From Candidatus Woesearchaeota archaeon (GTDB lineage: Archaea > Nanobdellota > Nanobdellia > SCGC-AAA011-G17 > ARS1403): 37,250 bases of DNA. Under the pieces are notes generated by a model. The model did no database searches. It saw nothing but the letters and a program-made list of their open reading frames with translations, and had not been told where the DNA came from. The stretch covers positions 28,823 through 66,072 of the forward strand of contig CAYJRS010000001.1 of assembly GCA_964372845.1 (NCBI GenBank), in the 5' to 3' direction. Below are positions 1 through 37,250 of the stretch, in pieces. How positions within the stretch are numbered: position 1 is the stretch's first letter; every line of letters starts with the position of its first letter. A program made the position numbers and the translations under genes.

Positions 1-440
1 GACATGTCTGCTTCTTGAGCCTGCGCATTTGTTGGATAATAGAAGAGAACCCACTTTTTCTTCAAGATTTCTTCTGAAATAGGATTTGTTATTTTTGATC
101 TTGATGCTATTTTTTTCGGATCTACATTTGTTAATTCTCTTGTGTTTGAAGGAGCCCCTATTGAGAAAAAAGCGTCGCTATGTTTTGTTTCATGCATTGT
201 AAGCTCAGGGAAATGCTCTAGTTGTTCCTGAGATGCATTATCATAATAAATTTTCGCCAATCCCGGAATTCCTATATTCACTCGAGGATATGCTCCTTTT
301 CGGATGCAGAGCTTATAGATTTCCTTAACTAACGGGGCTGCTTCTGGGGAGGCTTCTATTATAACTTTTTCCCCTTTTTTTATTTCATTTGAATATTCTA
401 CTAGAATTCTTGCTACTTCTTTTATTCTCGGATCTGGCAT
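1..440 (-). CDS. M29-family aminopeptidase (AmpS/PepS-like), N-terminal part; the gene runs off the left edge
   Basis: Absent from the ORF track because it is truncated. Manual reverse-strand translation from the ATG at 440..438 gives MPDPRIKEVARILVEYSNEIKKGEKVIIEASPEAAPLVKEIYKLCIRKGAYPRVNIG..., open to position 1. The N-terminal layout resembles M29 aminopeptidases from memory. Confidence 0.55.
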   Translation of the reverse strand, partial: MPDPRIKEVARILVEYSNEIKKGEKVIIEASPEAAPLVKEIYKLCIRKGAYPRVNIGIPGLAKIYYDNASQEQLEHFPELTMHETKHSDAFFSIGAPSNTRELTNVDPKKIASRSKITNPISEEILKKKWVLFYYPTNAQAQEADM

Positions 441-489
441 AAGCTTTTTGAAAGTAAAGGATTTAAAAGCCTTTGCGTTACAAATATGG

Positions 490-1014
490 ATGAGATGCTT
501 CATCGCAATTGAAATTCCTGAAAATATAAAATTGAAGTTTAAAGAATTGCGGAAACATTTTAACAATGATGTTGCCAGACTTAATTGGGTAGAAGATCCC
601 CACCTTACATTAAAATTCCTCGGAGAGATTAATGAATCTAAATTAGAGAAGGTGAAAAAATATTTGTCTGAAATTAAGTTCAAGCACTTTAGTTTAAAGC
701 TCGATAAAATAGGGGGTTTTCCCAAAGAGAGGGGATTTATAAGGGTTATTTGGATTGGAGTCACGCCTAAGAGGAGAATTGCTAAATTGAGGGAAGACAT
801 CGACGATGCACTAGTTTATTTGTTTGAAAGGGATAAAAAATTTGAGCCGCATATCACTATCGGAAGGGTTAAGGTAGTAAAAGATAAGGATAAATTTAGA
901 AAATTTTTTGAATTGCAAATCGAAGGTAGTTTTAAAGTTAATAGCTTTAAATTAATTAAAAGTGAGCTTACTGAAAGTGGGGCTAAATATGAAACCCTGG
1001 AGGAATATTCATAG
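490..1014 (+). CDS. ligT: RNA 2',3'-cyclic phosphodiesterase / 2'-5' RNA ligase (LigT, 2H phosphoesterase)
   Basis: Two HxTx motifs at the expected spacing (HLTLKFLGE and HITIGRV). I trimmed the start from the track's TTG at 448 to the ATG at 490 (MRCFIAIEIP). Confidence 0.8.
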   Translation: MRCFIAIEIPENIKLKFKELRKHFNNDVARLNWVEDPHLTLKFLGEINESKLEKVKKYLSEIKFKHFSLKLDKIGGFPKERGFIRVIWIGVTPKRRIAKLREDIDDALVYLFERDKKFEPHITIGRVKVVKDKDKFRKFFELQIEGSFKVNSFKLIKSELTESGAKYETLEEYS

Positions 1015-1050
1015 GAAAATTTATTAATCATTTTTTTATTGGTCGTAATA

Positions 1051-1140
1051 ATGAGATGCGAGAATTGCGGGAAAGAATTAAATGAGAAGGAGAATAAGTT
1101 ATGCAAGAGATGCATGAAGAGAATCCACAGACCTTTCTAA
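1051..1140 (+). CDS. 29-aa zinc-ribbon micro-protein (CxxC...CxxC)
   Basis: Manual translation gives MRCENCGKELNEKENKLCKRCMKRIHRPF*, below the ORF-track size cutoff. It has two CxxC pairs. The antisense 99-aa ORF 816..1115 looks like a shadow. Confidence 0.3.
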   Translation: MRCENCGKELNEKENKLCKRCMKRIHRPF

Positions 1141-1219
1141 GTATTAAAAATGATAGTTTTCAAGACTAGAAATCTTTATTAATAGTAGGAAGTATAAATT
1201 ATTTTTCAGATGATATGTG

Positions 1220-1594
1220 ATGCCTGAAAAATATTGTTCTATTTCACTGAAAAGTTTAGTCGATGAGGCTGTAAAATATGTTTTAGAAGGTAAGCGAACC
1301 CAAGGAAATTCTTTTATAGGTATTGTCTTTCAAGGCGATGGTAATGGGATTATAAATACGATAGCAAGAGACATTACTAGAAAACTTTTATCTCATGATC
1401 CTCCCTTACCCTCTCAATTTGATAATTTGTCTTTTGATGACGGGTTTAAAGATATAACATATTACTCTGATTTAGTGAGAGGACGTCCTAGAAAATGTTT
1501 TTTGGTTTATGATCCTAGAAAAAAGTTAATATCCGATGCTGGGAATGCTTATTTTATTAACTTAGATGGTTTTGATCTTTATCCTCCTGGCTAG
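1220..1594 (+). CDS. hypothetical protein
   Basis: Track ORF with the ATG one codon after the GTG at 1217. No motif recognised. It overlaps the 3' end of the nuclease gene convergently by 38 nt. Confidence 0.4.
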   Translation: MPEKYCSISLKSLVDEAVKYVLEGKRTQGNSFIGIVFQGDGNGIINTIARDITRKLLSHDPPLPSQFDNLSFDDGFKDITYYSDLVRGRPRKCFLVYDPRKKLISDAGNAYFINLDGFDLYPPG

Positions 1595-2249
1595 AATATT
1601 TTTTTTCAAATAACTTTTTTAGCTGACTTGCTTTTATTTTTCCTATTTTTTCTATCTGCATTAACTCTTCTTCTTTTGCATTCATTAAATCTTTAATCGT
1701 ACCGAATTTTTTTAATAATCGCTTCGATATTTGCGGGCCTACTCCTGGCAGAGACTCTATCAAGAACTCTTGCTGTTGCTTTACTGTTAATGGTTTTCTT
1801 TTTTTTAGTAAGCTTGGCAACGATCTTGGTTTCTCCAATCTTTTTGCTATTATTGCCAGCAAGTTAGCTGTATCACGATGATTTCTTGTGTACAGAATCG
1901 GTGTTTGGAAGTCTATAGCTATCGATGCCAACATGCCTCTGATTGAATTTGGATGGAAATTTCTTAATTCGTATATGTTATCTGTACCTTCTATTATTAA
2001 TAATGGAATATCAAAATTTTTTTTGAGGTCTATGATTTGATTTATTAATCTCTTATCTATAATTGAATTTAAGAAATCATTAATGGTTTTTTTCTCAATA
2101 CCAACGGTTAGAATATTATTGTTAAGGTCTTTTGTCTTTATAATGAAATCGGCATATGTTAACTGCTTTTCTATTACCTCTACTCCCTGCTTTAGTAACT
2201 CTTTCTTAATGCCCGAGCTTCTTTCTCTGTGATCCAATAGGATTTTCAT
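1557..2249 (-). CDS. XPF/Hef-type ERCC4 nuclease with C-terminal (HhH)2 domain
   Basis: ERCC4 core motifs are YADFII ... GIEKKTINDFLNSIIDKRL, a variant of GDXn-ERKX3D. The C-terminal HhH is LPGVGPQISKRLLKKFGT ... IEKIGKIKA. Confidence 0.85.
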   Translation of the reverse strand: MKILLDHRERSSGIKKELLKQGVEVIEKQLTYADFIIKTKDLNNNILTVGIEKKTINDFLNSIIDKRLINQIIDLKKNFDIPLLIIEGTDNIYELRNFHPNSIRGMLASIAIDFQTPILYTRNHRDTANLLAIIAKRLEKPRSLPSLLKKRKPLTVKQQQEFLIESLPGVGPQISKRLLKKFGTIKDLMNAKEEELMQIEKIGKIKASQLKKLFEKKYSSQEDKDQNHLS

Positions 2250-2282
2250 AAGATTTTTATATTAGGATTGTTTAAGAATGTT

Positions 2283-2519
2283 ATGCTATTTTTTTTATTT
2301 GGAGACAAATCTCAAAGTAGTAAGAAGAAATTAACTTTTACAATAAAACCTAATGAGCTTGAAGACCTGGCCAATGTCGCTGATGCTCTTAAAGGGAAAC
2401 TTGATGCTCTCGGTGAAAGAAAAAAGATTGATGTGAGAGATAAGGATGTGAGAGACTTCTGTGTTACATATAATAATCTTCGTAAACGCATAGATCTATT
2501 GGCTAAGAAATCAATTTAG
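2283..2519 (+). CDS. hypothetical small protein in the gap between the Hef nuclease and helicase genes
   Basis: Track ORF 2268..2519 has a TTG start; the first ATG is at 2283. It is charged and helical-looking, with no motif. It overlaps the helicase 3' end convergently. Confidence 0.3.
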   Translation: MLFFLFGDKSQSSKKKLTFTIKPNELEDLANVADALKGKLDALGERKKIDVRDKDVRDFCVTYNNLRKRIDLLAKKSI

Positions 2520-4002
2520 CTTGCGTTTCTTTCTGCATTACTTGCAATGTTTTTTTCATGGTTTTTTCTTTATGATAAGCTGACCACTTGTATCCTTGTT
2601 CGCGAGTATTGTTTGTAACTAAGAAAATTATTTTTCCTGCTTGTATTCTTCCAACTCTTCCCTTTCTCTGGATTGTCCTTATTTCACTTGGTACTATGTC
2701 ATAGAAAATTGCTAACTCTGCTCCTGTTGTCTTTATATCTAAGCCTTCTTCTAAAATAGAGGTTCCGATCAGGGCATTATACTTTCCTTCTTCAAAATTT
2801 CTTATTGTTGAGATTTGTTCTTTTTGAGTTAATCCAGATTTCTGGCCGATAAGCTTTGTTGCCCTTATTTTATTTTCTTTATTGAGAAAATCTAAAATTT
2901 CTTCTATTGTGTTCCTATAATTTGCGAATATTATAAATTTTGCATCTGGATTTTGCACTAATTCTTTTCTTATTATCCCCCTGAGCATGTAAAGTTTAGG
3001 ATGCTTTATGTTTTTGCTTATTAATGAGGACGTTAACGAGATTGCGTTTTGTATTTCTTCCATCTTTAGTATGGATTTTGCTGCCTTTGTTTCTTCATGC
3101 TGAAGCTTGTTCCAGAATTCCTGAAGCGGGAGAAGGCCTTGGGTTTCTAAAAGCTCTATCGCGTAATCGATTTTTATTAATAATGCTGTCAATGAAATTC
3201 CGTAGAACGTCGATGGATTTTTTTGGCTAAGATTTTTTCTTAATTGCTGTTGCAAAATTAATAAATCTCTTTTCGTTATCAATGAAACCGGCTTAGTAAA
3301 TCCGATTTTTTTCAAGTCATTTATCTTATTTTTGAATGCTGATTTTATCAAGGATTGGATTTGCTTTAGCTCAGGAGGGAGCTCAACTTCAAGCCAGACT
3401 GCTTTTTTTTCCTGCATGTGCTCTTTGATGTCTTCTTCTGTCCTGATCTCTACTGCTCCTATATGCAAATTAGATTTAATTTCTTCTATTTTTGTTTTTG
3501 TTCCGCCAGGCGATGCTGTCAATGCCAAGATTAATGGAGACGATGATTCTCTAATGTATTTTTCTGCCAGAAAATTGTATGCATAATTGCCGATTGCTCT
3601 GTGCGCTTCATCTACTGCAAGCAATGAAAAATCCTCGAATGAAAATCTGTTATTTTCTATATCCTCTTTCAATGTTTGAGGCGTTGCGATAATAACCCTT
3701 TTTTTATAAAGCTCTTTTCTCTCTTCTGGCTTTGTTAATCCTGTAACCAAAACTATTTCTTCAGTCGGAATCGTTGTGTAATTACTGAATGTTTTTACAT
3801 GCTGGGCATTTAATGGCTTCGTCGGTGATACAATTGCCGCTTTTGAATCTTTAATACTGTTTAACCTATGAACTGTTAGTAGAATAATATTAATTGTTTT
3901 TCCAGTTCCTGTTGGCAGGCAAACCAATGTAGAATTATTCTTCGTTGTTTCAAATATCTCTTTCTGGTAGCTTCTTGGAGTGAAGTTCTTTGTCGAATAC
4001 AT
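2503..4002 (-). CDS. Hef/FANCM-like superfamily-2 helicase (ERCC4-related helicase), without a nuclease domain
   Basis: Motif I is LPTGTGKT, motif II DEAH, motif III TASPG and motif VI QRKGRVGR. An insertion domain lies between the two RecA lobes, as in Hef. Confidence 0.85.
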   Translation of the reverse strand: MYSTKNFTPRSYQKEIFETTKNNSTLVCLPTGTGKTINIILLTVHRLNSIKDSKAAIVSPTKPLNAQHVKTFSNYTTIPTEEIVLVTGLTKPEERKELYKKRVIIATPQTLKEDIENNRFSFEDFSLLAVDEAHRAIGNYAYNFLAEKYIRESSSPLILALTASPGGTKTKIEEIKSNLHIGAVEIRTEEDIKEHMQEKKAVWLEVELPPELKQIQSLIKSAFKNKINDLKKIGFTKPVSLITKRDLLILQQQLRKNLSQKNPSTFYGISLTALLIKIDYAIELLETQGLLPLQEFWNKLQHEETKAAKSILKMEEIQNAISLTSSLISKNIKHPKLYMLRGIIRKELVQNPDAKFIIFANYRNTIEEILDFLNKENKIRATKLIGQKSGLTQKEQISTIRNFEEGKYNALIGTSILEEGLDIKTTGAELAIFYDIVPSEIRTIQRKGRVGRIQAGKIIFLVTNNTREQGYKWSAYHKEKTMKKTLQVMQKETQAKLIS

Positions 4003-4051
4003 GTTTTTACTAAAAGGATAAGATTTTAAATATGTTTTCTAAAAAAGCGCT

Positions 4052-4315
4052 ATGCTGAAATTACTCGGATTTTTGGATTTAGCTGCAGCTGTGTTTCTTG
4101 TGCTGGCGCAATGGGATATTGGTTTGGGAATTGCTAGTGTGCTTGCTGGCTACATCATTGTCAAATCACTTTTATTTATTGGAGATTGGGCAAGCGCTGT
4201 CGACTTGCTATCTGGAATTTATATGATGCTTGTGATTTATAATATTCATTCTGCATTCTCTTTAATATTTGTTATTTGGCTGTTGCAGAAGAGTTTTTTT
4301 AGTTTGCTGTTTTAA
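4052..4315 (+). CDS. small integral membrane protein (about 3 TM)
   Basis: Hydrophobic 87-aa ORF with no recognisable family. Confidence 0.45.
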   Translation: MLKLLGFLDLAAAVFLVLAQWDIGLGIASVLAGYIIVKSLLFIGDWASAVDLLSGIYMMLVIYNIHSAFSLIFVIWLLQKSFFSLLF

Positions 4316-4333
4316 TTTTTCTATTTTTTATTT

Positions 4334-5065
4334 TTAAGTTGCTATTTTATATAGATAGATTATGCCTATTGCTATTGAGAATATTAATGCTAGAATCACT
4401 GTTTGGATTACTGATAAATGGAAGATTAGAATTATGAATGCAACTATGAAGATTAAACCTGTTATGTAAAGCGGCCTGCTGCCGAAGAGAACTTTTATTC
4501 CATCTACTTGCGGTAGAGGGAGCATGTGATAGATTGCAATTACCGAAGTGATGAACATTGCCTTGTTGAATATCAATGAAAGGGGCATGAGCAGTTTGAA
4601 AATTACTAGCAGTATTATTTGTGATAGAGGGCCTGCCAATGCTATCTGAGCTTCTTCGAATTCCTTTATGTTTGCCCACTGTCTTCCGATTCTGAATTCT
4701 TTTTGCGGAATGTGCTCATATGAATTCAATATCAGGAAAATAAACCTCCCATTTGATATTAATGTTAACAGCAATGATATTATCGGGCCTATTGGTATTG
4801 AAAATATTTTTTTTGTTTCCTTGATTCTTTTCTGTATTTCTATTAATGTGAACTCTATTCTGTATTCGTAATGATCTGCCACTAATTTTTGAGCGAATGA
4901 ATGCAAGAAATAAATTACGATGCAGAAAATGAAAGCTATGAGCAAATTTTTAATTCCAATAAGCGCATTGAATCTTTCCGCCCCCCACTCATTAAAACTA
5001 AATATGAAAGCTGCTATTAAAGCTACAATAAAAATATACTTCACTTCTTTTTTTGTAAATTCCAT
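4334..5065 (-). CDS. M50 (site-2 protease)-like polytopic membrane protein with a degenerate HExxH
   Basis: MLPLPQVDGIKVLFG resembles the M50 NxxPxxxLDG motif. The position expected for HExxH reads LHSFAQKLVADHY. It overlaps the upstream TraB gene by 25 nt. Confidence 0.45.
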   Translation of the reverse strand: MEFTKKEVKYIFIVALIAAFIFSFNEWGAERFNALIGIKNLLIAFIFCIVIYFLHSFAQKLVADHYEYRIEFTLIEIQKRIKETKKIFSIPIGPIISLLLTLISNGRFIFLILNSYEHIPQKEFRIGRQWANIKEFEEAQIALAGPLSQIILLVIFKLLMPLSLIFNKAMFITSVIAIYHMLPLPQVDGIKVLFGSRPLYITGLIFIVAFIILIFHLSVIQTVILALIFSIAIGIIYLYKIAT

Positions 5066-5706
5066 TTTATTATTTTTTCCATCCCTGAAACATGGCCTGC
5101 TCCTACAACTGCCAGCACTCTTTTGTTTTCGTGCATCAGCTTAATTAATCTTGCGGCCATTATTTTATTTCTTTCTTCTATTAACACTTCATATATTGAG
5201 GGATAATCTTTTTTAACCTGTAATGTCAGCTGGTTTATAAGTTTTTGTTCCGGAACCTTTCTTAGATCTATTTTTATTTTTCTTGCTGAGAATGGTGCGA
5301 TGACTATATTTTTTATGAGCCTCAACTTTTCCCTCGATGAAAATTTTTCTTTTAAATTTTTTAATGTTACTGCTATGTCTTGATCTATCAACGCTATTTT
5401 TATGTTGTACTCTTTTGCAAGATAAATTGCTTTCTTCATCTCTGCTCCTGGCATGACTCCAACTTTTTTTCCTAAATAGCGCTCTAGATAAGAACCAATA
5501 AGATTTATTAAGAAGCCTTTCTGCCCTATATCTGAGAGCTTTAGCCTATATCTTGCCTTTGAAGTGAGCCTTTTGAACCTTTTTAAATCAAGCTCTAAAG
5601 CTATTATATCTGGTTTTAGCTGATGAATAGCTTTTGCCACTTCCTCGATGCTTTCTACTGATATATGAGATGTTCCTATAATTATGAGGTTTTGAATAGT
5701 ATGCAT
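5041..5706 (-). CDS. TraB/PrgY (Tiki-superfamily) protein
   Basis: Family motifs present are IIGTSHISVESIEEV, IALELDLKR, MPGAEMKKA and VVGAGHVSGM. Confidence 0.8.
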   Translation of the reverse strand: MHTIQNLIIIGTSHISVESIEEVAKAIHQLKPDIIALELDLKRFKRLTSKARYRLKLSDIGQKGFLINLIGSYLERYLGKKVGVMPGAEMKKAIYLAKEYNIKIALIDQDIAVTLKNLKEKFSSREKLRLIKNIVIAPFSARKIKIDLRKVPEQKLINQLTLQVKKDYPSIYEVLIEERNKIMAARLIKLMHENKRVLAVVGAGHVSGMEKIIKWNLQKKK

Positions 5707-5750
5707 GCATTATAGAAAAATATTTATACTTTAAATATTTCGTGTTGTGC

Positions 5751-6053
5751 ATGCTAAGAACCAAAAGGATAACTGAAACCTACGATATGAAGGTGTTTAC
5801 TGATCAAGGGGAGTATTTTGGCGACGTGGAAGAATGTGTTATGACCCTTAGCAAGACCTTTGGGTGGAGAGTTAAGGCTACTCGGGGAGGAAGCTTGTCT
5901 AGAGTATTGGGGAGTGCTAAAGGGGTAATTGTCCCTCATCAGCTAGTAAAGGCTATTGGCGACATCTTCATCATAAACAAGGCTGCTATCCCAAGCTTTA
6001 GTGAAGAAGAGGGAGAGGAAGGGGAGAGAGAAGAGGTAAGGGCAGAGGCTTAA
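5751..6053 (+). CDS. PRC-barrel domain protein with acidic tail
   Basis: The pattern MKVFTDQGEYFGDVEEC ... KGVIVPHQLVKAIGDIFII is typical of archaeal PRC barrels. The ATG at 5751 is preferred over the GTG at 5742. A TATA-like tatttatactttaaata lies just upstream. Confidence 0.65.
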   Translation: MLRTKRITETYDMKVFTDQGEYFGDVEECVMTLSKTFGWRVKATRGGSLSRVLGSAKGVIVPHQLVKAIGDIFIINKAAIPSFSEEEGEEGEREEVRAEA

Positions 6054-6093
6054 AAACACAATATTTAAATAAGAAATTAACTTTTTTCTTTTT

Positions 6094-6651
6094 ATGTCTG
6101 TATTGAGTAATGCTCTAGATTTTTTGAGAGAATTTGGGATATTCGATGTTATACTGCCATTTCTTCTGGTCTTTGCTGTTGTCTTCGGAATTTTAGAGAA
6201 AACCAGAATACTAGGAGAGGAGAGTATCGGAAAGATAACTTATCCTAGAAAGAATTTGAATGCGATTGTTGCATTCGTTCTTGCGATGCTTGTCGTCGCT
6301 GCAACTAAAATCGTTGGAGTGATAAATGCTGCTTTGCCTCAGATAAGCTTATTGATCATTGTTGCCCTTTCCTTCTTGCTGATGATAGGGATATTTATGA
6401 AGCCTGATAATACGCTGTATGACAAATTAAATAAGGGATGGCTGACGTTTTTAATGATAATCATGTTCATTGCAGTTATACTTATTTTCTTAAGTGTAAT
6501 TCCTGCAAATGAAAATCAGAGCTGGTTGGGATTTGCTTTTGATTTCGTAATCGAGTTTTGGAGCGGAACCCTCGTAGCTACAATTATTTTGCTTGCGGTT
6601 GTAATATGGGCGATACTTTACATAACTAATCCCCCTAAAGAAAAAGAATAG
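6094..6651 (+). CDS. membrane protein, paralog 1 of a tandem triplet
   Basis: The N-terminal motif FGIFDVILPFLLVFAVVFGILEKTRILGE is shared with the next two ORFs. About 4-5 TM segments. Confidence 0.6.
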   Translation: MSVLSNALDFLREFGIFDVILPFLLVFAVVFGILEKTRILGEESIGKITYPRKNLNAIVAFVLAMLVVAATKIVGVINAALPQISLLIIVALSFLLMIGIFMKPDNTLYDKLNKGWLTFLMIIMFIAVILIFLSVIPANENQSWLGFAFDFVIEFWSGTLVATIILLAVVIWAILYITNPPKEKE

Positions 6652-6695
6652 ATTTATAAAAAAGATAAATATGCTAACTTGAAAGGTGATATTGA

Positions 6696-7268
6696 ATGGC
6701 TTTATTTGAGAACGTTGATTTCAATGATGTAGTTGAGGGCTTTGCCGACGTCGGCGGCTTTGATGTTGTTCTGCCATTTATTCTTGTCTTTGCTGTTACT
6801 TTTGCTGTGCTGAGAAAAATTAAATTATTTGGCGAGAATAAAAACGTTGATGCCATCGTAAGTTTAATCTTAGCTGCGTTCTTGGTTTCTGCTACAGACT
6901 TAGTTGATATCTTGGTTGGATTTTTACCGAGAGTGTCGATGATTGTTTTAGTGTTGTTAATGTTGATTTTAGTTGTTGGAATATTCTCAGGAGAATCTAA
7001 ATGGGGGGGAGGCTGGCTGTTTTGGGGTGCTGTTGTAGGTATTGCAGCTGTATTATGGGCTCTTGGCGCCGCTGCTGACTGGGAAGTTCCTCTTGTGGAG
7101 GAGATAACTGAGCAGGATATTGGAACTTTAATTGTGATTGGCGTCTTTGTTTTAGTCATATGGCTGATTGTCAGAGAACCAGGTGGTAAAGAAGGGAAGA
7201 GCCTTGGCAATCGCTTTGAGAGTTTAGTGAGCGGTTTGACTGGCGGTGGCGGAAAGAAAAGTCCCTGA
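6696..7268 (+). CDS. membrane protein, paralog 2 of a tandem triplet
   Basis: Carries GGFDVVLPFILVFAVTFAVLRKIKLFGE and the same TM layout. An SD-like aaaggtga sits 7 nt upstream. Confidence 0.6.
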   Translation: MALFENVDFNDVVEGFADVGGFDVVLPFILVFAVTFAVLRKIKLFGENKNVDAIVSLILAAFLVSATDLVDILVGFLPRVSMIVLVLLMLILVVGIFSGESKWGGGWLFWGAVVGIAAVLWALGAAADWEVPLVEEITEQDIGTLIVIGVFVLVIWLIVREPGGKEGKSLGNRFESLVSGLTGGGGKKSP

Positions 7269-7270
7269 AG

Positions 7271-7798
7271 ATGGTAAGTCTTATTGATTCTGGATTGGGA
7301 GATTTCTTAATACCTATTTTTATTTTTATTTTGATTTATGCTGTTATTTTTGCTGTGCTGAGGAAGACAAAAATACTTGGCGACGATGTAAATATTAACG
7401 CTGTTGTTGCATTTGTGCTGGCTGCTTTATTTGCTGTTGTGCCTGGTGCGATGAAATTTGTTTCTATTATAGCCCCCTGGTTTGTTATGCTAGTTATAAT
7501 TGCTTTCTCCCTTTTATTGGTGTTCATGTTTGGAGGGTTGAAGACTGAAAAGATCGAGCAGATTTTCAGGAATTCCACTGTTGTCTGGACGATTTTGATG
7601 ATTTCTATTATAATTGTTATGGGGGGATTGACTGCTGTTTATGGACCTATTTTCGTCGGTGGAGGGCCAAGCGGCGAGGGAGCTGGAGCTTCTGTACAAA
7701 AAGCTGTTTTCAATATTAAAGTTTTAACTACAGTAGTTATTCTGATAATATTTGCATTTGCTGTAAGATTATTGAGCTTTGAAAGCTTGCGAGACTAA
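7271..7798 (+). CDS. membrane protein, paralog 3 of a tandem triplet
   Basis: Carries LGDFLIPIFIFILIYAVIFAVLRKTKILGD and the same TM layout. It starts 2 nt after the stop of paralog 2. Confidence 0.6.
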   Translation: MVSLIDSGLGDFLIPIFIFILIYAVIFAVLRKTKILGDDVNINAVVAFVLAALFAVVPGAMKFVSIIAPWFVMLVIIAFSLLLVFMFGGLKTEKIEQIFRNSTVVWTILMISIIIVMGGLTAVYGPIFVGGGPSGEGAGASVQKAVFNIKVLTTVVILIIFAFAVRLLSFESLRD

Positions 7799-7805
7799 TT
7801 ATTTA

Positions 7806-8411
7806 TTATTTTTTTAACCTGTCTGTGATCCTTGAGAGCTCTTTTACGTTTTCTGTCAATGGCTGTAGGATTTTTTCCAGAACTTTTGAAAGCGTTTTTA
7901 CTTCTATGTTAACGTCGGCAATAGATTTCCTGTAGTCCTCAACTTTTCCTAGCATTGTGGTTTGCAAATTTTCTAAGTGGTTTCTTATGCGAAGAATTTC
8001 CTGCTTTATTGCTTCTATCTCTGTTGCGGTTTTTTCTTTCCATAAGCTAAAGTCGTTGATATTAACGCTGAGCTCGTCGATTTTTTCGCTTATTATTGAC
8101 TCTGCTATTTCCTCTATTTCCTCTATGCTCTGCCTCTCCGGGATCCTTGAAGGCGCTGGAAACTTTTGCGATGAGATAAAATCCCTTACTTCTGATTTTG
8201 GAGAATAACTCTCTTCGTCGAAAGCCTGCTCGGATTCCATCTCTTCCGAAGGGGTGGGAGGGGATAATTCATCGAGAGAACTTTCTTGATTCGATATCGC
8301 GTCGTAAATATCTTGAGCTGAATGACCCTCTTTTTTCAGCCTTTCAATTATTGAGCTGTTCGGGCTTCCTGCTTTTTTTAATTCACTTATCTTTGCTTGG
8401 AGATTTGGCAT
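7806..8411 (-). CDS. coiled-coil protein with an acidic, low-complexity middle
   Basis: Heptad-like C-terminal half (EIEAIKQEILRIRNHLENLQ...). It is the downstream partner of 8383..8739 with a 29-nt overlap. Confidence 0.5.
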   Translation of the reverse strand: MPNLQAKISELKKAGSPNSSIIERLKKEGHSAQDIYDAISNQESSLDELSPPTPSEEMESEQAFDEESYSPKSEVRDFISSQKFPAPSRIPERQSIEEIEEIAESIISEKIDELSVNINDFSLWKEKTATEIEAIKQEILRIRNHLENLQTTMLGKVEDYRKSIADVNIEVKTLSKVLEKILQPLTENVKELSRITDRLKK

Positions 8412-8739
8412 TTTCTTTTATTAATGATAAAACTTCTTTTTCTGTTGCAAAGTTTAACGGGTTCCATGTGTTAATATATCTTTCTAAAACCTTCAACTCT
8501 TGAGAGCTGGCGAAAGAGCCCATTTCCTTTATCACATCTTTTAATGTTTCTCTCAGCTTGAACAGTTCATTCTTCATTAGCCTTAATTCTGAGTTGAGGT
8601 CCTTTATCTGCTCTGACATCTTCCTGAACTCATCAATTACATTGCTGTCTGTTACTGCTAGTCTTTCTCTTAGATTTGCAATTCTTGCTTCATTTATTCT
8701 TAATCTTCCTATTAGTTCTGTTCCTATTATTTCTGGCAT
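8383..8739 (-). CDS. coiled-coil protein
   Basis: 118-aa heptad-rich ORF, divergently transcribed from the pilus ATPase across a 60-bp AT-rich spacer. Confidence 0.5.
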   Translation of the reverse strand: MPEIIGTELIGRLRINEARIANLRERLAVTDSNVIDEFRKMSEQIKDLNSELRLMKNELFKLRETLKDVIKEMGSFASSQELKVLERYINTWNPLNFATEKEVLSLIKENAKSPSKDK

Positions 8740-8799
8740 TTTCGAAAGGTATTTTAGTAAGATAGAGTTTTAACTATAAAAGGATTTTGGTAAAATAAA

Positions 8800-11700
8800 A
8801 TGGCGCTGTTTGTGAACAAAAAAGAAAAAGAATTCGATGTGGTCAATGAGGGAAGCGAGAGGGTTTTGAGATTAGATTATACAAAAAAAGCGATAATCCC
8901 CAGTATTGAAGACAGTGAAGAATGCATGCAGGATGTTATAAGCAAACTAGTTGAGGTTGCAGGAGTTAGCAGAATTGTGCTGGTGCAGCAGAGAAATTAT
9001 AATTACAGCTATAGCCAAGTTCAATTGCTGGTTGAGATTGCAAGATTGTATAATCATGTGATAAAGCAGAAAAAATTTTTAGTTCTGCCTGCAAATGAGC
9101 AGTATAAATATTTAGCCAGTAAGATAGGGATTGTTAGAAGCTTGATAAGGAGCTTGATAAGAGATCCTATTGGGGCCTATGTCGAGTTGAAAAGGATAAT
9201 CAGGGAAGAGAAAATTATTCTAAATAAATTAATCGACGAGCCTGACATCAAATCTTGCGAAATCTTGATTGAGATTTTAAATGAATTCTTTGAGATGCTG
9301 GATAAAATAAGGATAATAGAGATTGTGAAAAAAAGATTAGACGGGTATGAAGTAGGGAGCAGAGAGATTTACAGACAATTGTTTAGAGCTGAGATAACTC
9401 CAAATTTTATGTTTACCAGATTGATGTCGAGAGTTCCTGTTGATGGCGATGAAATAGACAGCTATAAGGTTGGGAATGCTGATGTAAATATTTTCTCTAT
9501 TCCTCAAGACATTAAATATTTATATCACTTAATGCCTCCTGAATTCAAACTTACCGAGGACAAACAAGAGCTGCTTGATATGGCGAGGAATGTTCTTATC
9601 GAGCATAAACCTAGGGCTGAGGAATTTATTGATCCTGAAAGGATGAGGATGACTTTTTTTAATATTGGAAGAGACTTAATGCAGGAGCTTGCCGACAGAC
9701 AAAATATTAAATTGAGCTTGAAAGAGCTTGAGGAATTAACTTCTATATTAGTAAGATACACAGTCGGTTTTGGATTGCTGGAAGTCTTGCTGCGGGATGA
9801 AAGAATTCAGGATATCACGATTAATGGTCCCATTGGCGTAACTCCAATTTTTATTGTGCATCAGAAATATGATGAATGCGTTACAAATATTATTCCAAGT
9901 GCCGAGGATGCTGAAAGCTGGGCGACAAAATTTAGGATCTTGAGTGGAAGACCATTGGACGAGGCTAATCCTATTTTGGATACTGAGTTGAGCGTTCCTG
10001 GTGCTAGAGCAAGGGTTGCTATCGTCGGAAGACCATTAAATCCTAAGGGTTTAGCCTATGCTTTTAGGAGACACAGAGATGAGCCTTGGACCTTGCCTTT
10101 GTTTATTGAGAATAGAATGATAAATCCGCTCGGAGCTGGGCTGATGAGCTTCATTGTCGACGGTGCAAGGACAATACTTGTAGCCGGGACGAGAAGTTCT
10201 GGAAAATGCGTTAAGGGAGATACTTTAATTCAATTAAGTGATGGAAACATTGTTCCTATAAACGAGATGATTAAAGGAAAAGAAGAAAAAGTTGACGGAA
10301 ACATTATTTATAGAGATGAAAATCCTCCTAAGATTGTTTCGCTAGAAAACTACAAATTAAAAAACAAGAAGTTAACTACTTATTGGAAGAGGAAAATCAA
10401 AGGCGAGAAATTAATTAAGATCAGAACTAAATCTGGAAGGGAGGTTGTAACGACTCAAGAACATCCTTATTTTACTTTCGATAGAGGAGTTAGATCTATA
10501 TTTGCTGCAAATTTAAAAGAAGGACAGTTTATCGCCGCACCGAGGAAAATTAATATCATCGGCAAAAATGCTAGAAAACAAAAAATTGATTTCAAAACTG
10601 CCGATCCTTTTTTTGAATACGACAACTACTATTTAATCGAAGGCATTACTAACTCTAGTCCTGTTAAGTTTCCTAAATACATGGACGAAAAATTAGCCGA
10701 ATTTCTTGGTTATTTATTAGGAGATGGGCACATCGATAAACATAAAATTGAGTTTACTAATTCTAATGAGTATTTAAGAGAAAGATTCAAGAAACTAATT
10801 TCTAATTTTGATATACCTTATAGGGAATTTAAAACGAGAAATACTTGGAATATTCAGATTACTTCTAGGTTGTTGAGCAGAGCTTTATCAAATACATTTG
10901 ATATTTATCTTGGAAAGAAGTCTAGTAAAATTAAAATCCCTAAAGAAATTTTGATGTCTGAAAGAAAGGTATTAGCTAGTTTTCTTAGAGCTTACTGGGA
11001 TTGTGACGGTTATATTCCTAAGGAAAAGAGAGACCTTGAAATTTGCACAAAGAGCGGGATGATGAGTAAGCAACTCCAAATGGTATTTTTACGATTTGGA
11101 ATCGTTTGTTTTTGCAAAAAGAAGATTATTGGCGGAGAGATATATTATCGAATCTTAATAAGGGGAGAATTTGTCAATAAATATGCTCAATTTATCGGAT
11201 TCAATCATCCCTGGAAATCAAAAAGATTAAAGGCTGTATTTGAAGAAGAATGGTTGGAGAATACCAATGTTGATATAATCCCTGATGGAGATTACTTTTT
11301 AAAAGAATTAAGACGAAAATTAAGAATTACCCCCCGACAACATTTATTTAGTACAGGCAAAGACTATTGGGCATATGAAAATAAAGAATATAGGGTGAGC
11401 AGAAAATGGTTTAAAATCTTGATTAACTCTTACTTTGAAAGATATAAACAATTAGAAAAATTTTCTTCTAAAATTCGGGAATTAAATAAGTTTGTTTCAT
11501 TTTACGAAGATTATGATGACTCCATGGGCCTTTTTGATGATTTAAGGGCCTTGTTGAATATTTCTTACTCTCAACTGTCGTCGTACACTAATTTTACAGA
11601 TTCATGGCTAAGAGGATTGCTTAAGAAAAAGAGAATCGGCAGTCTTGAAGATTTGAACCGTATGAGAGATGCTTATGGCTTTATTAAAAATAAATTTGTT

Positions 11701-13191
11701 GGTTTAAGAAAATTTAGTGACGAAGATTTTGATGCTCATGATTTGAAAGATTTGGTTGCCTATACCAATTTAACTTATTCTGAAGTATCAAAAAATACCG
11801 GAATATCGGAAACTATGCTTAAGTATTACTCTTCTGGCAATGTTATGGTGCCTTTTAGCAAACAAGAACTTATTATAGATTATTTGAAAAAATTTAAAAT
11901 AGATTTGATAGAGAGATTAGAACGAAGCGAGAAACTTTTAAATAGATTAAGAGATAAATTCCTGGAAAACCTTGTTTCATATGTTGGTATCGGAATGATT
12001 CTTGGAGAACTTAGAAATGAACTTAATATACAAAATGAAGAATTTGCTAGTAATAATTTATCTATTGGAACAGTATCTAATTTTTTTAATTTTCGGTACA
12101 AAAATTCCAGCTTAACTACTCTATTTGAGATTGCTAGAAAGGTGATTGATATTTATAATGAGGGCATTTCTGATGAAACTAAAAAACTTTTAGACGAGTC
12201 TTTAAAATTAGCCAATTCCGATATCTTTTGGGATGAAGTGGTCGATATTGAGAAAGTCGATTCTGATGATGAATTTGTTTATGATTTAACTGTTCCCTGT
12301 ACGCATAATTTTATTGCCAATGGGGTAATTGCACATAATACCTCCTTTTTGGGATCCTTGCTTGTTGAGGTGATGAGAAAGTACCGATTGATTACTGTTG
12401 AAGACACAATGGAATTAAGTGTAGATGCTCTGAGAGAGTTAGGATACAATATTCAACCACTGAAAGTTAGAAGTGCACTTGCTGGAGGTGCTACTGAAGT
12501 AAGTGCTGAAGAAGGAATAAGAACTGCTTTAAGAATGGGAGATAGTGCCCTTATCGTCGGAGAAATTCGTTCACTGGAATCAAAAGCACTTTATGAAGCG
12601 ATGAGAATCGGTGCTTTAGCAAATGTTGTTGCTGGAACTATTCATGGAGATTCTCCGTATGGTGTTTATGACAGGGTTGTTAATGATTTAGGAGTTCCAA
12701 AAACAAGTTTTAAAGCAACCGACATAATTGTGATCTGCAATCCTGTTAAGAGTGCTGATGGATTGAGCAAGTGGAGAAGGATTGTGCAGATAACTGAGGT
12801 AAGAAAAAAATGGGAGGAAGATCCCTTAGCTGAGAATGGCTTCATTGACCTAATGAAATATGATGCTAAAACTGATTCTCTACAGGCAACTGACGATTTG
12901 ATTAATGGGAATAGCGAGGTAATCAAAAATATTGCAAGCAACATTCCCGAATGGGCAGGGCATTGGGATGCTGTCTGGGATAATATAATATTAAGAGCTA
13001 AGATGAAGGAGGCTTTGGTAAATTATTCTAAGTACAACAAAAATATTTTAGAAGCGAAGTTTGTAATTGCTGCGAATGACCATTATCATAGAGTTAGCGA
13101 GGGAGTTAAAAAAGAGATAGGTTATCTTGATCCTAAAAGGATTTATTTTGAATGGGAAGAGTGGCTGAAGAGAGCTGCTAAGAAGATTTGA
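8800..13191 (+). CDS. type II/IV secretion-family ATPase (FlaI/ArlI/PilB/VirB11-like), interrupted by an intein in the Walker A loop
   Basis: Walker A is split as VAGTRSSGK | intein | TSFLGSL. Downstream motifs are ITVEDTMEL, GDSALIVGEIR and GTIHG (His box). The mature protein would be 752 aa with a long N-terminal region. Confidence 0.9.
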   Translation: MALFVNKKEKEFDVVNEGSERVLRLDYTKKAIIPSIEDSEECMQDVISKLVEVAGVSRIVLVQQRNYNYSYSQVQLLVEIARLYNHVIKQKKFLVLPANEQYKYLASKIGIVRSLIRSLIRDPIGAYVELKRIIREEKIILNKLIDEPDIKSCEILIEILNEFFEMLDKIRIIEIVKKRLDGYEVGSREIYRQLFRAEITPNFMFTRLMSRVPVDGDEIDSYKVGNADVNIFSIPQDIKYLYHLMPPEFKLTEDKQELLDMARNVLIEHKPRAEEFIDPERMRMTFFNIGRDLMQELADRQNIKLSLKELEELTSILVRYTVGFGLLEVLLRDERIQDITINGPIGVTPIFIVHQKYDECVTNIIPSAEDAESWATKFRILSGRPLDEANPILDTELSVPGARARVAIVGRPLNPKGLAYAFRRHRDEPWTLPLFIENRMINPLGAGLMSFIVDGARTILVAGTRSSGKCVKGDTLIQLSDGNIVPINEMIKGKEEKVDGNIIYRDENPPKIVSLENYKLKNKKLTTYWKRKIKGEKLIKIRTKSGREVVTTQEHPYFTFDRGVRSIFAANLKEGQFIAAPRKINIIGKNARKQKIDFKTADPFFEYDNYYLIEGITNSSPVKFPKYMDEKLAEFLGYLLGDGHIDKHKIEFTNSNEYLRERFKKLISNFDIPYREFKTRNTWNIQITSRLLSRALSNTFDIYLGKKSSKIKIPKEILMSERKVLASFLRAYWDCDGYIPKEKRDLEICTKSGMMSKQLQMVFLRFGIVCFCKKKIIGGEIYYRILIRGEFVNKYAQFIGFNHPWKSKRLKAVFEEEWLENTNVDIIPDGDYFLKELRRKLRITPRQHLFSTGKDYWAYENKEYRVSRKWFKILINSYFERYKQLEKFSSKIRELNKFVSFYEDYDDSMGLFDDLRALLNISYSQLSSYTNFTDSWLRGLLKKKRIGSLEDLNRMRDAYGFIKNKFVGLRKFSDEDFDAHDLKDLVAYTNLTYSEVSKNTGISETMLKYYSSGNVMVPFSKQELIIDYLKKFKIDLIERLERSEKLLNRLRDKFLENLVSYVGIGMILGELRNELNIQNEEFASNNLSIGTVSNFFNFRYKNSSLTTLFEIARKVIDIYNEGISDETKKLLDESLKLANSDIFWDEVVDIEKVDSDDEFVYDLTVPCTHNFIANGVIAHNTSFLGSLLVEVMRKYRLITVEDTMELSVDALRELGYNIQPLKVRSALAGGATEVSAEEGIRTALRMGDSALIVGEIRSLESKALYEAMRIGALANVVAGTIHGDSPYGVYDRVVNDLGVPKTSFKATDIIVICNPVKSADGLSKWRRIVQITEVRKKWEEDPLAENGFIDLMKYDAKTDSLQATDDLINGNSEVIKNIASNIPEWAGHWDAVWDNIILRAKMKEALVNYSKYNKNILEAKFVIAANDHYHRVSEGVKKEIGYLDPKRIYFEWEEWLKRAAKKI
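10207..12339 (+). mobile_element. 711-aa LAGLIDADG intein inserted at GK|T of the ATPase P-loop
   Basis: Starts CVKGDTLIQLSDG, has block B TQEH and ends VIAHN followed by +1 Thr. The two LAGLIDADG motifs are FLGYLLGDGHID and LRAYWDCDGYIP. Coordinates were derived codon by codon from frame 8800. Confidence 0.85.
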
Positions 13192-13224
13192 TTTATTTAT
13201 TTTAAGTAGTTTGGTTATTTTACC

Positions 13225-13242
13225 TGTATAATTTATTATACA
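13225..13242. promoter_or_regulatory. 18-bp palindrome tgtataat-tt-attataca, copy 1 (putative operator)
   Basis: Perfect 8-bp inverted arms with a 2-bp spacer. An identical copy lies 40 bp downstream. Both sit in the 96-bp spacer upstream of the wHTH-MNT gene. Confidence 0.5.
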
Positions 13243-13264
13243 TTAGTCGGAAAATTTATATAGT

Positions 13265-13282
13265 TGTATAATTTATTATACA
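13265..13282. promoter_or_regulatory. 18-bp palindrome tgtataat-tt-attataca, copy 2 (putative operator)
   Basis: Exact repeat of 13225..13242. It lies between a TATA-like tttatata (13255..13262) and the ATG at 13288. Confidence 0.5.
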
Positions 13283-13287
13283 ATCGT

Positions 13288-13833
13288 ATGAATAATTATA
13301 CTAAGATTTTGGAAAAGATTTTTGAGAGGCCAGAGTATCATTTTCATATAAGGGAGTTGGCTAAGGAGACAAATTTGCATCCCAATACAGTTATCTCTAT
13401 TACTAACAAGCTTGAAAAAGAGGGGATTGTTAAGAAAAACAAGAGGAAAGTCGTTGTTGAAGTTTATTGCGATGTTGAATCTCAAATATATAAAAGGAAG
13501 AAACAAGTATTCAATCTTAATTCTCTCTATTCCAGCGGGCTGATAGACTTCCTGATAGATTTTTTTAATATGCCAAGAGCTATTGTTTTGATTGGTAGTT
13601 TTTTGAGGGGAGAAGATTTTTCTAAGAGCGATATTGATATTGCTGTAATTTTAAATAAAAAAGAAAAGCAAGATCTGCCAGATTTGAGAAAATATGAGAA
13701 GCTATTAAAGAGAAATATTCACTTGCTTGTTTTTGATCAGAAGAACCTTGCATTAGATATTAGCCGAGAGTTTTTGAATAACTTAATTAATGGCTTTATT
13801 TTATACGGGTATTTAGAATATGATAGATTTTGA
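13288..13833 (+). CDS. winged-HTH plus minimal nucleotidyltransferase (MNT) protein
   Basis: The N-terminal wHTH is HIRELAKETNLHPNTVISITNKLEKEGIVKK. The NTase motif is GSFLRGEDFSKSDIDIAVI. The ATG at 13288 is preferred to the track's TTG at 13264, which lies inside palindrome 2. Confidence 0.75.
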   Translation: MNNYTKILEKIFERPEYHFHIRELAKETNLHPNTVISITNKLEKEGIVKKNKRKVVVEVYCDVESQIYKRKKQVFNLNSLYSSGLIDFLIDFFNMPRAIVLIGSFLRGEDFSKSDIDIAVILNKKEKQDLPDLRKYEKLLKRNIHLLVFDQKNLALDISREFLNNLINGFILYGYLEYDRF

Positions 13834-14248
13834 GTACTATTTAGATAAAGGAGATGTGAAAAAAGCTAAGAAAGATATAGCCTTAGCCAAATCGCTTATG
13901 AATAATCTTTCAGAAAGAGAAAAAATGGTTTTAAAATATGATTTAAAAGATGCCTTGGTTATTTATGAAAACTTGTATGATTGTTTGCGAGAGATGTGTG
14001 ATGCCCTCTTAATTTTGGATGGATACAAATCTTATTCTCATCAGGCTTCTATAACTTATCTTAGGAAATATGGGTTCGATGAACTTTTTGTTAAGAAATT
14101 AGATAATCTTAGGTTTAAACGGAACTCATCAAAATACTACGGAAAAGGATTAACAGAAGATGATGCGAAAGAGATAAAAGAATTTTATTTAAAGTATAAA
14201 GGAAGACTGCTGAATATTTTAAAACAAAAAATGAAAGAGGCCTTATGA
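13820..14248 (+). CDS. HEPN-domain protein, partner of the MNT
   Basis: Helical 142-aa protein overlapping the MNT gene by 14 nt. The HEPN-like motif region is LRFKRNSSKYYG, with Tyr where Rx4-6H would have His. Confidence 0.65.
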   Translation: MIDFEYYLDKGDVKKAKKDIALAKSLMNNLSEREKMVLKYDLKDALVIYENLYDCLREMCDALLILDGYKSYSHQASITYLRKYGFDELFVKKLDNLRFKRNSSKYYGKGLTEDDAKEIKEFYLKYKGRLLNILKQKMKEAL

Positions 14249-16356
14249 GGAAAGATGTAGAAGACATTCTGGAGAAATATAAAAGAAAATTAGAAGAGAA
14301 ATTTGACGAGGGATTTTCTGGAGAATATAAAAAATTTAAAGAGGAGCAGATTGGAAAAGAATTAAGCTTTTATGAAAAAGCATGTAACTTTTGCAAGAAT
14401 ATTTTAGCTATTAAATCTAATGAGAAAAATAATGAGAAATTGTGGGAGAGTATACAAACTACGGGTTTAAAAATAACGCCTGAAGGGGTGATGAGTCTTG
14501 CTTTCTTTTCTGCTTTCGGGTTCATTTTAATCGGAGTCGCTATTTTTGTTTTGGGGTTGGTGATGGATAGTGTTCTTTTATTTTTTCCAATATTCTTTGT
14601 TGCCCTCGGAATTTTGTTTTTGAAGATCCTTTCTAATTATCCTAATCAAAAAGCGCTGAAGTGGAGAATTCAAGCTGAGAATCAAATGGTGCTGTGCATA
14701 TTATATGTTGTGATGTATATGAGGCACACTAGTAATCTAGAGCATGCCGTGAAGTTTGCAGCTCAGCACATTCAAGATCCTCTTTCTGGTGACTTGAAAA
14801 AAGTCTTTTGGAACATTGAGACTGGAAGATATAATACTGTGCAGGAATCTTTGGATGCTTACCTTGAGAATTGGAGAGGATACAATCTGGATTTTGTAAA
14901 TTCTTTTCACTTGATCGAGAGCAGCTTGTTTGAGCCGAAAGAGGAGAGAAGACTGGAAATTCTTGAAAGGGCTTTGACAAATATGCTCGATGGGACTTAT
15001 GAGAAGATGTTGCATTATGCACAAGAATTAAAATCTCCGATTACAACGCTGTACATGCTCGGAATAATTCTGCCTGTTTTGGGCTTGATAATGCTGCCGC
15101 TGATGGGGGGATTTTTGGGGATTAAATGGTATTGGATTGCATTCTTTTATAATTTGCTCCTTCCTGTGTTTGTGTACTTTGCTGGAAATAAACTGCTGAT
15201 CAAAAGACCTGCTGGCGAGGGAGAGAGCTTTTCTCTGCAAGAAGATTTATTTGAAAACTATAAATATTTGAAAATCGGAAATGCATTTGTTAATCCTGCT
15301 GTTCTGGCTCTGCCTTTATTTCTCATAATTTTAATCATTGGTTTCTCTCCCTTGTGGATGCATGCTTTGTTTCCTAATGATCTTTATTTGAATGGTGATT
15401 GGATTTTTGGATACAGAGACGACAGCGGACCTTTTGGTTTTGCTGCTCTAGTTTTGAGTCTTGCGATACCCCTCAGCTTTGCTATCGGGTTGGGGACTTA
15501 TTACAAATTAAAGAGCAGGAAACTTGTGAAGATTAGGGAAGATACGAGAGAATTGGAGAGAGAATTTGCTGGAAGCTTGTTTCAGCTTGGAAATAGAATA
15601 GAAGATGGTGTGCCGGTTGAGCTTGCTTTTTCTAAAGTTGCGGAGAATATGCAGGGAACGATGTCTGGAAAATTTTTTAGTATGGTGAGCAATAATTTAA
15701 GAAACTTGGGAATGGGTTTGAAAGAATCTATTTTTAATATTAAAAGAGGAGCAATCTTAAGTTTTCCTTCTAAGGTAATACAAAGCAGCATGGAAGTTCT
15801 GGTTGAAAGCGCGAGAAGGGGTCCTAAGATTGTTTCGCATGCGCTTATGAGCGTTAGTAATTATATGACGGCAATACACAAAGTGAATGAAAGGCTGAAA
15901 GATTTGCTTGCTGATGTCTTGAGCAGCATGAAGAGCCAGATTAATTTTATAACGCCTTTGATTGCTGGAATCGTCGTCGGCATTGGAAGTTTGATAACGA
16001 ATATTGTTGCTAATTTAGGTCCCTTACTTGGAGATGCTGGAAGTAGCGGAGGCGGTGTTGAAGGCTTTGGAGTCGATGCAGATCTCTTAACCGGGATTTT
16101 TCCTATTAAAGATTTAATCCCGCCATTTTATTTTCAGCTCATTGTCGGCTTATATTTGGTTCAGATAACTTATATACTAACTGTATTAGCTAATGGCGTT
16201 GAGAATGGGGTAGATAAACTTAATGAGGAGAATATGCTTGGTAAAAATTTATATAAAAGCATGCTGTTTTATATTCTTGTTACGCTGATAACGACTATAA
16301 TATTGACAGTGATGGCGAGAGGAGTGATCAATGTCGGGAGCGGAGGTGCAATTTGA
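14245..16356 (+). CDS. polytopic platform protein with two T2SSF-like (FlaJ/TadC/PilC) cytoplasmic domains
   Basis: Two helical soluble segments are each followed by TM clusters. The first is NQMVLCILYVVMYMRHTSNLEHAVKFAAQHIQDPLSGDLKKVFWNIETGRYNTVQESL. The second is FAGSLFQLGNRIEDGVPVELAFSKVAENMQGTMSGKFF. The start overlaps the HEPN stop (ATGA). Confidence 0.7.
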   Translation: MRKDVEDILEKYKRKLEEKFDEGFSGEYKKFKEEQIGKELSFYEKACNFCKNILAIKSNEKNNEKLWESIQTTGLKITPEGVMSLAFFSAFGFILIGVAIFVLGLVMDSVLLFFPIFFVALGILFLKILSNYPNQKALKWRIQAENQMVLCILYVVMYMRHTSNLEHAVKFAAQHIQDPLSGDLKKVFWNIETGRYNTVQESLDAYLENWRGYNLDFVNSFHLIESSLFEPKEERRLEILERALTNMLDGTYEKMLHYAQELKSPITTLYMLGIILPVLGLIMLPLMGGFLGIKWYWIAFFYNLLLPVFVYFAGNKLLIKRPAGEGESFSLQEDLFENYKYLKIGNAFVNPAVLALPLFLIILIIGFSPLWMHALFPNDLYLNGDWIFGYRDDSGPFGFAALVLSLAIPLSFAIGLGTYYKLKSRKLVKIREDTRELEREFAGSLFQLGNRIEDGVPVELAFSKVAENMQGTMSGKFFSMVSNNLRNLGMGLKESIFNIKRGAILSFPSKVIQSSMEVLVESARRGPKIVSHALMSVSNYMTAIHKVNERLKDLLADVLSSMKSQINFITPLIAGIVVGIGSLITNIVANLGPLLGDAGSSGGGVEGFGVDADLLTGIFPIKDLIPPFYFQLIVGLYLVQITYILTVLANGVENGVDKLNEENMLGKNLYKSMLFYILVTLITTIILTVMARGVINVGSGGAI

Positions 16357-16358
16357 AT

Positions 16359-16466
16359 ATGAATAAGAAAGGGATGATGGACAAGATTATTGTAATTGTT
16401 CTGATTTTGGTATTGGCAATATTATTATTTTTAATACTTGCAAAGGTGATGAAATTTGTTTTTTAA
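16359..16466 (+). CDS. 35-aa pilin-like micro-protein
   Basis: Not in the track. Manual translation gives MNKKGMMDKIIVIVLILVLAILLFLILAKVMKFVF*. It starts 2 nt after the platform gene stop and has the same MNKKG plus hydrophobic-helix N-terminus as the larger pilin-like genes. Confidence 0.45.
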   Translation: MNKKGMMDKIIVIVLILVLAILLFLILAKVMKFVF

Positions 16467-17115
16467 TAGAAGAGGAATTGCTATGGAAAATTTAGTTACT
16501 ATCGTCCTTATTGTTGCCGGGGCGATCATTATAATTCTTGCTATGACTGGACTTTTTAAGCAGGTAGTTTTCTGGAATGTTCTCTGTAAAAGCACTGTTT
16601 ACTTGTCAGACCAAGTTTTGGGCTTTGTTGATCCTATATGCAAAACACAGTATAAAGAATTTAAAGATAAAGAGGATCTTGCTGAAAGCATGGCGACTGC
16701 ATGGAATGTTTTTGGCGAGGGAAATTTAAATCCTAGTGGCACAAATTGGTTTAAGTGGAACGAGTTGAGATGCTTCAAATATTATAGAGGTGATGTTAAG
16801 GAAGAACTGATAGGGGTTACTGGAGGAGAATTTCAGAGATATTTAGTTGATACTAAGGGGAAAAATGCAAAGAAAAGTTACTGGAATTATTTTAATAAAG
16901 GCGAGGTTGATTTTAAAAGAGTGATTGTAGGCTTTGATAAGCTGGAGGAGGGAGACCTTATTGCTATACTTTATTTTGAAGAGGTTGAAAGCGCTGCATT
17001 GAATCCATCTTCATGGGTATATAATCTTCTTGAAGCTTTGCTCGGAGACATCGAGGATAGAATCGTTGTTGTTAAGGATAATCCCGGAGTGCAAGTTAAT
17101 TGCGTCGAAATATGA
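16456..17115 (+). CDS. pilin-like secreted protein (4 Cys)
   Basis: A TTG start gives MFFNRRGIAMENLVTIVLIVAGAIIIIL, an RRG plus hydrophobic helix. An alternative ATG lies at 16483. Confidence 0.5.
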   Translation: MFFNRRGIAMENLVTIVLIVAGAIIIILAMTGLFKQVVFWNVLCKSTVYLSDQVLGFVDPICKTQYKEFKDKEDLAESMATAWNVFGEGNLNPSGTNWFKWNELRCFKYYRGDVKEELIGVTGGEFQRYLVDTKGKNAKKSYWNYFNKGEVDFKRVIVGFDKLEEGDLIAILYFEEVESAALNPSSWVYNLLEALLGDIEDRIVVVKDNPGVQVNCVEI

Positions 17116-17126
17116 TGAGGCATGAT

Positions 17127-17273
17127 ATGAAAAAGGGAATGTTTGCTTTGGGCGAGACTACTAAATTGATTTTGATTTTGATAGCGCTGGTGCTCTTGAT
17201 TTTTTTTATTTACTTTTTGAGAGATAAGATAACAGATTATGTTGAATTCATTTCAGATTTTTTGAATCCGTAA
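17127..17273 (+). CDS. 48-aa pilin-like micro-protein
   Basis: Not in the track. Manual translation gives MKKGMFALGETTKLILILIALVLLIFFIYFLRDKITDYVEFISDFLNP*. The next gene starts 1 nt after its stop. Confidence 0.45.
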   Translation: MKKGMFALGETTKLILILIALVLLIFFIYFLRDKITDYVEFISDFLNP

Positions 17274-17274
17274 A

Positions 17275-17922
17275 ATGGCAGATGAAGAAGAAAGCAGTGG
17301 AATTGGAACGGTTATAGGCGTGGTTGTACTGCTAATAGCTCTTGTTACTCTCGGTTGGCTTTTTGCTTCTAAGTCTGGGGAGGTGACTAAACTTGCTGAT
17401 AAATTCTTTCCAGATTCCGAGGAGCTGGGGGAAATAAAGAAAATACAGGAAGATGTATTTGAGGGAGAAGAAATCATGATGAAAAAAGAAGAGGAGGCTG
17501 CGGAGGCGATTTTAGCTGTTTTTGAAAGACTTTCTAGAAGTAAAGATGATGAATGCATAATGGATTTTACATTCGATAAGATTGAAGACAAGGATTTTAA
17601 AATAAAAGTTGACGGGAAGAGAGTTGAAGTCTTGAAGAAAGATGGTTTGAGGGTGTATAGAAATGAGGAGCCCTATAAGAAAAAATTTTTTTTTATGAAA
17701 AGCAGAGTGATTAAAACAGAAAAAGGAAATATCTTAGAAAGAGGGGTTAAGGCAGAGGAATTATTTTTTATTACTGATGAACTTAGTAAGATTAATAATG
17801 AGTTTGTCTTAGGAAAATGGATATATGTAGAGAAGGATTCTGTTTATTTTTTAGATAGTGATACTTCTTTTGAATACTCCGGACTGCCTGGGTTTGAAAA
17901 AAGAAAATGCAAAATTAATTAG
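17275..17922 (+). CDS. N-terminally anchored hypothetical protein of the pilus operon
   Basis: MADEEESSGIGTVIGVVVLLIALVTLGW is a single N-terminal TM segment, followed by an acidic region. No family recognised. Confidence 0.5.
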   Translation: MADEEESSGIGTVIGVVVLLIALVTLGWLFASKSGEVTKLADKFFPDSEELGEIKKIQEDVFEGEEIMMKKEEEAAEAILAVFERLSRSKDDECIMDFTFDKIEDKDFKIKVDGKRVEVLKKDGLRVYRNEEPYKKKFFFMKSRVIKTEKGNILERGVKAEELFFITDELSKINNEFVLGKWIYVEKDSVYFLDSDTSFEYSGLPGFEKRKCKIN

Positions 17923-17984
17923 AAAAGTTTAAATAAGAAAGCTTATATATGAGTAATAACTTTGTTAAAAAAAGGTGAAACTGA

Positions 17985-18356
17985 ATGGATAAGAGAGGTC
18001 AAGAAGGGCTTTCTATGAATACTATTATAATTGCGATTATTGGCATCATAGTTCTGCTTTTGATTGTTACTTTCTTTACAGGAGGCATGTCAACTATATT
18101 TAATAAAATAAGAGGGGTGTTTGGAGGCGGTACTGCTGGATACGACGTCGATCTGGCTAAAGCACAGTGCCAGTCTTATTGTGAGAGAGCAAAATTAAAC
18201 CAAGAGACTTCACAGCCGACGTCTACATATTGCACGCAGGTGTTTGATATCCTGAAAACCGATGGAAGCGGAGATACTGAACCGCAAAAATGCGGTGCTA
18301 TAACGAGTAAAATATTCACTTCGTGTAGAATAAACAATGTTCAGATTACTTGTTAA
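17985..18356 (+). CDS. pilin-like protein (6 Cys)
   Basis: N-terminus MDKRGQEGLSMNTIIIAIIGIIVLLLIV. SD-like aggtga and TATA-like elements lie upstream. Confidence 0.6.
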   Translation: MDKRGQEGLSMNTIIIAIIGIIVLLLIVTFFTGGMSTIFNKIRGVFGGGTAGYDVDLAKAQCQSYCERAKLNQETSQPTSTYCTQVFDILKTDGSGDTEPQKCGAITSKIFTSCRINNVQITC

Positions 18357-18370
18357 TTTTTTCTTTTCCT

Positions 18371-18562
18371 ATGAATAAAAAAGGTTTAACTTGGAGCACA
18401 ATTGTTTATGCAATAATTGCGATAATAGTTTTGATAGTCATTGTCTGGATTTTTCGAGAGCAGATAAATGAGATTTACAAAAGCTTAACTGTGATCATCA
18501 AAGGGACTAGCAGCGGCGCTGAAGATGCTGGCAGGGAAATTAAAGACTTAATTAAAAGCTAA
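18371..18562 (+). CDS. 63-aa pilin-like protein
   Basis: N-terminus MNKKGLTWSTIVYAIIAIIVLIVIVWI. The ATG at 18371 is preferred to the track start at 18350. Confidence 0.55.
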   Translation: MNKKGLTWSTIVYAIIAIIVLIVIVWIFREQINEIYKSLTVIIKGTSSGAEDAGREIKDLIKS

Positions 18563-18595
18563 AGTTTATATATTTTTTAAACTAAATTGCCTGAC

Positions 18596-19387
18596 ATGAA
18601 TAAGAAAGGAGTTTTTACATTGGAGTTTACAATAAGTCTGGTTTTAACTGTTCTCGTACTTATTATTCTTGGTGGTTTTCTGCTTAAAGCGTATTCTTCT
18701 CAGCAATGTCCTGTTGGTTATAATATAATTAATGATTTTTCTGATCCTACAATCTATGAATTATGCGGCAGTGCTGAAAAGTTACAGGAGAATAAACAAA
18801 GATGCTGCCAAAGGAAAAGCGATCTCAATGAAGTTTGCTTGTGGGATATGGAGGATAAAGAATATTTAAGGTGTGATAAGATATCTTTGTTTAATTTTAA
18901 TAATGTTTGCTTGGATAATACTAAATGCGGGGTTTCTAGTAGAGAATGTTCTGGAGCTTATTGCGAGAAAGGGGTTTGCCTTGTGGAAAATGGAATTGGG
19001 AGATGTGTTGAGAAATTCAATATCGGAGAAAAAAGAATCAATATTGAGAGCAATGCCCTTTGTATTGAAGGTGTGAGGGATAATATTCTTGGAAGCAAAT
19101 GCGAGGGCGAAAAAGGATTGCATTGCATCTTCGACATTAAAAATAGTAGAGCTTTATGCAGAGGAGGTGGATTCTTGGCTATTAGCGAGCAAGATGCTTT
19201 TAATGAGTGTGGAGGACTATGCGAGGAAGCGAAAGAGAGATTTACTCCTAGTGAGATGTTTAAATCTGAATTTTGCAGAAGAGGTGCAATACCAGTAAGT
19301 TCTGGCGGCAAAGATAAGCCTATTATGAAGAAATGTTCTGAGATTTATCCTGACTGCAAATGTGGAGTATCCTCTCCAGAAGAATAG
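18596..19387 (+). CDS. cysteine-rich pilin-like protein (22 Cys)
   Basis: N-terminus MNKKGVFTLEFTISLVLTVLVLIILGG, with Glu at +5 after the Gly. The ectodomain has 22 cysteines. The ATG at 18596 is preferred to the TTG at 18587. Confidence 0.6.
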   Translation: MNKKGVFTLEFTISLVLTVLVLIILGGFLLKAYSSQQCPVGYNIINDFSDPTIYELCGSAEKLQENKQRCCQRKSDLNEVCLWDMEDKEYLRCDKISLFNFNNVCLDNTKCGVSSRECSGAYCEKGVCLVENGIGRCVEKFNIGEKRINIESNALCIEGVRDNILGSKCEGEKGLHCIFDIKNSRALCRGGGFLAISEQDAFNECGGLCEEAKERFTPSEMFKSEFCRRGAIPVSSGGKDKPIMKKCSEIYPDCKCGVSSPEE

Positions 19388-19426
19388 ACAAAAACAAATA
19401 TAAATTAAAGAAATTTAGGATAATAT

Positions 19427-19807
19427 ATGAATAAAAGAGGCGAAGGGTTAGTACAGATTCAGACTGTTGAGTTTGCTTTCCTAATTGTTCTTGTTATATT
19501 TTTTTCTGTAAGGCTTTACCAACCTATTGAAGAAAACAAATTGAATCAGATTAAAGCTGAAGATTTGGCTTTAAGTATTGAAAGTTTGCCGATACTTAAT
19601 GGAGACTTGAGATTGGACTACAAGTTTGGAGATGAATACTATATTGAAGAAATCAACAATGTTATTTTCATTTATAAATTATCTGAAGTAAAAAAAGGCA
19701 GAAGCAAGGTGGGTTTAGAAAATAGTTATGATTTTGCTGAAAACATTAATGATAAGACAGAGGCTATTGTGATTGAAAAAAAAGGGAAGAAGGTGGTGAT
19801 TTACTGA
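19427..19807 (+). CDS. pilin-like protein
   Basis: N-terminus MNKRGEGLVQIQTVEFAFLIVLVIFF. It is the first of four translationally coupled genes. Confidence 0.6.
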   Translation: MNKRGEGLVQIQTVEFAFLIVLVIFFSVRLYQPIEENKLNQIKAEDLALSIESLPILNGDLRLDYKFGDEYYIEEINNVIFIYKLSEVKKGRSKVGLENSYDFAENINDKTEAIVIEKKGKKVVIY

Positions 19808-20208
19808 TGGGGGGCATTCTTGGCAGCAAGTTGGGATTTTATATCTTCTACATTTTACTTTTTACTATAGGGATTGTTCAAGTTGCCAGATTAATTAATA
19901 TTGAAGGCGAATATATTTTTAAAATTGCCGACGCTGAAGACAGGGTAGTTGTGTATAGGATAATAAAATGTGCTTCTGAAAATAATAGGTTTGGAATCAT
20001 AGATGAGTCTAAATTCGATGAAGAGATATTGAAAAATTGTTTGGGAGGGAAGTATAGTTTTTCAACAAGCTTAAAGAAATCAGAGGGATTGAATAAAAGA
20101 GTTGAGGCGGGTAGTTTGGAAAAAGATGTTAGGGATATTGCTAGGTACGTGATTGTTAACGGTAAGGGAGCAAAGCTTGAGGTGAGGTATAGTAAAAATG
20201 TTGCCTGA
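19807..20208 (+). CDS. N-terminally anchored hypothetical protein
   Basis: N-terminus MGGILGSKLGFYIFYILLFTIGIV. There is a 1-nt TGATG overlap with the previous gene. Confidence 0.5.
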   Translation: MGGILGSKLGFYIFYILLFTIGIVQVARLINIEGEYIFKIADAEDRVVVYRIIKCASENNRFGIIDESKFDEEILKNCLGGKYSFSTSLKKSEGLNKRVEAGSLEKDVRDIARYVIVNGKGAKLEVRYSKNVA

Positions 20209-20695
20209 AGATATTCAAGATCTGATAATTGCTACAGCTTTGTTGTTGATACTTCTAATAATTGGAAAATTTATTTATAATATATATGGAGCCGATTTTT
20301 CAGCAAATAGGTATATCTCTAAAGATGTCGACTTCAATGATGAAGAGAAATTTTTCTTGTTGAATTTCCTTAGAGCAGAAGCTGGAACTGGGGGGATTTC
20401 TGAATTAATATCTAAGAGCGAAGGTGAAACTAACTTGATTTCTTTACAGGAGATTAGCGAGAGTTACCTAGGATCTTATTTTGGCGGAAGAAATTATATC
20501 ATGAAGGTCCAGTATTCTGATGGGAAAGTTAGATTCATTACTGCTTCACATGCATGGGGTTTACCTAAGGGTGAGAGAGGGATTCCGACGGAGAAGCAGA
20601 AAAAATTTTGGTTTGAATTAGGCGACGGAGAAAAATTCAGAATACCTTCTTTAAAACAAGGATTAATTACAATTGAATTGAAGGTGGAAAAATGA
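20198..20695 (+). CDS. N-terminally anchored hypothetical protein
   Basis: N-terminus MLPEDIQDLIIATALLLILLIIGKF. It overlaps the upstream gene by 11 nt. Confidence 0.5.
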   Translation: MLPEDIQDLIIATALLLILLIIGKFIYNIYGADFSANRYISKDVDFNDEEKFFLLNFLRAEAGTGGISELISKSEGETNLISLQEISESYLGSYFGGRNYIMKVQYSDGKVRFITASHAWGLPKGERGIPTEKQKKFWFELGDGEKFRIPSLKQGLITIELKVEK

Positions 20696-21429
20696 ATAAC
20701 AGAGGGGCTTTATTTGCAACTTTAACTATGATAATTATGATAATCTTTGTTATTAGTATTAATGCTAGAAAGACACAAATATTAGAAGAAACTAAAATTG
20801 TTGAGACTGGAAAAATTCCTGATATTGCTATATACTTTTCTATAGAAGAAGAGACGATGAAGTTTTTTATTGAAAAATCTATGGAATATGCTTCTTTTAA
20901 TGCTCTGAAGAAAATGGGAGAGGAAGGCGGAATCTTAAAAGAGCAGAAATGCGAGAAAGTAAATGAATATGTAATATGGAAAGATGATTGCTATTTTTCT
21001 GATAACCTCGAGGAGAATTTTTTTAGTAGATTTGAAGAATTTTTTAACAATTATTTAAAAGAATATGGAGCAAGTAAAGTAAATACTGATTGGGAAATAG
21101 ATGAGAATAATAAATTCGTTATAGAAGCGGATGGTATAATTGAGCTGGAATACAAAGGAGTGAAATATGGATTCGAGCCCGATATTAAATCTGTTTTGGA
21201 TTACGACTTTAGTTATTATACTGAGATTTTAAGAAAAGCTAAAGAATGCTTGAGAGACGAGGAGTTAAAGGGGATTACAAGAAACAACTTATTTGAGAAA
21301 TGCAGAAATGACAAGGATTTTAAATGGGGGGTAAAAGTCGAAGATAAGTTTGTATTATTTAGTGTTTCTAAACCTTACAAAAATTTAGGGGATGTTTCTG
21401 TGAAATTTGCTATTCCACACAATCAATAA
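20692..21429 (+). CDS. pilin-like protein (4 Cys)
   Basis: N-terminus MNNRGALFATLTMIIMIIFVISI. There is an ATGA overlap with the upstream gene. Confidence 0.55.
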   Translation: MNNRGALFATLTMIIMIIFVISINARKTQILEETKIVETGKIPDIAIYFSIEEETMKFFIEKSMEYASFNALKKMGEEGGILKEQKCEKVNEYVIWKDDCYFSDNLEENFFSRFEEFFNNYLKEYGASKVNTDWEIDENNKFVIEADGIIELEYKGVKYGFEPDIKSVLDYDFSYYTEILRKAKECLRDEELKGITRNNLFEKCRNDKDFKWGVKVEDKFVLFSVSKPYKNLGDVSVKFAIPHNQ

Positions 21430-21460
21430 ATTTTTATATGTGTTGTAATTTTCTTCTTCT

Positions 21461-22444
21461 ATGATTGTTCCTCTAAACTATGATGCGATTGTTTCTAAAT
21501 TAAAAGAGAAAGGTATAGGTCTGTTTGAGATCGAGGAAAAGATAAAAAATAAAATGGAGCAGCTTTCTGGATTGATAAGCAAGGAGGGTGCTGCGCATAT
21601 AATTGCAAATGAACTGGGGATAAAGGTTTTTGAAGACGTTGGTGAGATAAAGATTAAAGAAGCTAAAGGTGGAATGAGAAATGTAAACTTAAATGGGAAA
21701 GTGACTGTTAACTTCGGCGTTAGAGACTTTAAAAATGATAAAAGGGCTGGAAGGGTTGGGAGCTTTGTGATCGGAGATGAGACTGGAGGTATAAGGGTTG
21801 TTCTGTGGGATGATAAGCATATAAATAATATGGGTAAAATGCAGGATGGTGACATAGTCAGAGTTGAAAACGGATACATTCGGGAAAATAATGGATATAG
21901 AGAGATTCATCTTAATAATAATTCTGCGTTTAAATTAAATCCGGAGAATGTGGATATTAAAGACGTTAAGGTAAATGGGCTTGGTGAATTTAAAAGTAAG
22001 GAGATTAAGGAGCTGCAGCAGAACGATAGAGTAAGCATTAGGGGGACAATAGTGCAGATATTCGAGCCTAGGTTTTATGAAATCTGTGGAGAGTGCGGAA
22101 GGAGAGTCAGAATAGAGAATGGAAGCTTTAAATGTGAGCAGCATGAAAAAATGAATTTAGGATATGCATGCGTTGTCAATTGTGTTTTGGATGATGGGAG
22201 TGAGAGCATAAGGGTAGCCTGCTTTAGAGAGAATGCATGTAAATTAATCGGAATTAGCGAGGAAGAATTATTAAATGTTAAAGATAAACCTGATAAATTT
22301 GAAGCCTTGAAAGATTCTACCTTGGGAAAGCAGATTAAAGCTGAGGGAAGAGTAAATAAAAATGCTATGTTTGACAGGCTGGAGTTTGTAGCTAATTATG
22401 TTGAAGAACTAAATCCTGAAGAATTATTGAAAGAGATGGAATGA
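21461..22444 (+). CDS. rpa: replication protein A (ssDNA-binding, OB folds plus zinc finger)
   Basis: The N-terminus ...LISKEGAAHIIANELGIKV is typical of archaeal RPA. OB-fold-like repeats are present. The zinc finger is CGECGRRV...CEQH. Confidence 0.8.
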   Translation: MIVPLNYDAIVSKLKEKGIGLFEIEEKIKNKMEQLSGLISKEGAAHIIANELGIKVFEDVGEIKIKEAKGGMRNVNLNGKVTVNFGVRDFKNDKRAGRVGSFVIGDETGGIRVVLWDDKHINNMGKMQDGDIVRVENGYIRENNGYREIHLNNNSAFKLNPENVDIKDVKVNGLGEFKSKEIKELQQNDRVSIRGTIVQIFEPRFYEICGECGRRVRIENGSFKCEQHEKMNLGYACVVNCVLDDGSESIRVACFRENACKLIGISEEELLNVKDKPDKFEALKDSTLGKQIKAEGRVNKNAMFDRLEFVANYVEELNPEELLKEME

Positions 22445-22899
22445 TTTTTAGAACGCATATTGCTTTTAGTTTATTGATTGGATTGTTTTCCTATTTTTAT
22501 GGCCTTGTTGATAATTGGATTTTATTTTTTTTATTTTTGTTTCTTGGCGCCGGGTTTCCTGATATCGATCATAAAAAAAGTAAATTCGGAAGAAATTTCT
22601 TTTCTAGAATTCTTGGATTTTTTTCTAAACACAGGAAAATATTTCACAGTTTATTTTTTGGAGCTGCTCTAGCATATTTATTTTTTCTTTATGATAAGGA
22701 TGCTGGGCTCGGATTCTTTCTTGGATTCTTGAGCCATATTCTTTTAGATTCTTTTACCGAGGAAGGAATTAATTTTCTATATCCTTTTCGGAAATTTGTT
22801 TTTAAGGGAATTATTAAAACCGGAGGGAGGCTAGAAGCTGTTTTGTTTTATCTTCTTGCGATAATTGATGTCTTTCTATTTTTAATTGTGCCGACGTAA
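22441..22899 (+). CDS. membrane-bound metal-dependent hydrolase (DUF457/YdjM-like)
   Basis: Motifs seen are THIAFSLL, GAGFPDIDH, HRKIFHS and SHILLDSFT. There is an ATGA overlap with rpa. Confidence 0.65.
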   Translation: MIFRTHIAFSLLIGLFSYFYGLVDNWILFFLFLFLGAGFPDIDHKKSKFGRNFFSRILGFFSKHRKIFHSLFFGAALAYLFFLYDKDAGLGFFLGFLSHILLDSFTEEGINFLYPFRKFVFKGIIKTGGRLEAVLFYLLAIIDVFLFLIVPT

Positions 22900-23256
22900 A
22901 GCTTTTAAAGTGTAACATTTTGTAATATAGGATGTTTAAACCAAAAATCGAGGATGATGAGTTTTTTGACCTTCTTGCCCAAGATTTTAATGAAGATGAT
23001 GATTTTGGAGAGGAGTTTGTTGACAAGAGAAGAGTGAGAAGGGTCTTTGTTGCGAGCTAATTTTTATTTTTTATTTTTTTCCTTTTGGAGAGGTGATATT
23101 AAATAATTCTTGTAGAATATCTTTTGGATTCAACTGACATAAGCGACATGACAGCAGAGAATTTATAAATGTTAACTATCTCTACAATTGCGAGGGGTTT
23201 AGTTTTCTAAATCTCCTTGAAATAAAAACCGAAAGGAAAATACGGAGGTAATTAAA

Positions 23257-23511
23257 ATGGGGGACTTGCCTATAAAAAAATTTAGAAGCGGCAATATAAC
23301 TTGCAGCATCTGGAGCAATAAGAGAGATGTTGAGAGAGATGGAGTGAAAATGGAGGTTGAGTTTAAAACTGTTTCTTTAAGGAAAAGCTGGGAGAAAGAC
23401 GGGAAGTGGTTTGATCATACGATTACGAATATTAGAAAAAATGATATTGCTAAAATGATTTTGCTATTGCAGAAGGCACAAGAAGAACTGCTGCTGAGCA
23501 AGGAGGAATAA
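23257..23511 (+). CDS. 84-aa protein translationally coupled to radA (possible small nucleic-acid-binding protein)
   Basis: ggaggt lies 8 nt upstream of the ATG, and the stop is 1 nt before the radA ATG. Beta-rich segments with W..DGKW are followed by a terminal helix, loosely PC4/YdbC-like. That assignment is a guess. Confidence 0.5.
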   Translation: MGDLPIKKFRSGNITCSIWSNKRDVERDGVKMEVEFKTVSLRKSWEKDGKWFDHTITNIRKNDIAKMILLLQKAQEELLLSKEE

Positions 23512-23512
23512 T

Positions 23513-26500
23513 ATGGATAAGATAGAGGATTTACCAGGGGTAGGGGCTGCGACCGCTGAAAAATTAATAAGTGCTGGATATGGTAATTTTATGTCGATAG
23601 CTGTTTCTAGTCCTGGAGAGATGGTTAATATTGCAGGGGTTACCGAGGCTACTGCTAGAAAAATAATAAATGCTGCCAGAAGCAAATTAGATATGGGGTT
23701 TGAAACTGGAGAAGAGCTGCTGAGAAAAAGAGAAAATGTTACTAAAATTTCTACTGGCAGTCAAAATTTAAATGCTATGCTTGGAGGAGGAATTGAAACT
23801 GGAGCTATAACTGAAGTTTATGGCGCCTTTGGCTCGGGAAAATGCTGCTCTTTTGAGACACCTGTTCTTTATTTTAATAATCATAGCCCTCATATTGAAC
23901 CTTTATCGGCTATCTATGAAAAATATAAGGAACTCCATGAGGAAAGGAAACAAGATGATGGTTTCTTTGTTGAAACTCCTGAGATAGAGGTTATTGGATT
24001 AGAAGGGAGACATATTAAAAAAACAAAAGCTGCTGGCATTTACAGAGAGTTTGTTGATAAACTCTATGAGATAAAAACAGGAAGGGGAAGAAAATTGAGA
24101 ATTACTGGATCACATAAACTTCTTTCTTTTTCAAAAGGATTACAATGGATGCCTGCCGGAGGGCTTAGCCAAGGTGATTTAATTGCGCATCCTAGAATCT
24201 TGCTCTATGATGGCGAAAAAACCATAAGCGAAGATGACGCTTATTTCTTGGGTTTATATGTGGCTGAAGGCGGAGGTAGAGGCATTTCTAATAATAACAA
24301 AGACCTTGTTCGTTGGATTGAAAATTATACCTTTAGTATGTTTGGATTTAAACCCAAAATTCATGAAGATAAGAGAAGAAAAGATGTTTGCTATAATCTC
24401 GGGCTTAGGAATGCTATGAAGCCTTTGCTTGGCGACCTTATGAAGTGTAACTCATCGAATAAATATATTCCTGAGTCTGTATTACTTGGAGATGAAAATA
24501 TCATAAAATCTTTCCTAGCTGGTTACGTTGACGGCGATGGTTATTTACCTGAAGATGGAGAGATAGAGATGACAACTTATAGCAAGACTCTAGCTAACAA
24601 TTTAAGTTATCTGCTGTTAAGATTAGGAATCCGTTGCTCTTATACAGAAAAAACTGCCGATGGAAAAATCTACTTTAGACTCTTTGTTTGTGGAGAGGAT
24701 AGAATGTTATTCAATACCTTGCCACTTAAATTAAAAAAAAGTTTTTATTCTTTCAGAAATAGTAAATATGGATATCCTTTACCTATTATTCGATACATTG
24801 CAGAAACTTATGCAGGAACTCTTGGAGGCAATCGCGGTTCTCATCGAAAAATTATTGGAAAACAGGCTAGTTATCATAAAGGAGAGAGATATATTTATGA
24901 CACTCTTAATCAGAAAACAAGAACTAATAGCCTTAATGATAAAACTTTGCTTGCAATTAAACTTCAATTTGAAGAAGGATTGAAGATTATTAAGGAAGCC
25001 TTGCTACTTGCGACTAGATTAGAGAAATTAAGCAAAGATGAATTTAATAATTTGCATAAACTACTTCCTTTCTCATTTAATATGATTCATGCGAGCATCG
25101 GAATCAAGCCTTCTACTACAACAAACTATATGCAAAGAGGACTTCCTAAAGATGTGGCTAAAGTGGGGAAGATAAAATCTTATATTATGCAGGAACTTCT
25201 TTTAAGAGAGGATAAACTATCGAGGGCGATTGCAGATATTAACAATGTGCTTTATTTTGCTTGGGATACAATCACAGAAATAAAACCTGTTGATTATGGG
25301 GATTATGTATATGATTTAGTTGTTCCTGAAGGGCATTTATTTGTTGGAGGGAATTTACCGACGATTTTGCATAATACTTCTCTTGCGCATCAACTAGCTG
25401 TTAATGTTCAGCTTCCGAGAGAAAAGGGCGGCGCTGAAGGAATTGCTGTTTGGATTGATAGCGAAGGGACAATAAGGCCTGAATACATTGCAAAATTAGC
25501 TGTAGCTCAAGGTTTAGATCCTAAAGGAATTTTGAAGAATTTTAGAGGGGTGAGGTCATTCAACAGCGATCATCAGGTGCTGCTTGCTGAAAAGGTTGAA
25601 GATCTAATAAAGGAAGGGTTGCCTGTCAAAATAATAATTGTTGATTCCTTGATGGGGCATTTCAGAAGCGATTTTTCTGGAAGGGGAGAGCTTGCTCCTC
25701 GTCAACAGAAATTAAATAAGCATTTGCATACTCTGCTTAAATTAGCAACTCAATATAATCTTGCAGTGTATGTTACAAATCAAGTGATGGCAAAACCTGA
25801 CACATTTTTTGGAGATCCTACTGAAGCCATCGGGGGACATGTGCTTCATCATGCTTGCTTAACTCCAGATACTTTGCTTCAATTGGCTGATGGAACGATT
25901 CTACCTATAGAAAATTTGACCAGATATGCCTCATTACCGGCTATTGACTTTAAGGATATGAAATCAAAAACTTTATTTTGTGACTTTGGTTCTAAAAGGA
26001 TGGATATTAAAAGAATATACGAAATAGACACTGGAAATAAAATTACGGCATCTGCAAGGCATAGGTTTTTTAGATTGAATAGATTACATATTGAGGAAGT
26101 TGAAGCTAAGGATCTTAAAAATGGCGATTATTTAATGCACTTAAACTTTATTGACATAGACGGCGAATTACAAAAGCTTCCTGAAATTGAACATAAAGAG
26201 CTTGTTAAGCTGAAGAAGGAAGGTGCGGATATAATCAAGGACGAACTTAAAATTAAAGGATTGACTAGGGAAAATATTTGTAAGGAAACTTCTATTAAGC
26301 CAAGGCATCTTAGAAGAATTTTAAATCAGGGCTATCCAACACAAAAAGAAGTTGTAGAGCATTTAATAAAATTAGCAGACCCTGCCGAAAGTGGAATTTA
26401 TGAGTATATAGAGGTATGTGAAACTAATAAGCATAAAATCTTAACTATTCCAAGAGAGTTAAACGAAGATTTTGCTCAGTTATTGGGATACCACCTAGGA

Positions 26501-27478
26501 GATGGCACTACTGGGGATTATTTTGTAAGATATAAAGATGAACGGATAGAGGTTCTTAAGCACTATTCTATATTATGTGGGAATTTATTCGGCATTAAAG
26601 GAAATATTTGCAAGGTTAAAGGAAAGAATTGTTATGAGTTGTCTGTTAACAGCAAGGTTATTAGTACTATTATAAGGGAAACAATGAATAATTTATTTTT
26701 ATTAGTTTCTAGATCTCCCAAGAGTGTTGTTGGTGCATTTATAAGGGGCTTCATGGATGCTGAAGGTTATGTTGCTAAAAATAGACCCAGGATTTCTTTG
26801 AGCCAGAAAAATGAGCAGACAATAAATTATTTGCAGATGCTACTTTTAAGATTTGGAATTAGATCTAGGAGAGATACTTCGAATTCAAGAAATAAATGCA
26901 TTGAGATTTTGCTGTTAGATGGAAGAGATTTTTATAACTTTGCTGTGAACATAGGCGTTACTGCTACGGATAAGAAGATGGTAATGGAGGGATGGATCAA
27001 ACATTGTGAAGACACTTATCGAAAAGAAATAATCCCAATACCTAGAAAAGATTTACAGATACTACTTAAAGAATGCGGAATTGCACCCTCGAAGGTTTTA
27101 AAGTGCAGGCCTGATAATTATAAATTTATTTCTAGAGATAATCTTAGAAATGTTTTTGATGCCCTGATGAAAAATGATATACCTGCTGTGTGCATAGAAA
27201 AGGTTGGCTTTATCCAGAAGCTCTTATTTGGGCAGGTAAGATTTGAAAAAATAAGAAATATTGCTATCAAAGCTAATTATGGACATTTGTATGATATCGG
27301 TGTTCCTTTCTTAGAAAATTACATAGCTAATGGATTTGTGGTGCATAATTCTACTTATCGTATATATTTGAGAAGAGGTAAGAAAGGGACTAGAGTTGCT
27401 AAACTTGTTGATGCGCCAGCTCTCCCAGAATCAGAATCTGTTTTTCAAGTAACTGATGAGGGAATTAAAGACGTGTAG
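23513..27478 (+). CDS. radA: RadA recombinase interrupted by two inteins (312-aa mature protein)
   Basis: The N-terminal HhH is DLPGVGAATAEKLISAGY. Walker A is GAFGSGK | intein 1 | TSLAHQLAV. The second break is GGHVLHHA | intein 2 | STYRIYLRRGKKGTRVAKLVDAP. Confidence 0.95.
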   Translation: MDKIEDLPGVGAATAEKLISAGYGNFMSIAVSSPGEMVNIAGVTEATARKIINAARSKLDMGFETGEELLRKRENVTKISTGSQNLNAMLGGGIETGAITEVYGAFGSGKCCSFETPVLYFNNHSPHIEPLSAIYEKYKELHEERKQDDGFFVETPEIEVIGLEGRHIKKTKAAGIYREFVDKLYEIKTGRGRKLRITGSHKLLSFSKGLQWMPAGGLSQGDLIAHPRILLYDGEKTISEDDAYFLGLYVAEGGGRGISNNNKDLVRWIENYTFSMFGFKPKIHEDKRRKDVCYNLGLRNAMKPLLGDLMKCNSSNKYIPESVLLGDENIIKSFLAGYVDGDGYLPEDGEIEMTTYSKTLANNLSYLLLRLGIRCSYTEKTADGKIYFRLFVCGEDRMLFNTLPLKLKKSFYSFRNSKYGYPLPIIRYIAETYAGTLGGNRGSHRKIIGKQASYHKGERYIYDTLNQKTRTNSLNDKTLLAIKLQFEEGLKIIKEALLLATRLEKLSKDEFNNLHKLLPFSFNMIHASIGIKPSTTTNYMQRGLPKDVAKVGKIKSYIMQELLLREDKLSRAIADINNVLYFAWDTITEIKPVDYGDYVYDLVVPEGHLFVGGNLPTILHNTSLAHQLAVNVQLPREKGGAEGIAVWIDSEGTIRPEYIAKLAVAQGLDPKGILKNFRGVRSFNSDHQVLLAEKVEDLIKEGLPVKIIIVDSLMGHFRSDFSGRGELAPRQQKLNKHLHTLLKLATQYNLAVYVTNQVMAKPDTFFGDPTEAIGGHVLHHACLTPDTLLQLADGTILPIENLTRYASLPAIDFKDMKSKTLFCDFGSKRMDIKRIYEIDTGNKITASARHRFFRLNRLHIEEVEAKDLKNGDYLMHLNFIDIDGELQKLPEIEHKELVKLKKEGADIIKDELKIKGLTRENICKETSIKPRHLRRILNQGYPTQKEVVEHLIKLADPAESGIYEYIEVCETNKHKILTIPRELNEDFAQLLGYHLGDGTTGDYFVRYKDERIEVLKHYSILCGNLFGIKGNICKVKGKNCYELSVNSKVISTIIRETMNNLFLLVSRSPKSVVGAFIRGFMDAEGYVAKNRPRISLSQKNEQTINYLQMLLLRFGIRSRRDTSNSRNKCIEILLLDGRDFYNFAVNIGVTATDKKMVMEGWIKHCEDTYRKEIIPIPRKDLQILLKECGIAPSKVLKCRPDNYKFISRDNLRNVFDALMKNDIPAVCIEKVGFIQKLLFGQVRFEKIRNIAIKANYGHLYDIGVPFLENYIANGFVVHNSTYRIYLRRGKKGTRVAKLVDAPALPESESVFQVTDEGIKDV
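23843..25375 (+). mobile_element. RadA intein 1 (511 aa, LAGLIDADG) at the P-loop GK|T site
   Basis: Starts CCSFETPVLYF, has block B TGSH and ends TILHN followed by +1 Thr. The LAGLIDADG motifs are FLGLYVAEGGG and FLAGYVDGDGYL. Confidence 0.85.
25856..27349 (+). mobile_element. RadA intein 2 (498 aa, LAGLIDADG) at the HHA|S site
   Basis: Starts CLTPDTLLQLADGTILPI, has a SARH block-B-like motif and ends FVVHN followed by +1 Ser. The LAGLIDADG motifs are LLGYHLGDGTT and FIRGFMDAEGYV. Confidence 0.85.
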
Positions 27479-27484
27479 ATAGAT

Positions 27485-28117
27485 TTAATTTTCTTTATTT
27501 TTATTAGAGAGAATATTTGTATAGAAGTGTTTCGGGTTACAGATACTAATCTTTTTGTAATCCTTCAGATTCCTTTTCAATCTTGTATCTTTGCTGATAA
27601 AATATTTTGATTCTTCCTCTATTGCCTGACTTATGAGAAAAGAATCATGTGTTTCTTTATGTTTTGAGATAATATCAAATATGTATTTTAATCCTAAACT
27701 TCCAATTAAGATAATCTTTTCTTTATTTATAAATTCTTCATAGAAAGAAGTCATTTCCTGCATAAGATTTGTCATATCTTCCTCGCTGAGATTAAAATCG
27801 TATCTGTATTTGTACCAATATTTTAAAGGCATTCCACTTTTATACATTATATCTACACATAATTTATCATGTATTACGGAGATTACCTCAGCAATGACTA
27901 GATTTGAAGTTAAAAAAATAAAATTAGAATCTTTTTTTGATTTAATTTCTTGTAATATATTATGTGCATAATAAAGCTGTGGATTATCTTGTTTTCTTTT
28001 CTTGATAAGGTCTTTTCTTTCTTCATCACTTTCCATTGAATCTAAAGCCATTTTAAGAATTAACCAATCTGCGATGGTATTTGCATCTAAAAAGCACTTA
28101 TTCGGCAATTTTACCAC
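27485..28117 (-). CDS. PIN-domain protein (VapC-like nuclease with a long insertion)
   Basis: Has CFLDANTI (first acidic residue), IAEVISV, and the C-terminal HDSFLISQAIEEESKYFISKD. It starts with GTG and is convergent with radA across a 6-nt gap. Confidence 0.55.
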   Translation of the reverse strand: MVKLPNKCFLDANTIADWLILKMALDSMESDEERKDLIKKRKQDNPQLYYAHNILQEIKSKKDSNFIFLTSNLVIAEVISVIHDKLCVDIMYKSGMPLKYWYKYRYDFNLSEEDMTNLMQEMTSFYEEFINKEKIILIGSLGLKYIFDIISKHKETHDSFLISQAIEEESKYFISKDTRLKRNLKDYKKISICNPKHFYTNILSNKNKEN

Positions 28118-28197
28118 CTACTAAGTCTTTCCCAAACAGATTCTTTTTTCTTTCTTTTTGATTTAGAAGATTTTCTAGGTCTACTTCTTTTTGTCAT
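28111..28197 (-). CDS. 28-aa highly basic micro-ORF overlapping the PIN start
   Basis: Manual translation gives MTKRSRPRKSSKSKRKKKESVWERLSRW*. Its stop overlaps the PIN GTG (GTGGTAA). The frame stays open upstream to a possible TTG at 28263, which would give 50 aa. Confidence 0.25.
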   Translation of the reverse strand: MTKRSRPRKSSKSKRKKKESVWERLSRW

Positions 28198-28409
28198 TAT
28201 TTTCTTTAGTATTTCTTTTTTATTTAAAAACTTCTTACTATTATTTTGTGATGATTTAACCAACCACCTAATGCATTTTTTCTATTTTTGGTTAAGAAAA
28301 TAGCCCTTTATTTAAGACAATGCTATAATTCCATTAATTCTGATAATTACTGTTATTGGTTATTATAATTGTTTTTGCTTCACAAGAAAAGCTTTAGGGT
28401 TTTTATCAA

Positions 28410-28499
28410 CGTCCCCGCACGGATTCGAACCGTGGGTTTCAAGGTCCGCAACTTCGCAGCAAGAGCACTTGCGTTTTATCCAGACTAAACTACGGGGAC
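28410..28499 (-). tRNA. tRNA-Arg (anticodon GCG) with a 15-nt intron (28453..28467) placed between positions 30 and 31
   Basis: Manual fold gives acceptor GTCCCCG/CGGGGAC, D arm GTTT-AGTCTGGATA-AAAC and T arm CACGG-TTCGAAT-CCGTG. The anticodon region is 32 nt. Only removal of TGCTCTTGCTGCGAA gives a perfect arm, CAAGG-TTGCGGA-CCTTG, with T33 and G37. No CCA is encoded. Confidence 0.8.
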
Positions 28500-28522
28500 A
28501 CGATGGAAAAACAGGAAATAGC

Positions 28523-28533
28523 TTTTTAAATTT
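28523..28533. promoter_or_regulatory. AT-rich TATA-like element tttttaaattt between the divergent tRNA and the 28552 gene
   Basis: It is centred about 28 nt from the tRNA 5' end (28499) and about 25 nt from the ATG at 28552. It reads as a TATA box on both strands. Confidence 0.35.
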
Positions 28534-28551
28534 GTTTGCTTTTTAACTGAT

Positions 28552-28929
28552 ATGCCTAAAGCCAGAACTGCATTAGTTGGTGTGAGTAATAATTCTCAAC
28601 GAATACAAATTTATGATTTACTTTTTAAAAAATTTAATTATATGACAACTACAGTTTCGACGCAAGAAAAGATGCTCATGCTGATGACCAAGAACGTATA
28701 TGATTTATATTTAATGGAATTAGACCTTGGAAACCCCGGAAGCTATGATGTTGCAGTTGCGAAAAACATTTATCAAAATCTTGAAGAACGAATTAAAAGG
28801 GGTGATGTTAAATTTTTATGCTTATGCAATGATGTAAGAGGGTTAAGTAAAGCCTATGAGGGAGAGATTCCTATATGCTTGACTTCTATATTTCTTTCTG
28901 ATCCTGGCAGATTTATAAAAAGAAATTAA
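28552..28929 (+). CDS. CheY-like receiver-fold protein, probably degenerate
   Basis: The layout ALVGVSNN...YDLYLMELDLG...FLCLCND follows receiver beta1, beta3 and beta4. The N-terminal acidic pair is replaced by SN. No output domain. Confidence 0.35.
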   Translation: MPKARTALVGVSNNSQRIQIYDLLFKKFNYMTTTVSTQEKMLMLMTKNVYDLYLMELDLGNPGSYDVAVAKNIYQNLEERIKRGDVKFLCLCNDVRGLSKAYEGEIPICLTSIFLSDPGRFIKRN

Positions 28930-29315
28930 CTGCTGGCTTTCCCTGCTTTATTTGCGGTACCACTTCTTCCTTTGTATTCATTGTAATCTACTTTGACAAT
29001 TTCTGGACGGGAGGTTTTTGTATATATAATCGAAAATTTAACATTGCTGAAATAAATATCTTGAGGAACTTGTTTTAATCTTTCTTCGTCATATTCTTCA
29101 GTTAGCGGATAATATAATACTACAACTTCTCCATCATTCCCTTTTGCTCTTACTTCTAGTGAAGCTAATTGCCCTTTGGAGCCATCTGGAAATTGAGCAA
29201 AGTCATTTATATAAAGATTAAGAGATTTTTGCAATTTAGTTCTAAAATTTTTACCCTTTAAACCTAGGTATTTTTCCTTTACAAGGCGTTTAAGAATTTC
29301 TTCTAGTCTTGTCAT
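28926..29315 (-). CDS. hypothetical protein
   Basis: 129-aa track ORF with no motif recognised. It is convergent with 28552..28929, overlapping by 4 nt. Confidence 0.4.
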   Translation of the reverse strand: MTRLEEILKRLVKEKYLGLKGKNFRTKLQKSLNLYINDFAQFPDGSKGQLASLEVRAKGNDGEVVVLYYPLTEEYDEERLKQVPQDIYFSNVKFSIIYTKTSRPEIVKVDYNEYKGRSGTANKAGKASS

Positions 29316-29425
29316 AATGTTTTATTTTATTTTTCGTTTTAAATAAATTCTTGTTTCGGATAATATATATAATAAAACTTATAACAACTTTTATAAATGC
29401 GGTTTTAGGTAGCTGCTTTGTTAAA

Positions 29426-29584
29426 ATGCTAAAATGTTCAAGCTGTCATAGGAATACGCAGGATGGAGTTACTAGATTTAAGTGCCCTGAATGTGGGAAG
29501 ATTGAGATAATCAGATGCGAGCATTGCAAGAGAACTGCTATAAAATATAAATGCTTGAGCTGCGGTTTCTCAGGTCCTAATTAA
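29426..29584 (+). CDS. zinc-ribbon protein (4 CxxC pairs; the archaeal family usually found upstream of aEF-1beta)
   Basis: Sequence is MLKCSSCHR...KCPECG...RCEHCKR...KCLSCGFSGPN. The ATG at 29426 is preferred to the long track start at 29351. It stops 1 nt before the EF-1beta ATG. Confidence 0.7.
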   Translation: MLKCSSCHRNTQDGVTRFKCPECGKIEIIRCEHCKRTAIKYKCLSCGFSGPN

Positions 29585-29585
29585 G

Positions 29586-29861
29586 ATGGCAAAGGTTGTT
29601 GTTACTTTAAAGATTATGCCTGAGAGTCCTAAAACTGATTTGGATAAATTGCAGAAAAAAGTTCTGGAAAAAATAAAAAATGTTATAGGCGATACAGAGA
29701 CTAAAGTTGAGAAGGAAGCTATTGGTTTTGGATTGAATGCCTTAAAGATTTTATTTGTGATGGATGAAAATAAAAACGTTGATATTATAGAAGACGGAGT
29801 AAGGAAAATTAAAGAAGTGCAGTCTGTTGATGTGACTGATGTCAGGAGAGCTATTGGCTAA
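29586..29861 (+). CDS. ef1b: translation elongation factor aEF-1 beta
   Basis: The signature is MAKVVVTLKIMPESPKTDLDKL...AIGFGLNALKI...VDVTDVRRAIG, typical of aEF-1beta. Confidence 0.85.
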   Translation: MAKVVVTLKIMPESPKTDLDKLQKKVLEKIKNVIGDTETKVEKEAIGFGLNALKILFVMDENKNVDIIEDGVRKIKEVQSVDVTDVRRAIG

Positions 29862-30727
29862 ATTAAGTATAAAAATAAATTTCCGAAAATCAAGCTTATT
29901 ATCAATGATATTAAAAATGCTGGAGTGAAGATAATTCCTTCTTTTATTTTTACAGCGCTGATATTTGTTTTTTTAATTAAGGCTATTTGCTTCTTTGTTA
30001 ACTCTTGAGATTTCTTGTGGATTAATTTGTTTTTGTAAAAAAGATTTTCTATTATTAAATCACCTTCTCTTAGCTTTTCTACCGGGATTGTTTTTATCAG
30101 GCAGGTTCTTTCAACTGTTTTTATGAAGATGTAAATGTAAAAGAGAATCATTGGAGACACTGAAATAATTATTATAGCTGTTTTTGGGATGTTTGTTGCG
30201 AGCGATGATAAAATTATTACTGCTATTATTGAGAGGATGGTTATTTGGGTTTTCTTCGTGTCTTTTATAATCTGTTTGAAAGGTTTTAGGAATTTTTTAT
30301 TGTTTTTTACTGCCAATGAAACTGCGTAGATTAAGCTGTATATCGCCCCTATGATTAAAACATTTGTGAAAAAATCTATTGGGAAAGGGAAAAGAAGCTT
30401 CGGGCTGAAAAATTCTAGAAGGAAATAAGGGTAAGTTGCCAATGCCAGGCTTAGTGATATTAGTAATTTTGCATCTCCTCCGCCCCACTGCCTTAGGTAA
30501 TACATAATTGACGCCAGAATAAATATTATTGGAAATGAAGAAAAAATTGCAGATGTGAAACTCCAGTCTTTTGTTATTAAGGAATATAAAATTCTTAATG
30601 AAACTGCTGAGAATATCAGGAAATAATTCGCATAATCTGGGACCTCTGTAGTCTTTATGTCTGAGATTACTGCTATTATTGTTACTATGAATGCCAATAA
30701 AAGCAAAATTAATTCTATTTCGAACAT
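29858..30727 (-). CDS. A24-family prepilin/preflagellin peptidase (PibD/FlaK/EppA-like)
   Basis: The first Asp lies in ISDIKTTEVPD and the second in GGGDAKLL (GxGDxKL). It is polytopic. Confidence 0.8.
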   Translation of the reverse strand: MFEIELILLLLAFIVTIIAVISDIKTTEVPDYANYFLIFSAVSLRILYSLITKDWSFTSAIFSSFPIIFILASIMYYLRQWGGGDAKLLISLSLALATYPYFLLEFFSPKLLFPFPIDFFTNVLIIGAIYSLIYAVSLAVKNNKKFLKPFKQIIKDTKKTQITILSIIAVIILSSLATNIPKTAIIIISVSPMILFYIYIFIKTVERTCLIKTIPVEKLREGDLIIENLFYKNKLIHKKSQELTKKQIALIKKTNISAVKIKEGIIFTPAFLISLIISLIFGNLFLYLI

Positions 30728-30782
30728 TATGATTAAGTATAATAAAAAGATTTATATATTATCTCCTATTTTCTATTAACTT

Positions 30783-31088
30783 ATGGGGTTAAGATTGGAG
30801 AGAAATCGTGATTGGAAACTTGTAACTATTGTTGTTATGGGTTTATTGCTGATAACAACTGCTTCTTGGATTGGATATACTTACTATCAAGCTAAACAAA
30901 ATAATTTTGCATTTCAGAATCAGCAGCTTGGAAGATTGGTTGAGCAGAGGAATATATTGAATTCTGTCCAGGCTACTGGCTTTTATACTTTAACCGTTGT
31001 TGATCAGGACAATAATCAGAGGTCATTACTTTTAGCTCCAGTTGTACCGCAGCAACAACAGCAAGCAGTGCCTCGGCAAGTTGAGTAA
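30783..31088 (+). CDS. hypothetical N-terminally anchored, Gln-rich protein
   Basis: One TM segment (LVTIVVMGLLLITTASWIGY), with a Q-rich tail. Confidence 0.4.
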   Translation: MGLRLERNRDWKLVTIVVMGLLLITTASWIGYTYYQAKQNNFAFQNQQLGRLVEQRNILNSVQATGFYTLTVVDQDNNQRSLLLAPVVPQQQQQAVPRQVE

Positions 31089-31128
31089 AATAGATAATAA
31101 TTAAAGCCTTTTTCTATACTTAATTTTC

Positions 31129-32196
31129 ATGATAAGCATTATCGGAGGGGGGCCAAGTGGGGCTTACTTGGCTAGTTTAGTTAATGATGAAGTAAATTTA
31201 TATGAAGAGCATTCTGTTATTGGAAAACCGATTCAATGCACTGGTATTTTGACTCATAGCATTAAAGAACTAATTACTGTTAACGATGAATTTGTTGTGA
31301 ATAAAATTAAAAGAATAAAGTTGATCTCTCCTAGGAATGAAGAGTATGAGTTCAGATTAAATCATCCTGAAATCATAGTGGATAGATATAAGTTTGATAA
31401 TTATTTGATTAATTTAGCGAGAGAAAATGGTGCTGAAATATTTACAAATCATAAACTGAAAGATTTTTCTTTTGATGATAGAAAGATAAAACTAAAATTT
31501 CATGATAAAGAAGTTGAGACCGATATTTTAGTCGGGGCTGATGGACCTAATAGCCTTGTTGCGAGAAAAGCAGGATTGTTGAATGGGAGAAGGTATAAAA
31601 TAGGGCATCAATACACTGCAAAAGGAGAATTTGATAAGGAGATTTTTACTGTTTATTTCAATGGCAGGAAGAATTATTTTGGATGGGTTGTTCCTGAGAA
31701 TGATAAAATTGCAAGAATCGGGATTGTTGGAGATGGAAATATTCCTGAATTATTCCAGGGATTTTTAGATAAAATAAAGATAGATAAAAAAGACTTTGTC
31801 GAGTGCCAAAGCGGGGTGATTCCTGTTTTTGATTATAAATCTAGATGCTGCGACGGAGACGTGTATCTTGTTGGCGATGCTGCGGGGCATGTAAAAGCAA
31901 CTACACTTGGCGGGATAGTATACGGGATGAGGGCTGCAAAGATACTTGCAAATGTTTTGGAAAAAGGCGGAGATTATGATAAATTGCTGAGAAAAGAAAT
32001 TGGAAGAGATCTATGGTTGGATAACAAAACTGCTGAATTTTTGAGCAAATTTGGCGAGGATGAATTTGATGAATTTATTAGATTATTGAGAAAAGTTGAT
32101 CTTGGGAGATTTAATAGAGATAAGCCTTTTTCTGGATTGCACTTGTTCTTGAAGCCGAGCTTGATTTATTTTTTAATGAGGCAGGGATTAAAATAA
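31129..32196 (+). CDS. geranylgeranyl reductase family flavoprotein (archaeal lipid saturation)
   Basis: Motifs seen are IIGGGPSGAYLA (GxGxxG), VGADGPNSLVARKAG and LVGDAAGHVKATTLGGI. Confidence 0.85.
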   Translation: MISIIGGGPSGAYLASLVNDEVNLYEEHSVIGKPIQCTGILTHSIKELITVNDEFVVNKIKRIKLISPRNEEYEFRLNHPEIIVDRYKFDNYLINLARENGAEIFTNHKLKDFSFDDRKIKLKFHDKEVETDILVGADGPNSLVARKAGLLNGRRYKIGHQYTAKGEFDKEIFTVYFNGRKNYFGWVVPENDKIARIGIVGDGNIPELFQGFLDKIKIDKKDFVECQSGVIPVFDYKSRCCDGDVYLVGDAAGHVKATTLGGIVYGMRAAKILANVLEKGGDYDKLLRKEIGRDLWLDNKTAEFLSKFGEDEFDEFIRLLRKVDLGRFNRDKPFSGLHLFLKPSLIYFLMRQGLK

Positions 32197-32712
32197 ATTT
32201 ATTGCGTAGTCGAGGCCTTGGCAAAAGCCAGATATAATTGGAAAGCTGAAAGATAAAACGAAGTAAAGCGAAAATGCAGAGATTATTCCTATGATGTAAT
32301 TAAACCCTCTAGAACTTTGCAATAAAAATCCTACAACTGCTGATATTGGCGCCATAAATGGTATTGGTGCTATTCCTAGAATTAACCCGAATAAGAACAT
32401 TAAGAATGCGTTTGGAATTGCTATTAATAATGAAATCCCCGAGGAGAAAGCCATGGTTGCCCAGAGAAATCCGATTGCTATACCCGCCATGATTGTTATG
32501 AACGAAGATAATCCGAATGTTCCTGCTGTTGCAAGGTCAATAAAGAAGTCTGCTCCTGATGCAATTACCCCTATGATAATCGGGCCAAGCTTTCTTGAAA
32601 ACGCTCCTATTATAATTAGAGTTAAAGCTACGAATAATATGTTGTCTAAGGAATATTTTATAAGCTCAAATAAAAATCTCCAGAAGTATTCTACGCATAT
32701 ATTCAAGGGCAT
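32188..32712 (-). CDS. integral membrane protein (Gly/Ala/Ile-rich TM segments)
   Basis: 174-aa hydrophobic ORF with no family recognised. Confidence 0.45.
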   Translation of the reverse strand: MPLNICVEYFWRFLFELIKYSLDNILFVALTLIIIGAFSRKLGPIIIGVIASGADFFIDLATAGTFGLSSFITIMAGIAIGFLWATMAFSSGISLLIAIPNAFLMFLFGLILGIAPIPFMAPISAVVGFLLQSSRGFNYIIGIISAFSLYFVLSFSFPIISGFCQGLDYAINLF

Positions 32713-32757
32713 TTTTCTTAGTAACCTTTAAATATTAATAAAGTTATTTGTTGCTTT

Positions 32758-33912
32758 ATGAATAAAAGAGGAGTGGAAGGGACTTCTGCTGGTAATGTTG
32801 CTACCTTGATTGCTTTAATCGCATTATTCTTGGTAGTTTATATTCTATTATTGCCTGAAGCTGATAGAAATAGACTCTTAGGCACTGATCAAGATAAGAA
32901 GGCTGAGGTTACTGGCGTTGGAGATGTTTTACTAAGCGAGTTTATTGGGAAAGTTGAGCCCGGAGAGCAGGCAAAGAGAAGACTGCATGAAATTGCCAAT
33001 GTTAATTTATTTACTAAAGAAGAATCCGGATTAATAACATTATCTGAGAACATAAAAGTAAGCAAGGGATTTTTTGGAAGCAAAGACCAGAATATTTTTT
33101 TTAAAATCGATAATCCTGATGATGTGCTGAAAACTGAATTATACCTCGTTGTTGATTCTGGAAACGGGGACTTGATAATTGATATTAATGGAAATGAATT
33201 TTACAGGAATGAAATCAAGCAAGGGCAGATTAGGATTGATATTCCTCTTGATTATTTAGCTAATGCGAATAATTTAAGATTGAGCGTTTCTGGATTTGGT
33301 CCTAAATTATATTCCTTGAGAGATGTTAAATTAAGGAAGAATGAGGAGATTAAGAACAGGGTTGCGAGAAGAACTTTCTCTGTTGATGCCGAGGAAAAAA
33401 ATAAGATGGAGAGAGCCATTATGAGATACAGTGTATTTTGCGAGAGAGATGAGGATAAGGCTTTGAGGATTTTGCTTAATGATAATTTAGTTTACAGCGA
33501 TGTTCCTTTCTGCAACTTGAAGGAGGATGCTGTCGAGCTCGGCACTGGACTTTTTAGAGCCGGGGTGAATAACTTGGATTTTGAAACTGAGGGAGATTAC
33601 TTAATTGAAGGGATTAACCTGAAAACTTTTTCCGATGAGGAAGAGCTGCCTGAATATTTCTTTTCTTTGAAACAAGATGATTTTAGGAGAGTGAGAAGGG
33701 GGCTGAATGACGTTGTTGCGAGCTTTGAATTCAGCTTGAGGGATGATAGGAAGAGTTTTGTGCTGGAGATAAATGGAGAAGAGATAAATATTGATACTAC
33801 GGATGATACATTTTTAGTTGTTCTTACTGACTTCGTTGAAGAGGAGAATTTGATTAGGATAGATGCGAAGAATAGCTTTGAGATACTTGAATTTAAAGTA
33901 GTTTTGGAGTAA
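32758..33912 (+). CDS. large pilin-like protein (384 aa)
   Basis: N-terminus MNKRGVEGTSAGNVATLIALIALFLVVYILLL, matching the motif of the 16-21 kb cluster. Confidence 0.6.
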   Translation: MNKRGVEGTSAGNVATLIALIALFLVVYILLLPEADRNRLLGTDQDKKAEVTGVGDVLLSEFIGKVEPGEQAKRRLHEIANVNLFTKEESGLITLSENIKVSKGFFGSKDQNIFFKIDNPDDVLKTELYLVVDSGNGDLIIDINGNEFYRNEIKQGQIRIDIPLDYLANANNLRLSVSGFGPKLYSLRDVKLRKNEEIKNRVARRTFSVDAEEKNKMERAIMRYSVFCERDEDKALRILLNDNLVYSDVPFCNLKEDAVELGTGLFRAGVNNLDFETEGDYLIEGINLKTFSDEEELPEYFFSLKQDDFRRVRRGLNDVVASFEFSLRDDRKSFVLEINGEEINIDTTDDTFLVVLTDFVEEENLIRIDAKNSFEILEFKVVLE

Positions 33913-33916
33913 AAAG

Positions 33917-35263
33917 ATGGCTGTTAAATGTCCTAAATGCGGGAGGACAATACAGAATCAGGGTGCGCTGAATACACATATGTTGACTCACAAATCCAAT
34001 ACTGCTAGTCAAAGAGATTCTTCTTCTTTTTATAGCGGAAGAGATTCTGGAAATAATTCTGGAGATAGAGGAAAGGTGAGGAGCTCTAATTCAGGACCTT
34101 TGATTTTTTTATTGATAATTATTGCACTTGTTATTTTTTGGATAAGCCCCTGGTTTGAAAAAGCTGTTGCTTCCGGAGTTTTGGAAACTAAAGGGGGGAA
34201 ATTAATCAAGCCGTTGTTTTCTTTTGCCGATGCTGCCAAGGATAGTTTGTCTAATACTGCCAGCACCCTCAGCAAATTTGCCAGCGGAGAATATAAATCT
34301 AGCTTGAAGAGCGACGTTGAGGAGAGAGTGAAATCTGGATTGGAGTTTGGTGAGCTGAAAATTTCAGGAATTGAATTTGGAGGATTGAGCTTGAGCAATG
34401 AACTTAAAGTTGACACCATCATTATTGTAGGAAAGTTAGATTCTGCGATTGAAAACATTAGAGCTAAAATCTCTTGCAGACTTGGTCCTGAGAATATAAC
34501 CGGGGATGTTAAGAGCGATGTTGTCGACGATAAAGGAATCATTGTTTTGGATAATCCTAATGAATTGCCTAGCTATGAGCAAGATGGAATTAGATGTGCT
34601 TTTCCTAAGGATAAAATAAACCTGCCTAAAAATGTGAATGCCAAAGAAGTTGAGATGATGCTTAGCTATTCTTTATCTCCCGGCTTCAGCTTAGAGACTT
34701 TTGTGATGGATAAAAATCTGGAAATCGACGAGAAAGAAAAACTTAGAAGAGGAGAATATGATCGGATTTCTAAGATGAGGTATATAACCGATGTCGACGC
34801 CAAACTGCAATTCAGCGACAAGAAACCATTGATAGCTGGAGAAAGTAAATTGCTTGGAATTCAGTTTGAGAATAAAAATAAGAGAAGAAACAATGTTGTT
34901 TTGGAGAGCTTTATTATTAGATTGCCAGGAGAGCTGAGTTTTGAAAAATGCGATGCCATGAATTTTGATTCTGGAAAAGGATTTTGGGTGATGGATAAAA
35001 AATATTTGGACTGGGTCAGCAAGCAGCTTAATGAAGACGATGGAGAAAGTGATTTGATTGAATGCGGGGTTAGGGCTCCAAGTGTTAGAGGCTCTGTTGC
35101 TGGAGTAGCTCCTATAGGTAAGATTGATGGGAGAGTAGGATTTAGAAATACTATAAGCAAGAAGCAAGATGTTATAATCTACAAGAAGGACGAGCCTAAG
35201 AATGATGAGCCTGTATTAGTAGAGGAGCAGAAGAATAGTGAGGATAAAGCTGAGAATGCATAG
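33917..35263 (+). CDS. C2H2 zinc finger, low-complexity linker, single TM segment and large ectodomain
   Basis: CPKCGRTIQNQGALNTHMLTH has exact Cx2Cx12Hx3H spacing. An S/G/N-rich linker follows, then the TM segment GPLIFLLIIIALVIFWISPWF and about 360 aa outside. Confidence 0.6.
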   Translation: MAVKCPKCGRTIQNQGALNTHMLTHKSNTASQRDSSSFYSGRDSGNNSGDRGKVRSSNSGPLIFLLIIIALVIFWISPWFEKAVASGVLETKGGKLIKPLFSFADAAKDSLSNTASTLSKFASGEYKSSLKSDVEERVKSGLEFGELKISGIEFGGLSLSNELKVDTIIIVGKLDSAIENIRAKISCRLGPENITGDVKSDVVDDKGIIVLDNPNELPSYEQDGIRCAFPKDKINLPKNVNAKEVEMMLSYSLSPGFSLETFVMDKNLEIDEKEKLRRGEYDRISKMRYITDVDAKLQFSDKKPLIAGESKLLGIQFENKNKRRNNVVLESFIIRLPGELSFEKCDAMNFDSGKGFWVMDKKYLDWVSKQLNEDDGESDLIECGVRAPSVRGSVAGVAPIGKIDGRVGFRNTISKKQDVIIYKKDEPKNDEPVLVEEQKNSEDKAENA

Positions 35264-35308
35264 AAACATTTTTATAAACAACAAGGTTTTTAAAAATAAG
35301 GTGATGCG

Positions 35309-36259
35309 ATGTCTAAATTTAAAGTTTTTATAATAATTCTAGTTTTGTTTTTTGTAATGGGGCAGAGCTGCAAAATCGGAGGGAAGAAGAAAAGTGGCTT
35401 TGTGGAGGATGATTTCACTGGAACTAAAGGCCTTGTGCTGAATCTCGTCGAGGGACTGCCACCGAAGGAGATCTGGAAAGGGATTGAGTTTGGAATCTGG
35501 GTCGATGTGCATAATCAAGGTGTTAATGATGTAAAAAAAGGAAGGGTTTGCGTCGGTTCTTTGCCTAGCAGCATATTTACTAAATCTGACAGCTGTTTAG
35601 AGTTAAAAGAGATTGCTGGGAGGAGAAATTTTCCTGGAGGGGAAATACAGACTTATGGAGAGGGAAGCTGGGATGGGTTTTTTCTTAAAGATAGTTATGA
35701 AGTTCCTGTAGATTCTACGTATCCAATTTCTGCTAAAGCCTGCTATGAATACAGCACAGTTCTTTCACCTCTGATCTGTGTTCGAGATTTGAGAATGAAT
35801 GAAAAAGATGTTGTCTGCAAAGCTGGAAACATTAAAGTCCCTAGCAGCCAGGGTGGTCCTGTCTCTGTTGTTTTCCTGAAAGAGGATATTGTGCCGAGGG
35901 GAAGTGAAAATGAACTGTTCTTTACCTTCAAGATTAAAAATGCTGGCGACGGAGATGTTATTAAATCTGGTGTTGAGAATGATGAATGCAGGTTTACCAA
36001 TAGAAAGGATAAGGACGTTGTGAATATTGAAATTGAGCTGCCTGGGTTTGGGAAAGGGGATTGTAAAAATGAAGGGAAAATTATTTTAATTAATGGAGAG
36101 GGACAGGGGTTCTGCTCTGGAATCAAGGTTCCAAAGGGAGAGAGTTTTTCGTTACCTTTAAATATTAAATTAACATATGGATATTTGTCTCATATTAGAG
36201 GTGAGTTCATGATCAAGAAAGATTTAACGACGAAAAAGGAGACTTTGGAGGGGATATAA
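35309..36259 (+). CDS. secreted or lipoprotein-like protein, paralog A (signal ends GQSC)
   Basis: N-terminus MSKFKVFIIILVLFFVMGQSC. It shares blocks with the next ORF (GLVLNLVEGLPP, KACYEYS..LICV, FTFKIKNAGDGDV, LTYGYL). Confidence 0.6.
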   Translation: MSKFKVFIIILVLFFVMGQSCKIGGKKKSGFVEDDFTGTKGLVLNLVEGLPPKEIWKGIEFGIWVDVHNQGVNDVKKGRVCVGSLPSSIFTKSDSCLELKEIAGRRNFPGGEIQTYGEGSWDGFFLKDSYEVPVDSTYPISAKACYEYSTVLSPLICVRDLRMNEKDVVCKAGNIKVPSSQGGPVSVVFLKEDIVPRGSENELFFTFKIKNAGDGDVIKSGVENDECRFTNRKDKDVVNIEIELPGFGKGDCKNEGKIILINGEGQGFCSGIKVPKGESFSLPLNIKLTYGYLSHIRGEFMIKKDLTTKKETLEGI

Positions 36260-37191
36260 TGAAAAAAAAGAGGTACTATATTTTTTTAGTTCTAATTTCA
36301 CTAATTTTAATTTCTGGTCAGGCTTGTGAAAGGAGAGATAAAAAAGCGGGAGTTTTTTTAGGAGGGAAAGAAGGGCTTGTAATTGATTTCGTCGAGGATG
36401 CTCCTCCTATCAGCGGAATTTTTAAAGATGAGGGGTTTCCAATTGATGTTGAGCTGATTAATAAAGGAGAGACTGAGATTGGGCAGGGTTCTGCTATTAT
36501 TTATTTAACTGGGGCTTTGTTTTCCAGCAATGCAATTGATGCTACGAATAAGCAAGCCAGCAATGATGCATTTATAGCTGCTGTCGAGGATAGCGAAAAA
36601 GGAAGGGTTGAAGACAGCTTAGTTGTTTCTTTAGGAACTGCTACTTATAAAGGAACGATTTTGGGAGACAGTGTGCCTTTGGATGCTAGGGCTAGTGTTT
36701 GCTATCCTTATGAAACTAGAATTCAAGTAGATGAGTTTTGCGTTCCAAGCACTGCAAGAAAAGTAACTGGGACTGATGACTGCGAGATTATAACTACTGA
36801 AAATATAATAAGAGATAAGGATAATTCTGGAGCTCCTGTGCACGTTACCTCTCTAAGAGAGCAGAAAGGACCTGATTTTGTAAGAGTTACTTTAGATGTT
36901 AATAATGTCGGTACCGGGGACGTAGTTGCTCCAGGGGTTTGCAAAAGAGATTTGGAAAGGGCTGATTTGGATAAAGTCAGAGTGAAGATGCCGACGAATT
37001 TTGCTTGCAGCTTTAGAGATGGAGAGGGTAGCGAGGGTATAGTTGAATTGAGAAGCGGACATGCTGTGCTGAGATGCAAGAGAGATGTGAATAATCCTGG
37101 AAGCGCATTTAAGGAAAGTGTCGGGATAACTTTGGGATACAATTACTTGCAGGAAATAAGCAAGACAGTTACGATTAATAAAGGAAGTTAA
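36259..37191 (+). CDS. secreted or lipoprotein-like protein, paralog B (signal ends GQAC)
   Basis: N-terminus MKKKRYYIFLVLISLILISGQAC. The matching blocks are GLVIDFVEDAPP, SVCYPYE..EFCV, VTLDVNNVGTGDV and LGYNYL. There is a 1-nt TAATG overlap with paralog A. Confidence 0.6.
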   Translation: MKKKRYYIFLVLISLILISGQACERRDKKAGVFLGGKEGLVIDFVEDAPPISGIFKDEGFPIDVELINKGETEIGQGSAIIYLTGALFSSNAIDATNKQASNDAFIAAVEDSEKGRVEDSLVVSLGTATYKGTILGDSVPLDARASVCYPYETRIQVDEFCVPSTARKVTGTDDCEIITTENIIRDKDNSGAPVHVTSLREQKGPDFVRVTLDVNNVGTGDVVAPGVCKRDLERADLDKVRVKMPTNFACSFRDGEGSEGIVELRSGHAVLRCKRDVNNPGSAFKESVGITLGYNYLQEISKTVTINKGS

Positions 37192-37250
37192 ATAGCTTTA
37201 TAAATTTTTTATTCTTTTTTTCCTTTTATGGAAATAATTGCAGATTTACA

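Follow-up and report, generated by a model that had tools for sequence, protein, structure and literature searches.

We found that a 37,250-nucleotide stretch of DNA from a Woesearchaeota (DPANN) archaeon (hereafter the window) very probably encodes a complete type-IV-pilus-like filament machine. Its parts, as read from the window, are an intein-containing ATPase gene, a polytopic platform protein, eleven co-oriented pilin-like genes (the cassette) and an A24 prepilin peptidase (Table 1). Hundreds of related organisms carry the same layout in their genomes. From DPANN archaea, Woesearchaeota included, loci of this type that combine CpaF, TadC and coiled-coil proteins are known, so the window locus belongs to a known kind (Hamm et al., 2024; PMC11291902). 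An earlier sequence-only reading had singled out positions 8800-21429; conserved parts of the system also lie beyond them, upstream at 6094..8739 and downstream at the peptidase gene (29858..30727). Checks on the ATPase clade, the [KR]G context and the platform homology, each of which that reading had named as able to refute it, left its claim standing.

Table 1. Features of the window, with the basis of each assignment (a slash marks the predicted cleavage site).
Coordinates	Strand	Feature	Basis
6094..6651	+	5-TM membrane protein, paralog 1 of 3, motif FDVxLPFLLVF	TM scan
6696..7268	+	5-TM membrane protein, paralog 2	TM scan
7271..7798	+	5-TM membrane protein, paralog 3	TM scan
7806..8411	-	Cytoplasmic coiled-coil protein, 201 aa, divergent from ATPase gene	Weak coiled-coil-type matches
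8383..8739	-	Coiled-coil protein, 118 aa, directly upstream of and divergent from ATPase gene	Coiled-coil matches
8800..13191	+	Precursor of secretion/assembly ATPase, FlaI/TadA/CpaF/archaeal GspE clade, 1463 aa	Pfam, NCBIfam, PDB matches
10207..12339	+	Intein, 711 aa, with LAGLIDADG homing endonuclease, after Walker A Lys	Pfam
13264..13833	+	wHTH and MntA-like nucleotidyltransferase	Pfam NTP_transf_2, Polbeta; NCBIfam MntA 9.5e-8
13820..14248	+	Partner of nucleotidyltransferase, 142 aa, overlaps both neighbours	Position
14245..16356	+	Polytopic platform protein, 703 aa	AF2/Foldseek, hhalign
16359..16466	+	Gene 1, 35 aa, ATG start, leader MNKKG	Leader scan
16456..17115	+	Gene 2, 219 aa, TTG start, leader MFFNRRG	Leader scan
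17127..17273	+	Gene 3, 48 aa, leader MKKG, Flp-like size	Leader scan
17275..17922	+	Gene 4, 215 aa, N-terminal anchor, no leader	Positional comparison
17985..18356	+	Gene 5, 123 aa, leader MDKRG/Q	Leader scan, alignments
18371..18562	+	Gene 6, 63 aa, leader MNKKG, Flp-like	Leader scan; weak Flp1_like
18596..19387	+	Gene 7, 263 aa, leader MNKKG/VFTLEF, Cys-rich ectodomain	Leader scan
19427..19807	+	Gene 8, 126 aa, leader MNKRG	Leader scan
19807..20208	+	Gene 9, 133 aa, anchor only here	Positional comparison
20198..20695	+	Gene 10, 165 aa, anchor only here	Positional comparison
20692..21429	+	Gene 11, 245 aa, leader MNNRG, last in cassette, RPA next	Leader scan
29858..30727	-	Archaeal class III signal (prepilin) peptidase, family A24, D23 and G82-G-G-D85	Pfam, motifs
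32758..33912	+	Ninth leader gene, 384 aa, MNKRG/VEG..., outside locus	Leader scan

Motor ATPase and platform protein

The intein spans amino acids 470-1180 of the ATPase ORF, with junctions GTRSSGK/C...HN/TS (slashes marking the splice points). All features of a class 1 intein are present, namely C470, TQEH (the TxxH of block B), AHN/T and two LAGLIDADG_3 domains, and the Pfam matches are strong (Intein_splicing 4.9e-28, LAGLIDADG_3 1.9e-19). The same site is filled in three related loci (L069, L067 and L032), while most orthologues read straight through GK/TS with no insert. With the intein removed the ATPase measures 752 aa, 469 of which precede the splice site, and this agrees with the sequence-only reading of a 752-aa mature protein with about 470 aa ahead of Walker A. 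Splicing would restore the Walker A loop. Orthologues of the ATPase were found in 71-76 of 80 related loci at 55-67% identity.

The spliced protein matches Pfam T2SSE at 3.9e-15 (55.8 bits against a cut-off of 24.9). Its NCBIfam matches are FlaI (1e-38), TadA (7e-37) and VirB11 (7.5e-18), and its PDB sequence matches are archaeal GspE 2oap (2.7e-28), CpaF (9e-25), FlaI (7e-18) and VirB11 (~6e-7). By both sets of scores its place is with archaeal GspE, CpaF and FlaI and away from VirB11; an identity as a conjugative VirB11 was ruled out because FlaI, TadA, GspE and CpaF all score much better.

The platform protein has no direct match in Pfam, NCBIfam or PDB sequences, its alignment to E. coli GspF/HofC by hhalign is not significant, and its two halves show no detectable mutual similarity. 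More than 3597 homologues were found, all from Woesearchaeota/Nanoarchaeota and none with a recorded Pfam domain, two of them labelled 'Flp pilus assembly protein TadB' in IMG. The family profile retrieved only 1334 of 1.84e9 representatives and did not reach canonical T2SSF. A haloarchaeal family that adjoins a T2SSE ATPase provides the link: hhalign scored it against the platform at 99.8-99.9% (99.92%, E 3e-35, 572 columns). Pfam T2SSF is matched by 14 of its 32 members (best 2e-5), and several are named T2SS F family or TadC by their sources. Weak T2SSF matches were also seen in three of 27 woesearchaeal members (best 0.0015).

In the AF2 model of the platform (pLDDT 78.6), TM helices follow each of two cytoplasmic helical bundles. 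The only high-probability Foldseek matches were the PilC model 3jc8 (0.82) and the cytoplasmic domain I of OutF, 5nbg (0.98), the latter with a TM-score of 0.76 normalised to the target and an rmsd of 2.9 A. We read the protein as a sequence-isolated, remote branch of the T2SSF/TadC superfamily. The T2SSF homology proposed by the sequence-only reading appears to be remote but real; the two T2SSF-like domains that it named are invisible to Pfam and NCBIfam directly. All 80 related loci, like the window, have a single platform gene and no pair of the TadB/TadC or EpdJ/EpdK type.

Two unrelated genes separate the ATPase and platform genes. Homologues of the nucleotidyltransferase occur in three of 80 related loci and those of its partner, a presumed HEPN-type toxin that matches no Pfam or NCBIfam family, in two of 80. 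The ATPase and platform genes lie side by side, no more than 82 nt apart, in 55 of 76 loci. The pair is an insertion outside the pilus machine. The run of genes described earlier therefore does not consist of pilus genes alone.

Pilin-like genes and their predicted processing

ORF lists and translations recovered, at the coordinates given, each of the eight short, Gly-terminated basic leaders that the sequence-only reading had listed, together with the strongly hydrophobic stretch behind it, as well as the hydrophobic N-terminal anchors without leader that it had assigned to the genes at 17275, 19807 and 20198. The leader motif was defined as a start codon, [KR][GA] within 14 residues, and then a 16-residue window with a mean Kyte-Doolittle value of at least 2.2. 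In 200 shuffles of 16353..21429 the mean number of motif matches was 0.015 and the maximum one, against eight observed, and the cassette is enriched in leaders relative to the rest of the window (Fisher p 5e-6). Outside the cassette, plus-strand matches fell at 32758 and, inside other ORFs, at 6397 and 6733; the two on the minus strand were both spurious. The protein at 32758..33912 matches no family and is a probable additional substrate of the A24 peptidase.

Across 45 related loci, a median of six (up to 11) leader ORFs lie downstream of the platform gene, compared with 0 for the opposite strand. The [KR]G context, on which the prepilin interpretation had been based, is kept in 308 ORFs after platform homologues in related genomes. 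Their leaders are stereotyped as M-N-K-K-G/A (MNKKG, MKKG, MNKKA), and beyond the imposed motif their logo shows K at -2 in 86% and N at -3 in 47%. In the leader-bearing genes of the cassette, a few polar residues stand between the leader (M-N-K-[KR]-[GA]) and the hydrophobic helix. An uncleaved N-in signal anchor would also show a TM helix behind a short, basic N-terminus, an observation that counts against the pilus reading. The peptidase gene lies 8.4 kb downstream of the cassette. Its product matches Peptidase_A24 at 37.2 bits (cut-off 26.5), NCBIfam FlaK at 9e-10 and Arc_PepC at 1.2e-4 (22.7 bits against a cut-off of 23.4).

The 11-gene cassette follows the platform gene in 80 related Woesearchaeota loci with its order and gene sizes conserved (35, 292, 50, 201, 136, 66, 190, 129, 158, 169 and 240 aa in L043; compare Table 1). 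It is strictly linked to the platform gene, and stop and start codons often overlap. Three products are Flp-like in size (35, 48 and 63 aa). For gene 1, whose predicted mature product of ~30 aa would be a helix only, many loci have positional orthologues (33-47 aa) immediately behind the platform gene. Those of gene 2 start with MPFNKKG, MYSKKG or MLDKKA, the closest relative having 27% global identity. Identity to L001 is 65% for gene 3 and 38% for gene 7. The N-terminus of gene 4 reads MADEEESSGIG here and MNKKGEEESSGIG in L001, while positional orthologues carry MNKKA or MNKKG for gene 9 (L043, L060, L010) and MKKG or KKG for gene 10. All eleven genes are leader-bearing in some genomes, and therefore the three anchor-only genes of the window have lost their leader.

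Gene 5 is the best-conserved member, detected in 32 of 80 loci, and is a candidate for the major or core pilin. Alignments show a conserved FFxGG, six Cys and a DxDxDG motif, and the gene is equipped with a TATA-like box and a GGTGA ribosome-binding site of its own, with a T-run past the stop. Its AF2 model (pLDDT 75) consists of a 34-residue helix (11-44) and a small alpha/beta head; the model has no fold match in the PDB, which counts against the pilus reading. So does the outcome of searches with Pfam and NCBIfam models of pilins, archaellins and class III signals, which recognised no cassette protein. Weak Flp1_like matches alone were seen, under the cut-off, for gene 6 (1.2e-4) and for three of 68 cassette N-termini in relatives (best 6e-7). 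The three leaderless cassette genes and the platform's failure to match any family model directly weigh on the same side.

Flanking genes

Five genes upstream of the ATPase, three for 5-TM paralogs and two for coiled-coil proteins, are almost always linked to the locus. Of 47 related loci whose upstream flank was long enough, 45 have homologues of the first 5-TM paralog, and in L039 the paralogs are relocated but still beside the locus. They match no Pfam or PDB family; a weak ComEC 'Competence' match on one of them, seen in one of 26 members, was dismissed as noise. In 46 of 47 loci the two divergent coiled-coil genes lie ahead of the ATPase gene; their products are weak paralogs (E 3e-4). 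The 201-aa protein may be the counterpart of the coiled-coil proteins beside DPANN pilus loci (PMC11291902). On the other side, 24 of 35 loci have RPA behind the cassette and 12 of 35 have RadA nearby (21461..22444 and 23513..27478 in the window).

Alternative readings

The same core machine could instead build a short pseudopilus or uptake piston, similar to T2SS/Com systems, that imports DNA or other macromolecules the reduced genome cannot make. Uptake had already been suggested by the sequence-only reading, eleven pilin-like genes exceed the need of most adhesive pili and recall T2SS/Com pseudopilin sets, and the proximity of RPA and RadA would suit such a function. We nevertheless consider a piston unlikely. 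RPA and RadA have housekeeping functions, and these genomes broadly keep their gene order anyway, with TraB-like and helicase neighbours likewise conserved. No ComEC-like channel (leaving aside the 5-TM match discussed above), DprA or nuclease was found, and an adhesive pilus, the Epd pilus of M. maripaludis, is likewise encoded by an 11-gene cluster (10.64898/2026.04.22.720090).

It is much less probable still that the small genes encode ordinary uncleaved, N-anchored surface proteins beside an ATPase/platform pair of some other function. The failure of pilin models to match the cassette and its three anchor-only genes are compatible with this, and a homologous ATPase/platform pair on the Haloterrigena plasmid pHTUR04 has no downstream pilin cassette. 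The leader, however, is stereotyped over eleven non-homologous genes in hundreds of genomes, and plain signal anchors do not need the small residue that is invariant at the predicted -1 position; the strict linkage to the platform gene and the A24 peptidase encoded in the window also argue against this reading. An archaellum or a conjugative type IV secretion system is the least credible reading. FlaI is the top NCBIfam match of the ATPase, but at 133 bits it is far under the equivalog cut-off of 550, and models of FlaB-type archaellin, FlaH, FlaF/G, FlaC/D/E, FlaX and FlaJ match no protein of the window. VirB11 and TrbB models also match weakly, but the VirB11 matches in the PDB are ~20 orders of magnitude weaker than those of GspE/CpaF, and no VirB4, VirD4 or relaxase was found in the window.

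Comparison with described systems

The Epd pilus of Methanococcus maripaludis (archaeal TFF system 1/clade 1) resembles the window locus in its 11-gene cluster with several minor pilins. Some Epd pilins carry Gln at +1, as does gene 5 (G/Q). The Epd major pilin lacks a globular domain (Flp-like) and the pilus serves adhesion (10.64898/2026.04.22.720090); three cassette products are of Flp-like size. In the Epd system the platform is encoded by two separate genes and EppA, a 9-TM enzyme, is the dedicated peptidase, whereas the window has one platform gene and a FlaK/PibD-like A24 peptidase. The bacterial Tad/Flp pilus shares a similar ATPase (see the CpaF and TadA scores above) and very small pilins, here predicted to be helix-only. 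However, no secretin, TadZ or TadD is found here, one fused platform takes the place of TadB plus TadC, and the leader is much shorter than that of Flp and lacks the Flp G/xxxxEY motif.

Among archaeal loci, cluster 2 of DPANN likewise has a CpaF-type ATPase and a TadC-type platform beside coiled-coil genes (Hamm et al., 2024; PMC11291902, Fig. 4). That paper reports their conservation across Woesearchaeota, Pacearchaeota, Nanoarchaeota, Nanohaloarchaeota and others, and its main text names FlaF and PilA in one of the loci. It does not describe an 11-gene MNKKG cassette, three 5-TM paralogs or an intein, all of which are present here.

The pair on pHTUR04 of Haloterrigena turkmenica (WP_012945992/WP_012945991), an ATPase and a 'secretion system protein', has a platform homologous over the 572 columns given above (hhalign 99.92%) and an ATPase core 43% identical to that of the window over 286 aa; in tblastn, a 158-aa fragment of the ATPase core gave 52% identity over 134 aa. 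The pair differs from the window in the Cys-rich N-terminal domain of its ATPase and in having no pilin cassette beside it, where the window has one of eleven genes. It possibly belongs to subclade 4F, which is defined by an ATPase in the 4F clade, a coiled-coil arCOG07564 partner and often a Cys-rich ATPase N-terminus, and which includes nanoarchaeal ATPases with a coiled-coil partner; the pilins of these nanoarchaeal systems could not be identified (Makarova et al., 2016; PMC4858521). The similarity of the window's ATPase core to that of the haloarchaeal pair and its adjacent coiled-coil genes are suggestive of a place in 4F, but the N-terminus of its ATPase is not Cys-rich.

Proposed mechanism and role

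In the type-IV-pilus-like machine that we favour, prepilins would insert into the membrane and the peptidase would cut off a leader of 4-7 residues after Gly or Ala. A hexameric ATPase docked on the platform would then pull the mature subunits from the membrane, and these would polymerise via their N-terminal helices. The likeliest body of the filament would be the three Flp-like products (~30, 44 and 58 aa when mature) and/or the conserved Cys-rich subunit of 118 aa. The larger, very fast-evolving subunits would be likely priming, tip or adhesin components.

The sequence-only reading had seen in the locus a large investment for a small-genome archaeon, but the architecture is shared by the whole lineage and is not unusual here; the synteny comparison it had proposed showed gene order and sizes kept across the 80 loci. 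The recurrence of the layout across hundreds of relatives points to a standard surface-filament machine of the lineage and to no one-off expansion, one whose pilin cassette and platform family go undetected by current models. Host or surface attachment, or uptake, is the range of roles that we infer; the earlier reading had likewise put forward host attachment or uptake as possible. Saccharibacteria (CPR), ultra-small episymbionts, use type IV pili for host association, as cited in PMC11291902. The parallel is one of function only, the bacterial machine being a T4aP with PilB/PilT/PilC and of different evolutionary origin. Because of the DPANN lifestyle and by analogy with other archaeal and episymbiont pili, the most probable role of the filament would be attachment to a host cell or surface.

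Motor ATPase and platform protein

The ATPase gene encodes a precursor of 1463 aa. Pfam recognises two LAGLIDADG_3 domains and one for intein splicing in mid-protein, and a T2SSE fragment at the end (see table). Removal of the intein yields a protein of 752 aa that matches Pfam T2SSE and has an intact GTRSSGKTS loop, with 469 residues ahead of the splice site. These values agree with those given for the mature protein (752 aa, about 470 of them before Walker A) by an earlier sequence-only reading, which had proposed a type-IV-pilus-like locus. The best NCBIfam scores of the spliced ATPase were to FlaI (1e-38) and TadA (7e-37), far ahead of VirB11 (7.5e-18), while the order against PDB was archaeal GspE (2oap, 2.7e-28), CpaF (9e-25), FlaI (7e-18) and VirB11 (~6e-7). 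On these score orders, we assign the ATPase to the pilus/archaellum/Tad group of secretion ATPases, outside the conjugative group. The pilus-type affiliation claimed from sequence is thereby upheld, and a conjugative type IV secretion system was rejected because its VirB11 match is far weaker than those to FlaI, TadA, GspE and CpaF.

The alignment to FlaI begins at ATPase residue 297, which corresponds to FlaI residue 99. The approximately 200 extra N-terminal residues are kept among orthologues (55% identity). The ATPase had been called unusually long, but subsystem-specific N-terminal domains have been described as common in archaeal TFF ATPases (10.64898/2026.04.22.720090), so its length is not exceptional. 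Orthologous ATPase genes carry inteins at three sites, namely after the Walker A GK, before the Thr in VED-T(L/M)EL, and before TEA following GEIR. At least one intein is present in 11 of 71 ATPase loci, and some have two; the intein-bearing genes besides that of the window are those of related loci L069, L067, L032, L070, L057, L031, L033, L005, L061, L027 and L019. In this lineage, the pilus ATPase is thus a repeated target of inteins. In the window itself, three inteins lie within 37 kb, two in RadA and one in the pilus ATPase.

Coordinates of the features discussed in the text, in nucleotides of the window
Feature	Position	Strand	Description
Three paralogous 5-TM proteins	6094..7798	+	motif FDVxLPFLLVF
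Two weakly paralogous coiled-coil proteins	7806..8739	-	divergent from the ATPase gene
Predicted pilus ATPase, precursor	8800..13191	+	
Intein of the ATPase	10207..12339	+	aa 470-1180; N-terminal Cys right after Walker A Gly-Lys; C-terminal His-Asn before Thr
Junction insert	13192..14248		MntA-like nucleotidyltransferase with wHTH domain and a 142-aa partner (genes 13264..14248)
Putative platform protein	14245..16356	+	
Cassette genes with leader	16359, 16456, 17127, 17985, 18371, 18596, 19427, 20692 (starts)	+	
Anchor-only cassette genes	17275, 19807, 20198 (starts)	+	hydrophobic helix without leader
Gene 5 of the cassette	17985..18356	+	surroundings considered: 17923..18370
RPA	21461..22899 (region)		
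RadA recombinase	23513..27478		split by two inteins with LAGLIDADG or homing-endonuclease domains
tRNA-Glu(CTC)	28409..28500	-	92 nt, above standard tRNA length; may contain an intron
A24 peptidase	29858..30727	-	Pfam Peptidase_A24 above cut-off; archaeal C-terminal domain just below its cut-off; D23, G82-G-G-D85
Leader-bearing gene beyond the locus	32758..33912	+	MNKRG, 384 aa; ninth in the window
Second surface-protein cluster	32758..37191		runs off the window end; the 384-aa protein; 448-aa protein with N-terminal C2H2-like zinc finger and one TM helix; two ~310-aa proteins with lipobox-like signals (GQSC, GQAC)

The assignment of the platform protein to T2SSF is the weakest point of the earlier claim. 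Neither Pfam nor NCBIfam gave a relevant match to the 703-aa protein, even at E-values up to 10, and a profile of its family found nothing relevant among PDB sequences. Comparison by hhalign with an E. coli GspF+HofC profile, a thin target of two sequences, was not significant, either alone or with haloarchaeal sequences added. An HMMER profile of the family retrieved only 1334 matches among 1.84 billion cluster representatives, which indicates that the family is isolated in sequence from canonical T2SSF proteins. The closest homologues all come from Woesearchaeota/Nanoarchaeota genome bins.

We conclude from four lines of evidence that the protein is a putative, remote platform protein of the T2SSF/TadC type. 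Its AF2 model (pLDDT 78.6) has two cytoplasmic helical bundles, and each leads into long helices and TM segments. Of the 219 Foldseek matches of this model, only two are of high probability: the PilC chain in a model of the type IVa pilus machine (3jc8, probability 0.82) and OutF/GspF cytoplasmic domain I (5nbg, probability 0.98), which superposes over 115 columns with an rmsd of 2.9 A and a target-based TM-score of 0.76. Pfam T2SSF is weakly matched by three of 27 family members (best E 0.0015). A plasmid search with the ATPase core led to a haloarchaeal ATPase on Haloterrigena pHTUR04, and the product of the gene downstream ('secretion system protein') aligns with the Woesearchaeal platform family at an hhalign probability of 99.8%, or 99.92% (E 3e-35, 572 columns) with a 32-sequence haloarchaeal profile. 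Within that haloarchaeal family, 14 of the 32 members match Pfam T2SSF (best 2e-5), and several bear the name T2SS F family protein or TadC in their source annotation. The "two T2SSF-like domains" of the sequence-only reading are therefore a fair structural description, but a sequence repeat was not demonstrated; hhalign of the N-terminal against the C-terminal half aligned only a non-significant 7-residue motif (HLIESSL/KVIQSSM).

No pilin cassette accompanies the homologous ATPase and platform pair on the Haloterrigena turkmenica plasmid (L083; pHTUR04, 11420-25812). The genes flanking this pair encode an AAA ATPase, a DEAD/DEAH helicase, ParA and a DUF87 protein, and the N-terminus of the pair's ATPase is Cys-rich. 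In the loci related to the window, the ATPase and platform genes are directly adjacent in 55 of 76. Their junction is a hot spot for insertions: about 20 of the 76 loci have 0.2-8 kb of extra DNA there. The nucleotidyltransferase and partner found at this site in the window are present in only 2-3 of 80 loci and do not belong to the machine. The partner matches no HEPN model and is without a clear RxxxxH motif.

Pilin-like gene cassette

The eleven genes downstream of the platform gene overlap or lie at most 62 nt apart. Eight begin with a leader, that is, a short basic N-terminus ending in Gly ahead of a hydrophobic helix, and three are anchor-only, all on the + strand within 8800-21429 and all as first described. 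We searched for a start codon that is followed by [KR][GA] within 14 residues and then by a strongly hydrophobic stretch of 16 residues. This motif has three further matches on the + strand outside the cassette (at 32758, and at 6397 and 6733 inside other ORFs) and two spurious ones on the - strand, and shuffles of the 5-kb cassette gave a mean of 0.015 matches. A chance pattern was therefore rejected: the leader observation is real and far beyond chance.

Related loci (80 in total) were fetched through the platform protein, which is carried by at least 595 genomes in a one-genome-per-species collection; the locus is among the best-conserved gene clusters of the lineage. In the 45 loci whose downstream flank reaches 4 kb or more, leader-bearing ORFs on the coding strand number a median of six and a maximum of 11 in the 6 kb past the platform gene; the median on the opposite strand is zero. 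The leader is stereotyped over 308 ORFs (MNKKG 44, MKKG 27, MNKKA 26, MNKRG 11), and positions not imposed by the motif are also kept (Lys -2 in 86%, Asn -3 in 47%, Met -4 in 46%). Typically, one acidic residue stands between the Gly and the hydrophobic core, which begins 6-8 residues later.

Up to the RPA gene, the eleven genes keep their order and sizes across loci. They encode 35, 219, 48, 215, 123, 63, 263, 126, 133, 165 and 245 aa in the window, and 35, 292, 50, 201, 136, 66, 190, 129, 158, 169 and 240 aa in L043, a locus from a complete AR20 genome in which all eleven bear leaders. The N-terminus of gene 4 reads MADEEESSGIG in the window and MNKKGEEESSGIG in the orthologue of the related locus L001. 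Given these leader-bearing orthologues, the three anchor-only genes are cassette members whose leader has been lost in this sub-lineage. Compared with L001, the products of the large genes 2, 4, 7 and 8 (16456..17115, 17275..17922 and, for genes 7 to 10, 18596..20695) are 19-42% identical in global alignments, those of genes 9 and 10 are 47-49% identical over the best HSP only, and the small cassette proteins are 63-67% identical; the reference values are 84-92% for the ATPase and platform and 74% for RPA. Evolution of the large cassette proteins is thus very fast, and their low identity points to diversifying selection or to cassette replacement.

Models in Pfam and NCBIfam miss all cassette proteins, save for weak Flp1_like matches on the 60-aa type. 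Among 68 cassette N-termini scanned with Pfam, three matched Flp1_like, and none matched a class III, pilin or archaellin family. At about 30 residues, the mature product of gene 1 would be shorter than any pilin known to us. Gene 5 is the only member conserved enough to be detected in 32 loci. In its product, Gly-Gln spans the predicted cleavage site, FFxGG and six Cys are conserved, and there is a DxDxDG-like motif. An AF2 model built with database homologues has an N-terminal helix of 34 residues and a small alpha/beta head, and Foldseek found zero PDB matches for it at E-values up to 10. Gene 5 is preceded by a TATA-like box at about 40 nt and has a GGTGA ribosome-binding site, and a T-run follows directly on its stop codon; these signals fit a separately and strongly expressed subunit, and gene 5 may be its own transcription unit inside the cassette. 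A scan for sigma-70 promoters and intrinsic terminators, models that are not meaningful for an archaeon, showed no enrichment.

Flanking genes

The window is archaeal, with a G+C content of ~34%, and encodes RadA, RPA, a Hef/XPF-type nuclease and an archaeal A24 peptidase. Each of the five genes upstream of the ATPase occurs in 44-46 of the 47 loci whose flank is long enough; they encode 5-TM and coiled-coil proteins that match neither a Pfam nor a PDB family. In the related locus L039, the 5-TM genes have been relocated yet still adjoin the locus, which argues for their functional linkage to it. A ComEC-like identity of the 5-TM paralogs was rejected, as a weak 'Competence' match occurs in one of 26 members and a PDB relative is absent. 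The coiled-coil proteins had no BLASTP match among the pHTUR04 neighbours. Downstream of the cassette, RPA follows in 24 and a YdjM-family membrane hydrolase in 14 of 35 loci with enough flank, probably as conserved gene order rather than a functional link. Homologues of the second surface-protein cluster are absent from the flanks of the 80 related loci.

Assembly and role of the predicted filament

All four core components of a type IV filament machine appear to be encoded in the window: an ATPase, a platform, class III-type substrates and an A24 peptidase. The ATPase clade, the remote T2SSF platform, the leaders and the peptidase together support the overall interpretation as a type-IV-pilus-like locus. 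Working canonically, as is most likely, the intein would splice out of the ATPase precursor, prepilins would enter the membrane, and the peptidase would cut the leader off after Gly or Ala. The ATPase on its platform would then drive polymerisation via the N-terminal helices. For the shaft, the candidate subunits are the Cys-rich product of gene 5 and the three helix-only ones. A priming or tip complex and adhesins may come from the last four genes and from the large variable ones.

DPANN archaea are thought to live attached to hosts; for Woesearchaeota, we know of no cultured representative. Given the DPANN lifestyle, and since comparable archaeal pili are adhesive, the predicted filament most probably serves attachment to hosts or surfaces. 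An archaellum was rejected as a reading of the locus. The main rival to an adhesive pilus is an uptake pseudopilus, with which the conserved RPA and RadA neighbours would be compatible; however, both are housekeeping genes, and a DNA channel for uptake was not found in the analysis. We consider it possible but rather unlikely that the 11-gene cassette represents a previously unclassified archaeal type IV filament subtype, a host-contact organelle of Woesearchaeota with an ultra-short, helix-only shaft and a hypervariable ectodomain cap that sets host or surface specificity.

Comparison with known systems

In cluster-2 DPANN, including Woesearchaeota, two conserved loci have been reported that combine homologues of CpaF and TadC with coiled-coil proteins (Hamm et al., 2024; PMC11291902). 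The window locus fits these loci, compared by description only, and is a further example of already reported DPANN pilus loci rather than a new kind of system. Our literature search found no Woesearchaeota-specific pilus work beyond that DPANN-wide statement. Haloarchaeal ATPases of subclade 4F also occur in nanoarchaea with a coiled-coil partner, in a study that failed to identify the pilins of the nanoarchaea (Makarova et al., 2016; PMC4858521), and the haloarchaeal ATPase and platform link makes a relationship to 4F plausible. The Epd system of M. maripaludis is similar to the window locus in its number of genes and its helix-only pilin, but differs in its split platform and EppA peptidase.

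A groundwater study described type IV pilus components as "missing in DPANN genomes" and used pili to separate CPR bacteria from DPANN cells in cryo-TEM images (10.1101/2020.05.14.094862). The platform and pilin-like proteins escape Pfam and NCBIfam models, which is likely why surveys overlook DPANN pili; an unclassified subtype, if real, would also account for such reports. The picture of archaeal surface filaments as type IV filament derivatives is unchanged. The locus provides a parts list and a leader signature, M-N-K-[KR]-[GA], for finding peptidase substrates in an uncultivated lineage, and the fast-evolving ectodomains of its hypervariable surface subunits are natural candidates for determinants of host specificity.

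Follow-up and report, generated by a model that had tools for sequence, protein, structure and literature searches.

The gene studied here raises two questions: whether an ATPase whose catalytic P-loop is split by 711 residues can still give a working protein, and what kind of element the insert is. In the window (the whole stretch of 37,250 nucleotides that was analysed), the ORF called at 8800..13191 (+ strand) encodes a 1463-aa precursor combining a type II/IV secretion-family (T2SSE) ATPase with an intein, and T2SSE, intein and LAGLIDADG families were all matched. A sequence-only reading had placed a 711-aa intein at 10207..12339, and translation reproduced this span to the base, with GTRSSGK/C (the slash marks the junction) at precursor residue 470 and HN/T at residue 1180. 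The N-extein (8800..10206, +, 469 aa), delimited by alignment to 2oap, CpaF and FlaI structures and by intein-free orthologues, comprises the N-terminal ATPase domain together with a long N-terminal region; its last residues, ...AGTRSSGK, belong to Walker A. The class 1 intein (10207..12339, +) runs from Cys1 to His-Asn and is followed by the +1 Thr. This Walker A Thr opens the C-extein (TSFLGSL; 12340..13191, +, 283 aa plus stop), in whose translation the Asp box ITVEDTMEL, Walker B LIVGEIRS and His box AGTIHG can be read.

The proposed junction in the Walker A loop, GTRSSGK/insert/TSFLG, is borne out by intein-free orthologues and by structure alignment. A search for intein-free ATPase alleles in relatives, which the earlier reading had suggested, found P0001 (752 aa) and P0002 (751 aa), both ~90% identical and encoded at syntenic loci (L001 and L002). 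Alignment of the exteins to these homologues, also suggested as a check, left zero residues missing or extra relative to the spliced window extein: across the junction both proteins read GTRSSGKTSFLG, and their P-loop stretch is AGTRSSGKTSFLGSLLVEVMRKY. The 752-aa extein spliced in silico also aligned with 2oap, a GspE2 structure, gaplessly over the P-loop (vagtrssGKTsflgsll vs vvgetasGKTttlnaim). Because contigs from four independent metagenome runs cross both junctions (for example, X1 record 1 covers 9600-12648 with 5 mismatches), the insert is not an assembly artefact.

Judged by its residues and predicted HINT fold, the in-frame insert is a canonical class 1 intein with Cys1, TxxH, the F:4 Asp, His-Asn and a +1 Thr. 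The Pfam Intein_splicing family matched at E = 4.9e-28 (98 bits, cut-off 35.8). The N-terminal part of HINT (intein aa 1-115; 10207..10551, +) holds Cys1 in block A and T83-x-x-H86 in block B, is matched by TIGR01445 (intein N-terminal region, E = 1.3e-15) on aa 1-90 and forms beta-strands in the model. The region of blocks F and G (12214..12339, +) reads VYDLTV...HNF, with D693 as the block F Asp (F:4), and VIAHN, with H710 and N711; it is matched by TIGR01443 (intein C-terminal region, E = 4.8e-08) and by sequence to the CDC21, DnaB and RadA mini-inteins in the PDB. The splicing blocks had been described as intact, and Cys1, T83-Q-E-H86, H710-N711 and the +1 Thr are indeed all present. C1, T83, H86, D693, H710 and N711 are invariant among 14 alleles at the Walker A site, and H86 is also invariant in a 31-sequence alignment. 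The +1 residue is Thr in nine of ten genome loci and Ser in the other. Since the splicing residues are conserved, the intein is probably active in splicing.

The LAGLIDADG_3 family (PF14528) matched two stretches of the insert (E = 1.9e-19). Both of the LAGLIDADG motifs that had been claimed were found, each with a catalytic Asp: LAEFLGYLLGDGH at nt 10693-10731 (D173) and LASFLRAYWDCDG at nt 10972-11010 (D267), of which D173 is kept in 14/14 alleles and D267 in 13/14. These motifs lie in the endonuclease domain (aa 158-347; 10678..11247, +), which is joined to HINT by a linker of short beta-strands (aa 116-157; 10552..10677, +) that is variable and carries indels among alleles. In the predicted model, the domain matched I-DmoI and I-Tsp061I with TM values of 0.64-0.74 normalised to target. 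By its motifs and modelled fold, it is a monomeric two-motif LAGLIDADG endonuclease with the pseudo-dimeric alpha-beta-beta-alpha-beta-beta-alpha arrangement.

The extra ~200 aa of the intein are predicted to be an all-helical accessory region (aa 355-669, ~315 aa; 11269..12213, +) that separates the endonuclease from the C-terminal splicing block. Two models show a repeating helix pattern there, consisting of four helix-turn-helix (HTH)-like units on the + strand, namely unit 0 (11269-11460), unit 1 (11506-11712), unit 2 (11722-11970) and unit 3 (11974-12213). The window units gave sub-threshold matches to HTH_31, HTH_60 and HTH_3 (13-18 bits for the Xre/Cro-type HTH_3/HTH_31, against cut-offs of 23-27). 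Unit 3 of the allele P0123, which is homologous to window unit 3, matched HTH_3 above threshold (31.5 bits), and P0129 and P0131 reached 43-46 bits with HTH_3 after the endonuclease, in a unit equated with unit 0 by eye. A fold search of the whole region against the PDB gave zero significant matches and low-ranked local HTH matches only. The shorter alleles P0123 and P0163 are without some of units 1/2 and have three and two units, respectively; this variation of HTH unit number among alleles is a modestly new point.

Modelling of the Hint fold had also been suggested as a check. The AlphaFold2 model of the intein (pLDDT 92.1, pTM 0.80) has a HINT+HEN+accessory architecture, matches HINT+HEN intein crystal structures, and is closest to the TliVMA, PhoVMA, PI-PfuI and PI-TkoII inteins. 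Its best PDB match is TliVMA, 7qss (E = 1.3e-22, TM 0.71); TM values to the TliVMA intein are 0.71-0.73, all normalised to target, and the rmsd to mini-inteins is 1.9-2.6 A. In both sequence and fold, the best matches are the VMA-b inteins of the Thermococcales V-ATPase subunit A (TliVMA, PhoVMA; 7qss, 7qst, 7qsu; PMC8966425), which are likewise class 1 with Cys1, are inserted at the identical P-loop position GK/T and combine HINT, LAGLIDADG and an accessory domain, the latter placed after the endonuclease and before the C-terminal part of HINT. The TliVMA accessory domain contains a helix-turn-helix, and its role in DNA-target recognition has been shown experimentally (PMC8966425). However, the VMA-b inteins occupy another host protein, are only ~25% identical and measure ~370-430 aa with small accessory domains, compared with ~315 aa in four repeated units in the window. 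Inteins of other NTPases (RadA-a of P. horikoshii RadA, MCM-a, RFC-a, DnaB-b and those of SRP54, SMC and EF-2) share the identical Walker A/G1 insertion point but differ in host family, are 24-30% identical and mostly have 0-2 HTH units instead of four HTH-like ones.

An intein in a secretion or pilus ATPase had been presented as unusual, which overstates its rarity, as archaeal type II/IV secretion ATPase inteins have long been known. Table 3 of Novikova et al. (2015) counts 21 inteins in archaeal VirB11/COG0630 and 5 in CpaF (26 in total), and many ATPases bear P-loop inteins (PMC4760082). The Mja KlbA intein belongs to an archaeal type II/IV secretion ATPase (PDB 2jmz; PMC4031507); because KlbA inteins occupy these proteins, such ATPases are established intein hosts. 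The Mja KlbA intein and those orthologous to it are class 2 elements of archaeal VirB11/TadA-like ATPases. They have the host superfamily in common with the window intein, but they are located at the His box (TGHDG/A...SN/C.GT.HA), carry Cys+1 together with Ala1 and a Ser at G:6, and follow the class 2 route (PMC4031507). A class 2 (KlbA-type) identity was rejected for the window intein, which interrupts Walker A and carries Cys1, His at G:6 (His710) and Thr+1, as in class 1. Both the element type and the type of insertion site are well known, P-loops being a recognised common intein site.

Among the close counterparts are unannotated alleles in public DPANN MAGs (e.g., P0122, from Candidatus Woesearchaeota, named "Flp pilus assembly complex ATPase component TadA" by NCBI; L003-L012), which share the host orthologue, the site GTRS[SA]GK/C...HN/[TS]S and the four-unit accessory region, and differ in coming from other species at 37-60% identity. 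The same-site allele is intact, in frame and without stop codons in ten other DPANN species genomes (loci L003-L012), at 684-707 aa. The remark that 711 aa is large holds against the ~510-aa inteins at other host sites and crystallised HEN inteins (361-537 aa), but the length is normal for this allele.

The host was identified from the spliced extein, which matched Pfam T2SSE (PF00437) with 55.8 bits (cut-off 24.9) and the PDB structures of GspE2, CpaF and FlaI with E-values of 1e-28 to 1e-17. Its Walker A, Asp box, Walker B and His box are all readable and place it in the T2SSE superfamily (PilB/GspE/FlaI/CpaF/VirB11). The label "FlaI/PilB-type" given earlier is supported as to a type II/IV secretion ATPase but not as to FlaI, the archaellum motor: the NF058587 score (NCBIfam FlaI equivalog) is 109 bits vs a cut-off of 550, the neighbours are pilin-like genes and a prepilin peptidase, and a profile search of the neighbours matched no archaellin families. 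The most fitting name for the host is a type IV pilus-like assembly ATPase, from a DPANN (Woesearchaeota/Nanoarchaeota-type) archaeon.

Directly downstream is a 703-aa polytopic membrane protein (14245..16356, +), a neighbour kept in L001 and L002; it had zero Pfam matches and, judged solely by position, is a candidate filament platform protein. It is separated from the ATPase by genes for a wHTH-nucleotidyltransferase (13264-13833, +) and a HEPN-like protein (13820-14248, +), a pair with conserved synteny: L001 and L002, the orthologous loci, contain HEPN + NTP_transf_2. Further on lies a series of small genes (16456..21429, +), several of which encode N-termini with a [KR]G motif and then a hydrophobic stretch, which we take to resemble the archaeal type IV pilin (class III) signal. 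An archaeal prepilin peptidase (Peptidase_A24 + Arc_PepC) is encoded at 29858..30727 (- strand). The interrupted gene is the sole T2SSE ATPase found beside the pilin-like genes among the window ORFs scanned; in this conserved pilus-like locus it must therefore give a working ATPase.

From these residues and models, we consider it highly probable that the insert is a class 1 LAGLIDADG-homing intein, a selfish mobile element lying in frame between the Walker A Lys and Thr of a DPANN pilus-like ATPase, which splices and homes. The whole 1463-aa precursor would be translated, Cys1 would perform an N-S acyl shift, Thr+1 would attack the thioester, and Asn711 would cyclise with the aid of His710 to release the intein, leaving the exteins ligated as an ATPase of 752 aa whose P-loop, GTRSSGKT, is intact. 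Because Walker A is intact only once spliced, ATPase activity would probably appear only after splicing. The precursor itself would probably neither bind nor hydrolyse ATP, so pilus assembly would depend on splicing. The freed 711-aa intein could then act as a site-specific DNA endonuclease on intein-free alleles, cutting around the GGAAAA/AC(N) junction, and repair from an intein-bearing copy would insert the intein. L001 and L002 provide candidate targets for such cleavage. In the most tentative step, the accessory region would most likely extend or modulate DNA-target recognition, by analogy with the accessory domain of TliVMA.

The host distribution is sporadic. A Walker A intein is missing from the nearest orthologues of the host (85-94% identity, calculated per extein segment) but present in hosts that are more distant (45-73% by the same measure). 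The GC content is 30.8% in the intein vs 38.5% in the exteins, and the closest relatives of the intein are located at GK/T or GK/S of the SRP54, SMC, MCM, V-ATPase A, EF-2 and HerA-like P-loops. At the sequence level, sporadic distribution, low GC and P-loop relatives are signs of mobility. It is possible, though we find it doubtful, that the intein is splicing-competent but fixed, with an endonuclease that no longer homes, as a vertical passenger late in the homing cycle. In line with this, no intein-free allele of the window strain was seen in four metagenomes, as represented by assembler contigs, which drop rare variants. The population SNPs, a tiny sample, comprise 5 non-synonymous and 4 synonymous changes in the intein and 0 and 6 in the exteins; the non-synonymous ones fall mainly in the endonuclease and accessory parts, which suggests relaxed constraint there. 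The second catalytic Asp is lost in one of the 14 alleles. Against a fixed passenger, both catalytic Asp residues are intact in the window intein and in 13/14 alleles (identity range to it, 37-54%), mini-intein derivatives were not seen among alleles at the Walker A site, and the closest host relatives are intein-free.

Five of the ten same-site genomes have one more intein in this ATPase, at the Asp box or Walker B, while the window gene has the Walker A intein only. It is modestly new that inteins have entered this host family at three motifs (Walker A, Asp box and Walker B), often at two of them together. KlbA-type inteins were also found in P0129, P0132 and P0136 at TGHDG/A...SN/C, and P0136 matches 2jmz. 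A speculative and rather unlikely extension of the homing-intein reading is that the HTH array is a plug-in DNA-targeting module for site hopping, and/or that maturation of multi-intein pilus ATPases is gated by co-opted splicing. If the former were true, one LAGLIDADG intein lineage could re-target the near-universal GK/T or GK/S codons of unrelated P-loop NTPases (pilus ATPase, SRP54, SMC, MCM, V-ATPase, EF-2), a concrete mechanism of intein site hopping. If the latter were true, one or more splicing reactions would control the attachment of DPANN to host cells via pilus ATPase maturation.

We think it very improbable that this intein now serves as a co-opted, conditional splicing switch (redox, temperature or host contact) gating pilus assembly in an episymbiotic DPANN cell. 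The probable inactivity of a protein unspliced in its catalytic P-loop and the retention of the allele in at least 11 DPANN lineages are circumstantial points in its favour, and other P-loop inteins, e.g., that of P. horikoshii RadA, are documented to splice conditionally (PMC4513877, PMC5790916). However, homing-site conservation explains the P-loop placement equally well, close relatives manage without the intein, and a second Cys placed for a disulphide trap and other sensor features were looked for in the intein with none identified. A non-splicing insert, whether domain insertion or assembly chimera, in an ATPase pseudogene is effectively refuted by the same in-frame arrangement with zero stops in four independent runs and ten other genomes, by the invariant splicing residues and by strong purifying selection on the exteins (6/6 SNPs synonymous).

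Elsewhere in the window, the RadA gene also bears an intein at its P-loop (GAFGSGK/C...HN/T).

The open reading frame of the ATPase precursor occupies 8800..13191 (+ strand) of the window and encodes 1463 aa. In its translation the intein starts at precursor residue 470 (GTRSSGK|CVKGDT) and ends at residue 1180 (VIAHN|TSFLG), in exact agreement with the 711-aa insert at nt 10207..12339 proposed by the sequence-only reading. The precursor matched Intein_splicing (E 4.9e-28) and, in two stretches, LAGLIDADG_3 (E 1.9e-19) in Pfam, together with the intein N-terminal (TIGR01445) and C-terminal (TIGR01443) splicing regions in NCBIfam, and the exteins flanking the intein matched the T2SSE secretion-ATPase family of Pfam. 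All motifs named earlier were confirmed in the intein: Cys1, T83-Q-E-H86, the two LAGLIDADG motifs (LAEFLGYLLGDGH with catalytic D173 and LASFLRAYWDCDG with catalytic D267), H710-N711 and Thr+1. Because contigs from four independent metagenome runs in two studies span both intein junctions, an assembly artefact is excluded.

The junction was further examined by comparing the exteins with intein-free homologues, where missing or extra residues had been named as evidence against an intein. The 752-aa extein spliced in silico matched T2SSE above threshold and could be aligned to the solved A. fulgidus GspE2, CpaF and FlaI structures with no gap in the P-loop. A database search with this sequence returned >6,000 relatives, the closest of which, P0001 (752 aa) and P0002 (751 aa), are intein-free, share ~90% identity with it and both read AGTRSSGKTSFLGSLLVEVMRKY at the P-loop. 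The empty-site DNA of the two intein-free alleles is ...GGAAAA|ACT and ...GGCAAG|ACG. Both contigs share the gene order of the window (DEAD helicase, TraB-like, small genes, ATPase, nucleotidyltransferase, HEPN and ~700-aa membrane protein). The insertion is exact and in frame, with every class 1 splicing residue and both catalytic Asp residues in place.

The intein was modelled with AlphaFold2 from a 31-sequence alignment (pLDDT 92.1, pTM 0.80). A HINT fold was predicted, and a Foldseek search of the model against PDB matched structures of inteins with homing endonucleases (HEN), including TliVMA (E 1.3e-22, TM 0.71), PhoVMA, PI-PfuI and PI-TkoII; lower matches comprised PI-SceI, free LAGLIDADG enzymes (I-DmoI, TM about 0.7) and mini-inteins. 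The observation of the insert is confirmed, and its interpretation as an intein is supported, since the junction and fold tests both favour it. According to the model and alignments, the intein consists of an N-terminal HINT part (aa 1-115), a variable linker with short strands (aa 116-157), a two-motif LAGLIDADG endonuclease (aa 158-347), an all-helical accessory region (aa 355-669) and a C-terminal HINT part with blocks F and G (aa 670-711). The suggestion that 711 aa is large held up in comparison with crystallised HEN inteins (361-537 aa) and with those found elsewhere in this host protein (~510 aa), and the large size is due to the accessory region.

In two models, the accessory region is composed of four units (units 0 to 3), each with a helix, two short helices and a long helix, and of the sequence type L..LR..L.IS..EFA...G.S..T.S. 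Self-BLAST detected no significant internal sequence repeat in the region, so homologues and the pattern of secondary structure are the basis for dividing it into four units. HTH_31, HTH_60 and HTH_3 were found in the window's accessory region below threshold only. Modelled alone (pLDDT 90.7), the region had no significant global fold match in PDB, the best being ClyA-like helical bundles (E 0.048). For these two reasons we call the units helix-turn-helix-like. In related inteins, HTH_3 was above threshold in unit 3 of P0123 (31.5 bits) and reached 43-46 bits directly after the endonuclease in P0129 and P0131, a segment equated with unit 0 by eye. We infer a DNA-binding role for the units. The position between endonuclease and C-terminal HINT part is the same as in TliVMA, PI-PfuI and PI-TkoII; accessory domains with helix-turn-helix motifs are on record, and experiments on TliVMA showed that its accessory domain modulates which target is chosen (PMC8966425). 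This four-unit architecture is rare, with matches in just ten cluster representatives out of 1.84 billion proteins; every placeable one is an allele of the ATPase intein.

In a search with the intein only, full-length relatives were 41-60% identical, and every placeable one (P0121-P0126 and P0161-P0163) shares both the ATPase family and the insertion site. They include a Candidatus Woesearchaeota MAG entry at NCBI whose sole designation is 'Flp pilus assembly complex ATPase component TadA'. A GTDB-wide scan, with each species represented by a single genome, identified ten further genomes with an intact intein of 684-707 aa at GTR[SG][SA]GK|C...HN|[TS]S, from Woesearchaeota, Nanoarchaeota and Nanohaloarchaeota (a Nanohalobium among them). 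Across an alignment of 14 alleles, C1, T83, H86, D693, H710 and N711 are invariant, and the catalytic residues D173 and D267 are conserved in 14/14 and 13/14 alleles, respectively. Within the accessory region, conservation is highest in units 0 and 3 and lowest in units 1 and 2; unit 2 is absent from P0123 (630 aa), and units 1 and 2 are absent from P0163 (539 aa). Alleles varying in the number of these units form a natural series for studying accessory domains in relation to homing-endonuclease specificity, with possible value for meganuclease engineering. The next-closest relatives (24-30% identity) lie at GK|T/S of SRP54, SMC, MCM, HerA-like ATPase, V-ATPase A and EF-2.

The window also contains a RadA/Rad51 recombinase gene (23513..27478, + strand, 1321 aa) with two further HEN inteins, one of 512 aa in the P-loop (nt 23843-25378, + strand, GAFGSGK|C...LHN|T) and one of 497 aa (nt 25859-27349, + strand, GGHVLHHA|C...VHN|S). 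The RadA inteins share just 25-27% identity with the ATPase intein. The window thus has three unrelated inteins, and the idea that they are recent copies of one another was rejected.

Other members of the same ATPase orthologue family contain inteins of ~510 aa at the Asp box (ITVED|S...HN|TLELP; P0035, P0057 and P0089) or at Walker B (GEIRS|S...LHN|TEAKAL; P0003, P0101 and P0113). In P0003, at ~89% identity to the window protein, the Walker B site is occupied by an intein and the Walker A site is empty. Of the ten further genomes found to have the Walker A intein, half contain a second one in the same ATPase gene, four at the Asp box (L004, L006, L009 and L010; only 22 residues downstream in the mature protein) and one at Walker B (L011). 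In these five loci the C-terminal side measures 777-816 aa, compared with about 283 aa for an uninterrupted C-extein. A more distant T2SSE ATPase family has class 2 inteins of the KlbA type (PMC4031507); its member P0136 matched the NMR structure of Mja KlbA (2jmz) with E 1.4e-34. Inteins of this type occupy the His box, with Ala1, Cys+1 and a Ser at G:6, whereas the window intein lies at Walker A and has Cys1, His710 and Thr+1. One host family thus offers three intein sites, often doubly occupied, and a distant T2SSE family a fourth, which adds a clean and well-populated case to the evidence for catalytic motifs of P-loop NTPases as intein hot spots. In the host gene, contig word depth rises about five-fold at 12597..12707 of the window, the GTIHGDSPYG His-box segment (e.g. 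152 vs 30 in X1, one of the four metagenome runs), which indicates that many related strains or paralogues with a common stretch are present in the samples.

Since the Lys and Thr of Walker A sit on different exteins, the P-loop would be intact only after splicing, as the sequence-only reading proposed. Splicing would follow the standard four steps via Cys1, Thr+1 and Asn711 and yield the 752-aa ATPase. In homing, the freed intein would cleave intein-free alleles, and repair would copy the intein in. Three observations fit mobility. The closest hosts have no intein while hosts 45-73% identical by extein segment do; the intein has 30.8% GC and the exteins 38.5%; and in the 150-bp junction bin, identity with the two intein-free alleles at nucleotide level falls to 71-73% (79-80% overall). 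The changes in this bin (10150..10206 and 12340..12400) are all synonymous, and the dip could reflect a co-conversion tract or drift of the target site in the allele that holds the intein. Assembler contigs of the same strain from the four runs contained no junction skipping 10207-12339, which does not show absence of an empty allele. SNPs among strains comprise 5 non-synonymous and 4 synonymous in the intein and 0 non-synonymous and 6 synonymous in the exteins, a pattern suggesting that the endonuclease and accessory parts are less constrained. The empty allele unseen in the contigs and the SNP pattern together argue against current homing activity.

The implied rarity of inteins in secretion or pilus ATPases was overstated, as KlbA and VirB11/CpaF inteins are already established. 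Counts for archaea include 21 inteins in VirB11/COG0630 proteins and 5 in CpaF (Novikova et al. 2015; PMC4760082, Table 3), and inteins in P-loops have been stressed for many ATPases (PMC4760082). In literature searches on inteins together with FlaI, secretion ATPases or DPANN, we found no published account of the Walker A DPANN ATPase allele with a four-unit accessory region. The allele sequences are already public. Two points are somewhat new: one small ATPase has inteins at three sites, often at two together, and the number of accessory units varies in a modular way. The understanding of inteins or pilus ATPases is unchanged. A practical point for annotation is that a DPANN pilus ATPase that measures 1,100-2,000 aa in a metagenome bin is an intein-bearing form of a ~750-aa enzyme; public records call such proteins only TadA or secretion ATPases and leave the intein unflagged.

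A FlaI assignment of the host was rejected at equivalog level (109 bits against a cut-off of 550). Because of this low score and the neighbouring genes, the most fitting description of the host is an ATPase that assembles a type IV pilus-like filament in a DPANN archaeon. Directly after the ATPase locus lies a gene for a 703-aa polytopic membrane protein (14245..16356, + strand), which had no Pfam match and is conserved in the syntenic intein-free loci L001 and L002; judged from position only, it is a candidate for a highly divergent platform protein analogous to FlaJ/TadC. It is followed by a run of eight small genes (16456..21429, + strand) with no Pfam matches. Several begin with a [KR]G motif and then a hydrophobic helix (MNKRG/EGL..., MDKRGQEGL... 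and MNNRGALF...), which we take to be the typical archaeal type IV pilin signal, and from these sequences the genes probably encode pilin-like subunits of the filament assembled by the ATPase. An archaeal prepilin peptidase gene is found farther downstream of the ATPase in the window.

Between the ATPase and membrane-protein genes are wHTH-nucleotidyltransferase and HEPN genes (13264..14248, + strand), a position conserved in two related genomes (L001 10950-11942; L002 2466-3473). They resemble an MNT/HEPN toxin-antitoxin pair in an unusual location. Just upstream of the pilus locus are three tandem paralogues of 185, 190 and 175 aa (6094..7798, + strand), with similar N-termini (...F(D/G)V(I/V)LPF(L/I)LVFAV.F..L.KT.I(L/F)G...) and no family assigned. 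Elsewhere in the window, a tRNA-Glu(CTC) at 28409..28500 (- strand) has a length of 92 nt and so exceeds a standard tRNA by about 20 nt, which suggests an archaeal tRNA intron.

What the first reader, a model, noticed from the sequence alone, without database searches (positions are those of the whole stretch)
32758..37191. Second surface module: a pilin-like gene, a zinc-finger TM protein and two paralogous GQ[SA]C-signal proteins
Four co-directional, tightly packed genes make up this module. The first is a 384-aa protein with the same MNKRG plus hydrophobic N-terminus as the main pilus cluster. The second is a 448-aa single-pass protein. The last two are about 310-aa paralogs overlapping by 1 nt (TAATG). 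Their signal peptides end in a conserved G-Q-[SA]-C, which is lipobox-like but non-canonical. They share blocks (GLV..(V/L)VE..PP, CY.Y...C(V), (F/L)..(K/D)(I/V).N.G.GDV, L.YGY/LGYNY) and several cysteines. The N.G.GDV beta-sandwich-like signature recalls CARDB-like adhesion domains. The ectodomain of 33917..35263 may be a distant relative (LGIQFENKNKRRNNVV). I could not assign any of these to a characterised system.
Basis: partly seen in the sequence, partly recalled or inferred. Interest (0 to 1): 0.7.

Follow-up and report, generated by a model that had tools for sequence, protein, structure and literature searches.

The report
Conserved DPANN archaeal surface-protein operon
The four genes are a real, previously undescribed surface-protein operon found across Woesearchaeota-type DPANN archaea, and relatives carry bacterial cell-wall-cutting domains on it, so it may show how these tiny archaea contact partner cells.

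Summary
All four ORFs, the TAATG overlap, the MNKRG N-terminus and the GQ[SA]C motif are exactly as described. The g3/g4 paralogy is significant (BLASTP E=1e-19).

The window is from a Woesearchaeota-type DPANN archaeon. The order g1, g2, then 2-5 copies of the g3/g4 family recurs in nine lineages, and their flanking genes differ. So this is a conserved operon, not inherited synteny.

- **g1:** a prepilin-like (class III) N-terminus followed by three jelly-roll, carbohydrate-binding-like domains.
- **g2:** a type II membrane protein. Its zinc finger is not conserved.
- **g3/g4:** ancient A-type and B-type paralogs, always in A-then-B order. Each is two Ig-like sandwiches behind an invariant Cys. 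Distant relatives have a canonical lipobox at that Cys.

The g3/g4 family has about 3,000 clusters at 50% identity and no Pfam or NCBIfam model.

In three lineages g2 or a lipoprotein carries a murein-hydrolase domain (M23, SLT or 3D). The window's copy carries none.

My best reading is a membrane-anchored surface complex for contact with partner-cell walls. That function is inferred, not shown. Linkage to the pilus ATPase is not conserved. Homology between g2 and g3/g4 is unproven.

The parts
32727..32742 (+). A/T-rich TATA-like element (TTTAAATATTAATAAA) in the 45-bp gap between the divergent 174-aa membrane-protein gene and g1; likely operon promoter
   Evidence: Read directly from the sequence. 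Its centre is about 28 nt upstream of the g1 ATG. Promoter function is inferred from archaeal TATA-box geometry and was not tested.
32758..33912 (+). g1: 384-aa protein with a prepilin-like (class III) N-terminus (residues 1-5 MNKRG, nt 32758-32772), a hydrophobic helix (residues 11-31, nt 32788-32850), then three jelly-roll beta-sandwich domains (about residues 105-196, 201-292 and 299-383)
   Evidence: ORF. N-terminal motif compared with the pilus-cluster pilins. Orthologues are 67-80% identical. Distant homologues in L009, L010, L012, L013, L015 and L016 score E=2.7e-60 to 7.5e-155 and share the motif basic-[GA]|Q, hydrophobic stretch, Y-x-L-x-L-P-x-x-[DE]-R-x-x-LL. AF2 model has pLDDT 68.6. 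Foldseek hits are tandem galactose-binding-like or CBM-like jelly rolls, E=6e-8.
33917..35263 (+). g2: 448-aa type II membrane protein. It has a cytoplasmic C2H2-type finger (residues 5-25, nt 33929-33991), a single TM (residues about 60-80, nt 34094-34156) and a Cys-containing ectodomain of about 350 aa
   Evidence: Orthologues are only 25-30% identical outside the closest relative, and the zinc finger is not conserved. Homologues sit at the same position in L008-L016 at E=3.7e-12 to 1.8e-151.
35270..35278 (+). TATA-like TTTTATAAA in the 45-nt g2-g3 spacer, followed by GGTGAT 4 nt before the g3 ATG; possible internal promoter for g3-g4
   Evidence: Read from the sequence. In L001 three small genes are inserted between g2 and g3, which is consistent with g3-g4 having their own promoter. 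This is an inference.
35309..36259 (+). g3: 316-aa class-A lipoprotein-like protein. It has a signal peptide ending MGQSC (Cys21, nt 35369-35371), a flexible linker and two Ig-like beta-sandwich domains (about residues 40-160 and 185-303)
   Evidence: AF2 model has pLDDT 83.4 and pTM 0.76. Foldseek finds only generic tandem Ig-like hits. It falls in clade A of the NJ tree.
36259..37191 (+). g4: 310-aa class-B paralog of g3, with a signal peptide ending SGQAC (Cys23, nt 36325-36327). It is probably translationally coupled to g3 through the TAATG overlap
   Evidence: It falls in clade B, which is always the last gene or genes of the module in 10 of 10 loci.
37205..37228 (+). T-rich run (TTTTTTATTCTTTTTTTTCCTTTT) after g4; likely archaeal oligo-T terminator and end of the operon
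   Evidence: Read from the sequence. The next gene starts at 37228 (MEIIADL) and matches the start of the MJ0043_C-containing neighbour in L002. Terminator function is inferred.
29858..30727 (-). Associated gene, not in the operon: an A24 prepilin-peptidase homologue, the probable processing enzyme for the g1 N-terminus
   Evidence: Pfam Peptidase_A24 at E=4.2e-9 plus Arc_PepC. It lies within 3 kb upstream of the module in the window, L002/L005, L003, L004, L007 and L010, where it is directly adjacent. It is absent near the module in L009, L012 and L013.

Best explanation
The block is one copy of a conserved four-component operon of Woesearchaeota/Pacearchaeota-type DPANN archaea. I read it as encoding a membrane-anchored extracellular complex.

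Shown here:
- Gene order g1, g2, A-type lipoprotein(s), B-type lipoprotein(s) is kept across deeply diverged lineages whose flanking genes differ.
- Every product carries a membrane-targeting N-terminus.
- g3 and g4 are tandem Ig-like sandwiches behind an invariant Cys.
- The g1 ectodomain is modelled as three jelly-roll domains.
- Relatives carry M23, SLT or 3D murein-hydrolase domains on g2 or on a lipoprotein.

Inferred:
- The operon is transcribed from a TATA-like box about 28 nt upstream of g1.
- The TAATG overlap couples g3 and g4 translation, giving matched A:B amounts.
- g3 and g4 are Sec-exported and lipid-anchored at Cys21 and Cys23 by the archaeal AliA-type pathway. A disordered linker then tethers them to the membrane.
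- g1 is cleaved after Gly5 by the nearby A24 peptidase. It then stays membrane-anchored, or pilus-presented, through its hydrophobic helix. Its carbohydrate-binding-like domains bind glycans.
- g2 is the transmembrane scaffold. Its variable cytoplasmic tail couples to the cell interior.
- Together they form a contact or adhesion device aimed at the cell wall of a partner organism, possibly a bacterium.

The window's version has no catalytic domain, so here it would act as an adhesive or structural device only.
For: Conserved module:
- Local hmmsearch with g1, g2 and g3/4 profiles finds g1, g2 and 2-5 family members in that order in the window, L001-L007, L009, L010/L011, L012, L013, L015 and L016. 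It finds g2 plus 3 members at the contig start in L008 and L014.
- Flanking genes differ. They are A24, GGR and MJ0043_C in one group, and Pelota, FmrO, PRC and RFC in the other.
- A/B split: the NJ tree of 27 paralogs has two deep clades. Clade B (FxGGxxGL motif, g4 type) is always the last gene or genes.

Lipoprotein reading:
- The Cys is invariant.
- Most of 150 distant representatives, and all 19 paralogs in the distant loci, have canonical L-x-[GAS]-C lipoboxes.
- Residues 19-32 of the g3 model have low pLDDT, as expected for a tether.
- AliA (arCOG02177) is reported present in DPANN (PMC12462473).

g1:
- The prepilin-like motif is shared with the pilins of this window's pilus cluster and conserved in relatives only 26-27% identical.
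- An A24 peptidase lies 2 kb upstream, and is directly adjacent in L010.
- Foldseek hits are reelin repeats, GH35/GH2 C-terminal domains, BcsB carbohydrate-binding domains and PNGase F, at E=6e-8 to 3e-4.

Cell-wall link:
- Peptidase_M23 on g2 in L008/L015, E=9e-19.
- SLT on g2 in L012, E=4.5e-10, and a 3D domain on a lipoprotein in L013, E=7.9e-12.
- Large SLT proteins specific to Woese/Pacearchaeota were already proposed to bind bacterial walls (PMC8204110 and PMC9723730).
Against: - The window's own four proteins contain no hydrolase or recognised wall-binding domain.
- Hydrolase fusions occur in only 3 of 9 sampled lineages. They could simply reflect a convenient display scaffold.
- Structural matches are generic, with TM-scores of about 0.2.
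- The g1 model is of moderate quality, with pLDDT 68.6 and pTM 0.38.
- Nothing here shows that the four proteins interact physically.
- Cleavage of g1 and lipidation of g3/g4 are inferred from motifs. The window's GQ[SA]C departs from the canonical lipobox at positions -2 and -3.
- No expression, localisation or host data exist.
- The nine lineages were found through one family, so the sampling is small and not random.
Confidence: 0.45

Rival explanations
1. The module encodes structural cell-envelope proteins: an S-layer-like or sub-S-layer coat. Lipid-anchored A/B Ig-domain proteins would form the lattice, and g2 and g1 would serve as membrane anchors. There would be no specific role in partner contact.
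For: - Many archaeal S-layer proteins are arrays of Ig-like domains, and some are lipid-anchored (general knowledge).
- g3/g4 are tandem Ig-like sandwiches.
- The module is near-universal in the sampled lineages and sits among housekeeping genes.
- An obligate A+B pair would fit a two-component lattice.
- No other S-layer candidate was seen in the window.
Against: - There is no sequence similarity to any solved S-layer protein.
- At about 300 aa the proteins are small for S-layer subunits.
- Copy number varies from 2 to 5.
- Hydrolase and Cys-rich fusions are unusual for lattice subunits.
- The carbohydrate-binding-like g1 is not explained.
Confidence: 0.25
2. The module is an accessory set of the type IV pilus encoded at 8.8-21.4 kb. 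g1 would be a large tip or minor pilin adhesin assembled by that ATPase and platform. g2-g4 would be assembly or anchoring factors.
For: - g1 shares the lineage-specific MxKRG-x-EG-[LT]S prepilin motif with the pilins of the cluster.
- The A24 peptidase lies between the two loci, and is adjacent to the module in L010.
- The T2SSE ATPase is in the same window.
Against: - No ATPase or platform homologue lies within 10 kb of the module in any of the other loci tested by phmmer, L001-L014.
- Pelota-linked loci (L009, L012, L013, L016) have no A24 nearby.
- The g1 model lacks a pilin head packed on the helix. It has a Pro break and a disordered linker after the TM.
- There is no Pfam pilin hit.
Confidence: 0.15
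3. The module is a nutrient-capture device, analogous to a bindosome. Surface-tethered glycan-binding (g1) and Ig-domain proteins, sometimes with murein hydrolases, would harvest cell-wall fragments or polysaccharides from the environment for uptake. It would not mediate cell-cell contact.
For: - A class III signal peptide on a non-pilin binding protein parallels the Sulfolobus sugar-binding proteins (bioRxiv 10.64898/2026.04.22.720090).
- g1 has a CBM-like fold.
- Hydrolase fusions could release muropeptides.
- Scavenging of peptidoglycan by Pacearchaeota has been proposed (PMC11537232).
Against: - No transporter genes are adjacent in any locus.
- g3/g4 do not have a substrate-binding-protein fold.
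Confidence: 0.1

Closest known systems
Archaeal class III signal-peptide (prepilin-like) non-pilin surface proteins, e.g. Sulfolobus bindosome sugar-binding proteins
   Same: g1 has a short basic N-terminus ending in [GA], followed by Q/V and a hydrophobic helix of about 20 residues. An A24 peptidase gene is nearby. The mature part is a large binding-type ectodomain rather than a small pilin head.
   Different: There is no sequence homology and no periplasmic-binding-protein fold. No dedicated Bas-like ATPase or platform is linked. The +2 position departs from the classical FlaFind pattern. Cleavage is untested.
Prokaryotic lipobox lipoproteins, including archaeal AliA/AliB-dependent lipoproteins of Haloferax volcanii (PMC12462473)
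   Same: g3/g4 have a signal peptide with an invariant Cys at the end of the h-region, a disordered tether and a disulfide-rich ectodomain. Distant family members have canonical L-[ASV]-[GAS]-C.
   Different: The window clade has G-Q-[SAKT]-C, which is non-canonical at -2 and -3. Lipidation and an AliA gene in this genome were not examined.
CARDB / E-set Ig-like adhesion domains (Pfam PF07705)
   Same: Both are beta-sandwich folds with an 'N-x-G-x-G-x-V' strand-turn signature. CARDB is the only recurrent weak Pfam hit in the family, in 9 of 62 members.
   Different: No member reaches the Pfam gathering score, and the window proteins give no hit at E<=1. The family has its own conserved CYxYxT, multiple Cys and C-terminal YxY motifs.
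Large extracellular murein lytic-transglycosylase proteins of Woesearchaeota/Pacearchaeota (fam00969 in 'Module 98', Castelle et al. 2021, PMC8204110; Vigneron et al. 2022, PMC9723730)
   Same: The taxa are the same. The g2 homologue in L012 is a 1173-aa membrane protein with an SLT domain directly after the g2-type ectodomain. The module may therefore be the genomic and structural context of those proteins.
   Different: The window's g2 is 448 aa and has no SLT or other hydrolase domain. The papers I read do not mention this operon.
BcsB-type, GH-associated or reelin-type tandem jelly-roll carbohydrate-binding domains
   Same: These are the best Foldseek matches of the g1 model, at E=6e-8 to 3e-4 and probability about 1.0. 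They are tandem galactose-binding-like jelly rolls on a membrane-tethered protein.
   Different: TM-scores are only 0.15-0.24, identity is 6-13%, and there is no Pfam CBM hit. Sugar binding is not shown.

Membership tests
Archaeal type IV pilin / class III signal-peptide proteins (g1) | Short basic N-terminus, [KR]-[GA] cleavage site, then a hydrophobic helix of about 20 residues | tested here: met
   The N-terminus is MNKRG|VEGTSAGNVATLIALIALFLVVYILLL. The pattern occurs in only 6 of 89 window ORFs, and the other five are in the pilus cluster. It is conserved in L009, L010, L012, L013, L015 and L016.
Archaeal type IV pilin / class III signal-peptide proteins (g1) | Classical FlaFind-type +1 to +4 pattern after the cleavage site, or a Pfam pilin N-terminal domain hit | tested here: not met
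   The +2 residue is E or G. Pfam shows no family for g1 at E<=1. The bona fide pilins in this window's cluster deviate in the same way, so the test may be too strict for this lineage.
Archaeal type IV pilin / class III signal-peptide proteins (g1) | Genomic linkage to a secretion ATPase and platform protein | tested here: not met
   The ATPase (8800-13191) is about 20 kb away in the window. No ATPase or platform homologue lies within 10 kb of the module in any other locus tested, L001-L014.
Archaeal type IV pilin / class III signal-peptide proteins (g1) | Pilin fold: N-terminal helix packed against a compact beta-sheet head | tested here: inconclusive
   The AF2 model shows helix 11-31, a break, helix 34-40, a low-confidence linker and then three separate beta-sandwiches. 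pLDDT is only 68.6 and pTM 0.38.
Archaeal type IV pilin / class III signal-peptide proteins (g1) | Cleavage by a PibD/FlaK/EppA-type A24 peptidase | not testable with these tools
   An A24 homologue is present 2 kb upstream. Processing needs an experiment.
Lipobox lipoproteins (g3, g4) | Canonical lipobox [LVI]-[ASTVI]-[GAS]-C at the end of a signal peptide | tested here: not met
   The window has M-G-Q-S-C and S-G-Q-A-C. The -1 position fits, but -2 (Q) and -3 (G) do not. Most distant relatives do have canonical boxes at the aligned Cys.
Lipobox lipoproteins (g3, g4) | Invariant +1 Cys following an n-region and h-region | tested here: met
   C21 is invariant in the alignments of 16, 31 and 62 sequences.
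Lipobox lipoproteins (g3, g4) | Thioether lipid on the Cys, and the biogenesis enzyme (AliA, arCOG02177) in the genome | not testable with these tools
   Only 37 kb of the genome is available. The literature reports AliA in DPANN 'with some gaps' (PMC12462473).
CARDB (PF07705) | Pfam model match at or above the gathering score | tested here: not met
   g3 and g4 give no hit at E<=1. Nine of 62 family members hit below threshold, best E=0.0033.
CARDB (PF07705) | Ig-like (E-set) beta-sandwich fold | tested here: met
   The AF2 model of g3 has pLDDT 83.4 and two all-beta domains. Foldseek hits are integrin thigh/calf, complement MG, transglutaminase barrels and RbmA.
Known archaeal S-layer proteins | Sequence or profile similarity to a characterised S-layer protein | tested here: not met
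   Profile searches of PDB sequences with A5, A6 and A9 found nothing significant. There are no Pfam or NCBIfam hits.
Known archaeal S-layer proteins | Formation of a 2D lattice and very high abundance | not testable with these tools
   This needs cryo-ET or proteomics.
ABC-transporter substrate-binding lipoproteins | Periplasmic-binding-protein (two alpha/beta lobes) fold and adjacent permease/ATPase genes | tested here: not met
   The g3 model is all-beta. No ABC genes are adjacent in the window or in any related locus.
C2H2 zinc finger (g2 N-terminus) | C-x2-4-C-x12-H-x3-5-H and a Pfam zf-C2H2 match above cutoff | tested here: inconclusive
   The spacing C5-x2-C8-x12-H21-x3-H25 is exact. 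The Pfam score of 20.7 is below the 25.2 cutoff. The motif is absent from the orthologues in L001, L003 and L007.
Woese/Pacearchaeota large SLT-domain proteins (fam00969, PMC8204110) | Murein lytic transglycosylase (SLT/GH23) domain | tested here: not met
   The window g2 has no SLT hit. The g2 homologue in L012 has SLT at residues 734-822, E=4.5e-10.

The most novel reading that the evidence does not exclude
The four genes are the minimal, hydrolase-free version of a conserved 'contact machine' of Woese/Pacearchaeota. Its parts would be a class-III-processed glycan-binding protein, a transmembrane scaffold and an obligate A/B lipoprotein pair. Different lineages would plug murein hydrolases (M23, SLT, 3D) onto this chassis. 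On this reading the module is the long-sought molecular interface between these uncultivated DPANN archaea and their partners, and its hydrolase cargo argues that many of those partners are bacteria.
Probability: 0.3. Interest if true: 0.8.

Novelty: new variant of a known kind. Interest (0 to 1): 0.6.

Why it matters
How Woesearchaeota and Pacearchaeota attach to other cells is an open question. So is the identity of their hosts. These archaea make up a large share of archaeal diversity and none has been cultivated.

Earlier work noticed isolated 'large SLT proteins' in these groups. The present analysis places such proteins in a conserved operon with defined partners. The partners are a prepilin-like glycan-binding protein and two ancient classes of lipoprotein. 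The lipoprotein family has about 3,000 clusters at 50% identity and no Pfam or NCBIfam model.

This gives concrete, testable targets:
- lipidation at an unusual GQxC box;
- class III processing of a non-pilin protein;
- A/B heteromer formation;
- binding to peptidoglycan or glycans.

It also gives a marker set for finding host-contact genes in DPANN metagenomes. If the module turns out to be a plain envelope or S-layer component, it would still be the first candidate envelope protein set for these lineages.

Tried and rejected
Searches that led nowhere:
- Pfam and NCBIfam on the four proteins gave only the sub-threshold zf-C2H2 hit.
- The one genome-contig scan, with g1, returned only three close Woesearchaeota relatives.
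- I tried a concatenated g1+g2 alignment for the last homologous-protein search. The candidate list was swamped and only three close g2 homologues came back.
I worked around this by registering the same proteins through the listing of cluster members.
- PDB sequence-profile searches for g1, g2 and g3/4 found nothing significant.
- A viral-contig scan found no relatives, so a viral origin is not supported.
- The sigma-70 promoter and hairpin-terminator scan was at chance level, as expected for an archaeon.
- Rfam found no RNA family in the region.

Ideas considered and rejected:
- **ABC substrate-binding lipoproteins.** The fold is wrong and there are no transporter genes.
- **Membership of known S-layer families.** No similarity was found.
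- **The divergent 174-aa polytopic membrane protein (32188-32712) as a module component.** It is conserved only in the close clade.
- **The downstream MJ0043_C/PHP-like gene as a component.** It follows a T-rich stretch after g4 that also holds a TATA-like TTTATAAA. It is absent from L009, L012, L013 and L015.
- **A conserved zinc-finger function for g2.** The finger is not conserved.

Left open: homology between the g2 ectodomain and g3/g4. hhalign gives at most 9.7% probability. The 168-column alignment does place the CYxYxT, GAPV, NxGxG, Cys and terminal YxY motifs in the same order.

Full report
**1. The observation**

- g1, 32758-33912, 384 aa
- g2, 33917-35263, 448 aa
- g3, 35309-36259, 316 aa
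- g4, 36259-37191, 310 aa

All four are on the + strand. The gaps are 4 nt and then 45 nt, followed by a one-base overlap that reads TAATG.

g3 and g4 align over their full length at 26% identity, BLASTP E=1e-19. Both signal peptides end in G-Q-[SA]-C.

g2 has one hydrophobic segment at about residues 60-80. It also has an exact C-x2-C-x12-H-x3-H motif at residues 5-25. Pfam zf-C2H2 scores E=5.5e-4, below its cutoff.

g1 begins MNKRG followed by a hydrophobic helix. Among the 89 window ORFs of at least 60 aa, only six have a basic-basic-[GA] motif followed by such a helix. Five lie in the pilus gene cluster at 16456-19807 and the sixth is g1.

**2. Organism and surroundings**

The window has about 35% GC. 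It encodes:
- RadA with two inteins
- RPA
- an A24 prepilin peptidase with the archaeal C-terminal domain
- a geranylgeranyl-reductase-like flavoprotein
- a T2SSE-family ATPase interrupted by an intein

The closest database proteins are annotated Candidatus Woesearchaeota or Nanoarchaeota archaeon. It is therefore a DPANN archaeon of the Woesearchaeota type.

**3. The g3/g4 family**

- The word-indexed search found only 17-35 relatives.
- A full HMMER scan of 1.84 billion cluster representatives found 3,052 clusters at E<=1e-3 and 754 at E<=1e-30. Nearly all are 300-330 aa.
- None of the four window proteins has a Pfam or NCBIfam assignment. A scan of 62 g3/g4 family members gave only sub-threshold Pfam hits.
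- The Cys after the signal h-region is invariant in the alignments of 16, 31 and 62 sequences.
- Most of the 150 best representatives, and all 19 paralogs in the distant loci, carry a canonical lipobox at that Cys, such as LLAGC, FVSGC, LIVGC or LLTAC. The window clade's GQ[SAKT]C is therefore a derived variant of a lipoprotein signal.
- AliA, the archaeal lipoprotein-lipidating enzyme, is reported in DPANN (PMC12462473).
- The AF2 model of g3 has pLDDT 83.4 and pTM 0.76. It shows the signal helix, a disordered tether (residues 19-32) and two all-beta domains.
- Foldseek against the PDB returns only generic tandem Ig-like sandwiches, at TM-scores of about 0.2. These are integrin thigh/calf, complement MG domains, transglutaminase barrels and RbmA.
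- CARDB is the only recurrent Pfam signal. It is sub-threshold, in 9 of 62 members with best E=0.0033, and absent for the window proteins.

**4. The other two proteins**

*g1.* It is the most conserved component, at 67-80% identity among close relatives.

Homologues only 26-27% identical keep the same N-terminal design. That design is basic residues, [GA], Q/V, a hydrophobic stretch, then Y-x-L-x-L-P-x-x-[DE]-R-x-x-LL.

The AF2 model is of moderate quality, with pLDDT 68.6 and pTM 0.38. It has a helix at 11-31, a low-confidence linker, and three beta-sandwich domains. Foldseek matches tandem jelly-roll, galactose-binding-like domains at E=6e-8 to 3e-4. These are reelin repeats, GH35/GH2 accessory domains, BcsB carbohydrate-binding domains and PNGase F.

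g1 therefore looks like a class-III-signal protein carrying carbohydrate-binding-type modules, not a filament subunit.

*g2.* It diverges fast, at 25-30% identity outside the closest relative. Its cytoplasmic tail is variable:
- a C2H2 finger here and in the closest relative
- a Cys4 ribbon in L004 and L006
- nothing in L001, L003 and L007
- long coiled-coil regions and several TM segments in L009, L012 and L013

The ectodomain is the conserved part.

Its relationship to g3/g4 is not established. BLASTP is not significant and hhalign gives 0.6-9.7% probability. The best hhalign alignment does place the CYxYxT, GAPV, NxGxG, Cys and terminal YxY motifs in the same order over 168 columns.

**5. 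Conservation of the block**

I fetched contigs that encode family members from progressively more distant clusters. I then classified their ORFs with local HMMs for g1, g2 and g3/4.

| Locus or loci | g1 (aa) | g2 (aa) | g3/4-family lipoproteins |
|---|---|---|---|
| window, L001-L007 | 384-391 | 438-507 | 2 |
| L010/L011 | 372 | 492 | 2 |
| L009 | 396 | 682 | 5 |
| L012 | 556 | 1173 | 3 |
| L013 | 429 | 740 | 3 |
| L015 (full version of L008) | 395 | 760 | 3 |
| L016 | 399 | 605 | at least 2 (contig ends) |
| L014 | contig starts inside g2 | partial | 3 |

Flanking genes fall into at least two unrelated arrangements:
- A24 peptidase, then GGR, upstream, and an MJ0043_C/PHP-like gene downstream
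- Pelota and FmrO upstream, and PRC and RFC downstream

So the co-occurrence is not merely inherited synteny.

A neighbour-joining tree of 27 paralogs splits into two deep clades. Clade B has the motif FxGGxxGL and contains g4. It always holds the last gene or genes of the module. Clade A has the motif xGTxG and contains g3. It always comes before clade B. This holds in 10 of 10 loci. g3 and g4 are therefore ancient, non-redundant partners. With the TAATG coupling, that suggests a heteromer.

**6. What is not linked**

- No T2SSE ATPase or platform homologue lies within 10 kb of the module in any of the other loci tested by phmmer, L001-L014.
- The A24 peptidase is near the module only in the Woesearchaeota-type arrangement.
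- The divergent 174-aa membrane protein is restricted to the close clade.
- The downstream gene starts at 37228 (MEIIADL). It lies after a T-rich stretch and is absent from the other arrangement.

**7. A functional lead**

In three of the nine lineages a murein-hydrolase domain is fused to a module component:
- Peptidase_M23 on g2 in L008/L015, E=9e-19
- SLT on g2 in L012, residues 734-822, E=4.5e-10
- a 3D domain on the first lipoprotein of L013, E=7.9e-12

Other members carry Cys-rich C-terminal tails.

The literature already notes large extracellular SLT proteins specific to Woesearchaeota and Pacearchaeota. It proposes that they bind or degrade bacterial cell walls (PMC8204110, PMC9723730, PMC12352652). 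In the parts of those papers that I read, I found no mention of this operon or of its lipoprotein family. The further full-text searches turned up no paper that clearly addresses it either.

**8. Mechanism proposed**

*Shown:*
- a conserved operon
- membrane-targeting N-termini on all four products
- Ig-like lipoprotein-type A/B paralogs
- a jelly-roll g1
- hydrolase fusions in relatives

*Inferred:*
- Transcription starts from the TATA-like element at 32727-32742. There is a possible internal promoter at 35270-35278.
- g3 and g4 are Sec-exported and thioether-lipidated at Cys21 and Cys23.
- The A24 peptidase cleaves g1 after Gly5.
- g1, g2, A and B assemble into a membrane-tethered complex. 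It binds partner cell-wall glycans and, in some lineages, cuts them.

The window's copy has no catalytic domain.

My confidence that the products are extracytoplasmic and form a conserved functional unit is high, about 0.85. My confidence in the partner-contact function is about 0.45.

Rivals:
- a structural envelope or S-layer role (0.25)
- a pilus tip or accessory set (0.15)
- a nutrient-capture device (0.1)

**9. Novelty and verdict**

The parts are of known kinds: a class III signal, a lipobox and Ig-like or CBM-like domains. The four-component operon, its fixed A-then-B order, the size of the unannotated family and its link to the DPANN murein hydrolases appear to be undescribed. I rate it a new variant of a known kind, with interest 0.6.

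Noticed in passing
window 8800-13191 (+): The type II/IV secretion-family ATPase gene of the pilus cluster is interrupted by an intein with a LAGLIDADG homing-endonuclease domain. Pfam gives Intein_splicing E=4.9e-28, LAGLIDADG_3 E=1.9e-19 and T2SSE E=1.5e-9.
   Followed up: no
window 23513-27478 (+): RadA (Rad51 family, E=1.8e-73) carries two intein insertions with LAGLIDADG or Hom_end endonuclease domains, giving a 1321-aa ORF. Relatives L002 and L004 have intein-free or split versions.
   Followed up: no
window 13264-14248 (+): Two genes are inserted between the ATPase and the 703-aa polytopic membrane protein of the pilus cluster. One is a wHTH plus nucleotidyltransferase (NTP_transf_2/Polbeta) gene. 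The other is an overlapping 142-aa gene. They could be a toxin-antitoxin-like pair.
   Followed up: no
L008 27-2093 / L015 3436-5718; L012 5142-8663; L013 6272-8236: Murein-hydrolase domains are fused to module components in other DPANN lineages. These are Peptidase_M23 on g2, SLT on a 1173-aa g2, and a 3D domain on a class-A lipoprotein.
   Followed up: yes
window 32188-32712 (-): A 174-aa polytopic membrane protein with no Pfam hit sits divergent from g1 and shares a 45-bp A/T-rich intergenic region with it. It is conserved next to g1 only in the close Woesearchaeota clade. I did not test whether it relates to lipoprotein biogenesis (AliA-like).
   Followed up: partly
L001 3577-4701: In one close relative, three small genes (104, 34 and 125 aa, the last a weak DUF2283 hit) are inserted between g2 and g3. 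This implies that g3-g4 can be expressed from their own promoter.
   Followed up: no
window 37228-37250 (+); L002 11897-13129: The gene after g4 starts MEIIADL and is cut by the window end. Its orthologue is a roughly 410-aa protein with the Pfam MJ0043_C domain and a PHP-like N-terminus (DLQLHSRFS). It is conserved downstream of the module in the Woesearchaeota-type synteny only.
   Followed up: partly
window 28410-28499 (-): The only Rfam hit in the window is a tRNA of 90 nt, at 48 bits. It is long enough to contain an intron.
   Followed up: no
L015 12956-18758 (+): A giant ORF of more than 2,207 aa with no Pfam hit on record lies 4 kb downstream of the M23-bearing module and runs off the contig.
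   Followed up: no
P0034 (395 aa), L010 7562-9040: A g3/4-family member and a g2 homologue have independently acquired Cys-rich C-terminal tails, for example CEECTTNPEKC...CAGTNYCCVPG. This hints at interchangeable cargo positions on both scaffolds.
   Followed up: no
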